Assembly: GCA_043798985.1 (NCBI GenBank)
Contig: JAZDOE010000008.1
Coordinates: 2,332-66,331 of the forward strand
DNA from: Candidatus Falkowbacteria bacterium
GTDB taxonomy: Bacteria; Patescibacteriota; Patescibacteriia; UBA11705; JACRDX01
Reading direction: 5' to 3'
Length of the DNA: 64,000 nt
In this document: positions 1-64,000 of the stretch, one piece after another
How positions within the stretch are numbered: the first letter of the stretch is position 1
How the letters are laid out: every line of letters begins with the position of its first letter
The notes under the pieces: model-generated
What the model was told of the DNA's origin: nothing
Databases searched by the model: none
What the model saw: the letters and a program-made list of their open reading frames with translations, nothing else
Program-made: the position numbers and the translations under genes

Positions 1-1002
1 GCCGCGCACGCGAGTCAAACCAGAAAGCTCGCCTGACTTTTCGTATCTATAAACTGTACCACACTCTGCCCAGCGTAATGGTAAATCCCGATATGACCAC
101 ATTTGAGATTTGTAAGTGCGAACATGAAATGGGCAGTTCATTGGCTTTAACAAATATTCTTCTTTGGGTTTATCAACAATTTCGCCTGTTTGCGCTTCTT
201 TCAACGACAGCCCGACCTCTAATGTCGGGTACATGTTTTCATTGAAAAAATTCCAATGACCAGACGTTTCCCAAAGCTGGCGACTGCCAATATGCGGAGA
301 ACGGACAAGCGCATAACCATTTTTCAAATGTTCCTTGTACCAAAAATCTTCAATCACGCGCCAAAGCATGGCTCCTTTTGGTTTCCACATTGCTAAACCA
401 AGCCCGACAATTGGATCCAATATAAATAAATCTTTTCCAATAATTCGATGATCGCGTTTTTCTGCCTCTTCCAACATTTTCAAATAATTTGCCAGATCTT
501 CTTTTGTTTCAAACGCCAAACCATAAATACGTTGCAACATCGGTCGTTTTTCACTGCCTCGCCAATACGCGCCTGCTAATTTTTGCAATTTAAACGCTCC
601 AACATCTTTCGTTGTCTCAACATGCGGGCCGCGGCACATATCTTCAAAAACAACTTCGCCATTTTTATTCAAATTTTTATAAAAACTGATTTGTGTCTCA
701 CCTGCCGCGGCCAACTCTTCTATCATTTCTTTTTTGTATTCATTGCTATCAACTTTTTTAACCGCATCTTCAACTGACAAAAAATATTGTTCAAACATTT
801 GTTTTTCTTTAACAATATCTTTCATTAATTTTTCCAGCTTGGCCAAATCGTCTGGCGAAAAAGTTTTTCCATTTAAATCAAAATCATAATAAAAACCATT
901 GTCAATCGCAGGTCCAATCGCCAATTTTGCGTCAGGATATAATTTTAACACTGCCTGCGCGAGAACATGCGACAAAGAATGCCGTATTGTTTCGATATTC
1001 AT
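1..1002 (-). CDS. thrS: Threonyl-tRNA synthetase, N-terminal part only; the 3' end of the gene runs off the window. It begins at the editing/second-additional domain with no TGS domain.
   Basis: Reverse translation from the ATG at 1002..1000 gives MNIETIRHSLSHVLAQAVLKLYPDAKLAIGPAIDNGFYYDFD..., then RDHRIIGKDLFILD and the class II motifs NCPFHVRTY / YRYEKSGELSGLTRVRG. The frame stays open to position 1. Confidence 0.8.
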   Translation of the reverse strand, partial: MNIETIRHSLSHVLAQAVLKLYPDAKLAIGPAIDNGFYYDFDLNGKTFSPDDLAKLEKLMKDIVKEKQMFEQYFLSVEDAVKKVDSNEYKKEMIEELAAAGETQISFYKNLNKNGEVVFEDMCRGPHVETTKDVGAFKLQKLAGAYWRGSEKRPMLQRIYGLAFETKEDLANYLKMLEEAEKRDHRIIGKDLFILDPIVGLGLAMWKPKGAMLWRVIEDFWYKEHLKNGYALVRSPHIGSRQLWETSGHWNFFNENMYPTLEVGLSLKEAQTGEIVDKPKEEYLLKPMNCPFHVRTYKSQMWSYRDLPLRWAECGTVYRYEKSGELSGLTRVRG

Positions 1003-1008
1003 AAAGTT

Positions 1009-2139
1009 TTATTTTACTTGAACAAAAATTTTGTTCAGGTTGTTTGGAGTCTTCTTGACCCAAAACGGAGAAAGCTGAACATCAACATTTTCTATTTCAT
1101 CAAAATTCAATAAATATAATTGTACGCCTTTTGGCGTTAATCCAACCAACTTTGATTTGTCTAAAATGGAATTCGTTTCTTTTATAACAGTCTTCGCTTC
1201 CGCGTGAATTTTAATTTCAGCGCTTTTTGTTTTTGCGTCATATTTGCTGGTAGTATATGACAAAGAGTCTGAATCAATATCCAAAACATTGCGGTCTTCA
1301 CTCACAATTGTTTTAACCTTTGTGTTAGCAAGCGCTATGATTTGTTGTTTTTCAACCGCGATTAAACTTACTTTTTGCTTAACGCTCACGTCAAAAGAAG
1401 AAACCGCGTCGCCAATTTTGGCGCCAACAGATTCATCAATGCTCTCACGGTTCACAACGGCAATGAGAAAATTCTGACTGGCTGGCAAATTATTTGAAAA
1501 CTCCTGAATGGCCTTTGCGTCAACATCTTTGGCAATATTTTCTTTAGCTTTCACAATGTCAGCCGCCTTAACAACTTTAATTTCAGATGGCTTGTTTTTT
1601 ATCACATCTTTGCTTTCAGCGTAAATCTTATCCTGCAAACCCTGCCACAATCCCGGAATCAAGAACATTGTCGCTGGAATTTCTTTAAACGCGTCCTGAT
1701 CGTCCGCGTAAACTTGCGCTGTAATTTTTCCGCCGGCAGGAATTGTCACCTTATCTTTTAACCGCAACAAAACTTTATCAGGAGAAAGCAATCTTGTAGT
1801 CGCGACCAATGTCTGCTCCTTTGTATAATTGTTTATCAACGTGACAACGCCGACAATGTTCGTGTCTTTTGGAACTTCTGTGCCAGTTGCTTCGCCTTTG
1901 CCGCTCGTTGACACCGTTGTTTCAAAAAGCGTGCCCGAAAGCGCGTCTTTGCTGCTGCCGTCTGTGGCTATCTGACTGGAAAAATCAGTGGCAACGTTTG
2001 AAACGCGTGGTGTCACAATAATTACAGCCTTGCCCATAGAAAAAACCCCGATCAAACCAATGATGCCCGCCACAATGATTACAACCGCAACCACAGTTGA
2101 ATAATTTACTGAAAAATTTCCAAAATTGCGTTGATACAT
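1009..2139 (-). CDS. Hypothetical membrane-anchored protein: N-terminal TM helix followed by an extracytoplasmic Thr/Val/Lys-rich domain.
   Basis: 376-aa ORF with hydrophobic N-terminus VVAVVIIVAGIIGLIGVF. No family recognised. Confidence 0.4.
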   Translation of the reverse strand: MYQRNFGNFSVNYSTVVAVVIIVAGIIGLIGVFSMGKAVIIVTPRVSNVATDFSSQIATDGSSKDALSGTLFETTVSTSGKGEATGTEVPKDTNIVGVVTLINNYTKEQTLVATTRLLSPDKVLLRLKDKVTIPAGGKITAQVYADDQDAFKEIPATMFLIPGLWQGLQDKIYAESKDVIKNKPSEIKVVKAADIVKAKENIAKDVDAKAIQEFSNNLPASQNFLIAVVNRESIDESVGAKIGDAVSSFDVSVKQKVSLIAVEKQQIIALANTKVKTIVSEDRNVLDIDSDSLSYTTSKYDAKTKSAEIKIHAEAKTVIKETNSILDKSKLVGLTPKGVQLYLLNFDEIENVDVQLSPFWVKKTPNNLNKIFVQVK

Positions 2140-2204
2140 ACATTTTATATTACTTACCCCCTATCCTTTTAATTCTATCATCAACTTCAACGCGTGGCAA
2201 TATT

Positions 2205-5200
2205 CTAAAACGCGTTGGCGCCCAGAACCGCGATTATTCCTTTTTTAAGCGGTTCTGCCATTGAAACCTTAAAATTCGTCTTAACAAACTTTTCGCCAAC
2301 GCGCAAATATACGATGAAATCTCCGGGGTTAGCTAAAAATAGCTCCTTAACTTTCGCCGCAAGCTCTGGCGTGGCATTCGCAGGATAATTTATTACCACG
2401 TGTTTATCTTCATTTTTTTCCTTGTTTCGCCAAAAATTATTGGTCTTAAAATTTCCCTCATCTGCCAAAATTTTCTTTATATCCGCACGGCTTTCCTGCA
2501 AAATTTCCCAAACTTTATTGGCAATTATTCTTGGACTTTCATCCTTGTCTGTAATTTCGCCGAATACAGCAATCATTTTCCCTTCAACAAGCAACGTTGA
2601 CTTATCTTTATACAACCTAGGAAAAATGATTACCTCAACGTTTCCACTAAAATCTTCCAGCTTCAAAAAAAGCATTGGCTCGCCTTTTTTCGTAATAATC
2701 TTTTTTGTCACGCCAACGACGCCTGCAATTTTAACATGACCATCGGTAATTGTTTTTTTGATAATACTATCAATCGGCCGAACCAGCCCGCGCAATTCCT
2801 CGCCCACGCCATTAAACGGATGGTCAGAAATATACAATCCAAGAAATTCTTTTTCCCAATCCATTTTTTGCCACTTGGTCACCTCCTCTTTGATTTCCAT
2901 ATTTAGCGGCATGTATTTGATATTTGTTTTTCCTGTATTGTCGCCAAATAAACTTACCTGCGGATTATTTTGCTGTTCATCAACAAGTTTTGCATAACTT
3001 AAAATTTTATCAACATTATGAAGCAACGTATTTCTATTTGAAAAAGCATCAAACGCTCCGCTTTTAGTCAGTCCTTCAATGGACTTTTTGTTCAAATCCT
3101 TTGACTTCACGCGATTTAAAAAATCCTCCATACCAACAAATTTGCCGTGCTCTTTGCGCTCTTCTGTAATCGCCCTTACCACATTTTCGCCAACATTACG
3201 AATAGCGTTCATCCCAAAACGGATTGCTGGTTTTCCCTGCGACAAACTTTCAGCAACAACGCCAAAATTACTAAAACTTTCATTAATATCCGGCGGTAAA
3301 ATTTTTATGCCCATTTTCTTACATTCATCAATTTCACTCGCCACCCGCTCCATGTCTCCCTGATCAGAAGTCAAAAGAGCCGCCATAAATTCAGCCGGAT
3401 AATTGGATTTCAAATACGCTGTCTGGTACGCGATTAACGCGTAGCAAGCCGCGTGGCTGCGGTTAAAGCCATAACCAGCAAACGGCTCAATAAATTTGAA
3501 AACCTCTTCGGCCTGCGACTTTGAAACGCCCTTGACTATGCACCCTTTTATAAATTTCTCTTTTTGTTCTGCCAAAAGCGTGGCAATTTTTTTACCAATA
3601 GCTTTTCTTAAAATATCCGCCTCACCAAGTGAAAAGCCGGCCAAATCTCTAGACAATTGCAATAATTGTTCCTGATAAACTGCAATGCCATAAGTTTTTT
3701 CCAAAGAATTTTTCAACAATGGATGAAGATATTCAACTTTTTGCTTGCCATGCTTGCGCTTAATAAAATCTGGAATCAACTCCATCGGACCCGGACGATA
3801 CAGCGCTACCATCGCGATTAAATCTTCAAATTCGGTCGGCTTCAGCTGGCGCAAATATGAACGCATGCCATCAGATTCAAACTGAAACACGCCGGTTGTG
3901 CGGCCATCCTGAAAAAGTTTATAAGTTTTTTTGTCGGCAAGCGGAATATTATCAATGTCAACGTTGGTTTTATGAATCGCGTAAATGATTTTTGAGGCGT
4001 GTTCCAAAATCGTCAAATTTTTTAAACCCAAAAAGTCCATTTTCAAAAGCCCTAAATCTTCAATTGGATGCAAAGAATATTGGCTGATAATATTTTCGTC
4101 ATTGCCGCTGGCATATTGAAGAGGAACAAAATTATCCAGCGGTTCTGGGGCAATGACCACGCCGCAGGCGTGGACAGAAGAATGGCGCGCCGCACCTTCT
4201 ATTTTTTTTGCCAAATCAATTACGCGGCGCGCCTGCTCATCATTTTCATAAATTTCTTTGACTTCACTAATCTTAGCAACGGCCTGACTTAATGAAGTTC
4301 CGCTTGGAATTAATTTTGAAAGTTTGTCACAAAAAGAATATGGCACGTCAAGCACGCGCCCAACATCACGAATCGCGGCGCGCGCTGCCATTGTTCCAAA
4401 TGTAATAATTTGCGACACACGGTCTTTTCCATATTTTTGCTCAACATAACGCAGAACCTCATCACGCCTAATATCCGCGAAGTCAGTATCAATATCAGGC
4501 ATTGAAATTCTCTGCGGATTTAAAAACCTCTCAAAAAGCAATTCGTATTTTATCGGATCAAGATTTGTGACATTAATCAAATAAGAAACAATACTGCCTG
4601 CGGCCGATCCACGACCAGGGCCAACAACAATGCGATTATTTTTCGCCCAGTTTATAAAATCCTGAACAATCAAAAAATAACCCGCGTATCCTGTTGTTTT
4701 AATTACTGACAATTCATATTCTATCCGATCAATCACCGCCTTCTGCGCATCGGTCAACGACTTTGTCGTTGGATTAAACCCATAACGTCGCTCAACATTC
4801 GCATAACAAAGTTCTCTTAAATATTCAAATGGATCTTTCGCGCATGGAACCTCAAACGTTGGCAGTAAAATTTTTCCGAGTTCAATTTGCAAATTGCATT
4901 TGTCAGCCACCAGCATTGTGTTTTCAATAACATCCGAATGCTCACGAAAAAATCCTTCCATTTGGCTGGTCGCGAAAAAAGAAAAATCTTCTCCGAGCAT
5001 TGACAGCCTGCCCATATCGTCACGCTTTTTCTTTGTCTGCAAGCATAGCAAAACATCGTGCGCTTCAGCGTCTTCAGTATTCAAATAATGTACGTCATTT
5101 GTCGCGACAACCTTAATATTATGTTCGCGACCAAGTTCAAAAATTGTTTCATTAACCGGCTGTTGATCCGGAATGTTTGGATTATATTGAACTTCCAAAT

Positions 5201-5696
5201 AAAAATCTTCGCCAAATAAATTTTTATATTTTTCAATAATCGCAAAGACATTGCCCTTGCGCAAAATCGCGCGTGGAATTTCGCCCTGCAAACAAGCTGA
5301 CAAACACACAAGCCCCTCGCGATATTTTTCCAAAAGCGGCCAGTCTATTCTTGGCTTATAATAAAAACCCTCCAGATGCGCGAGGGTCGTCAATTTAATC
5401 AAATTTTTATAACCAACTTCATTTTTTGCCAATAAAATCACATGAAAACGCTCATTGTCAGTCATCTCTTTTCGTAAATGATCTTTGACCAAATACATTT
5501 CACAACCAATAATCGCTTTGATTCCAGCCTTTTTACATTTTTGGTAAAATTCAATCGCGCCATACATCACCCCATGGTCAGTCAACGCCATCGCTGACAT
5601 GCCATCATTTTTTGCTTTATCAACCAGCTCGCCAATTTTAGCAAGACCATCAAGCAAACTATAGTGCGAATGCACATGCAGGTGGACGAATTTCAC
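2205..5696 (-). CDS. dnaE: DNA polymerase III alpha subunit.
   Basis: 1163 aa. N-terminal PHP domain MKFVHLHVHSHYSLLDG, polymerase core and C-terminal OB-fold. Probable GTG start. Confidence 0.9.
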   Translation of the reverse strand: MKFVHLHVHSHYSLLDGLAKIGELVDKAKNDGMSAMALTDHGVMYGAIEFYQKCKKAGIKAIIGCEMYLVKDHLRKEMTDNERFHVILLAKNEVGYKNLIKLTTLAHLEGFYYKPRIDWPLLEKYREGLVCLSACLQGEIPRAILRKGNVFAIIEKYKNLFGEDFYLEVQYNPNIPDQQPVNETIFELGREHNIKVVATNDVHYLNTEDAEAHDVLLCLQTKKKRDDMGRLSMLGEDFSFFATSQMEGFFREHSDVIENTMLVADKCNLQIELGKILLPTFEVPCAKDPFEYLRELCYANVERRYGFNPTTKSLTDAQKAVIDRIEYELSVIKTTGYAGYFLIVQDFINWAKNNRIVVGPGRGSAAGSIVSYLINVTNLDPIKYELLFERFLNPQRISMPDIDTDFADIRRDEVLRYVEQKYGKDRVSQIITFGTMAARAAIRDVGRVLDVPYSFCDKLSKLIPSGTSLSQAVAKISEVKEIYENDEQARRVIDLAKKIEGAARHSSVHACGVVIAPEPLDNFVPLQYASGNDENIISQYSLHPIEDLGLLKMDFLGLKNLTILEHASKIIYAIHKTNVDIDNIPLADKKTYKLFQDGRTTGVFQFESDGMRSYLRQLKPTEFEDLIAMVALYRPGPMELIPDFIKRKHGKQKVEYLHPLLKNSLEKTYGIAVYQEQLLQLSRDLAGFSLGEADILRKAIGKKIATLLAEQKEKFIKGCIVKGVSKSQAEEVFKFIEPFAGYGFNRSHAACYALIAYQTAYLKSNYPAEFMAALLTSDQGDMERVASEIDECKKMGIKILPPDINESFSNFGVVAESLSQGKPAIRFGMNAIRNVGENVVRAITEERKEHGKFVGMEDFLNRVKSKDLNKKSIEGLTKSGAFDAFSNRNTLLHNVDKILSYAKLVDEQQNNPQVSLFGDNTGKTNIKYMPLNMEIKEEVTKWQKMDWEKEFLGLYISDHPFNGVGEELRGLVRPIDSIIKKTITDGHVKIAGVVGVTKKIITKKGEPMLFLKLEDFSGNVEVIIFPRLYKDKSTLLVEGKMIAVFGEITDKDESPRIIANKVWEILQESRADIKKILADEGNFKTNNFWRNKEKNEDKHVVINYPANATPELAAKVKELFLANPGDFIVYLRVGEKFVKTNFKVSMAEPLKKGIIAVLGANAF

Positions 5697-7648
5697 AGCC
5701 TTACATCAAAGTCGCTCTCCACAACGCCCTTGAATATTACACGATTTGGACTGATTTTCGTACCAATCGCAGGAATGCTTGGCACATTTTTTGGTAATGT
5801 TAAATCAAGCGAAACATCAATGCTCGGCAAACCAATTTGTTTTTGAATAATCAATGAATAGCCCAATTGCTTCAACTGCTCCTGCCAATTTTTTCCAAAT
5901 TTATACTTTATCATTATCACTTCACTTGTCTGCGGCTCAACATTTAAAAACAAACCAACAACCTTTTTATCCAGCTCATCGCTTACAACATAATCTGTAA
6001 TCTTTTTCCCGGAAATTTGCACATCTAAAATTTCAATATCCTTTGGCAAATAAACGCGTGTCCAGCTGCGATATCGCGTGACGAGCAAATCAAACTTTCC
6101 CTGATGATCATATTTAATTTTCAATTCAGCGCTGGGATTTTCAACATTCGCAGATAGCGTATACTGAATTGAACGTTTAACAAACGGATCTGTTTTCAAC
6201 GCTGCCAAATTCGCGTCAACCACCATTAAATAATCCCCAGCCGTCTTTTTAACTAACCCTGCCCACTCGTACTTTTTTGCCACTGCCTGCTGGATCGGAT
6301 CATTAAAATAAAAAACCATTTGTTTTTGTTCAACGCTGTTTTTCAAAGCCGTCGCCAGCTCACCGATTTTTGCCAAAGGCAATTTGAACAACCGTGTTTG
6401 CAGCTCTATGCCCAATTTACCGACAATAGACTTTCTTTCCTGAAAAGCAACGCCTTTTGTTTTATAGCCATATTCAACTTCGTATTGTAAAGTGTCAGTA
6501 AAATTGTCCGCAGTAAATTTCAAACCATCTACCTCAATCGGCCCGACAATTTTCAACAGACTGGCGATCATTGTTGGCGTCACGCCGATTACTCCGTCAA
6601 ATTTTTCCACTTCGCCTTTTTCAAGCGCGTAAAATTCCTCTACTTTTTTCGCTGATTCGCTAAAATCAGGCGACCAGTTTGCGTCGCGCATAAACCATTT
6701 TGGCTGGCTCATGTATTTTTTCATTGGTTCTGGCGATGGAATATTTAATGTCGCTTCGGATTTTTTGTCCAAATTATAAATGTTATCAGTGAAAAACTTT
6801 TCAATGTCCGCGTTTAAAACTTTGACCACGCCATAAGTCCCCAAAAATCCGCCGCCTGGCCGCATTTCGCTGTTGTTCATCAATAAAAACAAGTATGTTT
6901 TTTCACGCAAATATCCTAAAAATTCCGGCAAAAAATCGCTGGCCACTCTCAATTTTCCCGTTATATCGCCCAGCAAATAAATCTCGTTGCCAAGTTCCTC
7001 GTTCGCAAAAACGCCGCGCAACCAACTGTTCTGTTGGAAATTTTCAAATTCGTGTAGCGCGACTTGCATATTGTCGTCTGTTTTTTTCAAGTCTCCGGCG
7101 ACCGAATCCAACAATGACAAAAACTCTACCTTATTCTTTTCAGACAAATCACCAAAATTCTTAATGCCAACACCAGCAACCATCATTTTCTGTCCTATAT
7201 CTGTCAAATCAAACAACACACCAGAGACGCGCCTGATAGAATCTATTGTCGTCATCACCAAATTAATTTGCTCGCTCACCATTGGCGCTTGACTCAAAAA
7301 AGATTTTTTTAAAACATTCAGCTGCGCGTTAGCCTGTTCAAAATTCTTGCCTGCCAATTGGAATTTAACCTTTGCTGTATCCAAATTAAACTTCACGGCA
7401 TCGTTTTTGCCAGATTCAAGATATGCCTGCCCAATTTTTATTTGTCCATAGCCGGTTTTGATTGCTGAATAATATGGCGCGAAATTCAATGCGGCAATTA
7501 TTAAACAAATTATTCCAACAACTAACGCTGACAAAGCGCAGTACGCTAAAATCTTAAAAAACGCCAACAAAAAATTTCGTACGCTCACAAAAGATCCGCG
7601 GCGCGCGCGCTTTACTTCGCTTAATAAATCCACATTAAACGGCTCCAT
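5693..7648 (-). CDS. DUF4012 domain-containing membrane-anchored protein.
   Basis: 651 aa. N-terminal TM helix; the motif LLMNNSEMRPGGGFLGTYGVVKV matches the DUF4012 signature (NNAE(I/L)RPTGGFIGSYG). Confidence 0.55.
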   Translation of the reverse strand: MEPFNVDLLSEVKRARRGSFVSVRNFLLAFFKILAYCALSALVVGIICLIIAALNFAPYYSAIKTGYGQIKIGQAYLESGKNDAVKFNLDTAKVKFQLAGKNFEQANAQLNVLKKSFLSQAPMVSEQINLVMTTIDSIRRVSGVLFDLTDIGQKMMVAGVGIKNFGDLSEKNKVEFLSLLDSVAGDLKKTDDNMQVALHEFENFQQNSWLRGVFANEELGNEIYLLGDITGKLRVASDFLPEFLGYLREKTYLFLLMNNSEMRPGGGFLGTYGVVKVLNADIEKFFTDNIYNLDKKSEATLNIPSPEPMKKYMSQPKWFMRDANWSPDFSESAKKVEEFYALEKGEVEKFDGVIGVTPTMIASLLKIVGPIEVDGLKFTADNFTDTLQYEVEYGYKTKGVAFQERKSIVGKLGIELQTRLFKLPLAKIGELATALKNSVEQKQMVFYFNDPIQQAVAKKYEWAGLVKKTAGDYLMVVDANLAALKTDPFVKRSIQYTLSANVENPSAELKIKYDHQGKFDLLVTRYRSWTRVYLPKDIEILDVQISGKKITDYVVSDELDKKVVGLFLNVEPQTSEVIMIKYKFGKNWQEQLKQLGYSLIIQKQIGLPSIDVSLDLTLPKNVPSIPAIGTKISPNRVIFKGVVESDFDVRL

Positions 7649-8429
7649 GTTTTTTAATATATTTTATCCAACTTTTTATATGCTCACGAGTCAATTTATC
7701 AAATATGGCGCGCGCACCGCCCTTATCCGCCGACTGCCTGCGATGTAAGTGAATTACTTTCGCATCAGGAAAATAAACCACCCGTTTTCCCATTTGCCAA
7801 ATCCTACGACACAAGTCCGCGTCCTCAAAATACATGAAAAATTGTTCGTCAAACAACCCTGCCTCCATTAAAACATCTTTGCGCGCCAACCAGCAAGAAC
7901 CTTGCGCCCAGTCAATGTCGCGCGTGTCATTATGATCCCAATCAATCATCAAAAATCTGGCCAATTCTCGTTTACCCAATTTGGTTTTTCCCAAAATCGT
8001 TCTGCGGCAAAGCGGAGTTAATAATTTGTGTAATTTATAACAAGAATATTGCAAACTGCCATCTGGATTTAAAAGTTGTGGCGCAATAATTCCAACATCA
8101 TTGTGCGCTTTCAGATATTCCAGCATCTTATCTATGGCGCCCGGAAAAACAAAGATGTCAGGATTCATCAGCAAAATAAATTCACCTTTTGCGGCATTGA
8201 TCCCAATATTTGTGCCAGCCCCCATCCCTATGTTTTCTCCATTTTGGATATATCTGATTTCAGGATGAATCTCTTTCAAATATTCTTCCGCGCAATCTTG
8301 AGAATTATTATCAACAACAACTATTTCAAATGGCTCTGCAATTGCCGCTTCTTTAAGCCATTGAACACAATTTTTGATCAACCGCTTCATTTTGTAATTA
8401 ACTATCACGATAGAAATCATACAAACCAT
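7635..8429 (-). CDS. Glycosyltransferase family 2.
   Basis: ISIVIVNYK...VVVDNNSQD...ILLMNPD, a GT-A fold DXD-type signature. The true start may be the ATG at about 8420. Confidence 0.75.
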   Translation of the reverse strand: MVCMISIVIVNYKMKRLIKNCVQWLKEAAIAEPFEIVVVDNNSQDCAEEYLKEIHPEIRYIQNGENIGMGAGTNIGINAAKGEFILLMNPDIFVFPGAIDKMLEYLKAHNDVGIIAPQLLNPDGSLQYSCYKLHKLLTPLCRRTILGKTKLGKRELARFLMIDWDHNDTRDIDWAQGSCWLARKDVLMEAGLFDEQFFMYFEDADLCRRIWQMGKRVVYFPDAKVIHLHRRQSADKGGARAIFDKLTREHIKSWIKYIKKHGAV

Positions 8430-9418
8430 TTCAACAGATCCTCCTTGTGCACACGACTAGTATGTGCGATTCTGTGACGTTTTTTCATTAATTTAGAAAA
8501 ATTTCTAAACAATTCTCTTATAGCTCGCAAATTTTTAGTTTCAAAAATCAAAACGTAAACAAATTTTAATTTTTCATACCACAAAACATTAAGAAAAAAT
8601 CTCCATTGAACAAAATTTTTGTTCAAGAGATATAAATGATTGCGATATGAATAAAAATTTACAAGATTACTTTTGCTTCTGCGATGTTTCAGTGTTTCTA
8701 ACCATGAACGCCTCCTCTTTTCACGCGCCGTACGCGCGTGATACGCAATGGCTCTACCGACGCGCCAAATCTGCCAACCACGCATTCTCATTCGCAATGA
8801 CAAATCAATGTCTTCTTGATACGAAAAAAAGTCTTCATCAAAAAATTCTTTTTCATATCGCACATCTTCCAGCGCCTCGCGCCTTAAAATCGGACAAGCA
8901 CCGGAAAAACCAAAAACCTCTTCGTCTATTTCATATTTGCCGTTATCCAACTCCCCTTGCGCAATATCTTCAACTTTATAATTCTTAAAAATTCGCAACC
9001 CAACAGAATCAATATAATTTGTTTTCTCATCGTTTTGCAAACGCAAAAGTTTTGGTGTGGCAACGCCTGCTTCCTTATGATTTTCCATGAATTGAACCAA
9101 TTGTTCAAGACATTTTGGTTCCAAAACAATATCTTGATTCAGACACAAAACATACTCGCTCTTTGTCCAATGAATTGCCTGATTATGCGCTTTCGCAAAA
9201 CCAACGTTATCCTCATGCCGCACAACTCGTATCTGCGGATAATTTTCTTTCAAAAAATCAATGGTCTTGTCCGTTGAACCATTATCAATAATCAGCAAAG
9301 AAAAATCTTTAAACGTTTGCGCCTCAAGAGAATCTAAACAACTTTTCAAAAATCTTTCTCCATTCCAAGTTACTAAATTAACGGCTAATTTCATATCAAC
9401 TATCTTACCATATCCCAA
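8417..9418 (-). CDS. Glycosyltransferase family 2 (rhamnosyltransferase-like).
   Basis: LAVNLVTWNGERFLKSCLDSLEAQTFKDFSLLIIDNGSTD...VRHEDNVGFAKAHNQAI. Confidence 0.75.
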   Translation of the reverse strand: MGYGKIVDMKLAVNLVTWNGERFLKSCLDSLEAQTFKDFSLLIIDNGSTDKTIDFLKENYPQIRVVRHEDNVGFAKAHNQAIHWTKSEYVLCLNQDIVLEPKCLEQLVQFMENHKEAGVATPKLLRLQNDEKTNYIDSVGLRIFKNYKVEDIAQGELDNGKYEIDEEVFGFSGACPILRREALEDVRYEKEFFDEDFFSYQEDIDLSLRMRMRGWQIWRVGRAIAYHARTAREKRRRSWLETLKHRRSKSNLVNFYSYRNHLYLLNKNFVQWRFFLNVLWYEKLKFVYVLIFETKNLRAIRELFRNFSKLMKKRHRIAHTSRVHKEDLLKWFV

Positions 9419-10545
9419 ATCGCATACACAATGCCAGCCGAAAACATTATCAGCAATAAAATTTCCATTAACGCACTGCGGGACAATGCGAAAACTGGCC
9501 GCTGGTCGCCTAACTTTTTGGCTCTACGATATGCTGTCACTATCAAAATTCCGGACGCGCCAAAGCTAAAAGCGCCAACCACGCCAAGTATTGTGATAAA
9601 ATCTCTGATTCCGCTCAAAAAAAGCAAAAAAGGCACAAAAACAACCAGCAACCATGCTACTCTGTGATTTATTTTAAGGTCATATTCAAAAATCTGTTTC
9701 AAGCCAAGCCCAACACTCAAAAAACTTGTGCTCAACGTGAAAAATGCAAAAAGATTTCCCACTATTATCGCCCACCTACCAAGCGCGCTGCCCAATCCGA
9801 CCGTTGCCACTTCCGTCACATTTCCACCGCAAATCGCCAATACGGTTGCTGTAAATAAAACATAAACAACCATCGCAATCAGCCCTGCGTAGACAATTGC
9901 TTTTTTTATCAACCGCCGCTCTTCATTCAAAATTTTCTTTACTGAAAAAATCGCTCCTGTCCCGGCATACGCAAAAAGGATCACGCCATACAGCAAAAAC
10001 GTGTTGTGAAAACCAATATTCTCAAACCATGTTATTTGCGACAAAGACGACGCGCCCGCGCCAGAAATTATTAAAACAACCGAGAACACGCCAATCACCA
10101 TTATCAGCTCAATAACTTTGACCCATTTTAGGCCAAAATATAAAACAATTGATCCGGCCAACCAAAAAATAATGCTATGCCACTCTGCGTCGCCGCCCCA
10201 CATCGCGCTCAAAACCGCGCCAATAGCAATAATATATGCCAACAACGCGCCATAATTGCCAATGAAAATTGCCAAATATTCTAAATACTGCCATCCATGT
10301 CCAACATATTTTTTTACACATCCTGCGATTTGATGATCCTCCTTATTGCGCAACATCATTTCTCCTACCATCAAATGTACGAACATCACGGCAATGCCCA
10401 AAACAAAAAGAAATATCAATCCCGCGCCAAAACCAACTTTATGCACGGCAAATGGAATCCCTAAAATTCCAGCGCCGATTATGGTGCCAACAAGCGTGGC
10501 AACAGCTTCCCAAAAATTAAGCGACTTTGACATAAATATTATCAA
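9400..10545 (-). CDS. Amino-acid permease, resembling the aromatic/hydroxy amino-acid transporter family (TnaB/Mtr/TyrP/SdaC-like).
   Basis: 381-aa polytopic membrane protein. The N-terminal motif NFWEAVATLVGTIIGAGILGIPFAV is typical of this family. Confidence 0.55.
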   Translation of the reverse strand: MIIFMSKSLNFWEAVATLVGTIIGAGILGIPFAVHKVGFGAGLIFLFVLGIAVMFVHLMVGEMMLRNKEDHQIAGCVKKYVGHGWQYLEYLAIFIGNYGALLAYIIAIGAVLSAMWGGDAEWHSIIFWLAGSIVLYFGLKWVKVIELIMVIGVFSVVLIISGAGASSLSQITWFENIGFHNTFLLYGVILFAYAGTGAIFSVKKILNEERRLIKKAIVYAGLIAMVVYVLFTATVLAICGGNVTEVATVGLGSALGRWAIIVGNLFAFFTLSTSFLSVGLGLKQIFEYDLKINHRVAWLLVVFVPFLLFLSGIRDFITILGVVGAFSFGASGILIVTAYRRAKKLGDQRPVFALSRSALMEILLLIMFSAGIVYAIWDMVR

Positions 10546-11899
10546 CGCTCACAACAACAATTTTATCTTTAGTTTTTATTATTTTATTTTTTTTCAAATT
10601 GTTAATTGCGCTTACGACATTCTTGGCAATAATCGCGGCGGCTCCCCAAACGACAGAATATTGCCGCCGCCGTCTTTCATTTTCACAGATTACAACAACC
10701 AACAATTCAGGACGAAAACTTGTAATGGCGCGCGCCAAAGGTTCAGAACCTATTACTAACAATATTTTTGCTTTGATATTTTCAGCTAAGGCGCGCGCCA
10801 AACCACTCAACGCTCCGTCAGCAATTGTCGTTTGCGCTAGCCGTTTGCGAATATCCAAATCATCATACGATGACGCTTCTGTGACGTTGATTATTTTCAT
10901 CATTTCAAAGGCCGCTTGAATAGGATATTTTCCATTTGCCGTTTCGCCGGACAACATCACCGCGTCCGCGTGATCAATTACAGCATTGGCAACGTCGCTC
11001 GCTTCCGCTCGCGTTGGTATTGGATTGTTAATCATTGATTCAAGCATTTGTGTCGCGACAATTACTGGCTTTGCCGCAGCCAAACATTTTTCAATAATAT
11101 TTTTCTGAATTATTGGCACTTCTTCAGTGGACAATTCTATGCCCAAATCACCACGCGCGATCATAATCGCGTCTGCTGTTTCAATAATTTCATCTATCTT
11201 TTCAACCGCGACTCGCCGCTCAATTTTTGCGATAATCTTGATCCCGTTGATGGCGGGATCAACGATCGTCTTTTGTTTCTTTTCTATTTTATTAATTAAA
11301 TTTCTAAGTTCAACAATGTCTTTGGCTGATTGGACAAAAGACAGCGCCACAAAATCAACTTTGTTCGCCACGCCAAACATCAAATCTTGTTTATCCTTGG
11401 TCGTCAACGCTGACAATCTGACATGTGTATCTGGCAAATTCACGCCTTTATGCGAAATAATTTCGCCGCCGATTTTAACCAAACAATAAATTTTATTACC
11501 AACTATTTTTTGAATAACCAATTCAACGGCTCCGTCAGCGATTAACACGCGCTCCTTGGCTTTAACATCTTTATGCATGTTCGCGTAAGTGACAGGAATG
11601 GTTCCGCGCTCTACTTTGCCTGTTGTCAAAACAACCTTACTGCCATTTGCCAGTTTCAATTTTCCATCAAACTCACCCAACCTTATCCGCGGTCCCTGCA
11701 AATCCTGAATAATCGCAATCGGATTTTTGGTTTGTTTTTCCATTGCCCTGATTCGTTTTAATACTGCCAGATGATATGCGTGCGTATTGTGCGAAAAATT
11801 AAGCCGGCACACATTCATGCCTGCTTTTGCCAATCTTAACAAAGCTGCCGAGCTGTCAGCCGCTGGTCCGATTGTGCAAATCATTTTAGTCCTTTTCAT
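10517..11899 (-). CDS. pyk: Pyruvate kinase.
   Basis: MKRTKMICTIGPA...NVCRLNFSHN...MIARGDLGIE. Full-length, 460 aa. Confidence 0.85.
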   Translation of the reverse strand: MKRTKMICTIGPAADSSAALLRLAKAGMNVCRLNFSHNTHAYHLAVLKRIRAMEKQTKNPIAIIQDLQGPRIRLGEFDGKLKLANGSKVVLTTGKVERGTIPVTYANMHKDVKAKERVLIADGAVELVIQKIVGNKIYCLVKIGGEIISHKGVNLPDTHVRLSALTTKDKQDLMFGVANKVDFVALSFVQSAKDIVELRNLINKIEKKQKTIVDPAINGIKIIAKIERRVAVEKIDEIIETADAIMIARGDLGIELSTEEVPIIQKNIIEKCLAAAKPVIVATQMLESMINNPIPTRAEASDVANAVIDHADAVMLSGETANGKYPIQAAFEMMKIINVTEASSYDDLDIRKRLAQTTIADGALSGLARALAENIKAKILLVIGSEPLARAITSFRPELLVVVICENERRRRQYSVVWGAAAIIAKNVVSAINNLKKNKIIKTKDKIVVVSVDNIYVKVA

Positions 11900-12255
11900 A
11901 AAATGACATTTTCTTGTTGCCTAAAATTAACTTTGTCACCTTCTTTTTCAACCACTAAAATATCAAACCGACAATCAACGTCTCGTCCGATATTTTTCGC
12001 CTGAATATAATATTTAATCAGCCGTTTTATGGTGTCACGCTTTTCATAATTCACCGCGCGCTCACCCGGCAAAAAATTAGTCGATCGTGTTTTAACTTCT
12101 ATAAAAACGATTTCGTTTCCTTTCGCGCAAATCAAATCAATTTCGCCAAATCTGCGACGATAATTCCGCTCAATCACGCTATATCCTTGTTTCGCGTAAA
12201 ATTCAGTTGCCATGTCTTCGCCCCATTGGCCAAACTGTTTATTGTGAAGCGTCAT
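11896..12255 (-). CDS. yraN: YraN-family endonuclease (UPF0102).
   Basis: FGQWGEDMATEFYAKQGYSVIERNYRRRFGEIDLICAKGNEIVFIEVKTRS. Confidence 0.7.
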   Translation of the reverse strand: MTLHNKQFGQWGEDMATEFYAKQGYSVIERNYRRRFGEIDLICAKGNEIVFIEVKTRSTNFLPGERAVNYEKRDTIKRLIKYYIQAKNIGRDVDCRFDILVVEKEGDKVNFRQQENVIL

Positions 12256-12256
12256 A

Positions 12257-12508
12257 TCAGGTTGATTGCGATGGCACGATTAAACCGACCAGCCAGTTTA
12301 AAAATCCTCCGATCAGGCCTGTCATTGTCAAAACTCCCATCAAACAAACAACAATGCCAATAAGCTTATAAAGCATACGGCTGCTGCCAAACCATTTTTC
12401 GCCCCACATTGAGTAACCAATGAATTCCTGAATCCATTGCGTTCTCCAAACAAAAACAAATCCCACGCCAGCGATAATTAGTCCCAGAAAAAATTGTCCG
12501 ATTGTCAT
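12257..12508 (-). CDS. Small hypothetical membrane protein with two TM helices.
   Basis: 83-aa hydrophobic ORF in operon context. Confidence 0.35.
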   Translation of the reverse strand: MTIGQFFLGLIIAGVGFVFVWRTQWIQEFIGYSMWGEKWFGSSRMLYKLIGIVVCLMGVLTMTGLIGGFLNWLVGLIVPSQST

Positions 12509-12530
12509 ATATTATTTAAATTTTGTAATA

Positions 12531-12574
12531 TTCGCAGATTCGTAACATTCGTAAGATTTGTAGCTTCGTAGCCA
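12531..12574. repeat. Copy C1 of a 44-nt dispersed repeat (TTCGCAGATTCGTAACATTCGTAAGATTTGTAGCTTCGTAGCCA), in an intergenic position.
   Basis: About 39 of 44 positions match a second copy at 55840..55883, which lies in frame inside the U32 peptidase CDS. Confidence 0.6.
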
Positions 12575-12609
12575 TGTTATTATACCATTTCTTTCGACAC
12601 AATAAAAAA

Positions 12610-12692
12610 TGGGCGAGGAGAGATTTGAACTCTCATGACCTTGCGGTCGCTACCACCTCAAGGTAGTGCGTATGCCGTTTCGCCACTCGCCC
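12610..12692 (-). tRNA. tRNA-Leu (anticodon GAG), long variable arm; no CCA encoded.
   Basis: Cloverleaf reconstructed by hand: acceptor GGGCGAG/CTCGCCC, anticodon stem CTACC/GGTAG, loop TTGAGGT, T-arm GAGAGTTCAAATCTCTC. Confidence 0.8.
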
Positions 12693-12724
12693 AATTCACC
12701 CCGCCAAAGGCGGGGCTACAATTT

Positions 12725-12904
12725 TTACTCAACCGCAATCGCTCCAACAGGGCAACCGGCTTTTGCGTCAGCAACGCATGGCAATCCAATGTCAGCGCCC
12801 TCTTTTGCCTGCGCTTTTCCGTCAGCGCCTATCTCAAAAACATCAGCGCATGTTGCCGCGCACGCGCCGCAGCTTATACATTTTTCTTTGTCCACTGTAA
12901 TCAT
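12725..12904 (-). CDS. Small 4Fe-4S ferredoxin (59 aa). It is absent from the ORF track because it falls below the length cut-off.
   Basis: Translation MITVDKEKCISCGACAATCADVFEIGADGKAQAKEGADIGLPCVADAKAGCPVGAIAVE. The CxxCxxC...CP cysteines are typical of a single-cluster ferredoxin. The listed ORFs 12635..12958 and 12666..12917 are antisense to it. Confidence 0.6.
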   Translation of the reverse strand: MITVDKEKCISCGACAATCADVFEIGADGKAQAKEGADIGLPCVADAKAGCPVGAIAVE

Positions 12905-12908
12905 ATTT

Positions 12909-13709
12909 TTATTTTAATAATTTACTGCGATTTTTCCCAACAATTAATTTTAATTTAGCGCTGGCAATTTTTATTTTTGCCGGAGTTTTTATCACACGAT
13001 AATTGTCCAACACTAATGGCAAATACTCATAACTTTTAACCATAAACTCGTCGCGTTCAACAAATGTATCTGCCTGAACTTCTTTTTTCCCACTGAATAT
13101 CTTCAAAATTCCCTTTGTTCCAGCTATCTCGCTTCTCGCAACCAAATTCAACTTTTGATCTTGCGCGTCAATTTTATTCAGCTCTGGCAAAACATCCTCT
13201 TCTCTTTTCATTGGATAATAGAAATTGTAAACGCACACTTCTTTACAACTATTGGTCGGCATGATTTTAAAATTGCCATGCTCAATCAGCAAGCGATTCA
13301 CGCTCTTGCTCATTTTCACATTTGAAAAAAAGAACTGCCCGTTCGCGTCGCCAATATCAACTTCAACCAGTTTACGCGCGGCAATCGCCTCGCACGCTTC
13401 ATCATCCACGCCAATTCCAAGCAATGGCGCGATATTATTATTTTGCCCGACAGGAATAAAACCAAGCGTCAGTCCATTGCGAACAACCGGATCAATAACC
13501 TTCAAAAAACTGCTGTCATTACCGACAATCACCAAGGTTTTAATCCCACGCCGTGCCTCATCATCAATAATTTCCTCAATGCGTTTTAACAAAGAAAGAC
13601 GGATGTGCTTTCCGTTTATATCCAGCTCCAGCAGCTTTTCTTTGATTTTATCTATCGTGCGGTCAAACTTCTTATCATTCAGAAAAGTATCGTACAAATA
13701 ATAATACAT
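12909..13709 (-). CDS. Lipid-kinase-like protein (DAGK catalytic-domain fold); its catalytic motifs look degenerate.
   Basis: LVIVGNDSSF aligns with the GGDGT motif and LGFIPVGQNNNIAPLLG with the LGxIPxGTGNDxA motif, but the key Gly/Asp residues are substituted. Confidence 0.4.
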   Translation of the reverse strand: MYYYLYDTFLNDKKFDRTIDKIKEKLLELDINGKHIRLSLLKRIEEIIDDEARRGIKTLVIVGNDSSFLKVIDPVVRNGLTLGFIPVGQNNNIAPLLGIGVDDEACEAIAARKLVEVDIGDANGQFFFSNVKMSKSVNRLLIEHGNFKIMPTNSCKEVCVYNFYYPMKREEDVLPELNKIDAQDQKLNLVARSEIAGTKGILKIFSGKKEVQADTFVERDEFMVKSYEYLPLVLDNYRVIKTPAKIKIASAKLKLIVGKNRSKLLK

Positions 13710-13712
13710 AGC

Positions 13713-14096
13713 CTATTCAACGACTTCGCTTGTCTTTTTATCCATCTTGCACGCGCCGTTAAATGTCGCGCCTTCAGCAATACTCAAACTGCTCGCTTGA
13801 ATGTCACCATCAACGCGCGCGGCATTCATCAATTCCAACCGACCCTTAACGATAATATTTCCCTCAACTGTCCCGGAAACAACAGCTGCCTCTGCCTCAA
13901 CATTTGCCGTCACTTTGGCATGATCACCGACCTTTAAAAACTTGCCTGTCTTTATACTGCCCTTTACCTCGCCCTCAATCACAATGTTTCCGTCACTGCT
14001 CAAATCTCCTTCAATTTTGATCGCGCGACCAATGATTGTGTCTTCGCTACTGTCCCCTTTAAAAAATTCCTGCTCCGTTTGATTGGTTTTAAACAT
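13713..14096 (-). CDS. Bactofilin-family cytoskeletal protein.
   Basis: Repetitive beta-helix sequence IIGRAIKIEGDLSSDGNIVIEGEVKGSIKTGKFLKVGDHAKVTANVEAEAAVVSGTVEGNIIVKG. Confidence 0.7.
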   Translation of the reverse strand: MFKTNQTEQEFFKGDSSEDTIIGRAIKIEGDLSSDGNIVIEGEVKGSIKTGKFLKVGDHAKVTANVEAEAAVVSGTVEGNIIVKGRLELMNAARVDGDIQASSLSIAEGATFNGACKMDKKTSEVVE

Positions 14097-14110
14097 ATTT
14101 ATTCGCCCCC

Positions 14111-15847
14111 CTACATCATTTGTACTTCCTTTATATTTAATAATCGCAAACCTTTTGTCAATACGTCTTTAACGTTGTTGGATAAAAATAATCGCGCAGC
14201 CGCCAGCTCTGGGTTTTCGCCAATGACACGGCATTTTTGATAAAAATTGTTAAACAATTGTGACAAATCCAACAAATATTTGCACAAACCGCTTGGGTCT
14301 AACTCTATTTCGGCCTTTTTAACCGCGTCGTTAAACATTCCAATTTTCAAAGCCAATTCGCGCTCAATATTCTCAACCAGCAAATCCAATTTGCAATTCT
14401 TCTGCTTTAATTTAGCGGCAGATGCCTTTTCAAAAAGAGAGTTTATGCGCGCGATTGTATAAAGCACGTATGGGCCAGTATCGCCATCAAACGCAGTCGC
14501 CTTATCAATGTCAAAAACAATCACACTGTTATTTTCATATTTTAAAATCCAAAACTTTATTGCAGCCAACGCGAGTTTCGTTGAAACATCTTCAACTTGC
14601 CGCGTTGACCAATCTACATGCCGCGCGTTTGTTTCTGCTTTTGCTTTTTCCAAAACAGCGTTAAACAACGAATCAAATGAAACAACATTACCCTTTCGCG
14701 ACGCCATGGCGCCCTCTGGCAAAGTGACAAAATCATAGCTAACGTGCGCTTTTTCCTTTTTATCATAGCCTAGCAAGTCCAGCAACTTGAAAATTTGTTT
14801 TAAATACAATGACTGGCGGACATCAACTACGTAAATTGACTTGTCAATTTTATATTTTTCAAACTTTTTAATTCCCAATGGCAAATCTTTGGCGCCATAA
14901 AGAACATTACCGTCAGATTTTATCAAAACCAAAACATCCAAACCATATTCCTGCAAATCAGCTATTAACGCGCCTTCGCTCATTTTTACTTCTTTAATTT
15001 TTCCTTCCTTAACAATACGTGCTAACAATTTTCGCCCCTCTTTTTCCTCTGCGCTTTCCCAAAACCATTCGTCAAATTTATTGCCCAATATTCCATAAAT
15101 CTTATGAAAATCATCCATGCTCCATTTTTTTGTTTTTTTCCAAAGCGCTGTTGCTTTGCGCTCGCCAGCTTCCAAACGCTTTTGTACTTCAGCAATCTCA
15201 ACCATCAACTCTGGTTTTTCCGCCAACAAGTTAACAGCTTCAGAATAAACTTTTCCCAAATACTCCGCCTTATTTTTACCTTTTTCAATAATCAGCTTAG
15301 GATTATTTTTCTCCAAATACCATATACATTTTGCAACATGAACGCCTGTGTCGCCAATATAATTCGCAACAATCACCTTCTTTCCGGCTTCGCGCAAAAT
15401 ATTAACCACTGCCGCGCCAAGGCAGGCATTTCGCAAATGGCCGACATGAAATTCTTTGTGCGTGTTCGGCTGCGAATATTCAACCATAACCCTTTTACCA
15501 CCCGTAGAGACGAGATATATCTCGTCTCTACATTGCCTTGAACACAAAATTTGTTCAAGCAGCCATTTTCGCTTGAAAGTAAAATTCACATACGGCCCCA
15601 CAATCTTCAATTCCTCAATAAAATCTCCGCGCTTGTCATTTCGACCTCGCTTTAGCGAGGGAGAAATCCCTCGTAAAATTTCCGCCCCAACATCCATCGG
15701 AGACTTCTTCATCTTCTTCGCCAAATTAAAACACGGCAAAGCCAAATCACCCATTTTAATATCCGGCGGTGCGACAAAATCGCTTGCGCTGACATCAAAT
15801 CCCGCTTGTTGCAACAATTTTGCCAACTGTTCTTTAATTTTCTGCAT
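14111..15847 (-). CDS. argS: Arginyl-tRNA synthetase; the sequence carries two in-frame repeat insertions.
   Basis: HIGH-type motif EFHVGHLRNACLG and the DALR anticodon-binding C-terminus. Probable ATG start at 15847 (MQKIKEQ); the track ORF begins at a TTG at 15856. Confidence 0.9.
   Translation of the reverse strand: MQKIKEQLAKLLQQAGFDVSASDFVAPPDIKMGDLALPCFNLAKKMKKSPMDVGAEILRGISPSLKRGRNDKRGDFIEELKIVGPYVNFTFKRKWLLEQILCSRQCRDEIYLVSTGGKRVMVEYSQPNTHKEFHVGHLRNACLGAAVVNILREAGKKVIVANYIGDTGVHVAKCIWYLEKNNPKLIIEKGKNKAEYLGKVYSEAVNLLAEKPELMVEIAEVQKRLEAGERKATALWKKTKKWSMDDFHKIYGILGNKFDEWFWESAEEKEGRKLLARIVKEGKIKEVKMSEGALIADLQEYGLDVLVLIKSDGNVLYGAKDLPLGIKKFEKYKIDKSIYVVDVRQSLYLKQIFKLLDLLGYDKKEKAHVSYDFVTLPEGAMASRKGNVVSFDSLFNAVLEKAKAETNARHVDWSTRQVEDVSTKLALAAIKFWILKYENNSVIVFDIDKATAFDGDTGPYVLYTIARINSLFEKASAAKLKQKNCKLDLLVENIERELALKIGMFNDAVKKAEIELDPSGLCKYLLDLSQLFNNFYQKCRVIGENPELAAARLFLSNNVKDVLTKGLRLLNIKEVQMM
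15504..15531. repeat. Family B palindrome, copy B1 (GTAGAGACGAGATATATCTCGTCTCTAC), inside the argS CDS.
   Basis: Perfect 28-nt palindrome translated in frame as CRDEIYLVST. Related copies lie at 54489..54516 and 56058..56083. Confidence 0.65.
15645..15673. repeat. GC-rich double-hairpin segment (CCTCGCTTTAGCGAGG / CGAGGGAGAAATCCCTCG) inside the argS N-terminal region; probably another in-frame insertion.
   Basis: It encodes RGISPSLKRGRNDKRGD between the conserved ArgRS N-terminal blocks. Its GC content is far above the surrounding sequence. Confidence 0.35.
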
Positions 15848-15848
15848 A

Positions 15849-17171
15849 TTAAACAACTTTAACGAAAAACCGCTTGCCCTTTTGGATCACACTGCCCCTT
15901 TTAACAACAATTTCCAATGTTTCAATAACCTTGCCGTCAATTTTGACGCCTCCTTGTTCAATCGCGCGGCGCGCTTCTCCTTTTGATTTAACAAGCCCGG
16001 CCACCAGCAACGCGTCAGTAATATTCATACCTGCGACTTTCGCGTCAGGCATTTCATCTGGTGTTTCTTTTTTTGAAAAAGTTTTAATAAAATTTTCGCG
16101 CCCTGACACTGCTTCTTTTTCTCCATGATAAATTTTTACAATGGCTTCTGCCAATTCCAGTTTCAAATCACGCGGATTTTCCCCTCCTTTTAGTCTCTTT
16201 TCAACCGCGCCAACGCTTTCGGCCGGTTCTAACTTGCAAAGTTCAAACCCCGGAACAATCATTCCGTCAGTCCAGCTCATAACTTTTCCAAACATTTGTT
16301 CAGCCATATCATCTAACGTAATCATATTGCCCTCGCTCTTTCCCATTTTCTTTCCTGTTGTGTCAGTCAGCAATTTGTTCGCCAAAACGAATTTTTCTTT
16401 TCCTTTCATTGATTTCATCAAATCGCGGCCAACCAACATGTTGAACGTCTGATCATTCCCACCGATTTCACCATCAACATCCATCGCCACCGAATCATAC
16501 CCCTGCATCAACGGATATAAAAACTCATGCAACCCAATCGGGGATGGGCTAATTAAATCTTCAATCTTATCACAAGCCACGGCATGCAAACATTTTTTAC
16601 AAACACCACCGACTGGCGGAACAGTTGTTTGCCCCAACAAAATCAACTCCCCGCAATGTTCGCAAATCTTTTTCCAATGCATTCTTTTTCTGAACATATC
16701 ACGAGAAAGCATTTGTTGCACAGTAAAATGGCTCGCCAGATCAATAATTTCTTTAAACGTCAATTTATCCAACCAGTCGCCGTTGAATTTGATTTCAGCC
16801 GGATTTGCGCCGTCAAATTTAATCAAAGCGCTTGCTTGCTTTTTATAATTCTCACAATTTTTCAAAACCTGTTCGCGCGTCAATGGTTTACGCATTGCCA
16901 ATTTGTCAGTCGGGTCGCCAATCATTGCCGTAAAACTGCCAATCAACATTATTATTTTGTGACCCAACTCTTGAAACTGGCGCAACTTCATTAAACTAAT
17001 CGCATGACCAAGATGCAAACTCGGGCCAGTTGGATCAATGCCCAAATATATACGCAACTGTTTTCCTGATTTTAATTTTTCTTCTAAAAATTCTCGCGCC
17101 GGAAAAATATTTTCCACGCCACGAGTCAAAAGTTCCTCTATCTTTTTTGCATCTACGTTTATTTTGGGCAT
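15849..17171 (-). CDS. tyrS: Tyrosyl-tRNA synthetase carrying a zinc-ribbon insertion of about 45 aa.
   Basis: GIDPTGPSLHLGHAISL (HIGH motif), KMGKS motif and the C-terminal S4 domain are all present. The insertion HWKKICEHCGELILLGQTTVPPVGGVCKKCLHAVAC has a CxxC-x18-CxxC pattern. Confidence 0.9.
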   Translation of the reverse strand: MPKINVDAKKIEELLTRGVENIFPAREFLEEKLKSGKQLRIYLGIDPTGPSLHLGHAISLMKLRQFQELGHKIIMLIGSFTAMIGDPTDKLAMRKPLTREQVLKNCENYKKQASALIKFDGANPAEIKFNGDWLDKLTFKEIIDLASHFTVQQMLSRDMFRKRMHWKKICEHCGELILLGQTTVPPVGGVCKKCLHAVACDKIEDLISPSPIGLHEFLYPLMQGYDSVAMDVDGEIGGNDQTFNMLVGRDLMKSMKGKEKFVLANKLLTDTTGKKMGKSEGNMITLDDMAEQMFGKVMSWTDGMIVPGFELCKLEPAESVGAVEKRLKGGENPRDLKLELAEAIVKIYHGEKEAVSGRENFIKTFSKKETPDEMPDAKVAGMNITDALLVAGLVKSKGEARRAIEQGGVKIDGKVIETLEIVVKRGSVIQKGKRFFVKVV

Positions 17172-17177
17172 AAATTT

Positions 17178-20100
17178 TTACATTAAACCTTTTGTTTGTT
17201 CAAGAATCTTTTTTAATTTTTCTTTTGCCTCTGCCAATCTTGTTTTCTCCGCGGCGACAACTTTTTCCGGCGCGTTTTTTATAAATTCAACATTGCTTAA
17301 CTTTCTTTCCAGCCCGCCAATATAATTTTCCAAATTATCTTTTTCCTTTTCCAACCGTTGCTTTTCTTTTCCAGAATCAATCAATCCAGCAAGCGGCATA
17401 TAAATTTCAATTTTTCCAATAATTGCACAGGCCGCTTGCTCTGGCTTTCTTGAAACAAAATTCAAATTCTCAACTTTAGCTAACGCCTTTATTATGTTTG
17501 CCGCGTCTGCCAACGCCTTGCCACCAATAATTTCAATGTCGATTTTTTTTGCCAAATCAACTTTATGTTCAGCTCGCAAATTTCTTATTTTCGTCACAAC
17601 TTCAACAATCGCGGAAAATTCTTTATCAACTTTTTCGTTAATCAACTTCTTATCAACTTTTGGCCATTCCGCAACTATTAAATTCTCGCGAATGCCCCCG
17701 CTTGTCATCCTGAGGCTCTCGAAGGATGACCATATTGCCTCCGTCACAAACGGCGCGAATGGATGCCACAACTTCAACAAATCTTTCAATATACTCAACA
17801 AAATCGCGTCTTTGTTTTTTTCAACTTTGCTGATTTCCAAATACCAATCAGCAAAATCATTCCATGTAAATTCGCGCAACAATTCGCCTGCCGCAGAAAA
17901 ATTATATTCATCTAAAAACTTCGTGACATCTCGTTTTAAACAATTCAACCGCGACAAAATCCATCGATCTGCTAACGTCGCGCCTGTCATTTCGAACCCG
18001 CCCACGGCGGGTGAGAAATCCCTTGTAGTCGTCAGCACGAACCTAGAAATATTCCACAATTTATTAACCAAATTTCTGCATCCCTCAACTTTTTCTTCAA
18101 AAAATCTAATGTCATTGCCCGGCGTTGTGCCAATTAACAATGCCAACCGCGACGCATCTGCTCCATATTTTTCAATCATGTCCAACGGATCAATTCCATT
18201 GCCGCGCGACTTGCTCATCTTTTTGCCATTTTTATCAAGCACCATTCCGTGCAAATAAACTTTTTCAAAAGGAATTTCGCCAAGTGCAAAAAAACTCATC
18301 ATCACCATTCGCGACACCCACAAAGTAATAATTTCATAACCAGTTTCCAACATTTGCGTCGGATGAAACCTTGCAAGATCGCCGGTTTTATTCAGCGTTG
18401 AAAAAGTCCACATTCCGGACGAAAACCAAGTGTCCAAAGAATCTTCATCTTGCTTCAAATTGAACGAACCGCACGAGCAAACTGCCGGCGGTAATTTTAT
18501 ACGCACATCTTTCGCGTTGTCCGGATATGTTAATTTATAAATCTCCAAATCGCTCAAATTTGTATTAAATCCTTTTACCACACGGGCAACATCGCCATGC
18601 GCCACCGCCAAAATTTTCTTGCCTGGATATTTTTTCGCGACTTCATCAAAAAAGGAAAAAACTCGTGATTTTAAACTATCAAATGACTCAATGCCTCGCG
18701 GAGAGTCATGATGCCACGCTTCAAAATCTTTTTTGCGAAACGCGCCCAATTCTTTGTCAGATTTTCCCTCAAACTCACCCATACCAACCTCGCGCAACCG
18801 TTTATCAAAAATTATTTTCTTGATTCCCAATTTGCCTGCCACGATTTTGGCGGTTTCCTGCGCTCTCTTAAAATCCGATGAAAAAATAATGTCTATTTTT
18901 TCTGCAAGCAACTCTTCCGCGACGGAAACAGATTGCGCTTTTCCTTTTTCTGTCAAACCATTTTCTTGATTTTTTATGTCAGAATTTAATTTGTCTTCAA
19001 CGTTGCTGCGCGATTCGCCATGCCGCAAAACGATAATTTCCGTATTTAATTTTTCAGTCACTTTAACTTCATTGCATTTTTCGCAATACCAAACAGGAAT
19101 TCTATGACCAAACCAAATCTGTCGGCTGATGCACCAATCCTGCATATTTTTCATCCAATCCAAATATCTCTTTTCAAATCTCTCCGGAATAAACTCAATC
19201 GCATGTTTTTCAGCGGCTTCAATCGCTTTTTCTTTCAAAGATTTGTTGCCTAATTTTTTAATCTTTTTATCAACCGCGACAAACCATTGTTTGCTTGGCA
19301 ATGGCTCAATCGCTGTGCCACAACGATAACAAATGGATAAATTATTATCTATTTCTTCTTCTTTTTCCAACAAATTCTGCGCGCGCAACCTTTCAACAAC
19401 CATTTGGCGCGCGCCCAAAACATCTTTTCCAGAATATTCTCCAAAATTTTCTTTAATTTTTCCATTCTCATCAATTACTTTTACAACTTCCAAATTGTTC
19501 GCCCGCGCCATTTGCCAATCAACAATGGAATGCGCGGGCGTTACGCCGAGCGCTCCGGTGCCGAAATTCATATCAACCTGCCAATCACCAATGATTTTAA
19601 TTTTAAGCGGCACACCGACAAAATCAACGCTAAATTCTTTGCCAATATATTTTTTATAGCGCTCGTCTTTCGGATTTACCGCGACAGCAGTGTCGCCAAG
19701 TTTTGTTTCCGGCCGAGTCGTGGCAATTGTAATCGGAAAATTTTTATTGTATTTAAAAGTATAAAGTTTTGCTTTTTGCTCCTGATATTCCACTTCGTCA
19801 TCGGCCAAAGTTGACTGGCATCGCGGGCACCAATTTACCACTCGTTCGCCACGATAAATCACACCTGAATCATACATATCCGCGAACATTTTTGCCACAG
19901 CCTTTATCCGCGGCTCATCTAATGTAAAAGCCTGCCGCGACCAATCCAAAGACGCGCCCATTTTCTTTATTTGATGCAAAATGGTTGTTTGCGTTTCTCT
20001 CAAAAACTCCCAAACTTTTTCCAAAAATTTTTCGCGCCCCAAATCATGCCGCGTCTTTTTTTCTTCTTTCCATAATTGCTTTTCCACAACATTTTGCGTG

Positions 20101-20369
20101 GCAATTGCCGCGTGATCAGTTCCGGGTAACCACAGCGCCCTAAATCCATTCATCCGTTTGTATCGAATTATCAAATCTTCAATCGCCAAAGTCAACGCTT
20201 GGCCCATGTGTAATTTTGCGGTAATATTCGGCGGCGGCAAAATAATTGTGTATGGTTTTGCCTTTTTCGGCAAATTCAAATTGTCTGGATTAAAAAATCC
20301 ACTTTCTTCCCAATCCTTGTAAATTTTATCTTCAAAATCTTTGGGAATGTACGCCTTTGGAATCTCCAT
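17178..20369 (-). CDS. valS: Valyl-tRNA synthetase with an inserted histidine-phosphatase (PGAM-like) domain of about 200 aa.
   Basis: PNITAKLHMGQALT (HIGH), the editing domain and the KMSKS region are present. Between the two zinc-knuckle Cys pairs (WYCEKC ... CSCG) lies a full His-phosphatase fold with VLRHGESRSN and AVAHGDVARV. Confidence 0.9.
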   Translation of the reverse strand: MEIPKAYIPKDFEDKIYKDWEESGFFNPDNLNLPKKAKPYTIILPPPNITAKLHMGQALTLAIEDLIIRYKRMNGFRALWLPGTDHAAIATQNVVEKQLWKEEKKTRHDLGREKFLEKVWEFLRETQTTILHQIKKMGASLDWSRQAFTLDEPRIKAVAKMFADMYDSGVIYRGERVVNWCPRCQSTLADDEVEYQEQKAKLYTFKYNKNFPITIATTRPETKLGDTAVAVNPKDERYKKYIGKEFSVDFVGVPLKIKIIGDWQVDMNFGTGALGVTPAHSIVDWQMARANNLEVVKVIDENGKIKENFGEYSGKDVLGARQMVVERLRAQNLLEKEEEIDNNLSICYRCGTAIEPLPSKQWFVAVDKKIKKLGNKSLKEKAIEAAEKHAIEFIPERFEKRYLDWMKNMQDWCISRQIWFGHRIPVWYCEKCNEVKVTEKLNTEIIVLRHGESRSNVEDKLNSDIKNQENGLTEKGKAQSVSVAEELLAEKIDIIFSSDFKRAQETAKIVAGKLGIKKIIFDKRLREVGMGEFEGKSDKELGAFRKKDFEAWHHDSPRGIESFDSLKSRVFSFFDEVAKKYPGKKILAVAHGDVARVVKGFNTNLSDLEIYKLTYPDNAKDVRIKLPPAVCSCGSFNLKQDEDSLDTWFSSGMWTFSTLNKTGDLARFHPTQMLETGYEIITLWVSRMVMMSFFALGEIPFEKVYLHGMVLDKNGKKMSKSRGNGIDPLDMIEKYGADASRLALLIGTTPGNDIRFFEEKVEGCRNLVNKLWNISRFVLTTTRDFSPAVGGFEMTGATLADRWILSRLNCLKRDVTKFLDEYNFSAAGELLREFTWNDFADWYLEISKVEKNKDAILLSILKDLLKLWHPFAPFVTEAIWSSFESLRMTSGGIRENLIVAEWPKVDKKLINEKVDKEFSAIVEVVTKIRNLRAEHKVDLAKKIDIEIIGGKALADAANIIKALAKVENLNFVSRKPEQAACAIIGKIEIYMPLAGLIDSGKEKQRLEKEKDNLENYIGGLERKLSNVEFIKNAPEKVVAAEKTRLAEAKEKLKKILEQTKGLM
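17704..17730. repeat. Family A palindromic element, copy A1 (GTCATCCTGAGGCTCTCGAAGGATGAC), inside the valS CDS.
   Basis: Hairpin with stem GTCATCC/GGATGAC, translated in frame as ESLRMTSG. Related copies lie at 52292, 55329 and 56273. Confidence 0.65.
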
Positions 20370-20427
20370 ATAACTCTGACTCTTTATCTATAAATTTTAT
20401 CAAAATACAGCGATTTAGGCAACAACC

Positions 20428-21468
20428 TTGCTCTTTTTTTCCAAATCAGCTATCCTGAATGGATTTATGCTATCTCAAACCGCGAAGTTATTTATGTCAT
20501 CTCTTGCCAATGCGCAAGATATTTTAATTGCTTATCCGAATAATTTTGACGCAGACGCCGTTGCGGCGAGCATCACATTAGGGCGCGTTGCCGAAAAATT
20601 AAATAAACGTTTTAAAATCACGGGCAACGCGCCATTTATTCCGGATATAATTAAAACTTTGCCGCTTGGTGAAACTCTTTTTTTGCGACCAGATTCTTGG
20701 GTTGAACCACGCGATTTAACAAACAGCCACGACCTTTTGATCACAATCAACGCGCCAACAATATCCAGTCTTGAAACATTTTTTTACACCAAGCCCGGGC
20801 TAATCTATCAAACCCCTTTAGTCAACATTAACCATGGCAATGGCAATGAAAAATTTGGAACATTAAACATCATTCAGGAAGCAGCATCGTCTGTCTCCGA
20901 GATCATCTACGATATTTTAAAAGCCAGCGACAACACTTTTATGGACGAGAACATTGCCACATGTCTGCTTGCTGGCATGCTTTATAAAACAAAACGCTTC
21001 AAGTCAACCAGCATCGCAGGGCAGACACTTTCAACATTCAAACAAATCGTAGAAAGTGGCGCGCAAAAAAATGAAGTTTTCAAACATCTGTATCGCACAA
21101 AAACAATAAGTTCCATAAAACTTTGGAGTCGAATTTTGTTAAAATTAAAAATGAATCTCGCGGAAACAGTCGGCTGGGTGACGATTCAACAAAGAGACAT
21201 CGCGGAAACAGGAGCTTTCTCATGTGAATTTATTAATATAACCAATGAGCTTTTACACCTTACCCCAACGTTGCAATTTGTTATTTTCTACTATCAGGAA
21301 AACGATACGCCAACCGCGCTCGTAATCAACCGCTCGCAACACAATCTTCTGCGCGAACTAAAAACGTTCAACCCTATTGGGTCAAAAGACATTGTCAAAA
21401 TCTCTATACCCGACATGCCGATGCTTTTGACAGCAATGAACAAAACCGCATCCTTATCAATTTTGTAA
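20428..21468 (+). CDS. DHH-family phosphoesterase-like protein (NrnA-like); catalytic motifs partly non-canonical.
   Basis: ILIAYPNNFDADAVAASITLGRVAEKL resembles DHH motifs I and II. A DHHA1-like block NINHGNGNEKF stands where the GGGH motif would be. 346 aa. Confidence 0.35.
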   Translation: MLFFSKSAILNGFMLSQTAKLFMSSLANAQDILIAYPNNFDADAVAASITLGRVAEKLNKRFKITGNAPFIPDIIKTLPLGETLFLRPDSWVEPRDLTNSHDLLITINAPTISSLETFFYTKPGLIYQTPLVNINHGNGNEKFGTLNIIQEAASSVSEIIYDILKASDNTFMDENIATCLLAGMLYKTKRFKSTSIAGQTLSTFKQIVESGAQKNEVFKHLYRTKTISSIKLWSRILLKLKMNLAETVGWVTIQQRDIAETGAFSCEFINITNELLHLTPTLQFVIFYYQENDTPTALVINRSQHNLLRELKTFNPIGSKDIVKISIPDMPMLLTAMNKTASLSIL

Positions 21469-21502
21469 AAACAAAAACCGGCGTTCGCCGGAAAATTGGA
21501 AA

Positions 21503-21576
21503 TGGGTGCTATAGGAGTCGAACCTATGACCTTCTCGACGTCAACGAGACGCTCTAGCCAGCTGAGCTAAGCACCC
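21503..21576 (-). tRNA. tRNA-Val (anticodon GAC).
   Basis: Reverse complement GGGTGCTTAGCTCAGCTGGCTAGAGCGTCTCGTTGACGTCGAGAAGGTCATAGGTTCGACTCCTATAGCACCCA; anticodon loop TTGACGT. Confidence 0.8.
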
Positions 21577-21596
21577 ATGGTACTAAGTACCAATGG

Positions 21597-21680
21597 TGGG
21601 CATGGTGGGAGTTGAACCCACATGGCCAAAGGCCACACGATTTTGAGTCGTGCGCGTATGCCAATTCCGCCACATGCCCA
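21597..21680 (-). tRNA. tRNA-Leu (anticodon CAA), long variable arm.
   Basis: Reverse complement GGGCATGTGGCGGAATTGGCATACGCGCACGACTCAAAATCGTGTGGCCTTTGGCCATGTGGGTTCAACTCCCACCATGCCCA; anticodon loop CTCAAAA. Confidence 0.75.
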
Positions 21681-21729
21681 AACAATACTACGCATTATAC
21701 CAGATTTTTTTATAAAATAAAGAGCCATC

Positions 21730-21806
21730 TGGTGGTCGCACCTGGGCTCGAACCAGGGACCTTTCGGATGTGAACCGAACGCTCTAACCAGCTGAGCTAT
21801 GCGACC
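21730..21806 (-). tRNA. tRNA-Val (anticodon CAC), with CCA encoded.
   Basis: Reverse complement GGTCGCATAGCTCAGCTGGTTAGAGCGTTCGGTTCACATCCGAAAGGTCCCTGGTTCGAGCCCAGGTGCGACCACCA. Confidence 0.8.
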
Positions 21807-22038
21807 TTTGTAAATATTTTTCTACTCGTTTCCTTAAATATCCTCGGCCAAAACCCGTTTTTAATTGTCGCTCCCTTTTCATTGCATCGTCCTTCACTAA
21901 ACATACCTCGTAATACGCCATCTCTATGCTCCCCATCCTGATCGTAGTGTGCGTTTTGCCCGAGAGATGCTCTGCCAATCTCCTTTCTAAGTTCCCTGTA
22001 CATCCAACATAAAACCTATCTAAATCTTTGCTATACAT
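21784..22038 (-). CDS. Small GIY-YIG nuclease-domain protein (UPF0213 / YhbQ-like, about 84 aa). Its reading frame runs into the 5' part of tRNA-Val(CAC).
   Basis: From the internal ATG at 22038: MYSKDLDRFYVGCTGNLERRLAEHLSGKTHTTIRMGSIEMAYYEVCLVKDDAMKRERQLKTGFGRGYLRKRV, which shows the GIY..YIG..R..H..E fold hallmarks. The stop codon is the TAG in the tRNA D-loop (GGTTAG). Confidence 0.6.
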   Translation of the reverse strand: MYSKDLDRFYVGCTGNLERRLAEHLSGKTHTTIRMGSIEMAYYEVCLVKDDAMKRERQLKTGFGRGYLRKRVEKYLQRSHSSAG

Positions 22039-22045
22039 ACCACAT

Positions 22046-22162
22046 ATCTTTTGCGCTCCCCGCCCAAAGCCCGAAGGGCATTGTGGCGGGCCCGCCAGAC
22101 TGCGAAGCTGTCGGCGGGTAACCAGCCCCAAGGGGGCCCCTTCGGGGCTGAGCTATGCGACC
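22046..22162. mobile_element. GC-rich structured element followed by a 16-nt duplicate of the tRNA-Val(CAC) 5' end. It forms the terminal portion of a tRNA-linked insertion.
   Basis: CCCCGCCCAAAGCCCGAAGGGCATTGTGGCGGGCCCGCC...CCCCAAGGGGGCCCCTTCGGGGC, then GCTGAGCTATGCGACC, the reverse complement of tRNA nucleotides 1-16. The motif is homologous to 44692..44897 and 46596..46672. Confidence 0.45.
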
Positions 22163-22779
22163 TTTTTACCAACTAATTTTTCAATTTTCAAAACCAGTGT
22201 ATCAACCTCCTGCGGCCTACCACGAAAATCAGTTCCTTCAATCGGCACAACTAAAATTGGCGCGCGCTCAAAATTTTTCGCCCAATCATTATATTTATCA
22301 TTCAAACACGCAATATATTCTTTATTTTTTTGGATTTCCTGTTCCATCATTCTACCGCGTCGCCGTATCCTATCAAGCAATGTTTCAACCTCACCCTTTA
22401 AATAAATTATCACATCCGGCGACGGCAACAAATCGGCCGCGCTTTCATAAATATCCGAATAAACACGCCATTCGTCATCACTCATAAAACCATCTGCCCT
22501 CAAAAGCTTCGCAAAAACCTCGGCGTTTTCATAAATACTGCGATCTTGAATCACTGAATTTTTTGCCTCGGCAATATCATGATGATTCTTTATGCTCTGC
22601 GCGAGAAAGAACAATTGAGAATGAAACGCCCACGTTTTTTTATCCTGATAAAATCTTTCAAGATAAGGATTTTCAGCAAAAAAATCTTCCAGACAAGTTT
22701 TAAAATTTAATCTTGCTGCCAATGTTTTTGTCAGATTGGTTTTTCCAGACCCAATATTTCCGGCAATCGCGATAAACAT
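22153..22779 (-). CDS. Deoxynucleoside kinase (dAK/dGK/dCK family).
   Basis: MFIAIAGNIGSGKTNLTKTLA (P-loop) ...ENPYLERFYQD... ; 208 aa. Confidence 0.8.
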   Translation of the reverse strand: MFIAIAGNIGSGKTNLTKTLAARLNFKTCLEDFFAENPYLERFYQDKKTWAFHSQLFFLAQSIKNHHDIAEAKNSVIQDRSIYENAEVFAKLLRADGFMSDDEWRVYSDIYESAADLLPSPDVIIYLKGEVETLLDRIRRRGRMMEQEIQKNKEYIACLNDKYNDWAKNFERAPILVVPIEGTDFRGRPQEVDTLVLKIEKLVGKKVA

Positions 22780-22782
22780 ATT

Positions 22783-22960
22783 TTGGTGGGCACAGATGGA
22801 CTTGAACCATCGACCCCCGCCTTACCCGCCTGCCAGAGTCTGTGGGCGCAACTGGACTCGAACCAGTGACCCCCGCCTTATAAGGGCGATGCTCTAACCA
22901 GCTGAGCTATGCGCCCACAGACGGCGGGCAGGTAAGGGCGGTGCGGCTATGTGCCCATTA
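22783..22960 (-). other. Composite tRNA locus: a complete tRNA is embedded between the two halves of a tRNA-like sequence. The outer 5' acceptor strand GGGCACA and the outer 3' half with T-arm and CCA are complementary, and the flanks are imperfect inverted repeats.
   Basis: The reverse complement of 22783..22846 is ...GGCGGGGGTCGATGGTTCAAGTCCATCTGTGCCCACCA, a perfect T-arm plus acceptor plus CCA. The reverse complement of 22948..22954 is GGGCACA. Flanks CCGCCTTACCCGCCTGCC and GGCGGGCAGGTAAGGGCGG are near inverted repeats. Confidence 0.3.
22843..22916 (-). tRNA. tRNA with anticodon TAT, Ile-type and unusual in bacteria. It is the inner gene of the composite locus.
   Basis: Reverse complement GGGCGCATAGCTCAGCTGGTTAGAGCATCGCCCTTATAAGGCGGGGGTCACTGGTTCGAGTCCAGTTGCGCCCA. 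Anticodon stem TCGCC/GGCGG, loop CTTATAA. Confidence 0.55.
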
Positions 22961-23003
22961 GATGCTCAAACGATATCACAAAAAAAGTAAATATTCAACC
23001 TTA

Positions 23004-23630
23004 TTATATCCAAATTCTCATTTCTCTTTCAAATAACCTCTCAACATTATCCTTTAACGCCGCGCCTAAAGAACCCAGCTCATCACGAGATATAGCCAAC
23101 TCGCTCTGTGGTTTTAGCAGCGCTTGAACAATTTTCTTGTTCAACGCAGTACTAATATCCAATTCAAGTGATTTGCGCGAGATATATCCAAAATGAATCA
23201 CCGCGCGAATTGCCCAAATATAACAAAAAAGCCGCACCTGTTCAAATTTTTTGTTCAAAAAAACTGTAAGCAAAAACTGTTCCAATAAATCCCAAAACCC
23301 CACGTCCCGTTCTTCGCCTGCGGCAACCTGCGAAACAAATCCGCGAATAAAATCGCGCACAAGTATCCATTCAGCAATGTCTTCTCCCATGCGATGCAAT
23401 AGCGCTGCGCCAATTAATTGCTTAATATCTTTTGCCCCTGCGATATTGAATTCAACAATACCAAAGCTCGCCAAATGACCGGCAAGTTTGCTATTCATTT
23501 TTTTTATACCACGACCAGCAACAACGACCTTTCCGAGCTCACGTGTATAAACCAAAAAAAGAGCATCCGCTCCGTTTTTTGCCTCATACTGATTCAGCAC
23601 TATTCCTTTTGTTTTTATTATAGAGAACAT
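23004..23630 (-). CDS. recO: DNA repair protein RecO.
   Basis: The N-terminal OB fold (KGIVLNQYEAKNGADALFLVYTRELGKVVVAGRGIKKMNSKLAG) fits RecO, and the gene sits next to ruvX. Confidence 0.65.
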   Translation of the reverse strand: MFSIIKTKGIVLNQYEAKNGADALFLVYTRELGKVVVAGRGIKKMNSKLAGHLASFGIVEFNIAGAKDIKQLIGAALLHRMGEDIAEWILVRDFIRGFVSQVAAGEERDVGFWDLLEQFLLTVFLNKKFEQVRLFCYIWAIRAVIHFGYISRKSLELDISTALNKKIVQALLKPQSELAISRDELGSLGAALKDNVERLFEREMRIWI

Positions 23631-24007
23631 ATCTGCTTACTGTCCAAAAAATTCTGCAAAATAATCATAGCTGCCACGCTATCCTCGTCCTTTTTGCTTT
23701 TACCAAGCATCCCTCCAGCTAACCTTGTCGTCATGCGTTCGTCAACAATGTGCAATGGCAAAGCGAGCTCTTTCTTTAAAGATTCAATAAATATATCCAA
23801 TAATCTCGTTGGCACTTTTGTTTTCGTCGGGACACCTATAACCAGCTCGCTAATATTATTCTCTAATGCAATTTTTTTAAGTCGTAAAACCGCGGCATTA
23901 ACGTCTTGAAGCCGAATAATTTCAAATGGCACGGCAATCATTGTTTCATCGCTACCGATTGCCACACCAATTTTGCTTTTCCCCCAATCTAGTCCTAAAA
24001 AATTCAT
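23618..24007 (-). CDS. ruvX: Holliday junction resolvase-like protein RuvX/YqgF.
   Basis: MNFLGLDWGKSKIGVAIGSD... ; 129 aa. Confidence 0.8.
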   Translation of the reverse strand: MNFLGLDWGKSKIGVAIGSDETMIAVPFEIIRLQDVNAAVLRLKKIALENNISELVIGVPTKTKVPTRLLDIFIESLKKELALPLHIVDERMTTRLAGGMLGKSKKDEDSVAAMIILQNFLDSKQICSL

Positions 24008-24011
24008 AAAT

Positions 24012-24770
24012 TTACTTTGTAATTACTATTGCCCCACGTTCAGTCACTGCCACAGTATGTTCAAAATGCGCGGAGCATGACCCATCTTTTGTGACCACTG
24101 TCCATCCGTCTTTTTTGGTTTCCACCTCCCATTCACCAGCATTAATCATCGGCTCAAATGCCAAAACCATTCCGGGCGTCAAAACAAAATGAAAATTATT
24201 AATTACATAATTTGGAATTTGCGGCTCTTCATGCACATCATGCCCAACGCCATGGCCAACCAGTTGCCGCACAACAGAAAACCCCTCTGTCTCAACCGTC
24301 TTTTGAATAGCGCGCGAAACATCTTGCAAATCAACATTTGGCCGCGTCTTTTTAATCGCCACGAGTAGAGCCTTTTCCGCGGTTTTTATCAACCGCTTAT
24401 TCTTAGTTGTCATCTTTCCAACGCCAACGGTCATTGCTGTATCCGTATACAAACCCTTATATTCCATCCCAAGATCCAACCCAACAATGTCGCCATCTTT
24501 TAACACCTTCGTTGCCAACGGAATCCCATGAACCACTTCGTTATTTATTGAAACACAAAGCGCCGCTGGAAACGGGTTCCTATTCCCGCCAAAATCTTTA
24601 AAAGACGGCTGGCCGCCGGCCTTTTTAATTAAATTCTCTGCGAGCGCATTCAGATCAGACGCGCGCACATTAACCTTTGCCGCACGTGCCACTGTACGCA
24701 AAATTCGCCCAAGCTTTTTCCCGCCTTCGCGCAAAATGACTAAATCTTCCTTACTTTTTATCAAACTCAT
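24012..24770 (-). CDS. map: Methionine aminopeptidase type I.
   Basis: VHGIPLATKVLKDGDIVGLDLGMEYKGLYTDTAMTVGVG ... HGVGHDVHEEP. Confidence 0.9.
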   Translation of the reverse strand: MSLIKSKEDLVILREGGKKLGRILRTVARAAKVNVRASDLNALAENLIKKAGGQPSFKDFGGNRNPFPAALCVSINNEVVHGIPLATKVLKDGDIVGLDLGMEYKGLYTDTAMTVGVGKMTTKNKRLIKTAEKALLVAIKKTRPNVDLQDVSRAIQKTVETEGFSVVRQLVGHGVGHDVHEEPQIPNYVINNFHFVLTPGMVLAFEPMINAGEWEVETKKDGWTVVTKDGSCSAHFEHTVAVTERGAIVITK

Positions 24771-24847
24771 ATAAACTGATCATACCAAAAATTATCAAAA
24801 ATGCCCATTAAACGGGCAAGTTGATGTTCAACGTTTGTAATTTATCT

Positions 24848-26119
24848 TTATAGCCCCTCGTAATCTCTCATAACCAACTGTGATTCTATTTGTTTGATCG
24901 TTTCAATAACGACGCTGACTACGATCAACAAGCTCGTACCGCCAATCACCATAGATTGCAAACCTGTCGCCTGCCTCATAACTAATGGTAGCACCGCTAT
25001 AATACTCAAAAATAATGCCCCGGCCAATGTAATTCTGCTAATTATATTCTGTAAATAACCAGACGTTTGCGTACCCGGTCTAATCCCGGGAATAAAGCCG
25101 CCGTGTTTCTGCAAATTATCAGCAATTTGCGTCGGATGAAAAATGACCGCCGTATAAAAATAAGTAAACCCGAAAACCAACACAAAATAAGCAATCCCGT
25201 AAAATATCTGATTCTGAAAAGCATCAATGATCCATTGCGCCGCATTCGCGATGAATGCGGTTTTCGCACGCAACATAAATTGTGCGATCATTGGCGGGAA
25301 TAAAATTACCGAAATAGCAAAGATAATTGGAATAACACCCGCCTGATTTATCCGTAGCGGCAAATGCGTGCTCGTACCGCCATACATGCGCGCGCCGCGG
25401 ACACGTTTAGCGTAAACAACAGGAATGTTTCTTTGCGCCTCGTTGATAATGACTACGCCGGCGATCGTAATAATCGCAATTGCTATAAATACCAATGCAT
25501 TAATCAACTGCGCCTTATTAAAATTAATTGCAATTTCCTGTATTGTGGACGGCAATTGCGCCACGATTCCAGCAAAAATCAACAACGATATTCCGTTTCC
25601 AATCTTCCTTTCGGTGATCAGTTCGCCAAGCCACATTAAAAATACGGTGCCAGCGGTAATAACAATCATTGTTCCTGCCAAATTCCAAAAAGACATGTTC
25701 TCTAAAATCGGACGAGAAGACTGGCTCAACAAATTAATCATGCCAAACGCCTGCAATAATGCTAACGGCACCGTCGCAATTCGCGTATACATGTTTATTT
25801 TTTGTCTGCCGCCTTCTTCTTTGCTCATCTCTTCCAGCTTAGGAATAATCATTGCCAACAATTGAAATATAATTGAGGCCGTGATATACGGCGCAACTCC
25901 AAGCATGACAATAGAAAAATTGCTCATTCCTCCGCCGGCAAAAATATTCATCAAGCCCAAAAGCTGATTGCCAGAAAAAAATGAGCGCAGATTTTCTACG
26001 TTAACGCCAGGCACAGGAATGTGCGCCAATAACCTGAAAATCACCAACGCGCCCAAAACAAATAATATATTTTTTCTCAAATCTTTTGCCTTCCAGATTT
26101 GCAAAAGTTTTTCAAACAT
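24848..26119 (-). CDS. secY: Preprotein translocase subunit SecY.
   Basis: 423 aa, ten TM helices, conserved SecY N-terminus. Confidence 0.9.
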   Translation of the reverse strand: MFEKLLQIWKAKDLRKNILFVLGALVIFRLLAHIPVPGVNVENLRSFFSGNQLLGLMNIFAGGGMSNFSIVMLGVAPYITASIIFQLLAMIIPKLEEMSKEEGGRQKINMYTRIATVPLALLQAFGMINLLSQSSRPILENMSFWNLAGTMIVITAGTVFLMWLGELITERKIGNGISLLIFAGIVAQLPSTIQEIAINFNKAQLINALVFIAIAIITIAGVVIINEAQRNIPVVYAKRVRGARMYGGTSTHLPLRINQAGVIPIIFAISVILFPPMIAQFMLRAKTAFIANAAQWIIDAFQNQIFYGIAYFVLVFGFTYFYTAVIFHPTQIADNLQKHGGFIPGIRPGTQTSGYLQNIISRITLAGALFLSIIAVLPLVMRQATGLQSMVIGGTSLLIVVSVVIETIKQIESQLVMRDYEGL

Positions 26120-26132
26120 ATTTTTAAAACGG

Positions 26133-26573
26133 CTACTCTATTTTTCCACCGGCTGCCTCTATTTTCTTTTTAGCTGACTCAGCAACAAAACAATTACTTA
26201 TTGTCACTTTTTTTGTTATTTGCCCAATACCCAAAATCTTTACTGGCAAATCAGTTCTCTTAATCAAATTCTTTTCCTTCAGAATTACTGGAGAAATGAT
26301 TGCATCTACGGCAAATTTCTTTTCTATATCGCACAAATTAACCGCTTGATTTTCAGGCTTTATGCTTTTTATCCCTTTAAACTTAGGCAAACGCAATAGA
26401 GTAAAACGCAATCCACGCAATTTCAAACCTCTCTTTCCACCAGATCTAGCGCGCTGTCCTTTTGAACCGCGGGTACTAAAAGTGCCATGCCCAGAAGCAT
26501 TGCCGCGGCCAACGATTTTGCGTTTCTTTATTCCACGCCCTTTATTCGTTAATGTATTTAATTGCATCGTCAT
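26133..26573 (-). CDS. rplO: 50S ribosomal protein L15.
   Basis: Gly/Arg-rich N-terminus GRGNASGHGTFSTRGSKGQRARSGG. Confidence 0.9.
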   Translation of the reverse strand: MTMQLNTLTNKGRGIKKRKIVGRGNASGHGTFSTRGSKGQRARSGGKRGLKLRGLRFTLLRLPKFKGIKSIKPENQAVNLCDIEKKFAVDAIISPVILKEKNLIKRTDLPVKILGIGQITKKVTISNCFVAESAKKKIEAAGGKIE

Positions 26574-26588
26574 AACTCAAAATTTATT

Positions 26589-27104
26589 TTATTCCTTCAC
26601 ATTCTGGCTCGCAGGAACAACTTGCTCTTTTTTCTTTTTAGCCACCATCGAGCTAGGCTTAAAACTCTTTAACGCCACCAATACCGCGCGTACATTATTA
26701 ATCTTATTTCTTGAACCAAAAATCTTACTGACAACATTCGGAACTCCCGCTAATTTCAAAACCACACGAACAGCTCCTCCTGCTTTCACGCCGGTTCCTC
26801 TTGGCGCTGGTTTCAAAAACAATCTAGCCGCTCCTTCTTTAACAATAATCGCATGTGGAATTGTTTCATTAACCAACGTCACATTAATTACGCTTTTCTC
26901 TGCTTTGCGCGACGCTTTTTCTACAGCCAATGCCACGTCTGCGCCCTTAGCCAATCCAATTCCAATTCTGCCTTTTCCATCACCAACCGCCACGCAAGCC
27001 CGAAAACGCAAACGTTTGCCACCAGCGGTGACACGCGTTACTCTCGCCAAATCTATAATTTTCTGAGCAAATTCTTTTTTTTCTTGTGGTCGTCTATATG
27101 CCAT
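26589..27104 (-). CDS. rpsE: 30S ribosomal protein S5. L15 follows it directly with no L30 gene between them.
   Basis: RFRACVAVGDGKGRIGIGLAKGADVALAVEKA. Confidence 0.9.
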   Translation of the reverse strand: MAYRRPQEKKEFAQKIIDLARVTRVTAGGKRLRFRACVAVGDGKGRIGIGLAKGADVALAVEKASRKAEKSVINVTLVNETIPHAIIVKEGAARLFLKPAPRGTGVKAGGAVRVVLKLAGVPNVVSKIFGSRNKINNVRAVLVALKSFKPSSMVAKKKKEQVVPASQNVKE

Positions 27105-27118
27105 ACGATATTTTAAAA

Positions 27119-27478
27119 TTAAAATTTCAAACCAGCCTCTCTCGCACCTTCAGCCGCAGCCTTAATTCGTCCATGATATTTAGCGCTACCACGATCAAAA
27201 ACTACAACCTTAACGCCTTTTTCTATAGATTTTTTGGCCACTAACGTTCCAACTTCCTTGGCAACCTCAACTGGCTTTTTCTTTTTCACATCAACTTCTC
27301 CATCCCACGCGGCGGCAACAGTGCTTTGTTTAGCGTCATCAATAATCTGCGCATAAATATGTTTCAACGTTCTTCGCACGCACAACCGCGGTTTGCCGCC
27401 TTGACTTACGCGCTTAAAAACACGCTCTTTGCGCAATGTCCTTTTAAATCTTTTTGCTTTTATCGTCTTTGTGTCCAT
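27119..27478 (-). CDS. rplR: 50S ribosomal protein L18.
   Basis: Sequence and position between L6 and S5. Confidence 0.85.
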   Translation of the reverse strand: MDTKTIKAKRFKRTLRKERVFKRVSQGGKPRLCVRRTLKHIYAQIIDDAKQSTVAAAWDGEVDVKKKKPVEVAKEVGTLVAKKSIEKGVKVVVFDRGSAKYHGRIKAAAEGAREAGLKF

Positions 27479-27489
27479 ATACCTAAAAT

Positions 27490-28044
27490 TTAACTAGAAG
27501 CTTTACCAGCGCTCTTGCCTTCTTTCAATTTTATTTCTTCACCAAAATAGCGAATTCCTTTGCCTTTGTATGGCTCGGGCTTCCTTATTTTACGGATAAC
27601 GGCCGCTGTCTCACCAACCAACTGCTTATCAATTCCTTGCAATGTGATTACATTTTTTGTCACGCTTGCAGTTATCCCTATTGGTACAAAAAACTCAACT
27701 GGATGAGAAAATCCAACATGTAAGACAAGCGTTGTTCCTTTCATTTCTGCCTTAAAACCAATGCCGCGCATTTCTAATTTTTTCTCAAACCCTATTGACA
27801 CACCAACAACCATGTTCTGTATCAAGCTTCTATACAACCCCCAAAAAGCATTAACTCGCTTATCTTCTTTTTCGGTCTTCGTTGGAATAACAAGAAGCTG
27901 ATTATCTTTTTGCTCAACCTTAACGAGCGAATGTATCACTTGTTTAAGCGTTCCTTTCGCGCCAGACACAATCAAAACAGAGTCTTCCACCTTAATAGTG
28001 ACGCCAGCTGGGATTTCAATTGGTTTCTTTCCTATGCGTGACAT
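27490..28044 (-). CDS. rplF: 50S ribosomal protein L6.
   Basis: MSRIGKKPIEIPAGVTIKVED... Confidence 0.9.
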   Translation of the reverse strand: MSRIGKKPIEIPAGVTIKVEDSVLIVSGAKGTLKQVIHSLVKVEQKDNQLLVIPTKTEKEDKRVNAFWGLYRSLIQNMVVGVSIGFEKKLEMRGIGFKAEMKGTTLVLHVGFSHPVEFFVPIGITASVTKNVITLQGIDKQLVGETAAVIRKIRKPEPYKGKGIRYFGEEIKLKEGKSAGKASS

Positions 28045-28049
28045 ATAAT

Positions 28050-28436
28050 TTAATAAATTTCGCAGACAAACTCTCCTCCGACATTCAATCGTTTTGCCTC
28101 TTTGCTGGTCATCACGCCCCTTGACGTAGAAACAATAGCAACGCCATGCCCACCTAAAACACGCGGAACATTCCCTGCTCCTACATACAATCTACGCCCC
28201 GGCGTACTAATTCGTTTAATACTCATAATGGCCGGCTGTCTATGTTTATCATACAACAATTTAACGCTAAAGTTACGCCCATCTTCTTCCGAAATATTGC
28301 CGAGATATCCTTCTTTTTCCAGAATCTTTGCTATCACAAGTTTCATCTTTGAAAAAGGAATTAAAACATCTGGCTTTCGTACGGCCGAAGCATTTCGAAT
28401 TCTTGTAAGCATGTCAGCGATTGGATCAATAATCAT
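28050..28436 (-). CDS. rpsH: 30S ribosomal protein S8.
   Basis: MIIDPIADMLTRIRNA... Confidence 0.9.
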   Translation of the reverse strand: MIIDPIADMLTRIRNASAVRKPDVLIPFSKMKLVIAKILEKEGYLGNISEEDGRNFSVKLLYDKHRQPAIMSIKRISTPGRRLYVGAGNVPRVLGGHGVAIVSTSRGVMTSKEAKRLNVGGEFVCEIY

Positions 28437-28466
28437 ATTTTACAAAAAATTTTATTTATCAAATAT

Positions 28467-28661
28467 CTACCAGCTACTTCTTCGAACTCCGGGAATATCG
28501 CCCTTTTCCGCCAATTCACGAAAACAAATTCTGCACAAACCAAAATCACGCATATAACCATGTCTGCGCCCACATTTCCAACAACGGTTCAATCTGCGCG
28601 TTGAAAATTTCGGAGCTATATTGGCTTGTTTTGTTTTTTCAATTTGTCCTTGTGTTGCCAT
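28467..28661 (-). CDS. rpsN: 30S ribosomal protein S14, zinc-binding type Z.
   Basis: 61-64 aa with [23 protein letters not shown]. Confidence 0.9.
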
Positions 28662-28666
28662 ATATT

Positions 28667-29227
28667 CTATTTCTTTTCTTTTTTATCGTCTTCTTTAAAC
28701 GGAAAACCCAAAAGTTTTAACAACGTAAATCCTTTTTCCCTGTCTTTAGCCGTTGTCTGAATTGTTATCTGCAATCCATGAACGCGCTCAACCTCATCTG
28801 GCCTGATCTCTGGAAACGGTAAATATTCCTTAAAACCAATAGAACAACTGCCAGCTTTATCAAGACATTTTGATGTAATGCCACGAAAATCTTTTACTCG
28901 CGGCAATGTCACATCAATAAGTTTATTCAAAAAATCCCACATTCGTTGTTTGCGCAACGTCACCTTCGCGCCGATCACCATCCCTTTTCTTATCTTAAAA
29001 TTAGAAATAGACAACCGCGATTTTGTGAACACTGGTTTCTGTCCTGTGATACGCGACAAAACTTTTTCAACAATTTCTTTAAGGTCAGCTTCTTTAGAGC
29101 TGGCATTCATGCCAACATTAACAGAAATCTTCTCTATTGTAGGAACTGACAAATTATTTTTGTAACCAAAAAGCTTCTTCATTTCAGCAACAACCTTTTT
29201 ATTGTATTTTTCTTTCAATGCGTTCAT
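28667..29227 (-). CDS. rplE: 50S ribosomal protein L5.
   Basis: Position and sequence. Confidence 0.9.
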
Positions 29228-29235
29228 ATTATTTT

Positions 29236-29571
29236 TTATTCAAGCGCCTCTTTACATTTTTTACAAATTCTAATTTTTGTCTCGCCTTGCGCGCCTTTTT
29301 CAATGGTCTGAAAGCCCACTCTGGTCACTTGATGACAATGCGAACAAACCAATCCGACTTTTGCCACTGTGACTGGCGCTGGCACACGAATCTGCTGCCC
29401 TTTTTCACCAGCTTTCTTTGGTCTCACATTCTTTGTCCTCAAATTCAACCCTTCAACAACCACCCGTCCATCAACAGGAAAAACTCTTAGCACTTTTCCA
29501 TCCTTTCCTTTATCTTTTCCCGCGAGCATTTTTACCTTATCGCCCTTTTTAATTTTTTTATAAATTGCCAT
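29236..29571 (-). CDS. rplX: 50S ribosomal protein L24 with a C-terminal CxxC...CxxC extension.
   Basis: KOW motif KKGDKVKMLAGKDKGKDGKV. The tail VCSHCHQ...RICKKCKE suggests a zinc ribbon. Confidence 0.85.
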   Translation of the reverse strand: MAIYKKIKKGDKVKMLAGKDKGKDGKVLRVFPVDGRVVVEGLNLRTKNVRPKKAGEKGQQIRVPAPVTVAKVGLVCSHCHQVTRVGFQTIEKGAQGETKIRICKKCKEALE

Positions 29572-29578
29572 ATACTTT

Positions 29579-29950
29579 TTACAAAACTTCTGGCGCTAAA
29601 GATATAATTTTGGTAAATCCCTTTGCGCGCAATTCTCTTGCCACTGGGCCCAATACACGCGTACCCTTTGGCTCTTTATTTTTCTTATCAATAATAATGG
29701 CAGCATTATCATCAAACCTAATATATGTTCCATCTGAACGGCGTATTTCTTTTCTTGTTCTAACAACTACCGCTGGCAAAATGTCGCTCTTCTTTACCAT
29801 GGAATGTGGCCGCGCCTCCTTCACAACAACCATAATAATATCGCCAATAGTAGCGTATCCCTTTCTATAGCCGCCATAAACCCTAATGCATTCCAGTCGT
29901 TTTGCGCCTGTATTGTCAGCTGATTTCAATATTGTTCTATGCTGGACCAT
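29579..29950 (-). CDS. rplN: 50S ribosomal protein L14.
   Basis: [17 protein letters not shown]... Confidence 0.9.
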
Positions 29951-29981
29951 ATGTGTGAAATATCAAATATCAAATTTCCAA

Positions 29982-30239
29982 TTATTGATTAATCTTTTTA
30001 ATTATCCGCCATCTTTTTGTCTTGCTCAATGGCCGACATTCAACAAACTCAACCAAATCGCCTTCTCTATATTTATTAGCCTGATTATCAACTGCGAATC
30101 TATTGGAAACACGAATCCTCTTTTTATATAATGGATGAATGATCGTCGTTTCAACCTTAACAATGGCGGTGTTTTGCATTTTCGTGCTCACCACTCTACC
30201 TTGAAACTTGCGCAATATTTTGCTTTTTTTATCTTCCAT
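29982..30239 (-). CDS. rpsQ: 30S ribosomal protein S17.
   Basis: RKFQGRVVSTKMQNTAIVKVE... Confidence 0.85.
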   Translation of the reverse strand: MEDKKSKILRKFQGRVVSTKMQNTAIVKVETTIIHPLYKKRIRVSNRFAVDNQANKYREGDLVEFVECRPLSKTKRWRIIKKINQ

Positions 30240-30250
30240 ATTATAATAAT

Positions 30251-30451
30251 TTAACTTTTCACCACGCCCTCTTTTTCCTGCAATATCGTCTGAATTTTAG
30301 CAATGTTCTTTTTCAAATCACGAACCTCGCGAATATTTTTTAATTGCTTATTAGCAACTTTAAAGTTCAAATCCAAACGTTTATCGCTATATTCCAAAAG
30401 TAGCTTTTTCAATTCTTCAACAGATTTATCTCTAATTTCTCTGATATTCAT
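30251..30451 (-). CDS. rpmC: 50S ribosomal protein L29.
   Basis: 66 aa, MNIREIRDKSVEELKKLLLE. Confidence 0.8.
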   Translation of the reverse strand: MNIREIRDKSVEELKKLLLEYSDKRLDLNFKVANKQLKNIREVRDLKKNIAKIQTILQEKEGVVKS

Positions 30452-30454
30452 ATC

Positions 30455-30871
30455 TTATTGCTTAGTTACAAATTTCGTCTTTACCGGTAACTTATGCGCG
30501 GCCAATCTAAATGCTTCACGCGCTGTTTCTTCGCTAACTCCAGCCATTTCAAAAACCATCATTCCAGGATCAACCACGGCCACATGCTTTTCAGGACCAC
30601 CTTTTCCACCACCCATAGTCGTCTGACTTCCTTTTGACGTCACCGGCTTATGCGGAAATATGCGAATCCAGACCTTTCCGCCACGTTTAACATATCTTGT
30701 AATAGCGCGGCGCGCCGCTTCAATCTGCCTAGAGTCAACCCACGCGCCAGTCATTGCCTTTAAACCGAAATCGCCAAAATCAATATTTGTTCTGTTTGTT
30801 GCCAAATTCTCACGGTTTCTTCCGCGTCCTTTGTGCCACTTTCTATGCTGTTCTTTTTTCGGCATCAACAT
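30455..30871 (-). CDS. rplP: 50S ribosomal protein L16.
   Basis: [19 protein letters not shown]... Confidence 0.9.
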
Positions 30872-30887
30872 AACCTTAAAAACAAAT

Positions 30888-31562
30888 TTATTTGCTATCC
30901 TTTAATTCTTTATTTTTTATATCCTTAAAAACCTCACCCGTATAAAGCCAAACCTTCACGCCAATCGTTCCGTAAAGTGTGTATGCTATTTCATAAGCAT
31001 ATTCAATGTTCGCGCGGATGGTTGACAATGGCAAATTACCAAAAACAAATTTTTCCGTTCTGGCAATTTCAACACCATTCAACCGACCAGACAATCTGAT
31101 CTTCATGCCTTTTGCGCCAGCCTTGTTTGCTTTTGCCATTACCTGTTTTGCCGCTTTACGAAAAGGCACGCGTTTTTCAATCGCAAAGACAACATCCAAC
31201 GCCAACAATCTCGCGCTTAAACTTGGGTTTGCAACTTCCTTGATATCTATCTGAACCTCCGTATTCTTGCCTTGCAAAAATTTGCTCTTGATTTCCTTTT
31301 TCAAATCTTCTACGCCAGTACCTCCGCGACCGATAATAACACCGGGACGCGCCGAATGCAACGTAATGTTAAGCGCCTTTGATCGTCTATCAAAAACAAT
31401 CGCGCTAACAAAAGATTCTCTTAGCCGCTTTAACAAAAACTCCTTAACGCGCACGTCGTCACGCAAAAGAGAAGGCACCTGTTTTCTGTCAGCGTACCAT
31501 CTTGACCCCCACTCTTTGTTGGTCAACATTCTGAAAATTATTGGATGTATTTTCTTTCCCAT
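30888..31562 (-). CDS. rpsC: 30S ribosomal protein S3.
   Basis: [12 protein letters not shown]... with KH domain. Confidence 0.9.
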
Positions 31563-31565
31563 ATT

Positions 31566-32162
31566 TTACATTCCTGATTTGCGATTAAAAAGTTTTTGCA
31601 AAAATTTTTTATCTGCTCTTTTTGAGACATCCTGATGCTGTTTATTTCTATGCTTTCCTTTCATTCTTATATCCATAATTTCTGGCTTTACGCCATCCGC
31701 TTTACCAACCTTGAATCTTGCTTCAGTATCTGAACTTCCGTCTTTTCTGTTATCCGCGACTTTTTCGACTGTCGCGCCCATAGCAACCTTTTTAGTCGCT
31801 TTTGTTTTTACAACTTTTTTCTGAGACTCAACAATTTCTTCCAAAACTAAATTTATATGTGAAGTTCTCTTTCTAATAACCGTCGCGCGGCCATGCGCTT
31901 TAGGCATGTATCTCTTGAATTTAGGACCTTCATCAACTGTAATTGATTTTATTCTTAAATTGCTTTTTTCAATGTTCAAATTGTGGTGCGCGTTAGCAAT
32001 CGCAGAAAGCAAAACTTTCTTTACTGGAATAGCTGCCAACTTATTCAAAAACTCCAAACACGACAAAGCATTGTCCACGTTTTTGCCGCGTATGACATTA
32101 ACAACCAATCGCACTTTTCTTGGCGACATCCTTAAAAATCTTGCTTTTGCCGTTATTTCCAT
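31566..32162 (-). CDS. rplV: 50S ribosomal protein L22 with a C-terminal basic extension of about 88 aa.
   Basis: The L22 core ends at about aa 110 and is followed by a Lys-rich tail. Confidence 0.85.
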   Translation of the reverse strand: MEITAKARFLRMSPRKVRLVVNVIRGKNVDNALSCLEFLNKLAAIPVKKVLLSAIANAHHNLNIEKSNLRIKSITVDEGPKFKRYMPKAHGRATVIRKRTSHINLVLEEIVESQKKVVKTKATKKVAMGATVEKVADNRKDGSSDTEARFKVGKADGVKPEIMDIRMKGKHRNKQHQDVSKRADKKFLQKLFNRKSGM

Positions 32163-32163
32163 A

Positions 32164-32463
32164 TTATTTTGCTTTTACTTGCGCTGACTTGGCCTGCTCT
32201 TTTGCCATCTTACCACCATGGACAACAAATTTACGCGTTGGAGCAAACTCGCCTAAACGATGCCCAACCATATCTTCAACAACCGTGACGTCAATAAATG
32301 TTTTACCATTATGGACAGCAAATTTAAAGCCGACCATCTCTGGCGTAATTACTGAATCTCTTGCCCAAGTTTTAATTGCGGTTGCATCGCCAATGCGCAG
32401 CTTGGAAACTTTTTCCATCAACCGCGCGTTAACAAATGCCCCCTTTTTTAAACTTCTTGCCAT
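32164..32463 (-). CDS. rpsS: 30S ribosomal protein S19.
   Basis: [11 protein letters not shown]... Confidence 0.9.
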
Positions 32464-32466
32464 ATT

Positions 32467-33303
32467 TTATTTCTGGTTTCTCCTCTTTAAAATTAAACGA
32501 CTGGATGCTTTTTTCGGATTTCTCGTCTTTCCGCCAATAGCTATCCTGCCCCACGGAGTTTTTGGATGTTTCAATCCAATCGGTTGCGCGCCTTCACCAC
32601 CACCATGCGGATGATCAACCGGATTCATTGCCTTTCCGCGAACGGTCGGCCTGATTCCCATGTGTCGCGTTCTGCCCGCCTTGCCAATCTTAATATGCAT
32701 AAACTCTGGGTTATTCACTTCTCCAACCGTTGCCAAAGCTTCTTTTGGAATCATGCGAAATTCTCCAGATGGCATTTTTAATTGAGCATACTTACCTTCA
32801 ACAGCCATTAATTTTACCTTTGTGCCGGCTGACCGCGCAATTTTGCCACCTTGCCCTGGCGTCAATTCAACATTATAAACCAATGAACCAACAGGAATAT
32901 TTTCCAACGTTGTCGCATTGCCAGGCTTGTACTCAACCTGCCCCTTTGATGAAACCAACATTTCTCCAACGCCAACGCCAACCGGTAAAATTGTATATCG
33001 TTTTTCACCATCTTTATAAAACAATAAACCAATTCTCGCGTTTCTACCAGGATCATATTCTATTGTCGCGACTCTTGCGGGAATATCAAACTTATCACGC
33101 TTAAAATCAATTATTCTACAATATCTTTTATGCTCGCCGCCGCGATGTCTGACGGTAATTCTACCAGTAGCATTACGGCCGGATGTCTTTTTCTTTATAA
33201 AAATCAAAGACTTTTCCGGCGTTTTTGTCGTAAGATCGCGAAAATCGCTTACGCTCATTTGGCGTCTCGCATTGCTTGTTGGTTTGTAAACCTTAATAGC
33301 CAT
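32467..33303 (-). CDS. rplB: 50S ribosomal protein L2.
   Basis: MAIKVYKPTSNARR... GGEGAQPIG. Confidence 0.9.
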   Translation of the reverse strand: MAIKVYKPTSNARRQMSVSDFRDLTTKTPEKSLIFIKKKTSGRNATGRITVRHRGGEHKRYCRIIDFKRDKFDIPARVATIEYDPGRNARIGLLFYKDGEKRYTILPVGVGVGEMLVSSKGQVEYKPGNATTLENIPVGSLVYNVELTPGQGGKIARSAGTKVKLMAVEGKYAQLKMPSGEFRMIPKEALATVGEVNNPEFMHIKIGKAGRTRHMGIRPTVRGKAMNPVDHPHGGGEGAQPIGLKHPKTPWGRIAIGGKTRNPKKASSRLILKRRNQK

Positions 33304-33309
33304 ATTTCT

Positions 33310-33732
33310 TTAAACTCCTTCGTAAATTTCAATTTTATCGCCGGCATTCAACGTCACAATTGCTTTTTTCTTATCTTTCGTTGCGCCAAACTTTCTGCCA
33401 TGTCGCACCTTTTTTCCAAGCGTTCGCACAATATTAACCTTTGCCGGAGAAACGCCATAAATTTTTTCAACCATTTCAGCAATCTGCGACCGAGTCGCGT
33501 CGCGACTTACCAAAAATTCATATTTACTCAATTCCACAGCTTCCGTCGCCTTTTCTGTAATAAGAGGCTTCAATAAAACTTTAAAAGCATTCAAATCTTT
33601 CTTTTTATCAAGCTTTTTTTTGGCAATCTTTTTTTCAACCTTTTCAACTACTACTTTTGTTTCAATATTAACATCCGCCTTCTTTTCATCAGCCTTTTTC
33701 TTAGAAAAAATTTTTTTAAATAAAGCTGCCAT
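33310..33732 (-). CDS. rplW: 50S ribosomal protein L23 with a Lys-rich N-terminal extension.
   Basis: The L23 core (LLKPLITEKATEAVELSKYEFLV) is preceded by about 45 basic residues. Confidence 0.8.
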   Translation of the reverse strand: MAALFKKIFSKKKADEKKADVNIETKVVVEKVEKKIAKKKLDKKKDLNAFKVLLKPLITEKATEAVELSKYEFLVSRDATRSQIAEMVEKIYGVSPAKVNIVRTLGKKVRHGRKFGATKDKKKAIVTLNAGDKIEIYEGV

Positions 33733-33735
33733 ATT

Positions 33736-34377
33736 TTATTTACTGACCTTTTTCTTAAAAATCTTTTCAATAATCTCAACCGCAGGTTCTGTCATTAACA
33801 AATTTTTATATTTCAAAATTACCTGCGCATTCAAACTGTCCGCACAAATCGCTTCAACCTTTGGCAAATTATTCAAAGATTTAACTATTGCCGCATTGAA
33901 TTTATCAAAAACCACCAAGATGCTGGATTTTAATTTAAGACTATTCAAAATATTTTTAAATTCCTTTGTTTTTGCGTCTTTCATCTCAAACGTATCAACA
34001 ACTGTAATAAGCTCATTTCTAAAACGATCGCTCAATGCCATCAACATTGCCTTTTGGCGCATCTTTTTATTTATCTTTTGTTTAAAATTGCGTATGTTTC
34101 TTGGGCCAAAAGTTATTCCACCACCAATCCAAATCGGAGAACGGCTTGAGCCATGTCTCGCGCGGCCAGTTCCTTTTTGTCTCCATGGTTTTTTACCGCC
34201 ACCGCGCACTTCGTCTTTTGTTTTGGTATGCGCCAAAATCTCGCGCTGATTTGCCGCCATTGCAACGACAACTTGGTGTATAACCTTTGAATTTAGCTTA
34301 ACATTAAAAATAGCAGGAGAAACTTTTATTTCCTTCTTTTGCTCACCCTTTTGATTCAATACTACCATCTTTGGCAT
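33736..34377 (-). CDS. rplD: 50S ribosomal protein L4.
   Basis: Position and sequence. Confidence 0.9.
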   Translation of the reverse strand: MPKMVVLNQKGEQKKEIKVSPAIFNVKLNSKVIHQVVVAMAANQREILAHTKTKDEVRGGGKKPWRQKGTGRARHGSSRSPIWIGGGITFGPRNIRNFKQKINKKMRQKAMLMALSDRFRNELITVVDTFEMKDAKTKEFKNILNSLKLKSSILVVFDKFNAAIVKSLNNLPKVEAICADSLNAQVILKYKNLLMTEPAVEIIEKIFKKKVSK

Positions 34378-34383
34378 AATATC

Positions 34384-35034
34384 CTACTTTTTTATTTCAA
34401 ACTCGCCATTTCCGCGTAATGTCAACATGCCATGTCTAGCGCCCGGAACACCGCCCTTCACATATAAGATATTCTGTTCTGGAAAAACATCAATAATCTC
34501 TAAACCTTTAATAGTCACTTTCGCGTCACCCATATGTCCAGGCATGCGCATACCTTTAAAAACATGGTTTGGATGTGTCGCGCCGATAGACCCGGGCATC
34601 CTTACTTGGTCTTTGGTCCCGTGCGTTTTCGACGCGCCTGCAAATCCATGACGTTTAACCACGCCCTGAAATCCACGTCCCTTGGATGTCCCAGAAACAG
34701 CAACAGCGTCACCTTTTACAAACACATTAGCATCCAATTTTTGACCGACCTCTAATCTAGAAAACATTGGATCGCTTTGTTCCATTCTAAACTCTTGAAT
34801 GTGTCTAAAATATTTTGGTCCGCCAAAAATCTTTTCAAAAAATTTAGAAATCGGACGATTTGCTTTTTTAATTTCATCACAAGCAACCTGAATCGCGTTA
34901 TATCCATCCTTTTCCTTCGTCTTTTTACCAATAACAAAACAAGGCAACACCTCTATTTTTGTGACAGATATTACATCGCGTTTTTCATCCAAAACTTGCG
35001 TCATTTCAATTTTGCGTCCTATAATGAATTTCAT
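34384..35034 (-). CDS. rplC: 50S ribosomal protein L3.
   Basis: MKFIIGRKIEMTQV... Confidence 0.9.
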   Translation of the reverse strand: MKFIIGRKIEMTQVLDEKRDVISVTKIEVLPCFVIGKKTKEKDGYNAIQVACDEIKKANRPISKFFEKIFGGPKYFRHIQEFRMEQSDPMFSRLEVGQKLDANVFVKGDAVAVSGTSKGRGFQGVVKRHGFAGASKTHGTKDQVRMPGSIGATHPNHVFKGMRMPGHMGDAKVTIKGLEIIDVFPEQNILYVKGGVPGARHGMLTLRGNGEFEIKK

Positions 35035-35047
35035 AATCTACGGAAAC

Positions 35048-35072
35048 GAGAAAAACCGGACTAAATGTCCGG
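35048..35072 (-). terminator. Intrinsic-terminator-like hairpin between rpsJ and rplC: CCGGACATTTAGTCCGG followed by TTTTTCTC on the transcribed strand. It could be an attenuator.
   Basis: It lies in an unusually long, 160-nt rpsJ-rplC spacer. A second GC hairpin, GCCCCAAAGGGGC, sits upstream at about 35111..35125. Confidence 0.45.
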
Positions 35073-35194
35073 ATTTTCCGATTTAGTCACCTTTTACCTT
35101 AATGGTCTGCGCCCCTTTGGGGCTTAGATAGAAAACTTCCACGTCAATGGGTTTTTCCATCCTGACTTATATCAATTTTCATGCTTACGCTATT

Positions 35195-35533
35195 TTATAT
35201 CATCTTAATCTCTATGTCAACACCTGACGGCAAATTCAAATTGCTCAAAGTATCAACTATTTTAGGGTTCGGATTAAGAATATCAATCAAGCGCTTATGC
35301 GTACGAATTTCATATTGATCACGTGCGTCCTTATGGACAAAAGTCGATCTATTAACAGTATACTTTCTGATATCGCGCGGCAAAGGAATTGGACCGCAAA
35401 ATTCTGCGCCAATTCGTTCGGCCGCTTCTTTAATCGTTTTTGTGCATTGATCAATCACTTTGTGATCATAAGCGCGAATCTTAATCCGTAGCTTTGGAGA
35501 TTCTGCTGCCTCTGCCTGTTTTTTTGTCGTCAT
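35195..35533 (-). CDS. rpsJ: 30S ribosomal protein S10.
   Basis: [16 protein letters not shown]... Confidence 0.9.
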
Positions 35534-35557
35534 ATTAAAGAACGGGTGTTCAATGGA

Positions 35558-36751
35558 TTATTTTATAATTTTCGTTACGACGCCAGCGCCGACAGTTTTA
35601 CCTCCCTCACGAATAGCAAATTTTTGCTGCTCTTCCATGGCAACAGGAACAATCAATTTGACGGTTAAATTAACAGTATCGCCGGGCATAACCATTTCCA
35701 CGCCCTCTGGCAAAGCCACAACATCACCGGTAATGTCCGCAGTTCTAAAGAAAAACTGTGGCTTGTATCCTTTAAAGAATGGCTTATGCCGCCCACCTTC
35801 GTCCTTTGACAATACATAAATCTTACCTTCAAATTCCGCGTGTGGATTAACACTGCCAGGTTTTGCCAAAACCTGTCCGCGCTCAACATCTTCGCGCTTT
35901 ACACCGCGCAACAAAACACCGGCATTATCACCTGCTTGTCCTTCGCCTAAAGACTTATTGAACATTTCAATGCCTGTCACAACAGTTTTTTGCGTAGGTC
36001 GGATACCCACGATTTCAGCTTCCTCGCCAACCTTGACCATACCGCGCTCAATTCTGCCTGTCACAACAGTGCCGCGTCCCTCAATTGAAAAGATATCTTC
36101 AATAGGCATTAAGAATGGTTTATCAATGTCGCGTTTTGGGGTTGGAATATATGTGTCCAACGCAGCAATCAAATCCAAAATTGGTTTTGCGGCTGCCTCA
36201 TCTTTTGGATTTTCCAAAGCTTTTGTGGCTGACCCACGGATAACAGGAACAGAATCTCCGGGAAATTCATATTTCTTCAACAACTCGCGAACCTCTTCCT
36301 CAACCAAATCAATAAGTTCCTTTTCTTCAACCATGTCGCATTTATTCAAGAAAACGACCATATATGGAACGCCTACTTGGCGAGCCAACAAAATATGCTC
36401 GCGCGTTTGAGGCATTGGACCATCTGGAGCGGCCACAACCAAAATCGCGCCGTCCATTTGTGCCGCGCCGGTAATCATGTTTTTGATGTAATCAGCATGT
36501 CCAGGACAATCAATGTGCGCATAGTGTCGTGTTGCGCTTTCGTATTCAACGTGCGCGGTGTTAATCGTAATACCACGAGCCTTTTCTTCAGGCGCGCTAT
36601 CAATCTGATCAACGCTTTTGTCCTGCGCTGTAAGACCTTGCGCTTTTAACACCTGCAAAATTGCAGCGGTCAAGCTAGTCTTGCCATGGTCAATATGACC
36701 AATAGTACCCACATTAACGTGTGGCTTTGTTCTTTCAAATGTTCCTGCCAT
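35558..36751 (-). CDS. tuf: Elongation factor Tu.
   Basis: [14 protein letters not shown]... 397 aa. Confidence 0.95.
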
Positions 36752-36808
36752 AAACTATTTAATTAATTCAAAGATAATTATATCAGATATTTTTAAATTT
36801 GCAAGAGC

Positions 36809-37060
36809 CTATTCTAAAGGCTCTATATAAAACTGCTCGTCCTCTTTTGCTACAACGGCTTTATCATCCTCTGAAAGCTCCTCTGTTACTGGCTCAACAA
36901 AATCATTAATATCTGATAAATCAACAAGCTCATCTTGCGCAAGCTGTTGCTCATATTCATCAAGCGGCATCATGACATAAACTTTTTCCTTGTTTTTGTC
37001 CACAATAAAATGCCTGCCGCCAACCTGATCAATTAAAGAAAAAATCTTTTCCCAATTCAT
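36809..37060 (-). CDS. Hypothetical small acidic protein located between fusA and tuf.
   Basis: 83 aa, Glu/Asp-rich C-terminus; no family recognised. Confidence 0.35.
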   Translation of the reverse strand: MNWEKIFSLIDQVGGRHFIVDKNKEKVYVMMPLDEYEQQLAQDELVDLSDINDFVEPVTEELSEDDKAVVAKEDEQFYIEPLE

Positions 37061-37074
37061 ATTTTTAAAAAAAT

Positions 37075-39159
37075 TTATGCTGCCTTGTCTCTTTCCGCCC
37101 TAATCTTTTCAACAACATTTTTCGGAACGACCGCATAATGATTAAATTCCATTGTATAGCTCGCGCGCCCCTGCGTAAATGAACGAAGCGCTGTCGCGTA
37201 GCCAAACATTTCTGCCAGCGGCACCATCGCATCAACAACCTTAGTATTGGCGCGCTCGCCGATATTCTGTATCTGCGCGCGTCTGGAATTTAAATCACCG
37301 ACAACTTCACCCAAAAAATCTTCTGGGCAAACCACCTCAACTTTCATAATTGGTTCTAACAAAGATGGTTCGGCTCTTTTTGACGCTTCTTGAAAAGCCA
37401 TTGAACCAGCAATCTTAAACGCGGCTTCAGACGAATCAACTTCATGGTATGAACCATCAAAAACCGTCACTTTTATATCAACCATCGGGTAACCAAGCAA
37501 CACGCCTTTATCAAGCGCTTCTTTAACGCCCTTTTGAATAGCAGGCACATATTCACGTGGAATTACGCCGCCCTTAGTCGCATCCTCAAAGTCAAAACCC
37601 TTGCCCCGCTCCTGTGGCTCAACTCGCAGCCAGCAATGACCATATTGACCACGGCCGCCAGATTGACGAATATACTTACCCTCTGCTTCAGCTTCTTTTA
37701 CAATTGTTTCTTTATATGCCACTTGTGGTTTTCCTGTGTTTGCCTCAACTTTAAACTCGCGCCGCATGCGATCAACTATAATATCAAGATGCAATTCGCC
37801 CATTCCGGAAATAATAGTCTGCATTGTATCTGGATCTGTTTTAATTTTGAATGTAGGATCTTCTTCTGACAATTTTTGCAAAGCAACGCCCATTTTTTCC
37901 TGATCAACCTTAGTCTTTGGCTCAATCGCCATCGAGATTACAGGCTCTGGAAAAGTAATTGATTCCAAAATAACCGGTCGTTTTTCATCGCAGAGCGTAT
38001 GCCCGGTAAAGGTCGCTTTCAAACCAATGACCGCCGCGATTTCGCCAGAATAAACCTCGGTAATTTCTTCGCGCTTATTAGCATGCATTCTGACAACACG
38101 ACTGATTCTTTCTTTTTCTCTTGTAATCGTGTTGAAAACATAAGAGCCGGATTTTAAGACGCCAGAGTACACACGAACAAAGCATAATCTTCCAACAAAT
38201 GGATCTGTCGCAACCTTAAAGGCCAATGCAACCAATGGCTCATCATCATTCGCAATAATATCAATCATTTTTTCCGTATCTTTAAAGTCGTTCGCTTGCA
38301 ACGCCGGCACATCTAACGGAGATGGCAAATACGCTACAATCGCGTCCAAAAGCATTTGCATTCCTTTATTTTTTAACGCGCTTCCCGTCAAAATCGGCAC
38401 GATTTTGTTTGCGACAACAGCATTGCGCAAGGTTTTCTTAATTTCTTCAATCGTCACTTCTTCGCCAGCCAAAAATTTATTCATCACGGCCTCGTCATAT
38501 TCAACCACTGCCTCAACAAGTTTCGCACGATGCTCCTCAACTTGCTCTTTCATGTCTTCTGGCACTTCAATTTCCTGAATATCAACGCCCAAATCATCGC
38601 CGAAAATGTATGCCTTGCGAGCAATTATATCAACAACGCCTTTAAATGTTTCTGCCGCGCCGATTGGCAGTTGAATAGGATACGCGCTCTTTGTTAAGCG
38701 ATCATGAATAGATTTTACGTCAGCATAAAAATCCGCGCCCATTCGATCCATTTTATTGACAAACGCAATGCGCGGAACATGATATTTATCAGCTTGATGC
38801 CACACGGTTTCTGATTGAGGCTCAACCCCAGCAACTCCATCAAAAACAACTACCCCGCCATCCAACACACGCAACGAACGCTCAACTTCAGCGGTGAAAT
38901 CCACGTGCCCCGGAGTATCAATAATATTAATTTGATGCTCTAACCAAAAACAAGTCGTAGCCGCAGAAGTAATAGTAATTCCGCGCTCGCGCTCCTGCTC
39001 CATCCAATCCATTTCTGCGGCGCCCTCATGAACCTCTCCGATTTTATGTTTTTTCCCAGTATAAAACAAAATGCGCTCACTTACCGTTGTTTTACCAGCG
39101 TCAATATGAGCAATAATTCCAATGTTTCTAACTTTTTCAATTGGCATTAATCTAGACAT
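37075..39159 (-). CDS. fusA: Elongation factor G.
   Basis: Start at the internal Met [25 protein letters not shown], 4 nt after the rpsG stop. The track ORF extends spuriously upstream to 39264. Confidence 0.9.
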
Positions 39160-39163
39160 AACT

Positions 39164-39661
39164 TTAAATGGCAAAGTGCGCGAACGCGCGGTTAGCTTCT
39201 GCCATTCTGTGCACATCATTCTTTTTCTTAACCGCGGCGCCAGTATTATTAAAAGCGTCAGCAAGCTCTATTGCCAATTTTTCAGCCATTGGCTTGCCTT
39301 TTCTTGCATTGGCCGCGGCCAAAATCCAACGAAAAGTTAGCGCGACTTTGCGCTCGCCGCGGACAGGGTACGGAATCTGATAGTTCGCGCCACCGACGCG
39401 GCGGCCGCGAATTTCCAATTGTGGCGCGACATTTTTCAATGCCCCGTCAAAAACCATCAAAGCGTCTTTGGTTTCAGCGCCAAATTCTTTTTTATCAACT
39501 TTTTTTTGTAAAATATCAAAACACCCGTAAACAATTCTTTGTGCGGTGCTCTTTTTTCCGCGTTTCATCACGTAGTTTGTAAATTTTGCAACCACTACGT
39601 TGTTATAACGCAAATCTGGTTTGATTTTTCTTTTCGGTGCTTGTTTCCCACGCATATTCAA
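39164..39661 (-). CDS. rpsG: 30S ribosomal protein S7.
   Basis: Position and sequence. Confidence 0.9.
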
Positions 39662-39666
39662 TTATA

Positions 39667-40077
39667 TTATTTAGGTCTTTTAACGCCATAAGATGAGCGG
39701 CTTTTGCGCCGACCATCAACGCCTTGCGTATCAAAAACTCCTCTGACAATATGATAGCGCACGCCCGGCAAATCTTTTACCCTTCCGCCGCGCACCATTA
39801 CAACAGAGTGTTCCTGCAAATTGTGTCCTTCTCCCGGAATGTAGGCCGTCACTTCTTGCCCGTTTGACAAGCGAACACGCGCGATTTTTCGCAAAGCTGA
39901 ATTTGGTTTTTTTGGTGTCGTTGTGGTCACTTTCAAACAAACGCCGCGTCGAAACGGACCATGCAATAAACTTCTACGTCGTTTAATAGTATCAAAAATC
40001 GTCTGAAGCGCAGGCGCTTTAGACTTTTGAGTTATTCTTTTTCTTCCTTTTTTAATAAGCTGATTGATTGTTGGCAT
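39667..40077 (-). CDS. rpsL: 30S ribosomal protein S12.
   Basis: [13 protein letters not shown]... Confidence 0.9.
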
Positions 40078-40165
40078 AGTAGAAAATTAAAAACAGCTGT
40101 TTAAGCTGCTATCAGGATATCACTTCTTTTTTTTAGAGTCAAGAGCTATCCCCCATAATATCTTC

Positions 40166-40807
40166 TTAAAATAAAATCTTGGAAACTACGTTGACGAAAA
40201 ACATGAAAATGCTTTGAAAAATATTCAGATTCAGCCATGAATCAAAAATTATCAGAACAATCAACAAAATCGGGCCGCGAGTATCTAACCAAATTTTGAT
40301 GTGGTCATACTTTGGCGCGTCTAAAATGCCGAACAGCAACTTTGAACCATCGAGCGGCGGTATTGGAATTAAATTAAAAACAGCCAGCATTAAATTTATA
40401 AAAACTAAATATTGCAAAAAATAAATCAGCAAATTTGTTTCCGGCAAAACTTCCGTGGCAATAAAAATCTTCAAAAAAATTCCAGCGACAATTACCAGCA
40501 ATAAGTTGGAAACAGGACCAGCAATCGCGACCAGTGTCGCGCCCCAACGCTGATACCGCAAATTATATGGATTGTACGGCACTGGCTTGCCCCAACCAAA
40601 ACCAGCGAGCAACAACATTAATGATCCAACCAAACTCAAATGCGCCGCGGGATTTAAAGTGAGCCGACCGGCGTTTTTCGCGGTTTGATCGCCCAGCCAA
40701 GTGCTAGCAAGCGCGTGCGCAAACTCATGGATAGTAATCGCGACAACCATGCCCAGCGCGACAACCAAAAAAATCAAAGGATTTGTAAATAATAAATTAA
40801 GCAACAT
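40166..40807 (-). CDS. Site-2 protease / peptidase M50-family membrane metalloprotease.
   Basis: HEFAHAL zinc motif within a TM helix; 213 aa, polytopic. Confidence 0.7.
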   Translation of the reverse strand: MLLNLLFTNPLIFLVVALGMVVAITIHEFAHALASTWLGDQTAKNAGRLTLNPAAHLSLVGSLMLLLAGFGWGKPVPYNPYNLRYQRWGATLVAIAGPVSNLLLVIVAGIFLKIFIATEVLPETNLLIYFLQYLVFINLMLAVFNLIPIPPLDGSKLLFGILDAPKYDHIKIWLDTRGPILLIVLIIFDSWLNLNIFQSIFMFFVNVVSKILF

Positions 40808-40837
40808 AATTGTTGACTTATTATATCATGACTGCTA

Positions 40838-40965
40838 CAATCGTAAAATAATTTTGAATTTCCAATTTCGAATTTTGATTGAATTCCGAAATCTGAATTT
40901 TGAAACATTCAAACATTCATACATTCAACGTTGAATCAAAATTCAAAATTCTAATTTCAAAATTT
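40838..40965. repeat. AT-rich intergenic repeat cluster (gaattt/aaattc, ttcgaa-type short repeats) upstream of rpmB.
   Basis: Related in style to the repeats at 48291..48410, 51283..51400 and 52141..52200. Confidence 0.4.
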
Positions 40966-40974
40966 TCTACTTCT

Positions 40975-41151
40975 ATGTCTAAAACATGTGAAATATGCGG
41001 TCGCAAGGCTTTGGCCGCGCAAAATCGAAGTCACTCTAATGTCGCGACAAAACGCCGCCAATTTTTAAACTTACAGTCAAAGACAATTGATGGCAAAAAA
41101 ACAAAGATTTGCGCCAAGTGCATTAAAACCATGAGCAAGAAAAGGAAATAG
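40975..41151 (+). CDS. rpmB: 50S ribosomal protein L28.
   Basis: Internal start MSKTCEICGRKALAAQNRSHSNVATKRRQF... Confidence 0.75.
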   Translation: MSKTCEICGRKALAAQNRSHSNVATKRRQFLNLQSKTIDGKKTKICAKCIKTMSKKRK

Positions 41152-41563
41152 AATCTCCGATTGATATTTGATTCTTTTCAACAAACCCAGCATTAACTTC
41201 TAAAAGATACTTCGCCACCGCAGTTGATGCGTAGGCAGGACAATTTTCAACCAGACAAGGTTGAAAATTTTGTTTTATATCAACAATTTTCTTATCCTTT
41301 GAAATGAAAATCAAATCCAGCGGAAATTTCATATTCTTCATCCAAAAGCTGGTCGTTCCAACGTTCATAAACAACATTCCGTGTCCATCTTGCAACTTGT
41401 CTCTGAACATTAAACCTTGCTGACGTTCAACGTACGAGTCAGCGCGTTCAACTTTTACTTTAACGTTGCTGTTATCAAAAACAACTTGCTTCGGCGCCAA
41501 AATAAAAAAGCCGAAAATAACAACAAGCAACACCATGCTAAGCATTGTTAATCGCTTCAACAT
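41123..41563 (-). CDS. DUF192 domain protein (COG1430) with an N-terminal TM helix or signal peptide.
   Basis: RQQGLMFRDKLQDGHGMLFMNVGTTSFWMKNMKFPLDLIFISKDKKIV matches the DUF192 pattern. The start is uncertain (Met at 41563 or 41545). Confidence 0.6.
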   Translation of the reverse strand: MLKRLTMLSMVLLVVIFGFFILAPKQVVFDNSNVKVKVERADSYVERQQGLMFRDKLQDGHGMLFMNVGTTSFWMKNMKFPLDLIFISKDKKIVDIKQNFQPCLVENCPAYASTAVAKYLLEVNAGFVEKNQISIGDSISFSCSWF

Positions 41564-42287
41564 ATTGACAATAATCGCAATCTTTCCCGGTAGCCGGAAC
41601 GTCATCGCCATCCAAACATTCTCGCGCGGCCAACAAAGTTTTTTCTATCCAACCATCATTGCCAACATACGGAATCAATTTAACATCAAATTCTAATCTG
41701 CCATCAAATGCCGCGCGGTCTGTTTTTCCATTTACATAAACAAAATAGCCTGTTTTAGAAACCTCAAAACCATTTTGGCGCAACAGCCATTGATAAACTT
41801 CCATTTGCCGTTTATAACCAATCTGCCAATCCGCGTCCAACGAAACCTCGCCGGCCTTGCTCGTGGCCTTGTAATCTACAACAATCAACTCGCCGGCCGG
41901 ATTTACCCAAACATCATCCACGCCACCAGTCACAAAAAAATTAGTAGGCGCGTGCAAAAATTCCACGCCCTTGCGCATGGCGTCGCGCCAGTCATTCATT
42001 TTTTCATGTTGAAATGGGACAGCGTCAATTCCATACGCTTCCATGATCGGATGTTTTGTTTGGCCAGCACGATGAATATCAAATTCTTTTTTCAACAATA
42101 AATCAACCGCGCTGTTCAAAGAAAATGGGAATCCCGGCGGCCGGCCGATTCCAACGCGACGGTCCAAATAAAAACAGCGCGGGCATTCCAAAAATAAATC
42201 AATTTTTGAACGACTCAACCTGAATGGCGCCTCATCGTTTGGGTTGAACAAATATTTTGTTCGGCGCGGATTGTAATATTGCGACAT
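41538..42287 (-). CDS. PD-(D/E)XK nuclease with a Cys cluster (RecB-family / Cas4-like, COG2887-type).
   Basis: N-terminal CPRC, catalytic GVDDVWVNPAGELIVVDYKATSK (D...D/E-x-K) and C-terminal C...CDYC. No cas genes or CRISPR array nearby. Confidence 0.55.
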   Translation of the reverse strand: MSQYYNPRRTKYLFNPNDEAPFRLSRSKIDLFLECPRCFYLDRRVGIGRPPGFPFSLNSAVDLLLKKEFDIHRAGQTKHPIMEAYGIDAVPFQHEKMNDWRDAMRKGVEFLHAPTNFFVTGGVDDVWVNPAGELIVVDYKATSKAGEVSLDADWQIGYKRQMEVYQWLLRQNGFEVSKTGYFVYVNGKTDRAAFDGRLEFDVKLIPYVGNDGWIEKTLLAARECLDGDDVPATGKDCDYCQYVEAINNA

Positions 42288-42294
42288 AAATTTT

Positions 42295-43980
42295 TTAACT
42301 TGGCGCGACCGGAGTGACAGTCACGCTTCCAACCGTTGACTCGTATGAACTCCCATCAAGAAACAAAACCTTGCTGTAATATTTCAACGTACCGCCTTGA
42401 TTTGGATTTGTGCCCATCATTATATATATTTGTTTGGAATAAGAACAAGTCGCTGACATACAATTAGCCTGATTCACACCATTTACATATATCCAATGCG
42501 CAAATATCGTTTTCCCGTCTGGATCAACAACCGAATTTATCGTGCCAATCTCGGTAGCGGGAATTGCGTTGACAACCGGAGCGAACGAAGCTGAAATCTT
42601 TGGAGCTGGCGCGGTAATTGTCACGGTTTTTGCCGCACTGCTTTTGTTACGACCGTCTGTAAAGTAAGCTCGAGCGTAAAAAGTAATAGTTTTACCGGCA
42701 TAATCGGTAAAAGGCCCAAAGGAAAAAGCGCAACTGGCATAACAAACTTTTACCACCTGCGTATCAAAATAATAATTTATGTAATCAATCTTCTTGCTTC
42801 CCGGATTGACGGTGACGCTGAAAGTCGCCGAAGCGCTGTAAGCAATGGTGTCGCTGGAAGCTTTAACGGTAATAGTCGGCTCAATAATCGTCGCCGGAGC
42901 AACCGTCAAATATTTAATCGCGGTTGTCTGCCAATTTCCAGCCGCGTCAAAAGCTTCGGCTTTATATAGATACTGTTTATTTTCCAAAATTCCATAAAAC
43001 GGTCCGATTTCTTGCGAACAACTTGTCACGTTAAAACACTCTTTAATCAAAACTGAATCAAACGTCAGCGCGATTTTCGTCACGCCAACATTATCGCTGG
43101 CAACCGATTGAATCACAACGGTTTCGTCAGCTTTAATTGTGTCATTAGCAACACTTACCAAAATACTAGGAGCCTGCTTGTCCGGCGCAACCGGTGCAAC
43201 AGGGATCAAAGCCGCGGAAACGGTAAACGTTCCATTGAGCTGACTAGTTTGCCCGCCAATGGTCTTAACAATAAAAGAATAGGCGTGTCTACCGATATCT
43301 GCTGTGTTCATCGGACCAAGCACCATTTTACAACTGGTGACGCTTTTGCATGTTTTGAAAGTATAACCATCGGCGCTCGCCTGAATTTGATCAATGATAA
43401 CGGTGTCTTTAACGTACACGGTCGCGCTAAAAACTTCTCCTGTTTTAACATTATCTCCGGAAGTGACAACTGAACTGATTTCTAGCGGCGCTTCCTTTGG
43501 TTGCGTAGGCAAAGCAGGGGTGTCAATCGTAGCCAGAGGAACAATCACCGGCACAGTTGTCTGCGCGCCAACAACAACAAATGTTCCAGAATAAACCGCA
43601 GTCGCCCCATTTTTCTTAACAATTTCCACTGAATAATTATGGCTGCCAATATCTTTCTTTACAAAAGCCGCTGTCTGATACAAACACAAACCAAAATCTT
43701 TTTCGCAAGTCTTTACAACCTTGGCATCAATTTTAATAACAACCTTTGAGGTATTGTCCTCATTAACGCCACTAACATTAATCGTAAAAACTTCGCCCAA
43801 TTTTGGATTGGCGTTTGACGTCATTATCAATTTCCTAGGCTCGGGCTTATCCATTCTGCTCAAACTTTGAACAATTATTTCGTTGCCAGCCGGATTATTC
43901 ATCTTTAAAAAATAAAATGCCGCGACCCCTCCTACCGCGACAACAACCAGTAGAATAAAAAATACACTTTTTCTTGTCAT
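42295..43980 (-). CDS. Secreted or membrane-anchored repeat protein with five Ig-like beta-rich repeats, each carrying a conserved Cys pair.
   Basis: N-terminal TM helix. Repeats contain VVKTCEKDFGLC, FKTCKSVTSC, LIKECFNVTSC, VVKVCYASC and ANCMSATC. Confidence 0.45.
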   Translation of the reverse strand: MTRKSVFFILLVVVAVGGVAAFYFLKMNNPAGNEIIVQSLSRMDKPEPRKLIMTSNANPKLGEVFTINVSGVNEDNTSKVVIKIDAKVVKTCEKDFGLCLYQTAAFVKKDIGSHNYSVEIVKKNGATAVYSGTFVVVGAQTTVPVIVPLATIDTPALPTQPKEAPLEISSVVTSGDNVKTGEVFSATVYVKDTVIIDQIQASADGYTFKTCKSVTSCKMVLGPMNTADIGRHAYSFIVKTIGGQTSQLNGTFTVSAALIPVAPVAPDKQAPSILVSVANDTIKADETVVIQSVASDNVGVTKIALTFDSVLIKECFNVTSCSQEIGPFYGILENKQYLYKAEAFDAAGNWQTTAIKYLTVAPATIIEPTITVKASSDTIAYSASATFSVTVNPGSKKIDYINYYFDTQVVKVCYASCAFSFGPFTDYAGKTITFYARAYFTDGRNKSSAAKTVTITAPAPKISASFAPVVNAIPATEIGTINSVVDPDGKTIFAHWIYVNGVNQANCMSATCSYSKQIYIMMGTNPNQGGTLKYYSKVLFLDGSSYESTVGSVTVTPVAPS

Positions 43981-44087
43981 ACTAAAATTAATTTAATTTA
44001 TATTTACATTATACAACATAACACCGCGCGTCAACAAATTGTTGCAACAAAAAAATCCGGCTCTGAATTTCAGAACCGGACACAATC

Positions 44088-44447
44088 TCACTCGCCCGAT
44101 AGCTTGAAAAATATTTCCACCGGGTAAATTGTCTGCGCTGGCAGTAGCTTCGCGCAAAACATCCCATCCTTGCTGACCGCGCCCACCTTGTCCTCTTGAA
44201 CTTCAACGCGGACAGCAGAAGCATCATCGCGGATGAGCCAGCCAGTCACCTTACCGCGCGGATCAGTCTCGACCTTGTCCAGCCGCGCGGAAAAGGTTCC
44301 CTCCGGACACACCTGAACTGTCAGTGCCTGCTTCTGGTAGTAGCCGAGCACTCGCGGCCCGAAACTGACGAGCGCCGCAACCAAAACCACAATTATAACA
44401 CCAACGCTCCTCTTGATTTTCGCTGCCATGCCAGCCTCCTTTTTCAA
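44088..44447 (-). CDS. Hypothetical membrane-anchored protein in a GC-rich island.
   Basis: 119 aa with a TM helix VGVIIVVLVAALV. GC is much higher than in neighbouring genes. A terminator hairpin lies downstream at about 44056..44083. Confidence 0.4.
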   Translation of the reverse strand: MKKEAGMAAKIKRSVGVIIVVLVAALVSFGPRVLGYYQKQALTVQVCPEGTFSARLDKVETDPRGKVTGWLIRDDASAVRVEVQEDKVGAVSKDGMFCAKLLPAQTIYPVEIFFKLSGE

Positions 44448-44536
44448 TCAGTTTCCTTTATCAAATGCCATATTATAACTCTAATCACAAAATGTCAATA
44501 AAAACAAAAAATGCCCAACAATGAGCATTAACTTAA

Positions 44537-44611
44537 TCGGGCTAGGCAGATTCGAACTGCCGGCCTCACCCACCCCAAGGGTGCGCGCTAACCAAACTGC
44601 GCTATAGCCCG
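44537..44611 (-). tRNA. tRNA-Pro (anticodon GGG).
   Basis: Reverse complement CGGGCTATAGCGCAGTTTGGTTAGCGCGCACCCTTGGGGTGGGTGAGGCCGGCAGTTCGAATCTGCCTAGCCCGA. C1-G72 pair and G37. Confidence 0.75.
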
Positions 44612-44619
44612 TTCCTATA

Positions 44620-44691
44620 TCCTCTCGGAAGGAATCGAACCTTCATCGCAGGTTCCGGAAACCTGTGTTCTATCCATTGAACTACGAGAGG
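44620..44691 (-). tRNA. tRNA-Arg (anticodon CCG).
   Basis: Reverse complement CCTCTCGTAGTTCAATGGATAGAACACAGGTTTCCGGAACCTGCGATGAAGGTTCGATTCCTTCCGAGAGGA. Confidence 0.75.
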
Positions 44692-44897
44692 GTAAATTGT
44701 GTTCCCCGCCCAAAGCCCAAATGGCATTGTGGCGGGCCCGCCTGCTTGCCGCCCTTGGCGGCTGGCGGCGGGTATCCATTGAACTACGAGAGGGTAAATT
44801 GTGTTCCCCGCCCAAAGCCCAAAGGGCATTGTGGCGGGCCCGCCTGCTTGCCGCCCTTGGCGGCTGGCGGCGGGTATCCATTGAACTACGGGAGGGG
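44692..44897. repeat. Two tandem 102-bp direct repeats, each made of a GC-rich structured element plus a 22-nt copy of the tRNA-Arg 5' end (acceptor and D-arm).
   Basis: TATCCATTGAACTACGAGAGGG occurs at about 44671, 44773 and 44875. The GC segment shares CCCCGCCCAAAGCCC-AA-GGCATTGTGGCGGGCCCGCC with 22046..22085. The four overlapping ORFs in the track are artefacts of the repeat. Confidence 0.7.
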
Positions 44898-44902
44898 AAA
44901 AA

Positions 44903-44986
44903 TGCCGCGAGTGGGAGTTGAACCCACACACCCTTGCGGGCACACGGCTCTGAACCGTGCGCGTCTGCCGATTCCGCCATCGCGGC
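44903..44986 (-). tRNA. tRNA-Leu (anticodon CAG), long variable arm.
   Basis: Reverse complement GCCGCGATGGCGGAATCGGCAGACGCGCACGGTTCAGAGCCGTGTGCCCGCAAGGGTGTGTGGGTTCAACTCCCACTCGCGGCA. Confidence 0.75.
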
Positions 44987-44998
44987 TGATTTTTCCAA

Positions 44999-45069
44999 TG
45001 GACTCACCGGGAATCGAACCCGGGACTCGGCAATGCGAATGCCGCGTGATACCACTTTACTATGAGCCC
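44999..45069 (-). tRNA. tRNA-Ala (anticodon CGC) with the G3:U70 identity pair.
   Basis: Reverse complement GGGCTCATAGTAAAGTGGTATCACGCGGCATTCGCATTGCCGAGTCCCGGGTTCGATTCCCGGTGAGTCCA. Confidence 0.7.
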
Positions 45070-45070
45070 G

Positions 45071-45997
45071 TTAAATTTTATTTTTCCTTCTCGCCGCTTT
45101 GCGAACAGCATATTGAATAATCTCACCGGCAATATCGCGGCCGGTCGCTTTTGTTATTCCCTCCAACCCGGGATTGGAATTTACTTCCAAAACTTTTGGA
45201 CCACTTTTTGTCCGTATTAAATCTACACCTGCAATGTCCAAGCCACAAGCCTCAATCGCCGCGAACGCCACATCTTTTTCTTTGCGCGTCATTGTCGCCA
45301 CGCGGATTCTACCACCAAGATGGAAATTTGATCTAAACTCGCCGCGCTTGCTCGCGATTCTCTCCATTGCCCCGACAATCCGTTTTCCGACAATAAACAC
45401 GCGCACATCTTTACCTTTTGATTCTTTAACATATTCCTGCACCATGATTGGTTCAGCTTCGTTGCTGCGCACAATCATGTCAATAATAGACCGCAACCCT
45501 CGTTTGCTTTCAACAATTGAGACTCCACTGCCATGCGATCCAATCATTGATTTTATAATAACCGGAAATGGGCCAATGTCCGCAATAATATCCTCAATGT
45601 TTTGCGACTGGCTTACCATGTAAGTCTTGGGAATCGGAATATTTTTCTGGCTCAAAATCTGCAATGTTTTCAGTTTGTTTTTCGCGCGCATCACGCCAAT
45701 GCTTTTGTTGACAATCAAAACGCCGACCAATTCAAACTGACGAATCAATGATCCATTAAAATCAACGTTCGCTGTCAAAAAATTAGCTCTGGTTATTAAA
45801 ACATCAACGTCTTTTAACTTTAAATTTTTAACAATCAATCCCGGTGTCCGCGACAATTTAATCTGGCAATCGCTCGCGTAAATTATATTAAAATTATGCC
45901 CGCGTTTTTCCGCCGCTTCACGTAAAAGCGTTAAATCCATGTCCGTGATAGAGCTTGATTTTTGCGGAGTTGAAAAAGTTAAAACAGCGATATTCAT
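45071..45997 (-). CDS. rimK: RimK-family ATP-grasp ligase (alpha-L-glutamate ligase-like).
   Basis: ATP-grasp motifs PVIIKSMIGSHGSGV, VQEY, GVDLIRTKSGPKVLEVNSNPG. Confidence 0.7.
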   Translation of the reverse strand: MNIAVLTFSTPQKSSSITDMDLTLLREAAEKRGHNFNIIYASDCQIKLSRTPGLIVKNLKLKDVDVLITRANFLTANVDFNGSLIRQFELVGVLIVNKSIGVMRAKNKLKTLQILSQKNIPIPKTYMVSQSQNIEDIIADIGPFPVIIKSMIGSHGSGVSIVESKRGLRSIIDMIVRSNEAEPIMVQEYVKESKGKDVRVFIVGKRIVGAMERIASKRGEFRSNFHLGGRIRVATMTRKEKDVAFAAIEACGLDIAGVDLIRTKSGPKVLEVNSNPGLEGITKATGRDIAGEIIQYAVRKAARRKNKI

Positions 45998-46145
45998 ATT
46001 AAATACTAAACCAATATAGCACGAAAAAACCCTAAATCCAACCCTCCTATTGACTTTTTAATTCAGATGGTATACAATGTATCCAGTTTGTAAGTTATCT
46101 CAAAAAGAGAGTGGGTCGTCTTACAAGGTTATTAACACAATTACT

Positions 46146-46424
46146 ATGGCAAAAAAACTATACGTTGGTGGACTTCCATACACTACCAATGAGGAACGTT
46201 TGAAAGAATTTTTCTCACAGGCAGGTACAGTCGCATCAACAGCGGTCATCATGGACAAAATGACAGGCCGATCAAGAGGTTTTGGTTTCGTTGAAATGGC
46301 TACTGACGAAGAAGCGTTGAACGCTGTAAAGATGTTCAATGGCGCTGAAATGGACGGTAGAAAAATCATCGTGAATGAGGCAAGAGAAATGGAAGAAAGA
46401 AAACCAAGAACAAACAATTGGTAA
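46146..46424 (+). CDS. RNA-binding protein with a single RRM (RNP-1/RNP-2).
   Basis: KLYVGGLPY (RNP-2) and RGFGFVEM (RNP-1). Confidence 0.8.
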   Translation: MAKKLYVGGLPYTTNEERLKEFFSQAGTVASTAVIMDKMTGRSRGFGFVEMATDEEALNAVKMFNGAEMDGRKIIVNEAREMEERKPRTNNW

Positions 46425-46442
46425 AAATCCAATAAAAAATTT

Positions 46443-46471
46443 CCCCTGTCGAATGACGGGGGAGTTTTTTT
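46443..46471 (+). terminator. Rho-independent terminator after the RRM gene.
   Basis: Hairpin CCCCTGTCGAATGACGGGGG followed by TTTTTTT. Confidence 0.7.
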
Positions 46472-46488
46472 ATTTCAAAGGTAGAAAA

Positions 46489-46562
46489 TCGGGGTGACCC
46501 GACTTGAACGGGCGACCTCACGCACCCGAAGCGCGCGCTCTAGCCAACTGAGCTACACCCCG
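46489..46562 (-). tRNA. tRNA-Pro (anticodon CGG).
   Basis: Reverse complement CGGGGTGTAGCTCAGTTGGCTAGAGCGCGCGCTTCGGGTGCGTGAGGTCGCCCGTTCAAGTCGGGTCACCCCGA. Confidence 0.75.
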
Positions 46563-46595
46563 AGTTTCTACCCCACGAAAAAATGAGTACCTTTA

Positions 46596-46672
46596 CCCCG
46601 CCATCGGCGGGGCGAAGCGTGCGCGCTACCAACCCCAACGGGGCCCCTTCGGGGCCGCGCTAATCCCCGAAA
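46596..46672. repeat. Degenerate third copy of the tRNA-linked GC-rich element, upstream of tRNA-Pro(CGG).
   Basis: On the minus strand: CGGGGATTAGCGCGG (a degenerate tRNA-Pro 5' fragment) followed by CCCCGAAGGGGCCCCGTTGGGGTTGGTA. Compare GGTCGCATAGCTCAGC + CCCGAAGGGGCCCCCTTGGGGCTGGTTA at the tRNA-Val locus. Confidence 0.4.
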
Positions 46673-46885
46673 AAAAACTCCCCGCTGACGTCGTTCCGGC
46701 TTTGCGCCAAATGGTCGCGAATCCGCGACGCTGGTGGCCGCTCGCTAAGTCCAAAAACCCAACGAATGTAGCCTCCTATGTTGAACGATGACCCAGAATT
46801 TGCCAGCAAGGAGCTATTTTTATTATACCAAACAATCCACAAAAATAAAAAAATGCCCTTGCTAATTTTTAGCAAGAGCTGCTCT

Positions 46886-47671
46886 CTATTTCTCCGGCAC
46901 CTTTTCTCCATACACACCATTAACCGGGTGCATAGAATCAAAGCGCATCAACAGCATGCCATGCGTACTGCGCCCAAAGTCAAACCGTTCATTCCCTCCG
47001 CCAACTTTGTCGAAGCAGAGAGCGTTCCCTTGGTCAAAAAACGTCATGCCCCGCGCAAGGGAAAATCCGACCGCAGCATACACCAATGCCCGCGCAGTCG
47101 GAACAATCTCTCTTTCAACACTACCCGCTGGCAGTGTCGTCTTGCCAATCAACCGCCAGCAAGGCGCAGCCGCTTTGGCAGTAAACCCAAAGACAAATGG
47201 CTCTCGCTCAAACACGCTCGCCTGATCCACGTGATGAAACAACGATATGTTTGTTTCAAAAAGCTGCTTGATTGAGATGCCGAGATCAGCGACAAGCACA
47301 TGCGTGTGCTGGTATTTCAACAACTCTTCAAGCGAGTATGGGATCTTTTCCAACGCTGTGAAAACTTCGGGCGACGGCGCAGCTCCAAGAAAAATGATCG
47401 CCTCTTCCAACCCGAAAAAATGGCGCGCCATTGCCTGCCGCGCTGCCCAATGGCTGGCTGGTCTTTGTCGCGTCTCTGTCTTGCGAGTCGCAGGATCAGT
47501 CACCGGAATGTTTCCGTCCATGATGCGTTGCCGCAAAGCAATCTCATCCAGCGCTTCTTTAGCCGAATTAACAAACAACGCGCTCGGCTTTTCCATGACC
47601 ACCCCCCTTGTTTGCAATAGCCAATTCAAAGAACAACGCCCTATCTTAGCATTCAATTTTAAAATCGTCAA
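46886..47671 (-). CDS. Hypothetical protein in a GC-rich island; family not recognised.
   Basis: 261-aa ORF with a probable internal start MEKPSALF at 47596. GC content and codon usage differ from flanking genes. Confidence 0.35.
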   Translation of the reverse strand: MTILKLNAKIGRCSLNWLLQTRGVVMEKPSALFVNSAKEALDEIALRQRIMDGNIPVTDPATRKTETRQRPASHWAARQAMARHFFGLEEAIIFLGAAPSPEVFTALEKIPYSLEELLKYQHTHVLVADLGISIKQLFETNISLFHHVDQASVFEREPFVFGFTAKAAAPCWRLIGKTTLPAGSVEREIVPTARALVYAAVGFSLARGMTFFDQGNALCFDKVGGGNERFDFGRSTHGMLLMRFDSMHPVNGVYGEKVPEK

Positions 47672-48265
47672 CTATTCCAAAATTCCGTCCAAGTTGACAT
47701 CGTACAAAATCTGCTCCTGAACCAACCGATAATTTATAACCTCCTCTTTTGTAAACCAATGCGCAATTTCCATATTTGCCTCTTCAACCGAACCAGACGC
47801 GTGAATTAAATTGCGAACAGACCGACCATCTTTGTCTGACAATTGATAAGAATCCAAAACAAAGTCTCCGCGAATCGTGCCAACATCAGACGTTAATGGC
47901 TCTGTGCCGCCGACCAATTTGCGGACGATCTCAACCGCGTGCGCGCCGTTCCATATCATCGCGATAACTGGCCCGCTGGTCATGTAGCTTTTCAAAAAAG
48001 ACAAAGTCCGCGCCGCTGCTTCCAGCGGATTATTTGTCGGCGGCGTCAAACCTTTATCCAAATAACCTTTTATTGTTTTTTCACCATTGCGCTTTCGCCA
48101 AGTTGGATCAAGCGTATAATGTTTTTCAATAAATTCCGGCGATGACACTAACATTTTCATTGCGCAAAGTTTTAATCCCGCGCGTTCAAATCTTTTAATA
48201 ATTTCGCCAATCAATGTTCTCTGCACTGCGTCTGGCTTGATTACCACCAATGTTTTTTCAATCAT
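47672..48265 (-). CDS. ndk: Nucleoside diphosphate kinase carrying an internal insertion.
   Basis: MIEKTLVVIKPDAVQR...NLIHASGSVEEANMEIAHWF with the active-site His. An extra segment of about 50 aa lies mid-protein. Confidence 0.75.
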   Translation of the reverse strand: MIEKTLVVIKPDAVQRTLIGEIIKRFERAGLKLCAMKMLVSSPEFIEKHYTLDPTWRKRNGEKTIKGYLDKGLTPPTNNPLEAAARTLSFLKSYMTSGPVIAMIWNGAHAVEIVRKLVGGTEPLTSDVGTIRGDFVLDSYQLSDKDGRSVRNLIHASGSVEEANMEIAHWFTKEEVINYRLVQEQILYDVNLDGILE

Positions 48266-48290
48266 ACTTTTTAAAAACCCCAAACTCGAA

Positions 48291-48410
48291 ACACTAAATC
48301 CGAAACAAGCACGAAATTCGAATTTTCCAATGTTTGAAATATTCTGATTTCGTATTTTAAATTTGTTTAGGATTTCGGATTTCGTATTTATTTATTAATC
48401 CAAGTTTAAC
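48291..48410. repeat. Intergenic AT-rich repeat unit R1 (CGAAAC ... AAACAAGCACGAAATTCGAAT ... GATTTCGTATTT).
   Basis: Homologous to 51283..51400. The arms are inverted: CGAAACA... versus ...TGTTTCG-type. Confidence 0.55.
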
Positions 48411-48417
48411 AAATTTT

Positions 48418-49425
48418 TTAATAACTATCAATCATCACGTTTGCCCCATCGGAGGTTGCGACAACGCTACCATCCAAATCGGTTCTAAAAATTTCAATAC
48501 CCAAGCGCTCCAACCTGCTTACAATTTTCGGATGAGGAAAACCAAAATCATTATTTTTCGCGCAAAAAATTACCGCGTATGTTGGCGCAACAGCTTTCAA
48601 AAATTCCTGCGAACTCGCGGTTTTACTTCCATGATGCCCCAGTTTAATGACATCTGATTGCAGTTGTTGTCCACTGTTCAACAAGGCGGCTTCAACTTTT
48701 TCTCCGGCATCGCCCATAAACAAAAATTTGGTATTTCCAAAAATCAATTGACTGACAATTGAACTGTCATTCAAATCTTCAACTTTTTGTCCGACCAAAT
48801 TTGGCGCCGGCGACAAAATTTTAAATTTCGCCGCACCGGCCAGTTCAATGCCTCTGCCGGCGCCAACTATTATCAATGGAATTTTTTGTTGTTTTATCAA
48901 ATTCAAAAATTCTAAATAAACGCTGGATGTATGCAAAACGCCAGTGTAATAAATTTTATCAACTTTATATCGTTTCAAAACCTCAATAAACCCTGCCACA
49001 TGGTCGGCGTGCGGATGCGTCAAAATCGCCACATCAATTTCATTGTCAAAAAACGGCATTGCCTTGCCCAATTGTTCAATCACTTTCGCGTCAGGACCAG
49101 CGTCAATCAAAATGTCCTGCTTTTCCGGCGTGCGAATATAAATGCTATCGCCTTGTCCAACATCTAAAAAACGCACGCTCAACAAACTGGAATCGGTTTT
49201 CTGCGCCAAACTCGCGCCAAAATCTTTATAATAATCGCTAAAAACAATACCAACCAATATAATGGCCAGCAATGGAAAAAATAATCTTATAATTTTATTC
49301 TTGACCATCGCAAATAAATACGCTATTATATTAATGACCTCTGTTTGTCGCCGTGTTGGCGCCTTGCACGCTGGCATGGCAATCGCTTCCTTCCTGTTTT
49401 GCGTCCCCCGTCCTGATGTCGACAC
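48418..49425 (-). CDS. Metallo-beta-lactamase-fold protein corresponding to the ComEC C-terminal domain. ComEC is split here.
   Basis: VGQGDSIYIRT...ILTHPHADHVAGFIEVL. N-terminal TM helix; probable internal start. Confidence 0.65.
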   Translation of the reverse strand: MSTSGRGTQNRKEAIAMPACKAPTRRQTEVINIIAYLFAMVKNKIIRLFFPLLAIILVGIVFSDYYKDFGASLAQKTDSSLLSVRFLDVGQGDSIYIRTPEKQDILIDAGPDAKVIEQLGKAMPFFDNEIDVAILTHPHADHVAGFIEVLKRYKVDKIYYTGVLHTSSVYLEFLNLIKQQKIPLIIVGAGRGIELAGAAKFKILSPAPNLVGQKVEDLNDSSIVSQLIFGNTKFLFMGDAGEKVEAALLNSGQQLQSDVIKLGHHGSKTASSQEFLKAVAPTYAVIFCAKNNDFGFPHPKIVSRLERLGIEIFRTDLDGSVVATSDGANVMIDSY

Positions 49426-49450
49426 ATCGGGACGGGCCTTTTTTTATTTT

Positions 49451-50830
49451 TTACAACTGCAAAATTGACCATGAAAACGACGCATAAACACGCGCCACGC
49501 GAATTACATAATCAAGCAAAATAAAAGTTCCAACACCAACAATCTTCGCGGCTGGCAACCAAATGAACGCGAGAATCAGTTGAATAAAACCAACCAACAT
49601 GATCAGCGGAATCGTTGGCAAAACCAAAAAATTTACTGCCAAAGCCACAACTGAAAATCTGTGAAAATAATAAATCGTCACTGGCAATGTCATTACAATC
49701 GCTGAAAAACTGCTGCAAACATTCTCGCGCGTGCCCGCAAATTCAGGCACCAATGAAAAATATTTCTGAATTTTTGGAGACAAATAAATCAGTCCGATTG
49801 TTGATAAAAACGAAAGCTGAAATCCAACGTCACGCCAAACATTTGGTTCAATCAGCAACATTATAACAAGCGCGATTGTCAAAATGTTTTTAATTTTCGC
49901 AATTTGACCAAGCTGTTTTGCCAATAAAACAATGACTCCCATTATTCCGGCGCGCACCACTGACGCGGGCGCGCCGGCCAATATTACAAAGCAACAAATT
50001 CCCGCGACCGCGAACCAAAACGCTTGCTGTCTCCGCATTAGACAAAAAATCAGCAAGTTCATTGTCATGGCGCTAACAATTGTAATATTGTATCCGGACA
50101 TTGCGATTATATGCGAAATTCCGGCGCGCCGGAAATCTTCTGCCAAATTCCGCGGAATTCCGTCAGCCGCACCAACTAAAATTCCGGCAAGCAATGATGC
50201 GTGCGGTTCCCGCAACGTTAAATTAAGTTTATTGATAAACACTTTTTTCGCTTTGAACAATCCACTTTTAATAACATTGCCTTGCCCGCGAGCAATCAAT
50301 CGTATTGTTGGAAAATTACAACTCACAACAACATTGTCATTCAGATATTGATCGGACATTAATAATTCTACTTGTCTACAATCAACAAATAGTTGATCGC
50401 CGTATTCAAAATTTGGCTGCGCTTTTAATGTCAGCAAAATTTTGCCGCTTGCCACTTCCGTCATTGCGACACCGCCAGCGGCGGGGGAAGCAATCTCGCT
50501 GACATTAACAACCAGCTTCTGCGAACCATTGGAAACAATCGGCTCATCCAAAACTACGCCAACAAAAGAAACTGGTTGGTCAACGTAAAATGAAATATCA
50601 GCCAACGATACAGACGGCGAACGAATCAAAACATAAAAAATGCCGAGAGAGAATATTAAAATAATAATTGCCAAATCAGCGCGATGTCGCGACATGACAA
50701 TAATCAACGCGACAATCAACCAACAAACAACAGCCAAGAAAAAATTTATTGACGCCAAGATAATTCCAATCGCAAACCCCGCGCTTGCCAAAAATATTTT
50801 GTCAGATTTTTTCATTTTTTGAACGTTCAT
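49451..50830 (-). CDS. comEC: ComEC/Rec2 competence-channel protein (DUF4131 plus Competence domains).
   Basis: Polytopic membrane protein containing DFRRAGISHIIAMSGYNITIV. Confidence 0.7.
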   Translation of the reverse strand: MNVQKMKKSDKIFLASAGFAIGIILASINFFLAVVCWLIVALIIVMSRHRADLAIIILIFSLGIFYVLIRSPSVSLADISFYVDQPVSFVGVVLDEPIVSNGSQKLVVNVSEIASPAAGGVAMTEVASGKILLTLKAQPNFEYGDQLFVDCRQVELLMSDQYLNDNVVVSCNFPTIRLIARGQGNVIKSGLFKAKKVFINKLNLTLREPHASLLAGILVGAADGIPRNLAEDFRRAGISHIIAMSGYNITIVSAMTMNLLIFCLMRRQQAFWFAVAGICCFVILAGAPASVVRAGIMGVIVLLAKQLGQIAKIKNILTIALVIMLLIEPNVWRDVGFQLSFLSTIGLIYLSPKIQKYFSLVPEFAGTRENVCSSFSAIVMTLPVTIYYFHRFSVVALAVNFLVLPTIPLIMLVGFIQLILAFIWLPAAKIVGVGTFILLDYVIRVARVYASFSWSILQL

Positions 50831-50897
50831 AACGATTTAATAAATTGGGCGGACTCGACGTTGTCGAGTCCGCCTTGCAACATCGTTGCGCGCAACA

Positions 50898-51140
50898 TTA
50901 CCACTGCCTGCAATTCCTTGCCTTTGCAAAACCAGCAAGCTGGGCTTCGTCTTCTGTCATGAAGTATTGCTCACCGCTGTCAGAATCAACCGCGGTCAAT
51001 TTGTACGACGAGCATGTTGGCAAATGGTAAATCTTTTTTCCATCGCGTGAAACATTGCCCTTGATTGGCAAATACTGCCCTGTTGACACGCATCCAACGA
51101 CAACACACAAAACCATCAGCGCCAGCCACACCCTCTTCAT
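50898..51140 (-). CDS. Small putative lipoprotein with a conserved YHxPxC...C motif.
   Basis: MKRVWLALMVLCVVVGC signal and lipobox, then KIYHLPTCSSY...DEAQLAGFAKARNC. Confidence 0.4.
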   Translation of the reverse strand: MKRVWLALMVLCVVVGCVSTGQYLPIKGNVSRDGKKIYHLPTCSSYKLTAVDSDSGEQYFMTEDEAQLAGFAKARNCRQW

Positions 51141-51282
51141 GACAAAACCCCCATTGGGAAAGGTCAAAATCCAAAGCTCAAAATCCAGAAGACGTTGAGC
51201 AAGGATTCATATTGCCATCATAAAAAATCCTGCGCGAAAACAAAAAAAGAGGGCTGTTGATAATCAATACCCTCAATAAAAA

Positions 51283-51400
51283 ATTCGAAGCACGAAACAC
51301 GAAACCCTAAACAAGCACGAAGCACGAAATTCCAATGTTTCAATATTGGAACATTCTAATTTCTAATTTGTTTCGTATTTCGATATTCGGATTTCGAATT
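51283..51400. repeat. Intergenic AT-rich repeat unit R2.
   Basis: Shares AAACAAGCACGAAG...CGAAATTCCAATGTTTCAATATT...TTTCGTATTTCGATATTCGGATTTCGAATTT with R1. Confidence 0.55.
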
Positions 51401-52465
51401 TTAAAATATTTTCTGTAAGAACCTATATATTCCCAATTGAACCGGTTGGTAAATTTTTTCATAAGTCCCGACATATTCAACAATTTCCGCAGTCGGCGAA
51501 AATCCCATTTTGAACTTCGTGAATCCCGCCCAGTTTTCCAGTCTTCCGGTTGCATCTTGCGGCGCGACACCCCAAAAATCATAAAACCAAAATCCGTCAC
51601 GTTTCGCGTCTTTTATTGCCTGCCATTGCAACAAATATGGAGCCATGGCATTGCGAAAATCATGGTCAGACGCGCCAAATAAATATGTTGCCGTGTTATC
51701 CCAAAAAATCACAATATTTGCCGCGATAATTTTTCCTTCCAACTTTGCAACATACAATTTGACAAATGGAACTTTCAGAAGTTCCTTAAAATAATCTTGT
51801 CCGTAAAATTTTATTTTCTGTCGCGCTTCTGTTTTTTTCTCAAGTTCGTAAAATTCTTTAAACATTAAATTGTCCACCACAATTTCAACCCCGCGTTTTT
51901 TTGCCACGCCAATGTTGTATCTGGTTTTTTCGTGCATTTGTTTTAACAAATTTTCTTCGTCCCCGCGCAAATCCAACATTAACGTATGTCTCGGTAAAAT
52001 ATCTTTTTCGCATTTTACAAACCCCATTTCATCAAAAATCCCACACCAACTCTTATCTTCTGAAAACGGGTCAATCTGAAACGCCATCGCCCCTTCCTGC
52101 TTCGCAATCTTATCTATTTCCTGCATGATCATTTTTGTGATTTCGGATTTAGAATTTGTTTCGGATTTCGGATTTCGAATTTCGGACTTTATAACTGGAC
52201 CTCGTGGAGAGTAAAGAATGCTTCGTCCCAATTTCGCTTTTGATTCAAACAAAAACACGACAGCGCACCATTCTTTATCACTTTGAGCGCTGTCGCCCTG
52301 AGCTTGTCGAGGGGTCACCTCAACAATCAATCTCCAAATTTTTTCATTTTGCGTATTCAAAAAATCACCCCATTCCCATGATTGAGTAAATCCGCCGGTA
52401 TCATTTTCTTTCACAAAATCATTCCAGCGCTCTTTATCCTCAATTGTTGCGTAGCTAATCGTCAT
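51401..52465 (-). CDS. FemAB-family protein (peptidoglycan interpeptide-bridge aminoacyltransferase-like). It carries two in-frame repeat insertions.
   Basis: FemAB-type sequence SWEWGDFLNTQ...ILYSPRGP... The inserted segments encode KSEIRNPKSETNSKSEITK (the atttcgg repeat, 52141..52200) and PRQAQGDSAQ (family A, 52292..52318). Confidence 0.55.
   Translation of the reverse strand: MTISYATIEDKERWNDFVKENDTGGFTQSWEWGDFLNTQNEKIWRLIVEVTPRQAQGDSAQSDKEWCAVVFLFESKAKLGRSILYSPRGPVIKSEIRNPKSETNSKSEITKMIMQEIDKIAKQEGAMAFQIDPFSEDKSWCGIFDEMGFVKCEKDILPRHTLMLDLRGDEENLLKQMHEKTRYNIGVAKKRGVEIVVDNLMFKEFYELEKKTEARQKIKFYGQDYFKELLKVPFVKLYVAKLEGKIIAANIVIFWDNTATYLFGASDHDFRNAMAPYLLQWQAIKDAKRDGFWFYDFWGVAPQDATGRLENWAGFTKFKMGFSPTAEIVEYVGTYEKIYQPVQLGIYRFLQKIF
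52292..52318. repeat. Family A palindromic element, copy A2 (variant GTCGCCCTGAGCTTGTCGAGGGGTCAC), inside the FemAB-like CDS.
   Basis: Same architecture as 17704..17730, with compensatory stem changes. Confidence 0.5.
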
Positions 52466-52588
52466 ATACAAAAATAATACACCGCAACCAATATTTTTTC
52501 AATCTTTTTCAAAAATTAAAATAGGGGCAACTGTTTCAGTTGCCCCTGACCAAGAGACCTAGAATCCGAGAGCCCTAGTGTCTAGACA

Positions 52589-53665
52589 CTACTTGCCCGC
52601 CTCTACCGAGGCGGGCGAGAGCGCGACCAACCCACCCGCGAAACTGCCACGAGCACCATCAAGACTCTGACTGCCATAGAAGTAAGCGTCATCACCATCG
52701 GCAAAGCAAAAGAGCGACCAGCCGCGCCACGCAAGCGCTGCCATGTCATAGCACGGCGTCTTGTTGTCCCGCAGCAGTTCTGCCGCGTACATACTCATTG
52801 CTGCCAGCGTATCCAATCCGCCTGCAAGCATGAACATTTCCGGCAAGGTTTCCATCTGCTCTCTGTCTGCATTGATGGAATATCCCTGCAGCGCGGTCGG
52901 GAAGTAAATCCCCACCACCGGCTCCTTACTTGCCGCTTCCAACACTCTCTCATGTCTGCTTCCCGCCCAGATTGTCACTTCTCCGGCAAGCTGCCCCGTG
53001 ATATTGTTGTGGAAGGGACGGTTGGGAAACGCCTTCGTGTATGCTCTTGCCACTGTTGGCACAAGCACCTTGTCCAGCTTTGCCCCGTAGTTTGCCGCCG
53101 TCACGCCAAGCCCTGCCGGAATGCAGAACGGGTACCATGCGCCTTTCAGCACATTCTTAACCGTTTCATCTGCTTCAATCTTCTGCACTAAAGCGTTGAT
53201 GCGCAGTGCGAACTCTTCGGCAGACACAAACTCCAACTTCTCGTCGACAAATGCTTCTTTCGCAAGCACCAATCTTTCGGCAAAGGACAACCGCTCTATC
53301 CGCGTCGGATAGTAACCGTAATTCGCGTCGCATACCGAGCTTCTCATTCCGGTCGGTGGGATTCTGCGGCCATTCTTGTCATAGACCAGCGTTGGCGTCG
53401 GCTCTATCACCATCTCGTTTGGCCCCATGAAAATCGCGTGCATTTCACCCGACAGCAAACAATCAACCACCGATTCCCCAAGCTTGTTCTCCAACAGCTC
53501 AAGATGCCCGAGCGTTCTCTGAGGATACTTGGCAGGATCTCCGGACCGCTTCATCTGCGTGAGCGTTGCCAGCACCGCATCTGCGCCACCGTGCAAAGCC
53601 ACGTAATCCACGATATCCGCGACCGTCAACTTCTTCCACCCGTCACAACTCATAGCATCCTCCAT
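52589..53665 (-). CDS. Conserved hypothetical protein, GC-rich, paralog 1 of a duplicated gene.
   Basis: 358 aa. The C-terminal 260 aa are about 85-90% identical to 54516..55466 (for example LEAASKEPVVGIYFPTALQGYSINADREQM, AAELLRDNKTPCYDMAALAWRGWSL). No family recognised. Confidence 0.5.
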   Translation of the reverse strand: MEDAMSCDGWKKLTVADIVDYVALHGGADAVLATLTQMKRSGDPAKYPQRTLGHLELLENKLGESVVDCLLSGEMHAIFMGPNEMVIEPTPTLVYDKNGRRIPPTGMRSSVCDANYGYYPTRIERLSFAERLVLAKEAFVDEKLEFVSAEEFALRINALVQKIEADETVKNVLKGAWYPFCIPAGLGVTAANYGAKLDKVLVPTVARAYTKAFPNRPFHNNITGQLAGEVTIWAGSRHERVLEAASKEPVVGIYFPTALQGYSINADREQMETLPEMFMLAGGLDTLAAMSMYAAELLRDNKTPCYDMAALAWRGWSLFCFADGDDAYFYGSQSLDGARGSFAGGLVALSPASVEAGK

Positions 53666-53822
53666 TGGGCTCTTTGCCCAGAAAAGAACTTACTCCTCCC
53701 CGGAGCAGGGTTTCGTGTTTCGCCACGTTAACAACGAAGCGAATTATCACGAACAACTTATATTACCATACAAAAAACAAAAAAGCAACTCGCCAAAGTT
53801 GCATCGTAAATTTACAACAAAA

Positions 53823-54401
53823 TCACTCCCTAACAATTCTCAACGCTTGTTTCACCCTTTCACCAATATCCAATGTTGAATCGGTCTTTTTCAAAGCCTC
53901 ACGCGCCTTGTCGCGTGCGTATCCCAGTGCGATCAGCGCCTCAACCGCGTCTATGTCAGAATCCATTTCTTCGCGCGACCGCACCTCGCCAATACCCACG
54001 ATTCCCGCGACTTTGTTTTTCAATTCCAAAATAATCCGCTCCGCTGTTTTCGCGCCGATTCCCGAAACTTTCCGCAAAATTGACGCGTCCTGATTTATAA
54101 TCGCTGATTTTATGTCATTGATTTTTGCCACTGACAAAACGCCCAACGCGGATTTTGGCCCGATTCCTGAAATTGAAATCAGTAATTCAAACAATTTTAA
54201 TTCCTCTGCTGTCGCAAATCCGAAAAGTTGAAGCGCGTCTTCGCGGACATGCTGATGAGCAAAAAGCTCAATGTCATCGTTAATTTCAATTTTCAACAAA
54301 AATTCTTGCGGAACAAAAATTTGATAGCCGATTCCATTGTTTTCCAGCACAACAAAATTCTCTTCCTTAAATTTAATTTTTCCCTTTATATACGCGATCA
54401 T
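53823..54401 (-). CDS. ruvA: Holliday junction DNA helicase RuvA.
   Basis: MIAYIKGKIKFKEENFVVLENNGIGYQIFVP...ISISGIGPKSALGVLS. Confidence 0.85.
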   Translation of the reverse strand: MIAYIKGKIKFKEENFVVLENNGIGYQIFVPQEFLLKIEINDDIELFAHQHVREDALQLFGFATAEELKLFELLISISGIGPKSALGVLSVAKINDIKSAIINQDASILRKVSGIGAKTAERIILELKNKVAGIVGIGEVRSREEMDSDIDAVEALIALGYARDKAREALKKTDSTLDIGERVKQALRIVRE

Positions 54402-54488
54402 ACATACAAATAATACATCACAACCAATATTTTTTCAATCTTCTGAAATTAAAATAGGGAATGTTGTTTCAACATTCCCAAATTCTCC

Positions 54489-54516
54489 GTAGAGCCGAGA
54501 TATATCTCGGCTCTAC
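54489..54516. repeat. Family B palindrome, copy B2 (GTAGAGCCGAGATATATCTCGGCTCTAC), abutting the stop codon of paralog 2.
   Basis: Perfect palindrome; differs from B1 by a compensatory A/T to C/G change. Confidence 0.6.
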
Positions 54517-55466
54517 TACGCGAGGGCGACCAAACCGCCGGCGATATAGTCATAAGCACCCGCAAGACGCCGACCGTCACGGAAGAAGGCAGAAACATCA
54601 TAAGCATAGCAATCGAGCGACCAGCCGCGCCAAGCGAGCGCTGCCATGTCATAGCACGGCGTCTTGTTGTCGCGCAGCAGTTCTGCCGCGTACATACTCA
54701 TTGCGCACATGGTATCCAACCCACCTGCAAGCATGAACATTTCCGGCAAGGTTGCCATCTGCTCTCTGTCTGCATTGATGGAATATCCCTGCAGCGCGGT
54801 CGGGAAGTAAATCCCCACCACCGGCTCTTTGCTTGCCGCTTCCAGCACCCTCTCATGCCTGCTTCCCTGCCAAATCGTCACTTCTCCGGAAAGCTGACCG
54901 TTGAGATTGTTGTGGAAGGGACGATTGGGAAACGCCTTCGTGTATGCTCTTGCCACTGCCGACAAAAGCACCTTGTCCATCTTATCCCCGTAGTTTGCCG
55001 CCGTCACTCCGAGCCCTCCGGGGATGACGAACGGGTACCATGCGCCTTTCAGCACGTTCTTAATCGTTTCGTCCGCCTCAATCTTCATTACCAGCGCATT
55101 GATGCGCTCAAAAAACTGCTCAACGGACACGAACGTCAGCGACTTGTCATTGAACACCTCCTGCGCCAATTTCAGCTTCGCGCCAAACGGCAACTGCTCA
55201 AGTCGCGTCGGGCAGTAACCATAGTTCGCGTCGCACACCGAACTTTTCATCCCCTGCGGCGGGATTCTGCGCCCGTTCTTGTCATAGACCAGCGTCGGCG
55301 TCGGCTCTATCACCACCTCATGCGTCTTGTCACCCTGAGGCTCTCGAAGGGCGACCACTCTGACCGTCAGCTCGCCGTTCGCAATTTTGCGCGCAATTTC
55401 CGTGCCACCGAGACGATTCAACAATGCTTCGTCCTCATTGCGCATCCAGTCACCATACTTTCCCAT
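54516..55466 (-). CDS. Conserved hypothetical protein, GC-rich, paralog 2; its N-terminus contains a family A palindrome insertion.
   Basis: 316 aa; VVALREPQGDKTHEV is encoded by 55329..55355. Confidence 0.5.
   Translation of the reverse strand: MGKYGDWMRNEDEALLNRLGGTEIARKIANGELTVRVVALREPQGDKTHEVVIEPTPTLVYDKNGRRIPPQGMKSSVCDANYGYCPTRLEQLPFGAKLKLAQEVFNDKSLTFVSVEQFFERINALVMKIEADETIKNVLKGAWYPFVIPGGLGVTAANYGDKMDKVLLSAVARAYTKAFPNRPFHNNLNGQLSGEVTIWQGSRHERVLEAASKEPVVGIYFPTALQGYSINADREQMATLPEMFMLAGGLDTMCAMSMYAAELLRDNKTPCYDMAALAWRGWSLDCYAYDVSAFFRDGRRLAGAYDYIAGGLVALA
55329..55355. repeat. Family A palindromic element, copy A3 (GTCACCCTGAGGCTCTCGAAGGGCGAC).
   Basis: In-frame within paralog 2. Confidence 0.55.
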
Positions 55467-55624
55467 GGCATCCTCCTTGCAGGCGGTAAACCCGCAATGC
55501 TTTTGCCCCTGCCCGAGGCTCGGGTTTCTCTTTTGCGCCGATAGACAACCGGTGACCGCAAAAAAGAAATTGACGCTTGTATATTACCAAACGTCAACGA
55601 ATCTGTCAACGGCAAACGCTAATT

Positions 55625-56893
55625 TTACACAATTTTCCTGCGCAACAATGTCATTTCCGGAACATTTTTATTTATTTCCAAATAAATTTCCTGCTTTTGC
55701 CCACCATGTGCTTCTTTTATCCGTTTCATATCTTTATCAAAAATCTTTGTAATTTTTTGTTTAAAAACTTTACCCACTGGTGGTACGAACTCAATCTCAT
55801 CACCCACAAAAATCTGATTATGCACCAAAACTTTAATTATTCGCAGATTAGTAACATTCGAATGATTCGTAGCTTCGTAGCCACCAACAACTTCGCCGCA
55901 AAACTCCCATTCGCACGTTTCATGGCTCGCGTCTGTTTTTTGCCCTTGCCACGCCGAAGCTCCGCGAAGGCGGGCGCATTTTTCCTTTCCAAATAAAAAT
56001 CCTGTTGTAAATCCGCGGTTCTGATATTTTTTTAATTCTTTAATATAATATTTATCCAGAGACGAGACATGCCTCGTCTCTACAAGAGAATCAATTGCCG
56101 CGCGATAAACTTTTGTCACGCCGGCAACATAATAAATACTTTTTGACCGGCCCTCAATTTTAAACGACGAAATGCCGGCTTTTGCCAAATCTCTCAAATA
56201 TTCAACCAAACACAAATCTTTTGAATTCATAATATAACTCCCGCTATCATCCTCTTCAATCAACAACACTCTGTCATGCTGAGGCTCTCGAAGCATCTTA
56301 TAACTCCATCTGCATGGCTGCGTGCAATCACCGAGATTTGCGCTTCGTTTTGTAAAAAACTGCGACAACAAACAACGGCCAGAATATGACATGCACATTG
56401 CGCCATGGACAAAACATTCCAGCTCAACTTTTGGCGCGGCTTTGTGGATTTTTTTAATTTCTTCCAGCGTGGTCTCGCGCGCCAAAATGACGCGCGAGAC
56501 ACCTTGCCGCGCCCAAAATTTCGCAGACTCTGAATTTATACAATTTGCTTGCGTTGAAAGATGGATATTCGCTTTTGGCCAGATCTTTTTTATTAAAACC
56601 AACACACCCGGATCAGAAACAACTAAAGCATCGGGTTTTACTGTCCGCAACCATTTAATATGTTCTGCCAATTTTGCGAAATGTTTTTCACGCGGAAAAA
56701 TGTTCAAAGTTATGTAGACTTTTTTATTGCGCGAGCGCGCGAAGTCAATTCCTTGATGCAATGTTTTTAAATTAAAATCATTCACTCGCGCGCGCAAAGA
56801 AAAATCAGGGATGCCGCAGTAAACCACGTCAGCCCCAAATTCAATCGCGTATTTTAATTTTTTCAAACTCCCTGCTGGTGAAATCAGCTCCAT
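55625..56893 (-). CDS. Peptidase U32 family protein (PrtC / RlhA-like). It carries at least four in-frame repeat insertions.
   Basis: MELISPAGSLKKLKYAIEFGADVVYCGIPDFSLRARVNDFNLKTLHQGIDFARSRNKKVYITLN is canonical U32. Insertions: C2 at 55840..55883 (TNHSNVTNLRIIK), D2 at 55949..55976 (ARLRGASAWQG), B3 at 56058..56083 (ETRHVSSL) and A4 at 56273..56297 (MLREPQHD). Confidence 0.7.
   Translation of the reverse strand: MELISPAGSLKKLKYAIEFGADVVYCGIPDFSLRARVNDFNLKTLHQGIDFARSRNKKVYITLNIFPREKHFAKLAEHIKWLRTVKPDALVVSDPGVLVLIKKIWPKANIHLSTQANCINSESAKFWARQGVSRVILARETTLEEIKKIHKAAPKVELECFVHGAMCMSYSGRCLLSQFFTKRSANLGDCTQPCRWSYKMLREPQHDRVLLIEEDDSGSYIMNSKDLCLVEYLRDLAKAGISSFKIEGRSKSIYYVAGVTKVYRAAIDSLVETRHVSSLDKYYIKELKKYQNRGFTTGFLFGKEKCARLRGASAWQGQKTDASHETCEWEFCGEVVGGYEATNHSNVTNLRIIKVLVHNQIFVGDEIEFVPPVGKVFKQKITKIFDKDMKRIKEAHGGQKQEIYLEINKNVPEMTLLRRKIV
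55840..55883. repeat. Copy C2 of the 44-nt repeat, in frame inside the U32 CDS.
   Basis: TTCGCAGATTAGTAACATTCGAATGATTCGTAGCTTCGTAGCCA; compare C1 at 12531..12574. Confidence 0.6.
55949..55976. repeat. Family D GC hairpin, copy D2 (CCACGCCGAAGCTCCGCGAAGGCGGGCG).
   Basis: Shares GCCGAAGC...CGAAGGC with 58059..58086 in ileS. Confidence 0.45.
56058..56083. repeat. Family B palindrome, copy B3 (AGAGACGAGACATGCCTCGTCTCTAC variant).
   Basis: Same arms as B1 with a different central loop (ACATGC versus ATATAT). Confidence 0.5.
56273..56297. repeat. Family A palindromic element, copy A4 (GTCATGCTGAGGCTCTCGAAGCATC).
   Basis: The central CTGAGGCTCTCGAAG is conserved; the stem is changed compensatorily (ATGC/GCAT). 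Confidence 0.5.
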
Positions 56894-56897
56894 ATTT

Positions 56898-57512
56898 TTA
56901 CGCGCTCCACCACGCCGCAATGCCAGCGAAAAATTCCCGTATTTTAAATTTCCACATTCCTGAATAATCGCTCAAATCAGACGCCACGCCAACCGCGTCA
57001 ACGCCCAGTTTATTGCAAACATACAACGCTCGTCCAAGATGCGCGCTTTGTGTCACCAAAATCGCGTCATTGATTTTAAAAACATTTTTCAAACGGTTGC
57101 ACGTGTCAAAAGTTGAAAGTCCAAGCGGATCCAAAATTAAATTATCGCTTTTCAACCCATGCGTGACAGCGAAATTCACCATTGCTTTTATCTCGTCGTG
57201 CGTCAAATCTGCGCTATCTCCGCTCATTAAAATTTTTTTGACCTTGCCTTCTTTATAAAGTTCCATTGCCATTAAAATTCTGTCTCTCAAAAAATCCCCG
57301 GGCCAATCTTTAAACTTTAAGCCGGCGCCGAACACAACTGCCACTTGCTTTTTCGGCGCCGAATCAAGCGTATAAATTTTATCAGCAATCTTGCGGTTTA
57401 TTAAAAAAAGAATTCCTGCAACAATCAACGCCAATAAAAAAATCAAAAAAATAAATCGTTTTGCCCATTTTTTCCACCTTTGCGGCCTGATTGTCTGTAT
57501 TATGGGATCCAC
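56898..57512 (-). CDS. SanA/YdcF (DUF218) family membrane protein.
   Basis: N-terminal TM helix, then KQVAVVFGAGL...ILMSGDSADLTHDEIKAMVNFAV... typical of DUF218. Confidence 0.65.
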   Translation of the reverse strand: MDPIIQTIRPQRWKKWAKRFIFLIFLLALIVAGILFLINRKIADKIYTLDSAPKKQVAVVFGAGLKFKDWPGDFLRDRILMAMELYKEGKVKKILMSGDSADLTHDEIKAMVNFAVTHGLKSDNLILDPLGLSTFDTCNRLKNVFKINDAILVTQSAHLGRALYVCNKLGVDAVGVASDLSDYSGMWKFKIREFFAGIAAWWSA

Positions 57513-60436
57513 AGTTTGATTTTAACAATTTCTTCGTTGACTTTTACGTCAACATTGCCCTCGCCCTCTTTAATGTCACTCGCCAAAACCGATTCCTTAA
57601 GTTTTGCCAGCATTTGTCCGTCAGCCAACAAATCTTTCAGCGCAACGCTGTCCGTTTGGTAGCTGATGACAACGCGGTCGCTAATGGTAAGCCCCTGCTT
57701 TTTTCGCAAAGAATTAATCTGCCGAACAAACTCACGCAACAAACCTTCTTTTTGTAGCTCCGCGGAAATTTCTTGTGCCAAATTTATTGACGCTGCCGAA
57801 TCAGTTTTGAGTTTGAATCCAACTTTGTTGTTAATTTTTGCCGCGGAAACAACCTCTTTCACGTTCACCTCTTCGGCAATAATGTTTTCAATTTCCGTGT
57901 CTAACGTTTTTTTATTGGGTAAAAAATATTCCAACGTTGCCAATGGCTGCCGAACTTTTATTTTCAATTCTTCGCGGCTAGCCAAGGCCAACTCAACGAT
58001 TTTCCTCGCCAACTCCATTTGCCCCAAAATTTCATTTTGCGACTTTTCTAATGCTTGCCGGCCGAAGCCTTGGCGAAGGCTGGGCCAATCTTCAAGGTGC
58101 ACTGACTCACGCGCAGCCTCGACGTTCATTTCCAAATAAATATGCTCGCTCAAAAACGGGGTGAATGGCGCCATGACTAAACTCAATTTGTATAAAACAA
58201 ATCCCAGCGTTTTAATTGCATCATTTTTATCAACTTCATCCGTTCGTTTAAATCTGTCACGCGATCGGCGAACAAACCACGTGGAAAGTTCGTTGATAAA
58301 ATCGCCGATTGGACGTTCTGCGTCAGCAATATTATATTTTTCCATTTTTTCCGTTGTCTCGCGGATCAATAAATTCAATTTTGCCAAAATCCAACGATCC
58401 AAAATGTTTTTGCTTTTCGGAATCGCGCGTTCAACTTGAACTTCTGGTGCATACATTTTATAAAATGACAAAACATTCAACAAAATCAAAACGATCTTTC
58501 GGTAAGCTTCTTCAACGCACTTTTCCGAGAAACACAAATCTTCTGCCTTTGCTACTGGCGATGACATCAAATAATATCGCAAAGCATCTGCTCCGTACTT
58601 TTCAACAATTGCCATTGGATCTGGATAATTTCTTTTGCGTTTTGACATTTTTTGGCCATCTTCTGCCAAAACCGTACCATTCACAATGACATTTTTAAAC
58701 GCTGAACTTTTAAACAAGCCAGTACTCAAAACATGCATTACGTAAAACCACGCGCGAGTATGATCAACCCCTTCCGCGATAAATTCAGCCGGAAAATTTG
58801 CTTCAAATTTTTCTTTATTTTCAAAAGGATAATGAAATTGTCCGTATGGCATTGACGCTGACTCAACCCAACAATCCAAAACTTCCGGAACGCGTCGCGT
58901 TTTTTGTTGGCATTTGGGACACACCAACTCTATTTTATCCACAAATTGTTTGTGCAAATTTTCCACTTTTTTGCCGGACAATTTTTCCAATTCTTCTCGC
59001 GAACCAACCACAATCACCTCGCCGCACGCGCATTTCCAGACGGGCATTGGATTTCCCCAATAGCGCGAGCGAGAAATTGCCCAATCGCGAGCACCTTCCA
59101 GCCATTTGCCAAATCTACCTTCTTTAATATGTTCTGGAAACCAATAAATTTTTTTCGCCTGTTTTAATAAATCGTCTTTAATTTTCGTGACCGCGATAAA
59201 CCAAGATAATGTCGTGTAATTCAACAACGGCGTGTCGCAACGCCAGCAATGCGGGTAGCTGTGTGTATATTCTTTACTTTCAAAAACCAAACCTTGCTTT
59301 TGTAAATATTCAACGACCAATTTGTCAGTTGCCATTGGATTTTCTTTTGGCTTAACTTCAACTCCTGCAAAATCTTTGATCTCGTCAACAAATTTTCCAT
59401 TTTGCAAAACATGCTGAATAAACGGCAGATTTTTCTCTTTGCCAAGCAACATGTCATCCTCGCCAAAGGCCGGAGCAATATGAACAACGCCTGTTCCATC
59501 TTCAGTTGAAACAAAATCCGCTGTCACAACTTTGTACAAATTTTCTTTGTTCAACATGTCAACATTAACAAAATAATCAAACAACGGTTTATAACTTTTC
59601 TCGACTAACATTTTGCCTTTAAATTCAGAAACTATTTCAAATTCTTTTTCTGCAAAAACATCCGGCGCCAATACTTTGGCAACGATGTATTTAACATTTG
59701 GTTCAGACTTTTCAACAACCAACGCATAGTCAACATTAGCACCAACGGCCAAGGCAACATTGCCGGGCAATGTCCATGGAGTCGTTGTCCAAGCAAGGAC
59801 AAATGTTCCGGGTTGATCAACCAGCTCAAATTTTGCTGTCACTGACAAATCAACAATATCGCGATAACCTTCAGCAACTTCAATATTGCTCAAAGTCGTT
59901 TCGCACCGCGGACAAATATGCATGGATTTTTTGCCTTCGTAAATCAACTTTTTGTCCCAAAGAGATTTAAATACCCACCAGACAGATTCCATAAACTTCA
60001 AATCCATTGTTTTGTAATCGTTTTCCATGTCAACCCAACGCCCGATCCGCTCAATAATTTTTTTCCATTCTTCCGCGTATGTCAAAACTTTTGACTCGCA
60101 AGCTTCGTTAAATTTTGCCACTCCTAATTTCTCAATTTCTTGGCGGGAATTTAATTTTAATTCTTGTTCAACAATGTTTTCAATCGGCAAGCCATGACAA
60201 TCCCAGCCCCATTTGCGCTCAACGCGACGACCTTTCATTGTCCAAAAACGCGGCACAATATCTTTTATTGTGCTGGCAACAATGTGGCCATAATGCGGCA
60301 AACCCGTGGCAAATGGCGGGCCATCGTAAAAAACATAAGAATTTTTCGCGTCTCTTTGCTCAACCGACTTTTCAAAAATCTTATTTTCTTTCCAAAATTT
60401 CAATAATTCTTCTTCTCTTTTCTGAAATGGTGTCAT
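57500..60436 (-). CDS. ileS: Isoleucyl-tRNA synthetase, type 2 (eukaryote/archaeal-like, about 980 aa).
   Basis: PPFATGLPHYGHIVAS (HIGH), KMSKRKRN (KMSKS). Start at the internal Met MTPFQKREEELLKFW. Contains the family D insertion at 58059..58086. Confidence 0.9.
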   Translation of the reverse strand: MTPFQKREEELLKFWKENKIFEKSVEQRDAKNSYVFYDGPPFATGLPHYGHIVASTIKDIVPRFWTMKGRRVERKWGWDCHGLPIENIVEQELKLNSRQEIEKLGVAKFNEACESKVLTYAEEWKKIIERIGRWVDMENDYKTMDLKFMESVWWVFKSLWDKKLIYEGKKSMHICPRCETTLSNIEVAEGYRDIVDLSVTAKFELVDQPGTFVLAWTTTPWTLPGNVALAVGANVDYALVVEKSEPNVKYIVAKVLAPDVFAEKEFEIVSEFKGKMLVEKSYKPLFDYFVNVDMLNKENLYKVVTADFVSTEDGTGVVHIAPAFGEDDMLLGKEKNLPFIQHVLQNGKFVDEIKDFAGVEVKPKENPMATDKLVVEYLQKQGLVFESKEYTHSYPHCWRCDTPLLNYTTLSWFIAVTKIKDDLLKQAKKIYWFPEHIKEGRFGKWLEGARDWAISRSRYWGNPMPVWKCACGEVIVVGSREELEKLSGKKVENLHKQFVDKIELVCPKCQQKTRRVPEVLDCWVESASMPYGQFHYPFENKEKFEANFPAEFIAEGVDHTRAWFYVMHVLSTGLFKSSAFKNVIVNGTVLAEDGQKMSKRKRNYPDPMAIVEKYGADALRYYLMSSPVAKAEDLCFSEKCVEEAYRKIVLILLNVLSFYKMYAPEVQVERAIPKSKNILDRWILAKLNLLIRETTEKMEKYNIADAERPIGDFINELSTWFVRRSRDRFKRTDEVDKNDAIKTLGFVLYKLSLVMAPFTPFLSEHIYLEMNVEAARESVHLEDWPSLRQGFGRQALEKSQNEILGQMELARKIVELALASREELKIKVRQPLATLEYFLPNKKTLDTEIENIIAEEVNVKEVVSAAKINNKVGFKLKTDSAASINLAQEISAELQKEGLLREFVRQINSLRKKQGLTISDRVVISYQTDSVALKDLLADGQMLAKLKESVLASDIKEGEGNVDVKVNEEIVKIKLWIP
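58059..58086. repeat. Family D GC hairpin, copy D1 (CGGCCGAAGCCTTGGCGAAGGCTGGGCC), inside ileS.
   Basis: Hairpin AGCCTT-GGCG-AAGGCT, translated in frame as WPSLRQGFGRQA. Confidence 0.5.
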
Positions 60437-60544
60437 AAAAAAATGTAATTTGTAATATGAATACATAATACAAAATTTAGCGCTAAAAATCAACCTTAAA
60501 AATTTTGACATTTTTTGCGCAAAAACGGATAATAAATAAACATT

Positions 60545-61849
60545 ATGCTTCTAACAATTTCGTTAATTTTTCGCGCGATCAGTTTAATCAACATGCAGGC
60601 GGCCATTTGTGTTTTAATCGCGCTCTTACCAACATACCTGATTCGATTCAAACTTTTTGGGCTGCCGACAACATTCTTGGAAATAATGTTGATAATGGTA
60701 ATCGGCGGATGGATAGCGAAAAAATTGCTTGCGAAAAATTTTAAAAAATCAATCGCGGAAATTTTCAATAAAATTCCAAAAATCTTAAAAATCATTATCG
60801 GATTTTTTTTATTGTCCGCGACAATCAGCCTTTTCATTTCACCAAACACTTTGGATGCGCTGGGAATTTGGAAAGCGTACTTTATTGAACCAATTATCTT
60901 GTTTCTAATTTGTCTTGATGTTTTTCAAACAAAAGATGACGCGAAAAAAATCATTGGCGCGTTGGCAATCAGCGCGTTCTTTGTCAGTGCCATGGCAGTC
61001 GTACAAAAATTCAGCGGATGGTTTGTGCCTTACACTTTTTGGGGCAAAGATAACGTGTACCGCGTCACCAGTTTTTACGGGTTTCCAAACGCGATCGGCC
61101 TATACCTTGTCCCGATTTTTCCATTACTCCTTTTGAAACTAACAACCAGCTGGAAAAAATTTACAGCTGTACACAAACGAGAAAAAATAAAAAGTTTTGG
61201 CAAAATTTTTATTCTGATCTTATCAATCGCGTTCAGCGTGCTGGCCATAATTTGGTCTCATTCAACAGGAGCAATGGCCGCGATTATAGGCGGCGCTCTC
61301 ATTATTGCTTTACTAAACAAAAAAACGCGCTGGCTCGCGATTTTATTAATTATCATTGCAGGAGTTTTAATTTATTTAAACCCCGCGCCAAAAATCGTCA
61401 GTGAAATTTTATTGAAAGACTGGTCTGGCCAAGTAAGAATAAAAATGTGGCAAGAAACTTGGACAATGCTCAAAGATAATCCGATTTTTGGCGCGGGGTT
61501 ATCCGGATACCAAACAACAATCGCTCCGTATCACATCTGGCCATTCGTTGAAATATTCATGTACCCACACAATTTTATTTTAACATTTTGGTCTGAACTT
61601 GGATTGCTTGGATTGCTAAGCTGGATTGGTTTGTTAATATTTATTTTCAAACTATCAACGCGCACAGACAGAACAATCGCGCTCGCTGTAATTTGGAGCG
61701 TGTCCGCAATTATAATCCACGGACTGGTTGATGTTCCTTATTTTAAAAACGATTTATCAATTCTTTTTTGGTTATTATTCGCGCTGCTATGTTTATCTTC
61801 GCGGCAAAACGATCATGACCATCACGTCAACCTCATTCCCAAAAATTAA
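60545..61849 (+). CDS. O-antigen ligase / polymerase-like membrane protein (Wzy_C-type domain).
   Basis: 434 aa, polytopic. A periplasmic loop with SHSTGAMAAIIGGALIIALL is typical of the O-antigen ligase family. Confidence 0.55.
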   Translation: MLLTISLIFRAISLINMQAAICVLIALLPTYLIRFKLFGLPTTFLEIMLIMVIGGWIAKKLLAKNFKKSIAEIFNKIPKILKIIIGFFLLSATISLFISPNTLDALGIWKAYFIEPIILFLICLDVFQTKDDAKKIIGALAISAFFVSAMAVVQKFSGWFVPYTFWGKDNVYRVTSFYGFPNAIGLYLVPIFPLLLLKLTTSWKKFTAVHKREKIKSFGKIFILILSIAFSVLAIIWSHSTGAMAAIIGGALIIALLNKKTRWLAILLIIIAGVLIYLNPAPKIVSEILLKDWSGQVRIKMWQETWTMLKDNPIFGAGLSGYQTTIAPYHIWPFVEIFMYPHNFILTFWSELGLLGLLSWIGLLIFIFKLSTRTDRTIALAVIWSVSAIIIHGLVDVPYFKNDLSILFWLLFALLCLSSRQNDHDHHVNLIPKN

Positions 61850-61867
61850 TTTGCGAGAATGAAAAAA

Positions 61868-61940
61868 TGGACTGTAAGAGACTCGAACTCTTGACCCCCT
61901 GCTTGCAAAGCAGGTGCTCTACCAACTGAGCTAACAGCCC
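61868..61940 (-). tRNA. tRNA-Ala (anticodon TGC) with the G3:U70 pair.
   Basis: Reverse complement GGGCTGTTAGCTCAGTTGGTAGAGCACCTGCTTTGCAAGCAGGGGGTCAAGAGTTCGAGTCTCTTACAGTCCA. Confidence 0.8.
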
Positions 61941-62068
61941 AAAATTTAATTGTAATTTCATACTACACCAAAAAAAACAAAAAATCAATCCTGTTGCATG
62001 GTTTCAAACTATTTGCTGTGGACATTTATTTTATCAACGCCGAGCAAACGTGATATAATATTGTTAAT

Positions 62069-62203
62069 ATGTTCGGTTTTTTTATTGACATAATCGGATC
62101 AAGTTTAGACGACTTCCCTCTTGGCGCGCTAAAATTTGTTTTAAGCGGTATCGCGCTTTTCGGATTTGTTGGCGTTGCGATTTATTGCGCGTTCAATATT
62201 TAA
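62069..62203 (+). CDS. Possible small hydrophobic peptide (44 aa) preceded by a TATAAT-like box.
   Basis: MFGFFIDIIGSSLDDFPLGALKFVLSGIALFGFVGVAIYCAFNI; GTGATATAAT lies upstream. Speculative. Confidence 0.2.
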   Translation: MFGFFIDIIGSSLDDFPLGALKFVLSGIALFGFVGVAIYCAFNI

Positions 62204-62299
62204 TCAGTTATCCACAGATTTGAAATAAAAAATTTGTTATATCCAAAAAACATTTTATAATAGAAGAAAGGAACGAAAAAATAAAAGGGATCGAAAACT

Positions 62300-62491
62300 A
62301 TGCCAATGAAAAAACGCAAGGTGGCCAAAAGAAAGGTCGCTCGCCCGCCGCGAAGCAGGGCTAAAAAAACAAAAAAGGCAAGAAAACCAGCTTGCCGATG
62401 CAAGAAACCAGCGAAGAGAAAGGTTGCAAAAAGAAAAGTCGCGAAACGAAAGCCAGCAAAAAAACGAAAAGCCGCAAAACGACGCAAGTAA
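62300..62491 (+). CDS. Highly basic small protein (63 aa, about 60% Lys/Arg) with AKRKV/KRKPAKK repeats, resembling the histone H1-like C-terminal domains of Hc1 / AlgP / BpH-type nucleoid proteins.
   Basis: MPMKKRKVAKRKVARPPRSRAKKTKKARKPACRCKKPAKRKVAKRKVAKRKPAKKRKAAKRRK. A Shine-Dalgarno-like AAAGGGA lies upstream and a strong terminator follows immediately. Confidence 0.6.
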   Translation: MPMKKRKVAKRKVARPPRSRAKKTKKARKPACRCKKPAKRKVAKRKVAKRKPAKKRKAAKRRK

Positions 62492-62501
62492 GATATAAAA
62501 A

Positions 62502-62536
62502 TTGTCCCCCACTAAGTTAGTGGGGGACAATTTTTA
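62502..62536. terminator. Bidirectional Rho-independent terminator (TTGTCCCCCACTAAGTTAGTGGGGGACAA flanked by A/T runs).
   Basis: A perfect 12-bp stem serves both the basic-protein gene on the plus strand and the convergent EndoQ-like gene on the minus strand. Confidence 0.8.
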
Positions 62537-62545
62537 TTCAAACAT

Positions 62546-63874
62546 TTAAAACAAAACGTTTTGTCTCGGCTTCATTTCTTTCACCTCATCTTCTGAAAAA
62601 ACTTTTACGACACCATACTCGCCATCATATCCGGGTTTAATTGCAACTTTTCCATCGCGCACTTTCAAAATCGCGCCGGCTATTACGTCATTTGAAATCC
62701 TTACAAGTTCTTCTTGATTCAAATCAAGCAAAATTTCAAACTCTGTTTTTTGTTCCAACATTTTTTCATACGAACCGCGCACGCGCTTGCTCGCCGTTCC
62801 TTGTTGCAAACATTCTGCAATTATTTCTTTCAGCGGAACCAAGCTGCGAAACGGCACAACATTTTCCGGTCTAAAACCAACCTCGCGATCAGCCAAATCT
62901 TGCACGCGATGATCAACGCCAAGCGTCAATTCTTTTTTACAGACAGGACAAATATTTTTCAATTTTGCGCTATCTTTTGGCGCGCAAGAAAATTTACATT
63001 TCATGTGGCCATCCCAATGATATTTTCCCTCTTCCGGAAAAAATTCAACGGTGTATGCCAGCGATAGTCGATCGACTGATTGTGAAACAGACTGACGTCG
63101 CGCAAGAGAGCTGTTTTTTATTGCTTCAATAATATCTTCATAATCAAAATTTCCGCCAGAGGCGGATCGACCTTGGGTCGAAAAAACATTCGCTTCCCGC
63201 CCCAAATTTTCCGGACTGTGCGCGTCAGAATTTGAAATCAACGCGATCTTATCCAATTTGGAAAGCCGCCAATTCATACTCGGATCTGATGACAATCCAG
63301 TCTCTATCGCATAAATATCTGGCGTTAATTCTTCAAAACATTCTTCCAAAGAATCATAGCCGGACTTTGAACCAAAAACCGCGAACCATGGTGTCCACGC
63401 GTGCGCCGGAACCAAAAACATACGGTCATCAACCTCCAAACAAATTTTTAAAACTTCTTTTGCCGACAATCCGATTATTGGCCTGCCGTCAGATTTCAAA
63501 TTGCATCCGCGTTTTAACAATTCAGCGTTAAATTTATCAACAGCAGCAAAGCTTGGCGCGAATAACAGCAAATGCAATCTCCGCGTTTTTTCTTTGTCTT
63601 TGTAAATGCAACTTATTTCGCTGGACAGCAGAAAGCTGGTAGCTTGTAGGCTGGTAGCTGGTAGGTCGGAATTAACTAATTTCAATAAACCGCTACCATC
63701 TTCAACCAATTTTTCTTTCAGCTCTTTCAAATATTGCGGGTGCGTAAAATCTCCGGTTGCCAAAATCTGGATCCCCTTTTTGCGCGCCCATAAATCCAAA
63801 TGTTCAACATCCATTTGTTTGGATGTGGCGCGCGAATATTTTGAATGTATATGCAAATCCGCGATTACACGCAT
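62546..63874 (-). CDS. PHP-domain nuclease with a zinc ribbon, endonuclease Q-like (COG1379).
   Basis: MRVIADLHIHSKYSRATS...LISNSDAHSPENLGREANVF (PHP metal ligands) plus C...C...CPVC. An in-frame ctggtag-type repeat lies at 63612..63650. Confidence 0.5.
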   Translation of the reverse strand: MRVIADLHIHSKYSRATSKQMDVEHLDLWARKKGIQILATGDFTHPQYLKELKEKLVEDGSGLLKLVNSDLPATSLQATSFLLSSEISCIYKDKEKTRRLHLLLFAPSFAAVDKFNAELLKRGCNLKSDGRPIIGLSAKEVLKICLEVDDRMFLVPAHAWTPWFAVFGSKSGYDSLEECFEELTPDIYAIETGLSSDPSMNWRLSKLDKIALISNSDAHSPENLGREANVFSTQGRSASGGNFDYEDIIEAIKNSSLARRQSVSQSVDRLSLAYTVEFFPEEGKYHWDGHMKCKFSCAPKDSAKLKNICPVCKKELTLGVDHRVQDLADREVGFRPENVVPFRSLVPLKEIIAECLQQGTASKRVRGSYEKMLEQKTEFEILLDLNQEELVRISNDVIAGAILKVRDGKVAIKPGYDGEYGVVKVFSEDEVKEMKPRQNVLF

Positions 63875-63877
63875 ATT

Positions 63878-64000
63878 TTATTTTTTTAACAAACGCTCAA
63901 CTATTGCCAATTGCTCTGGCGTATTAACGCCAACGCACTCAATCGGATGAATTTTCAAACTATTTATTTTTATACCCTGCTCAACGGCCAGCTCAATTAA
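63878..64000 (-). CDS. C-terminal end of a gene running off the window, possibly a sugar-nucleotidyltransferase-like protein.
   Basis: ...LIELAVEQGIKINSLKIHPIECVGVNTPEQLAIVERLLKK, stopping at 63878..63880. Confidence 0.3.
   Translation of the reverse strand, partial: LIELAVEQGIKINSLKIHPIECVGVNTPEQLAIVERLLKK

Follow-up and report, generated by a model that had tools for sequence, protein, structure and literature searches.

Several systems already described come close to what is found at this locus. The Rickettsia palindromic elements (RPEs), which Ogata et al. are said to have described in 2000, resemble the 22-bp double-hairpin element considered here (DHE) as short palindromic, seemingly selfish repeats, present in many copies per genome, lying between genes and in RNA genes and also in frame in conserved protein genes, to which they add a surface peptide. 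No transposase is known for either. DHE is 22-24 bp (about 8 codons) and consists of merely two 4-bp GC hairpins, while an RPE is roughly 100-150 bp. DHE is identical over many CPR lineages and some other phyla, while RPEs are confined to one genus. DHE, unlike RPEs, is strongly associated with tRNA remnants and with GIY-YIG open reading frames (ORFs).

Mitochondria offer another comparison, the double-hairpin elements of Allomyces being an example. Such elements and the GC clusters of yeast mitochondria (PMC4478555) resemble DHE in being GC-rich mini-palindromes with one or two hairpins, set in AT-rich genomes, variably present or absent, and found in intergenic DNA as well as beside tRNA genes, rRNA genes and mobile ORFs. 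They are organellar, however, whereas DHE is bacterial, smaller, shared across genomes, and found also in frame within proteins. REP sequences and BIMEs (which go with the RAYT, or Y1 HUH, transposases) are extragenic imperfect palindromes of 20-40 bp, numerous, and dependent on their hairpin structure, all of which can be said of DHE. But REPs are species-specific, and DHE is the same across species, occurs inside genes, and has no conserved GTAG-type 5' tetranucleotide.

Two further systems concern tRNA genes themselves. Phage T4 carries SegB, a free-standing GIY-YIG homing endonuclease gene, within a tRNA gene cluster (PMC2330249). Its likeness to the tRNA-Val locus described below, and to seven of seven loci sampled through GIY-YIG homologues, lies in a GIY-YIG gene among tRNA genes and in signs that the tRNA region is preferentially inherited or replaced. 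The CPR proteins, in contrast, are about 85 aa long, the catalytic domain alone with no DNA-binding domain, and their ORF is fused to the 5' end of a tRNA, beside a partial tRNA duplicate with hairpin inserts. The CPR loci are chromosomal rather than carried by a phage, and the tRNA-Pro locus has no nuclease gene. Finally, integrative elements that target tRNA genes leave, as at the Pro locus, a partial tRNA copy next to a complete, functional tRNA after insertion of DNA, and according to published surveys of their integrases it is the 3' part of the tRNA that is duplicated. At the Pro locus and its sister loci it is the 5' part, and no integrase is present. The DNA inserted measures only some 130-360 bp, and a whole different tRNA can nest inside the old one. 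No description of DHE or of a tRNA-gene replacement scar was found in the searchable literature.

A broken tRNA-Pro gene beside an intact one

The window (the whole stretch of 64,000 nucleotides that was analysed) contains on its minus strand a complete tRNA-Pro(CGG) gene, preceded by what is, judged from its sequence, the 5' half (positions 1-35) of another tRNA-Pro(CGG) gene at 46613-46669, its D-loop broken by a 22-bp insert. The parts are as follows, named according to the interpretation argued below.

46655..46669, minus strand: positions 1-15 of the old tRNA-Pro(CGG), CGGGGATTAGCGCGG; orthologous to CGGGGATTAGCGCAG in relatives L120 and L121
46633..46654, strand '.': DHE, a 22-bp double-hairpin palindromic mini-element in the D-loop of the old tRNA, CCCCGAAGGGGCCCCGTTGGGG; site empty in L120 and L121
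46613..46632, minus strand: positions 16-35 of the old tRNA-Pro, cut off within the anticodon, TTGGTAGCGCGCACGCTTCG; collinear with TTGGTAGCGCGCACGC of L120 and with tRNA-Pro genes generally
46596..46612, minus strand: GC hairpin CCCCGCC-GAT-GGCGGGG, left junction of the replacement segment
46563..46595, minus strand: leader of the replacement tRNA; GGTAGAAACT at 46563-46572 pairs with the trailer
46489..46562, minus strand: intact replacement tRNA-Pro(CGG) (ARAGORN; Rfam, 57.6 bits)
46480..46488, minus strand: trailer, forming the right arm of an inverted repeat and bordering the replaced segment on the right, TTTTCTACC

The similarity to tRNA runs past the insert as far as the anticodon loop, hence the reading of the fragment as the 5' half of a tRNA, 35 nt long, whose D-loop is interrupted by an insertion. 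The parts that the preliminary description named were placed correctly, as a rereading of the minus strand confirmed. It undercounted the match of the fragment to the 5' end of the intact tRNA-Pro, giving 10 of 15 positions for what are 11, and it took the head of the element to be degenerate, when in fact it is a perfect member of the DHE family, identical to the copy at the Val locus at 21 of 22 positions. What distinguishes the Pro locus from the element at the Val and Arg loci is solely that the second part, of about 60 nt, is missing or has shrunk to a single hairpin. That hairpin has the same outer stem as the ~60-nt double hairpins ('B') of the other two loci, a stem too short to prove homology; its motif, CCCGCC-N3-6-GGCGGG, occurs three times in the window against an expectation of 0.

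The leader and trailer extend the acceptor stem of the intact tRNA-Pro by a helix of nine Watson-Crick pairs and one mismatch. Extensions of at least 6 bp were seen in just 9 of the 65 tRNAs examined. Rfam finds tRNAs alone in the window and nothing significant over 46563-46830, even with E up to 10, and a promoter and terminator scan of 46380-46920 returned none between fragment and tRNA. The 109-nt leader made up of fragment and hairpin folds no better than shuffled sequence (z = -0.03), which lends no support to a dedicated RNA structure. The list of ORFs contains no GIY-YIG ORF at the Pro locus.

Comparison with relatives

The same locus can be compared in L120 and L121 (NDK proteins 93% and 88% identical, respectively, to that of the window), in L118, and in L140 (RRM protein 100% identical). 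In L120 and L121, CGGGGATTAGCGCAG, continuing directly into TTGGTA, stands straight after the same conserved RNA-like element (see below), and the 22-mer is absent. The window's CGGGGATTAGCGCGG differs from CGGGGATTAGCGCAG by one substitution (A to G), adjoining the insertion. Because both relatives have this tRNA 5' sequence at the corresponding place but no 22-mer, the fragment is to be read as the ancestral resident gene, the 22-mer as a true insertion, and the intact gene as a replacement. This is the one orthologous site at which presence/absence polymorphism of DHE has been seen: filled in the window, empty in L120 and L121. The contig of L120 ends at tRNA position 31, so the intact ancestral tRNA-Pro is in part a reconstruction.

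It might be thought that the fragment is a decayed copy of the gene now beside it. However, the D-stem of the old gene (GCGC/GCGC) is self-consistent, while that of the intact gene is GCTC/GAGC, and compensatory changes of this sort, along with incompatible acceptor positions 6-7, show that it is not. Nor does the intact tRNA-Pro match in sequence the tRNA-Pro(CGG) that L121, L118, and L140 carry at this locus. In L121, positions 1-21 of the old gene are kept, followed by a different tRNA-Pro(CGG) within a 12-bp inverted repeat, and L118 and L140 carry a fourth sequence. Close relatives thus have four different tRNA-Pro(CGG) sequences at one locus. Homology between the window and L140 restarts right after 46480, at TTTGAAATAAAAAA. 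An exchange of DNA at this locus, as the preliminary description supposed, is therefore real, and it is the tRNA gene itself that was replaced. More relatives of the Pro locus were sought among metagenomes by scanning for the 3' end of the RNA-like element, CCGGAACGACGTCAGCGGGG, but this brought only chance matches in GC-rich genomes.

The double-hairpin element

The 22-mer occurs twice in the window, at the Pro locus and at the Val locus (22126-22147), where shuffles lead one to expect 0.00 copies. In the genome collection there are at least 116 exact copies in at least 67 assemblies, mostly from the ultra-small CPR bacteria but some from other phyla; the loci were chosen by an exact 21-base pattern among the matches listed, so that both counts are lower bounds and the frequencies given below are conditional estimates. 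Single genomes may hold many copies: at least 12 (VFKW01; one Berkelbacteria MAG), or at least 6-8 (several further MAGs). The assemblies that share the 22-mer have many unrelated origins, by project and by assembler. The viral collection contained no copy.

DHE is made of G and C only, folds into two 4-bp hairpins, and leaves all six reading frames free of stop codons. The stems covary in variant copies (TCCC...GGGA). There is some preference at the flanks, for G at -1 and C at +1, and the commonest junction, AG before the element and CT after it, was found at 12 of 118 sites. None of the 118 sites has direct repeats flanking the element, nor does the filled Pro site show any duplication relative to the empty one. 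DHE does not look like a MITE, since there is no target-site duplication and no parent IS is known, nor like a REP, there being no conserved GTAG or GTGG tetranucleotide beside it and no RAYT gene seen in the window. No transposase or other mobilising enzyme was identified.

One copy lies within a 23S-5S rRNA spacer, and at 28 or more of the 116 sites a long open reading frame passes through the element. Conserved proteins that host it in frame include UvrA, DnaG, PheT, DnaX, Fpg, DprA, YajQ, a beta-CASP protein, and an RlmI-like methyltransferase. In these the copies fall in linkers between domains or where solved homologues run 7-8 residues shorter (8 extra residues in UvrA, 7 in DnaG). The net insertion is thus 22 bp at the Pro locus as against 7-8 residues in proteins, so the unit or its junctions are not fully defined. 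A 2-bp target duplication, which might have reconciled net insertions of 22 and 24 bp, is ruled out because the flanks are not direct repeats. The idea that DHE inserts at the apex of pre-existing palindromes also failed, complementarity of the flanks (3.4% vs 2.4%) showing no enrichment.

Association with tRNA genes and GIY-YIG ORFs

The preliminary description linked the element to tRNA genes. Taken across the genome collection, that link turned out to be strong: at least 28 of 116 copies (24%) lie within 350 nt of a tRNA, whereas for control positions the figure is 3.5% (odds ratio 8.9, p = 2e-15). These copies usually sit in a 5' tRNA fragment upstream of an intact cognate tRNA, often with a small GIY-YIG ORF in between. 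In 22 of the 27 tRNA-linked copies from other genomes, the flanks of the element match the downstream tRNA from within its first five positions. The repeated architecture that had been described from the window, a tRNA 5' fragment, a GC element, and then the complete tRNA, is thus real and widespread. DHE is found in both orientations relative to the tRNA. When the 22-mer was excised in silico at the 118 sites, ARAGORN recovered a full tRNA at none of them.

A GIY-YIG ORF lies within 150 nt of 15 of the 118 copies, and some copies are in the 5' untranslated regions of such ORFs. An independent sample of loci, taken through GIY-YIG homologues, gives a similar picture: in all seven the ORF ends inside the 5' part of an intact tRNA, and in five of the seven there is a 5' tRNA fragment upstream. 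The GIY-YIG proteins, of about 85 aa, contain only the catalytic domain, making classical sequence-specific homing doubtful. Insertions are not confined to D-loops, for in L020 and L096 they are in the anticodon and T-loops of tRNAs.

Sister loci in the window

Remnants of an older copy were found at 4 of the 11 tRNA genes of the window. Besides the Pro locus these include the following.

21784..22162, minus strand: tRNA-Val(CAC) locus; old tRNA positions 1-15, DHE (22126-22147), positions 16-22, 60-nt 'B' (22059-22118), GAGCGC, GIY-YIG ORF
22038..21784, minus strand: GIY-YIG ORF of the Val locus (Pfam GIY-YIG, 8.5e-13), its stop codon inside the intact tRNA-Val
44692..44895, minus strand: tRNA-Arg(CCG) locus; two tandem 102-nt units upstream of the intact tRNA (repeat families D4, D5, D14)

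Each Arg unit has a leader and positions 1-21 of tRNA-Arg, then a double hairpin 'B' of 68 nt, then positions 22-28. In addition, a tRNA-Ile(TAT) is nested in an older tRNA-Ile, the outer one having no D-arm, and GC-rich complementary arms flank some nested tRNAs. 'B' in the form seen in the window, with CGGG joined to CCCG between its hairpins, is absent from the loci selected for DHE, which indicates that 'B' and DHE are separate families. One could imagine that hairpin inserts are kept because they break up a direct repeat through which the cassette would be deleted. I do not accept this as the chief reason, since with 'B' at position 21/22 a 21-nt repeat is still uninterrupted.

The neighbouring GC-rich ORFan

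The ORFs near 46-48 kb encode NDK, an ORFan, an RRM protein, and RimK. The preliminary description saw a GC-rich island with this ORFan immediately beyond the tRNA fragment and suggested that the element marks where foreign DNA integrates. Three features are needed to judge this.

46671-46814, minus strand: candidate structured RNA of about 145 nt, with its own extended -10 box, TGGTATAAT, at 46822-46830
46855-46879: terminator between the fragment and the ORFan
46886..47671, minus strand: GC-rich ORFan, 261 aa from TTG; the annotation of the Candidatus Falkowbacteria MAG has it start at ATG, giving 236 aa

The island is not immediately beyond the fragment: the RNA-like element and the terminator intervene. 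The RNA candidate has a fold z-score of -5.2 and a conservation in L120 and L121 that includes four compensatory base pairs, and Rfam has no match for it. That the composition is atypical holds up, but the figure of about 55% GC does not apply to the ORF itself, which is 51% GC (55% being its GC3), a z of 1.9 relative to the 45 ORFs of the window (mean 42%). A Pfam search with the ORFan found no match, and its single homologue is distant (34% identity).

The element does not appear to be an integration mark of this island. The conserved RNA-like element that separates the two occurs in each of the three relatives. In L121 the tRNA fragment is there without the ORF, in L120 the ORF survives as a remnant of about 130 nt, and the 22-mer is in neither. 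The window has no integrase, and no att-like direct repeats bound the ORFan. The 22-mer is found also in an rRNA spacer and in frame in protein genes, which fits a general mini insertion element and not an att marker. By this comparison of sequences, the ORFan is not part of the element, and island and fragment vary independently among relatives.

A proposed interpretation and its alternatives

I propose that the Pro locus is probably the scar of a tRNA-gene replacement, colonised by a mini palindromic element like the RPEs of Rickettsia. The segment 46596-46669 is, as read from the alignments above, a non-functional scar containing the 5' half of the tRNA-Pro(CGG) gene formerly at the locus. 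Two events, in whichever order, disrupted that gene: the insertion of a 22-bp GC-only palindrome in the D-loop, as the empty sites attest, and the exchange of everything from the anticodon onward for a segment of about 130 bp (46480-46612), as the relatives attest, which brought the GC hairpin and a different, complete tRNA-Pro(CGG) in a short inverted repeat. DHE would be a tiny, non-autonomous selfish element of the kind represented by RPEs and mitochondrial GC clusters, spreading within and between CPR genomes and surviving where it does no harm: in intergenic repeats, in rRNA and tRNA spacers, in surface loops of proteins (as some 8 in-frame codons), and above all in the loops of dead tRNAs. 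The dead copies may come from recurrent overwriting or duplication of tRNA genes by cassettes that carry an intact tRNA copy, often with a gene for an ~85-aa GIY-YIG nuclease fused onto the tRNA 5' end. The Pro locus would be a nuclease-less product of this process or a product of its decay. Having no GIY-YIG gene, it is tied to nuclease cassettes by analogy, from the Val locus and other genomes. DHE seems to prefer the DNA of the tRNA D-arm, perhaps because tRNA genes are hairpin-prone and heavily transcribed.

How do other views fare? The hairpins could work in cis for the tRNA-Pro transcription unit, whether in processing, in stabilising the precursor, or as a terminator or insulator that follows the upstream RNA, and be selected for this role instead of being selfish DNA. 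They do lie in a transcribed leader, in the same orientation as the tRNA; the stems covary in variant copies; other copies occupy the 23S-5S spacer and the 5' untranslated regions of GIY-YIG ORFs; and the leader-trailer helices of a subset of tRNAs could act as processing stems. But the orthologous leaders of L120 and L121 do without DHE although the same upstream RNA and a tRNA-Pro are there, the leader has neither an unusual fold nor the signature of a terminator or promoter, both orientations relative to tRNA occur, and in-frame copies in proteins cannot fill such a role. I consider this view unlikely. Very unlikely is the view that the element is an att-like landmark, by which a foreign GC-rich island encoding the 261-aa ORFan was integrated next to a tRNA gene in the manner of genomic islands and prophages. 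The ORFan is atypical in composition, nearly an orphan, and patchy among relatives, and there is a partial tRNA beside a full one, as at att sites. Against this, it is the 5' half of the tRNA that is duplicated here, no integrase is in sight, and the ORFan is not even between fragment and tRNA, being set apart by the conserved RNA-like element. The fragment exists without the ORF in L121, the ORF of L120 has an internal deletion rather than leaving a clean empty site, and the 22-mer is absent from both while turning up elsewhere in protein genes and an rRNA spacer.

It is harder still to credit a functional split or intron-containing tRNA, such as those of Nanoarchaeum or the archaeal D-loop introns, from which the 22-mer would be removed as RNA. 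It would suit this view that the insertions fall in tRNA loops (here the D-loop; in L020 and L096, the anticodon and T-loops) and that GC-rich complementary arms surround some nested tRNAs. However, there is no 3' half: the fragment stops at position 35, where a hairpin follows, and the tRNA beyond that is complete and has the same anticodon. Excision yields a tRNA at 0 of 118 sites, the window's outer tRNA-Ile has lost its D-arm, and bacteria are not known to have the archaeal bulge-helix-bulge splicing endonuclease. Lastly, the similarity might be due to chance, to GC sequence of low complexity, or to misassembly at a repeated tRNA. It is true that MAG assemblies break at tRNA repeats and that the L120 contig ends inside a tRNA. 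The notion is nonetheless scarcely tenable, given two copies in the window where shuffles predict none, the recurrence of the 22-mer across unrelated projects and assemblers, the placement of in-gene copies at linkers or where solved homologues are 7-8 residues shorter, and the base-for-base alignment of the flanks of the Pro copy with two independent relatives.

The scar and its palindromic colonist might be part of something larger, although I put this forward tentatively and would not bet on it at even odds: a hitherto undescribed two-tier selfish system aimed at the tRNA genes of CPR and some other bacteria, composed of cassettes that overwrite tRNAs and of ultra-small GC double hairpins. 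In the first tier, a tRNA gene, either joined to a minimal GIY-YIG ORF or by itself within inverted repeats, would overwrite the resident cognate, leaving nested dead halves and driving an unusually fast turnover of tRNA sequence between close relatives. In the second, the 22-bp DHE and the ~60-nt 'B' would enter single-stranded loops (D-, anticodon, and T-) of tRNA-gene DNA, and DHE would in addition enter essential proteins in frame. Possibly DHE is mobilised by a structure-specific GIY-YIG nuclease or is recombinogenic for it.

Significance

Nearly every tRNA gene of CPR bacteria is essential and exists in a single copy, yet selfish DNA appears to have made these genes its battlefield. The tRNA remnants, and the four variants of tRNA-Pro(CGG), bear on the evolution of tRNA identity and on the horizontal movement of tRNA genes. 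There are practical consequences for annotation as well. Programs that find tRNAs miss the fragments, GIY-YIG ORFs overlap tRNA genes, and octapeptides encoded by DHE will resemble lineage-specific insertions in proteins.

DHE, one and the same sequence in dozens of lineages, would be a bacterial counterpart of the Rickettsia RPEs, adding about 8 residues to UvrA, DnaG, PheT, or DnaX. How mini-palindromes move is an old question, and because DHEs co-occur with a candidate nuclease, it becomes a testable one. If the two-tier system exists as proposed, then DHE would rank as about the smallest of the mobile elements known to spread horizontally.

The tRNA-Pro(CGG) locus

The source of the window is a Candidatus Falkowbacteria (CPR/Patescibacteria) MAG; NCBI protein V1902_01770 matches the ORF at 46886-47596 with 100% identity. 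The window has a GC content of about 41% and carries 11 tRNA genes, all on the minus strand. At one of them the minus strand carries the following pieces, in reading order.

Layout of the tRNA-Pro(CGG) locus
Reading down from 46669, minus: CGGGGATTAGCGCGG, first piece
46654..46633, minus: CCCCGAAGGGGCCCCGTTGGGG, second piece, the 22-mer
Directly after the 22-mer, minus: TTGGTAGCGCGCACGCTTCG, third piece
Between TTGGTAGCGCGCACGCTTCG and the leader, minus: CCCCGCCGATGGCGGGG, fourth piece
Between CCCCGCCGATGGCGGGG and tRNA-Pro(CGG), minus: 33-nt leader
46562..46489, minus: tRNA-Pro(CGG) (ARAGORN; Rfam, 57.6 bits)

The 22-mer is a palindromic double-hairpin element (DHE). The window has two copies of it, this one and another upstream of tRNA-Val(CAC) at 22126-22147, against 0.00 copies expected from shuffled sequence, so the element flagged in the preliminary description is real and not a product of chance. 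An Rfam run over the whole 64 kb at the gathering threshold omitted tRNA-Pro(CGG) (46489-46562), which a focused run scored at 57.6 bits. The omission looks like a filter artefact and is relevant to tRNA counts.

A remnant of an older tRNA-Pro

The preliminary description noted a similarity to the 5' end of tRNA-Pro but overlooked its continuation past the 22-mer to the anticodon. With the 22-mer taken out, the flanks form an uninterrupted tRNA 5' half up to the anticodon (alignment A1), comprising an acceptor strand, a D-arm with a self-consistent GCGC/GCGC stem, an anticodon stem and CTTCG.

Relatives of the locus, located in other genomes through the adjoining NDK gene, keep the gene order ComEC, metallo-beta-lactamase, NDK, variable DNA, tRNA-Pro(CGG). 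In L120 (NDK 93% identical), CGGGGATTAGCGCAGTTGGTAGCGCGCACGC directly follows a conserved element of about 145 nt and runs to the contig end, inside the tRNA; it is the window fragment without the 22-mer. L121 (NDK 88%) has CGGGGATTAGCGCAGTTGGTA at the same position; next come CCCCCCCCACCAAT, an intact but different tRNA-Pro(CGG), and TTGGTGGGGGG. Yet another tRNA-Pro(CGG) occupies the locus in L118, L119 and L140, and in the last of these, whose RRM protein is 100% identical to that of the window, homology picks up again just after window position 46480. Comparison with these loci leads us to conclude that the fragment is the remnant of a resident, ancestral tRNA-Pro gene, that the 22-mer is a genuine insertion (a net 22 bp plus one adjacent A-to-G change), and that the present tRNA-Pro came on a replacement segment of about 130 bp, 46480-46612. 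The leader and trailer of this segment form a helix of 9 Watson-Crick pairs and one mismatch.

It might be thought that the fragment is a decayed duplicate of the present gene. However, the old and new tRNA-Pro differ by compensatory changes in the D-stem and are incompatible at acceptor positions 6-7, and this rules the duplicate out.

Distribution of the 22-mer

A scan for the exact pattern, with each species represented by one genome, found the DHE at no fewer than 116 loci, in at least 67 assemblies. Among the matches listed, 46 labels are CPR and 16 belong to other phyla, including long Bacteroidota contigs; some of the non-CPR labels may reflect mis-binning. The viral collection had no 22-mer. 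A tRNA lies within 350 nt of 28 of the 116 listed copies, compared with 3.5% of control positions (odds ratio 8.9, p = 2e-15, among the matches listed), bearing out the earlier description of the element as tRNA-linked. Where a copy lies at most 400 nt upstream of a tRNA, its flanks match that same tRNA, starting at positions 1-5, in 22 of 27 cases, with Val, Ser, Pro, Gly, Ala, Ile, Phe and Asn among the tRNAs matched. The site is usually in the D-arm, in either orientation, and in no copy listed does excision of the 22-mer leave a complete tRNA. Dead tRNA fragments occupy very little of the genome yet contain about a fifth of the DHE copies listed, as would fit a preference of the element for the loops of tRNA genes. 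A small GIY-YIG ORF is at most 150 nt away at 15 of 118 copies listed, and one copy lies in a 23S-5S rRNA spacer (Peribacteria MAG, L091 3398-3418), where a group I intron is also present in the 23S gene.

At 28 of the 116 listed sites a long ORF passes through the DHE. Hosts of in-frame copies include UvrA, DnaG, PheT, DnaX (two genomes), Fpg, DprA and YajQ, and further a beta-CASP RNase, a glycosyltransferase and an RlmI-like methyltransferase (loci L036, L071, L049, L044, L097, L111, L045, L019, L003, L031, L089). The gain is about 8 residues, encoding octapeptides such as xPKGAPSG, xPEGAPLG, xPKGPLRG and PQRGPFGG; aligned to solved structures, UvrA has 8 and DnaG 7 extra residues exactly at the DHE. 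All six reading frames of the element are free of stop codons. Its flanks prefer G at -1 and C at +1, AG|CT being the commonest junction, and variant copies preserve the hairpins through compensatory changes.

By analogy, the DHE behaves as a selfish palindromic element of the type of the Rickettsia RPE or the mitochondrial double-hairpin elements and GC clusters, and the RPE, which likewise sits in frame within protein genes, offers a bacterial parallel. Other known systems fit poorly. REP/RAYT fails for lack of GTAG, and a MITE for lack of a target duplication and a parent; an att site fails as an account of the Pro scar, where the 5' part is duplicated and there is no integrase. Insertions in CPR rRNA genes have been described (PMC11270868), a coverage that lies outside tRNA genes and these hairpins, and the searchable literature yielded no account of the 22-mer, of the peptides it encodes or of the nested tRNA genes.

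Scars at other tRNA genes

Of the window's 11 tRNA genes, 4 retain remnants of an older copy, three of them as follows.

Further tRNA loci with remnants
Val(CAC) locus: old positions 1-15, DHE, positions 16-22, 60-nt double hairpin B; then GAGCGC and a GIY-YIG ORF stopping inside the intact tRNA
44692-44895, minus: Arg(CCG) locus, two tandem 102-nt units, 99% identical, upstream of the intact tRNA-Arg
22784-22956, minus: Ile(TAT) locus, a complete tRNA (22842-22916) nested between halves of an older tRNA-Ile

In each Arg unit B, here a double hairpin of 68 nt, stands between tRNA-Arg positions 1-21, which follow the leader, and positions 22-28; the functional tRNA-Arg(CCG) has no hairpin. B is a separate structured element, with compensatory changes at 6 of 20 base pairs across 8 copies. 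The older tRNA-Ile has lost its D-arm from the 5' part (22933-22956), its 3' half (22784-22824) is complete, CCA included, and between it and the nested tRNA the acceptor and T stems show compensatory changes. Two GC arms, CCTGCCCGCC and GGCAGGCGGG, border the insert; the arms that surround a nested tRNA-Gly in L096 are their homologues, with the order inverted.

Complementarity of leader and trailer that lengthens the acceptor stem is bimodal among 65 tRNAs of the window and the fetched loci: at most 3 bp in 56, and 6-19 bp in 9 (for example window 46480-46572, L121 1879-1980 and L101 695-768). The nine include five tRNA-Pro genes, and no fewer than five of the nine are replacements identified here (window Pro and Ile, L121 Pro, L096 Phe and Gly).

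GIY-YIG ORFs

The window GIY-YIG ORF (21784-22038, minus) lies upstream of tRNA-Val(CAC), its stop codon within the tRNA. This copy is probably decaying, since a premature TAG (22033..22031) cuts the conserved N-terminus MWYV; a restart is possible at 22038. In an independent sample of homologues from other genomes, chosen without regard to the DHE (L132-L139, 7 distinct loci), the ORF at all seven runs into an intact tRNA and ends within its 5' part. A 5' tRNA fragment lies upstream at five of the seven, four of these with B at D-loop position 21/22, and old copies lie downstream at two, with B-type inserts in the D-loop or anticodon loop. The linkage of nuclease and tRNA resembles that of T4 SegB (PMC2330249), but protein architecture and context differ.

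Related loci elsewhere
L096 5100-6300: Falkowbacteria JACRDY010000068, tRNA cluster Ile-Phe-Pro-Gly
L020 6800-7700: Roseivirgaceae (Bacteroidota), 588-kb contig, tandem array of units of about 363 nt

The pattern recurs in these two genomes. In L096, old 5' and 3' halves enclose the new Phe and Gly tRNAs, and an old 5' fragment lies upstream of Pro and of Ile. Hairpins are inserted in the D-loops and T-loops of the old pieces, which hold the 22-mer, a CCCGCC...GGGCGGG palindrome of about 110 nt (D-loop) and double hairpins of about 56 nt (T-loop). Each L020 unit pairs a GIY-YIG ORF with a tRNA-Ser-like pseudogene; the DHE occupies the anticodon loop of the pseudogene, and a 22-nt variant of the DHE, TGCCCAAGGCATCCCTTTGGGA, the T-loop.

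The GC-rich island and other variable DNA

The preliminary description took the element to adjoin a GC-rich island and to mark integration sites for foreign DNA. The island ORF (51% GC, z = 1.9) has no Pfam match and one, distant, homologue; a remnant of about 130 nt is present in L120, and L121 has none. Its presence is uncoupled from the fragment and the DHE, and between it and the old tRNA-Pro stands a conserved RNA-like element of about 145 nt (46671-46814, minus). The island does not adjoin the element, which does not mark its boundary; the ORF may well be acquired DNA.

The RNA-like element is a candidate conserved structured RNA. It has a fold z of -5.2, a terminal helix of 13 bp with a U-run after it, a promoter-like TGGTATAAT alongside (46822-46830), and no match in Rfam; comparison of the window with L120 and L121 shows 4 compensatory pairs. 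RNase P cleavage may once have generated its 3' end, because the tRNA in L120 begins straight after the U-run.

Two GC-rich (56%) paralogous ORFans without a Pfam match (52589-53665 and 54516-55466, minus) flank RuvA. They look like further insertions, since in L118 FemAB directly follows RuvA. Immediately downstream of tRNA-Pro(CGG) in L118, inverted repeats of about 130 nt (6158-6290 and 7850-7975) surround a stretch of about 1.4 kb without a called gene, with a candidate recombinase-like ORF on the opposite strand, judged by eye; the hypervariable locus may thus include a segment that inverts or moves. The window also has further small repeat families, among them a perfect palindrome, CCGTAGAGACGAGATATATCTCGTCTCTAC, GTCATCCTGAGG...GGATGAC hairpins and AT-rich simple repeats of 7-8 nt, of the type that borders the 22-mer in other CPR genomes.

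Small repeats in the window
Group 1: 15502-15531, 54487-54516, 56054-56083
Group 2: 17701-17732, 52289-52320, 55326-55357, 56270-56301
Group 3: 48310-48389, 51354-51401, 52135-52182

A proposed model of tRNA gene replacement

Insertion of the DHE, replacement of the tRNA gene, recurrence of the architecture, association with GIY-YIG ORFs and in-frame copies are all observed. The DHE might be moved by a hairpin-specific single-strand transposase acting in trans, by capture at DNA breaks, or by structure-specific action of the minimal GIY-YIG nuclease. We propose that tRNA genes are repeatedly struck by cassettes, which would have to supply an intact tRNA, brought in or made by duplication, since events of any other kind would be lost. 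The Pro locus would be a nuclease-free product of this process, or a product of its decay. The displaced tRNA halves would become neutral DNA in which hairpin elements, which may favour the loops of tRNA genes, build up.

Follow-up and report, generated by a model that had tools for sequence, protein, structure and literature searches.

The window, i.e., the whole 64-kb stretch of DNA that was analysed, which belongs to a Candidatus Falkowbacteria MAG (Patescibacteria/CPR), contains two copies of a short AT-rich repeat with the core motif TACGAA. Copy 1 is situated between the gene for tRNA-Leu(gag) and the ATG of an 83-aa membrane-protein ORF and ends 9 nt from this ATG, while copy 2 is part of the reading frame of a U32 family peptidase gene (Table 1). 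An earlier sequence-only reading of the window had reported the repeat once in an intergenic region and once in frame within the peptidase gene, and both sequences were confirmed at these sites. The NCBI model of the peptidase (P0001) comprises 422 aa and begins with MELISPAG at position 56893. NCBI entries identical at 100% exist for the peptidase as well as for the 83-aa membrane protein. The 33 window proteins that were scanned are housekeeping proteins, including DnaE, ArgRS, TyrRS, ValRS, SecY, EF-Tu, EF-G, ComEC, FemAB, NDK and others, and no transposase, Y1 transposase/RAYT, RT or Nop-domain protein was found among them with Pfam. Nearly all genes of the window are on the minus strand.

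Table 1. Coordinates of the two repeat copies and of the features that surround them (positions in the window)
Feature	Position	Strand	Remarks
Predicted membrane protein, 83 aa	12257..12508	-	ORF with ATG at 12508; its leader received copy 1
Copy 1	12518..12574 (core 12531-12574)	-	57 nt, in the leader of the membrane-protein gene
Extended -10-like box TGGTATAAT	12579..12587	-	Conserved in relatives (invariant alignment columns T54-T62)
tRNA-Leu(gag)	12609..12693	-	Upstream neighbour of copy 1
U32 family peptidase gene (Pfam PF01136 + PF16325)	55625..56920	-	Hosts copy 2
Copy 2	55827..55883 (core 55840-55883)	-	57 nt, in frame within the U32 peptidase gene

The 44-nt cores of the two copies are identical at 40 of 44 positions (91%). 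The near-identity reported before thus stands, while the figure given for it, ~89%, was slightly low. The similarity was extended by BLAST to 46 nt (42/46 identical) and by a repeat search of the window to 57 nt (48/57 identical). The proposed 44-nt repeat unit is therefore too short, as both the 56-nt insertion gap at copy 1 and the 57-nt similarity between the copies indicate an actual unit of ~56-57 nt. The 13-nt extension beyond the core is AT-rich and identical at only 8 of 13 positions. On the minus strand, copy 1 reads TGGC[TACGAA]GC[TACAAA]TCT[TACGAA]TGT[TACGAA]TCT[GCGAA]TATTACAAAATTT, in which the units are bracketed, and the consensus is TGGC[TACGAA]GC[TACRAA]TCW[TWCGAA]TGT[TACKAA]TCT[GCGAA]TA, followed by an AT-rich tail. 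Thus, the element consists of five degenerate direct units of 8-9 nt with the core TACGAA, and the strand that carries these units is the gene-sense strand at both loci. TRF reported a period of 9 with 3.8 copies at 12538-12570 of copy 1 and a period of 8 at 55866-55881 of copy 2, with only 76% matches among the 8-9-nt units. The four core mismatches on the sense strand are A/G, T/A, A/T and G/T, and the non-identical sub-units follow one another in the same order in both copies.

This common order of variant units rules out independent slippage at two loci and, together with shuffle controls, also rules out chance or low-complexity convergence. In dinucleotide shuffles of the window, the 21-nt left half of the element with ≤3 mismatches was expected 0.01 times, compared to two occurrences found, both of which fit the degenerate pattern exactly. 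Misassembly of a collapsed repeat was ruled out as well, given that each copy is bordered on both sides by sequence colinear with that of orthologous loci: the U32 protein is colinear with its orthologues on either side of copy 2, and the flanks of copy 1 are syntenic with two contigs of another organism (L022 and L023). A third copy was not found within the window, even by profile search.

No significant secondary structure was predicted for the RNA of either copy on either strand (z from -0.69 to +0.50 relative to shuffles), neither terminal inverted repeats nor an inverted partner occurred within ~150 nt of either copy, and terminator prediction made no call at either of them. The identity of the element as a hairpin, a REP or a terminator is thereby ruled out. 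Neither strand contains a box C (RUGAUGA) or a box D (CUGA), and in a search of Rfam 15 the repeat had no match at or above the gathering score, the window yielding tRNAs only. The sole promoter match of the element (9/12, + strand, 12502-12531) occurred at a frequency expected by chance. Copy 1 can be read through without a stop codon in each of the three sense frames, while the antisense strands of both copies have at least one stop codon in every frame. Thus, only the observed orientation could survive within an ORF.

The gene order around copy 1, i.e., DAGK, ferredoxin (Fer4), tRNA-Leu(gag), membrane protein and UPF0102, is shared by L022 and L023, which encode a membrane protein 66% identical to that of the window; the homologues P0122 and P0123, which have the synteny Fer4, tRNA-Leu, membrane protein and UPF0102, are 66-70% identical to it. 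Alignment of the window with these regions showed a single clean 56-nt gap that coincides with copy 1. Copy 1 is a 56-nt insertion between TGGTATAAT and the start codon and is absent from the two syntenic relatives. Because of this insertion, the distance from TGGTATAAT to the ATG is 70 nt in the window, compared to 14 nt in L022 and L023. No target-site duplication was found at the borders of the insertion beyond AT-rich chance matches. Judged from its agreement with the consensus, TGGTATAAT is a putative promoter element, and the repeat would then be transcribed within the lengthened leader of the membrane-protein gene.

In the U32 peptidase gene, the 44-mer encodes GYEATNHSNVTNLR(I), and the full 57 nt of copy 2 are translated in frame as G347-YEATNHSNVTNLRIIKV-(L). 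The peptide previously assigned to the 44-mer, TNHSNVTNLRIIK, overlaps its true product but runs on into the 57-nt extension. Alignment of 26 U32 proteins places copy 2 between the conserved motifs CGEV and KVxVHNQ of the U32_C domain. The loop between these motifs varies in length from 10 to 46 aa among 87 parsed U32 homologues, 13 aa being the commonest length (16/87). The sequence-only reading had suggested examining whether orthologues of the peptidase lack the inserted segment, and many of them do: the loop of the window protein has 23 aa (EVVGGYEATNHSNVTNLRIIKVL), compared to 13 aa in the baseline orthologue L026 (EVIGYEEGFLKVQ). In an AlphaFold2 model of the peptidase (mean pLDDT of 78.8), residues 349-359 form the tip of a beta-hairpin that joins the strands 338-348 and 360-366, and the pLDDT of residues 351-356 falls below 50. 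Copy 2 is an in-frame loop extension at a structurally permissive surface position. None of the columns invariant among the 26 homologues is altered in the peptidase, and its gene is thus intact and not a pseudogene. In the same loop, many homologues carry repeat-like peptides that are typical of translated repeats; the nearest other homologue is only ~60% identical to the window protein. It should be noted that the ends of copy 2 coincide with residues present in insert-free orthologues, i.e., G-Y-E on the left and a hydrophobic residue followed by K-V on the right, so that copying between the two loci may have gone in either direction. The observation itself, repeat DNA translated inside a housekeeping gene, is confirmed.

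In addition to copy 2, the U32 peptidase gene contains two other repeats: the palindrome D13 (56054-56083), which is also found in the ArgRS gene and at the stop of the ORF at 54516, and the hairpin D6 (56270-56296), which is also found in the ValRS gene and in the ORF 54516-55466. The earlier proposal of a third repeat family inside ORFs is thus correct insofar as at least three repeat types occur in the ORFs of the window, while the term family is not supported for a repeat of which two copies only were found in the window. The situation that had been named as refuting it, with the copies confined to these two loci and due to gene conversion, may still apply. A tract in the EndoQ-like gene (~63612-63665), which encodes DLPATSLQATS, had been taken as a relative of the repeat. 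Positions 63634-63665 of this tract are a local (CTACCAG)n heptamer array (TRF period of 7 with 4.3 copies), and the tract shares only the string GTAGCTT-GTAG with the TACGAA repeat. It is a separate local repeat and not a copy of the TACGAA repeat. Its product is part of a variable loop in a PHP-domain protein, to which it adds only ~6 aa compared to the shortest homologues.

Similar units were found in the U32 genes of other genomes. The DNA of the orthologous loop in L001, L004, L005 and L027 contains TACGAA/ACGAAT units on the coding strand, while that of L007 contains only degenerate CGAA/TACTAA/TACGGA units. The frame in which these units are translated differs, giving TN, YE or LRI, which indicates that the nucleotide motif and not the peptide is shared. 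No other TACGAA cluster was found in a total of ~60 kb of DNA that flanks the TACGAA-bearing orthologues, which fits a tract native to the U32 gene better than a widely dispersed family. By nhmmer, the U32 tracts of the orthologues were matched with E-values of 0.07 (L005), 0.28 (L004) and 1.3 (L001), and the U32 tract of the window is far closer to the two intergenic elements, i.e., copy 1 and the one described below, than to any orthologous U32 tract. A fresh gain of a TACGAA tract in the U32 gene of P0006 compared to that of P0004 was considered and dropped, as the loop difference travels with a diverged allele segment. By sliding identity, the two genes are 99-100% identical up to approximately column 600 and 72-84% identical thereafter. 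This step shows a recombinant mosaic and does not demonstrate an insertion.

The second intergenic element is located at L010:16168-16219 in the genome of another member of the Patescibacteria (P0010), whose U32 protein is 61% identical to that of the window. It is colinear with copy 1 and identical to it at 31 of 37 positions (84%), with an alignment score of 42 compared to 23.8 ± 2.4 (maximum of 30) for shuffled queries. This element lies 5 nt upstream of the ATG of an NYN-domain gene, in an orientation opposite to that of copy 1 in the window. The P0010 genome also contains an inverted pair of the same units (L011:351-367 / 439-455), while its own U32 loop has no TACGAA tract. On L010/L011, two other U32 loop inserts, one a perfect hairpin and one a heptamer array, have intergenic copies that are 97% identical to them.

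Wider searches recovered no further relative. A scan of genome contigs with GAATGTTACNAATCTGCGAA gave three matches, all unrelated, and a scan of metagenome contigs with GGCTACGAAGCTACNAATC gave seven unrelated high-GC matches, most of which correspond to a TetR-like GYEATN coding motif; neither collection includes the source MAG, and the window itself was not recovered from either. Viral collections were scanned with two consensus patterns, one of which gave no match and the other two chance AT-rich matches. A peptide search with all frames of both copies returned 26 word-sharing candidates, none with E ≤ 10, and the U32 protein itself was not reported.

The reading that we favour, with a probability of roughly 0.5, is that of a non-palindromic dispersed repeat of low copy number, to which leaders and permissive loops alone offer lasting sites. 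Its spread was probably by template switching or ectopic conversion, and the loop that it encodes in the peptidase would be a passenger. Under this reading, a ~56-nt AT-rich repeat would be copied between loci without a dedicated enzyme encoded by the element. The short repeated units may nucleate the copying step, be it template switching or ectopic gene conversion, for which the TACGAA-unit tracts already present in the U32 loop of relatives could supply microhomology. Selection would then remove insertions except in leaders and permissive surface loops and, inside ORFs, would also remove the stop-bearing orientation, while the encoded loop, ATNHSNVTNLR, would have no role in the enzyme. Supporting this reading are the identity of the two copies over the core and over the full 57 nt with its ordered variant units, the clean insertion of copy 1, the position of copy 2 at the low-confidence hairpin tip of a variable loop in an intact gene, and the colinear relative on L010. 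It is also supported by the distribution of stop codons between the strands, by the TACGAA/ACGAAT units that orthologous loops read in different frames, by the other repeats that reside in U32 genes (the inserts on L010/L011, D13 and D6) and by the lack of a transposase, RT or Nop-domain protein among the scanned window proteins. It is weakened by the demonstration of two copies only in this genome, by the unrelated matches alone that came from the genome and metagenome collections, which do not include the source MAG, by the lack of other TACGAA clusters in the ~60 kb of DNA flanking the orthologues, by the coincidence of the ends of copy 2 with the native residues GYE and I-K-V, and by the lack of a target duplication or defined termini.

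According to a somewhat unlikely alternative, the TACGAA tract is native to the U32 loop, where it arose and is kept by slippage (i.e., concerted unit evolution), and was copied once into the leader, so that no family exists. Template switching, gene conversion or the capture of a DNA fragment would have brought a copy of a 46-57-nt piece of the peptidase gene, including the native GYE and I-I-K-V codons, into the leader. Consistent with such a transfer are the tracts in the same loop of the orthologues L001, L004, L005 and L027 and the degenerate one of L007, the ~60 kb of flanks without clusters, the correspondence of the repeat ends, G-Y-E and I-I-K-V, to the insert-free L026 (GYEEG...FLKV), and the absence of the leader copy from L022 and L023. 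The lack of stop codons in the sense frames of copy 1 might, moreover, be expected of a piece derived from coding DNA, and there are two copies only in all sequences searched, the source MAG not being among the collections. Arguing against it is the P0010 genome, in which a colinear relative that includes the TAATATTCGCAG end is intergenic and the U32 loop is devoid of a TACGAA tract; a tract native to the U32 gene would also not be expected to resemble the intergenic elements far more than the orthologous tracts, and the supposedly native 13-nt extension is AT-rich with only 8 of 13 positions conserved between the copies.

The location of both intergenic members 5-9 nt from a start codon, downstream of a likely promoter, raises the possibility that the UACGAA/TACGAA array is a functional cis-element to which a multimeric regulator would bind, at the level of RNA or DNA, in the leader and in the mRNA or gene of the peptidase. 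The TAACTGA direct repeats near start codons provide a precedent for it (PMC4679880). The 84% conservation between genomes whose U32 proteins are ~61% identical, which needs constraint, mobility or transfer, and the sharing of a DNA motif rather than a peptide among the U32 loops are also in agreement with a binding site. We regard this explanation as unlikely, given that the element faces its downstream gene in opposite directions in L010 and in the window, that the syntenic relatives do without the element, that unit spacing and sequence are irregular, that the repeat has no stable or conserved RNA structure and no Rfam family, and that no candidate binding protein was identified. A transposase from elsewhere in the genome could also confer mobility in trans, in which case the repeat would be a conventional non-autonomous mobile element of the MITE, RPE or REP type. 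The intergenic-plus-in-frame distribution, which resembles that of the Rickettsia palindromic elements (PMC10969869), the clean insertion at copy 1 and the relative in another genome (L010) would fit such an element, but an element of only ~56 nt with very low copy number, without terminal inverted repeats, palindrome or significant fold (z from -0.7 to +0.5), without visible target-site duplication and without a transposase or RAYT among the 33 scanned window proteins makes it very unlikely. Hardly credible are a template/variable pair of a diversity-generating type (DGR), an intragenic TIGR guide, a CRISPR-like spacer match or a chance low-complexity match. Two near-identical copies, one of them in a variable protein region, might suggest the former kinds, and CPR genomes are rich in DGRs and some contain in-frame intragenic tigRNAs (bioRxiv 10.64898/2026.09.09.750476). 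Template adenines, however, are not involved in two of the four mismatches, the repeat, with its 44-57 nt, lies in the loop of a cytoplasmic enzyme, and the proteins that were scanned include no RT; for TIGR, box C and box D motifs are missing, as is a Nop-domain protein among the scanned window proteins. The DGR and TIGR identities are effectively refuted by the mismatch pattern and by the missing RT, box C/D, stem-loop and Nop-domain protein, and chance is excluded by the shuffle controls.

Beyond the dispersed-repeat reading of this one element, we tentatively suggest a broader possibility, which we hold to be doubtful: in the Patescibacteria, an active and sequence-tolerant process may insert short repeats from intergenic DNA into those loops of housekeeping proteins that are permissive. 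Hairpin terminator-like elements, heptamer arrays and the TACGAA array would be among the repeats so written, and the hairpin of the U32 C-domain, with its loop of 10-46 aa, would be a recurrent sink. Different repeat families, each having intergenic copies of near-identical sequence, would fill the same loops across genomes. Conservation of the element at 84%, compared to ~61% identity of the U32 proteins, would then point to an undescribed specific mobilising or binding factor. A two-copy repeat alone is a modest finding; more promising as a lead is the way in which intergenic repeats, across the Patescibacteria, repeatedly colonise the loops of U32 peptidases and possibly also other housekeeping proteins. 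Loops of conserved enzymes (U32 peptidase, ArgRS and ValRS) in these genomes hold translated repeat DNA, and such translated repeats inflate apparent protein divergence, create low-complexity "domains" and can mislead alignment, structure prediction and assembly.

Among the known systems of short bacterial repeats, REP/BIME are GC-rich extragenic palindromes of 20-40 nt associated with a RAYT gene (IS200/IS605-like). The TACGAA repeat, in contrast, is AT-rich and non-palindromic, and no Y1 transposase was found among the 33 scanned window proteins. With simple-sequence or VNTR tracts that are made by slippage in coding loops, it shares the internal periodicity, the hypervariable loop and the in-frame lengths, but slippage is a local process, while the ordered variant units of the TACGAA repeat recur at a locus that is 43 kb distant and also in a different genome. 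The TIGR-Tas systems include in-frame intragenic tigRNA arrays in disordered regions of CPR proteins (bioRxiv 10.64898/2026.09.09.750476), and copy 2 is likewise a repeat-like nucleic-acid element embedded in frame in a CPR protein. These arrays are, however, within the tas gene itself and have box C/D motifs and stem-loops, whereas the host gene of copy 2 encodes a U32 peptidase and is associated with neither box C/D, nor a stem-loop, nor a nearby Nop-domain protein.

The heptamer repeats, i.e., TAACTGA of Beggiatoaceae, Cyanobacteria and Bacteroidetes and the cyanobacterial STRR, are found near start codons and occasionally inside ORFs (PMC4679880). [quoted passage not shown] Start-codon proximity is shared by the TACGAA repeat, at 9 nt for copy 1 and 5 nt for the L010 relative, which are two cases only; as with the heptamer repeats, only the stop-free orientation is tolerated in coding sequence and no mechanism of mobilisation is evident (PMC4679880). 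Heptamer repeats consist of perfect head-to-tail 7-nt units and occur in up to hundreds of sets, while the units of the TACGAA repeat are degenerate and 8-9 nt long, its array is copied as a fixed block with ordered variants, and its copy number is very low.

The Rickettsia palindromic elements (RPEs) are short dispersed repeats that occur in intergenic regions as well as in frame in unrelated housekeeping genes, where they are translated at fold-compatible positions (PMC10969869). RPEs are ~100-150 bp long and palindromic and are present in tens of copies, whereas the TACGAA repeat is ~56 nt long, does not fold, has no inverted ends, consists of direct units of 8-9 nt and is documented by two copies and one relative in another genome only. 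Like the RPEs, it is found both in an intergenic region and in frame, where its insert forms the tip of a surface beta-hairpin. If the dispersed-repeat reading is correct, selfish DNA inside protein-coding genes, which is known mainly from the RPEs, would gain a case in the candidate phyla radiation, and one in which the element is non-palindromic and composed of direct units.

Two other repeat families of the window, the D13 palindrome (GTAGAGACGAG-ATATAT-CTCGTCTCTAC) and the D6 hairpin (GTCAYCCTGAGGCTCTCGAAGGRYGAC), were found inside genes. The D13 copy abutting the stop of the unknown ORF 54516-55466 looks like a terminator. Internal D6 copies are carried by the U32 peptidase gene, by ValRS (ORF 17178-20369) and by ORF 54516-55466, and the copy in U32 encodes REPQHD in place of the conserved EVKRPD, that is, a substitution with no added length. 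U32 also contains a 30-nt GC-rich segment (GCCCGCCTTCGCGGAGCTTCGGCGTGGCAA; 55946-55975), for which no second copy was found in the window; it encodes ARLRGASAWQ, a 10-aa insert that is missing in 25 of 25 aligned homologues and lies within the low-pLDDT segment 318-328.

In the genome encoding the homologue P0010 (contigs L010 and L011), the loop-1 insert of U32 is a heptamer array and the loop-2 insert is the hairpin GGTAGGGACAGAACAGTGTTCTGTCCCTACC; for each of them, intergenic copies with 96-97% identity lie within a few kb. Two relatives from groundwater have U32 genes (L008:10001-11206 and L004:2818-4101) that are 99-100% identical over their first ~600 nt and 72-84% identical thereafter, the diverged side holding both variable loops; this pattern reflects either mosaicism by recombination or a chimeric assembly.

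Positions of repeat copies in the window and in the P0010 genome
Feature	Positions	Location
D13 copy	56054-56083	U32, in frame, encoding VETRHVSSL
D13 copy	15502-15531	ArgRS (ORF 14111-15856), in frame
D13 copy	54487-54516	right at stop of ORF 54516-55466
D6 copies	56270-56296, 17701-17732, 55326-55357, 52289-52320	window
U32 loop inserts and their copies	L010:8255-8338, 14471-14507, 16758-16780; L011:10622-10693, 1874-1904	P0010 genome
Long imperfect hairpins of 7-nt units	40850-40964, 48275-48394, 51280-51402, 52135-52190	window

Longer duplications were also observed. The unknown ORFs 52589-53665 and 54516-55466, neither of which has a Pfam match, lie on either side of ruvA and are joined in their 3' parts by a 300-nt direct repeat (52616-52915 and 54519-54818; 86% identity); they are probably paralogues. 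Adjoining tRNA-Arg is a 102-nt unit repeated 2.3 times (44671-44900), whose GC-rich element recurs close to the tRNA genes clustered at 22 kb (22051-22103); a second GC-rich element (22114-22155) has another copy adjoining tRNA-Pro at 46.6 kb (46621-46662). Ahead of the tRNA-Ile with anticodon TAT (22842-22916) lies a partial duplicate of 39 nt (22786-22824), 85% identical to the 3' half of this tRNA.

ValRS contains a histidine-phosphatase domain (PF00300) inside its class I synthetase catalytic domain, and the IleRS of relatives (L001 and L005) has such a domain inserted in the same way.

In the EndoQ/PHP-like gene, a tandem heptamer, (CTACCAG)n on the coding strand (63634-63665), encodes LPATSLQATS in a variable loop, and one homologue, P0149, has DLPAT at the same position. 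The long imperfect hairpins have one arm of 7-nt CGAAAYN units and an opposite arm of GATTTCG units; they occupy intergenic spacers, with the one at 52135-52190 inside the FemAB ORF, and share a TTCG core with the TACGAA-unit repeat under study.
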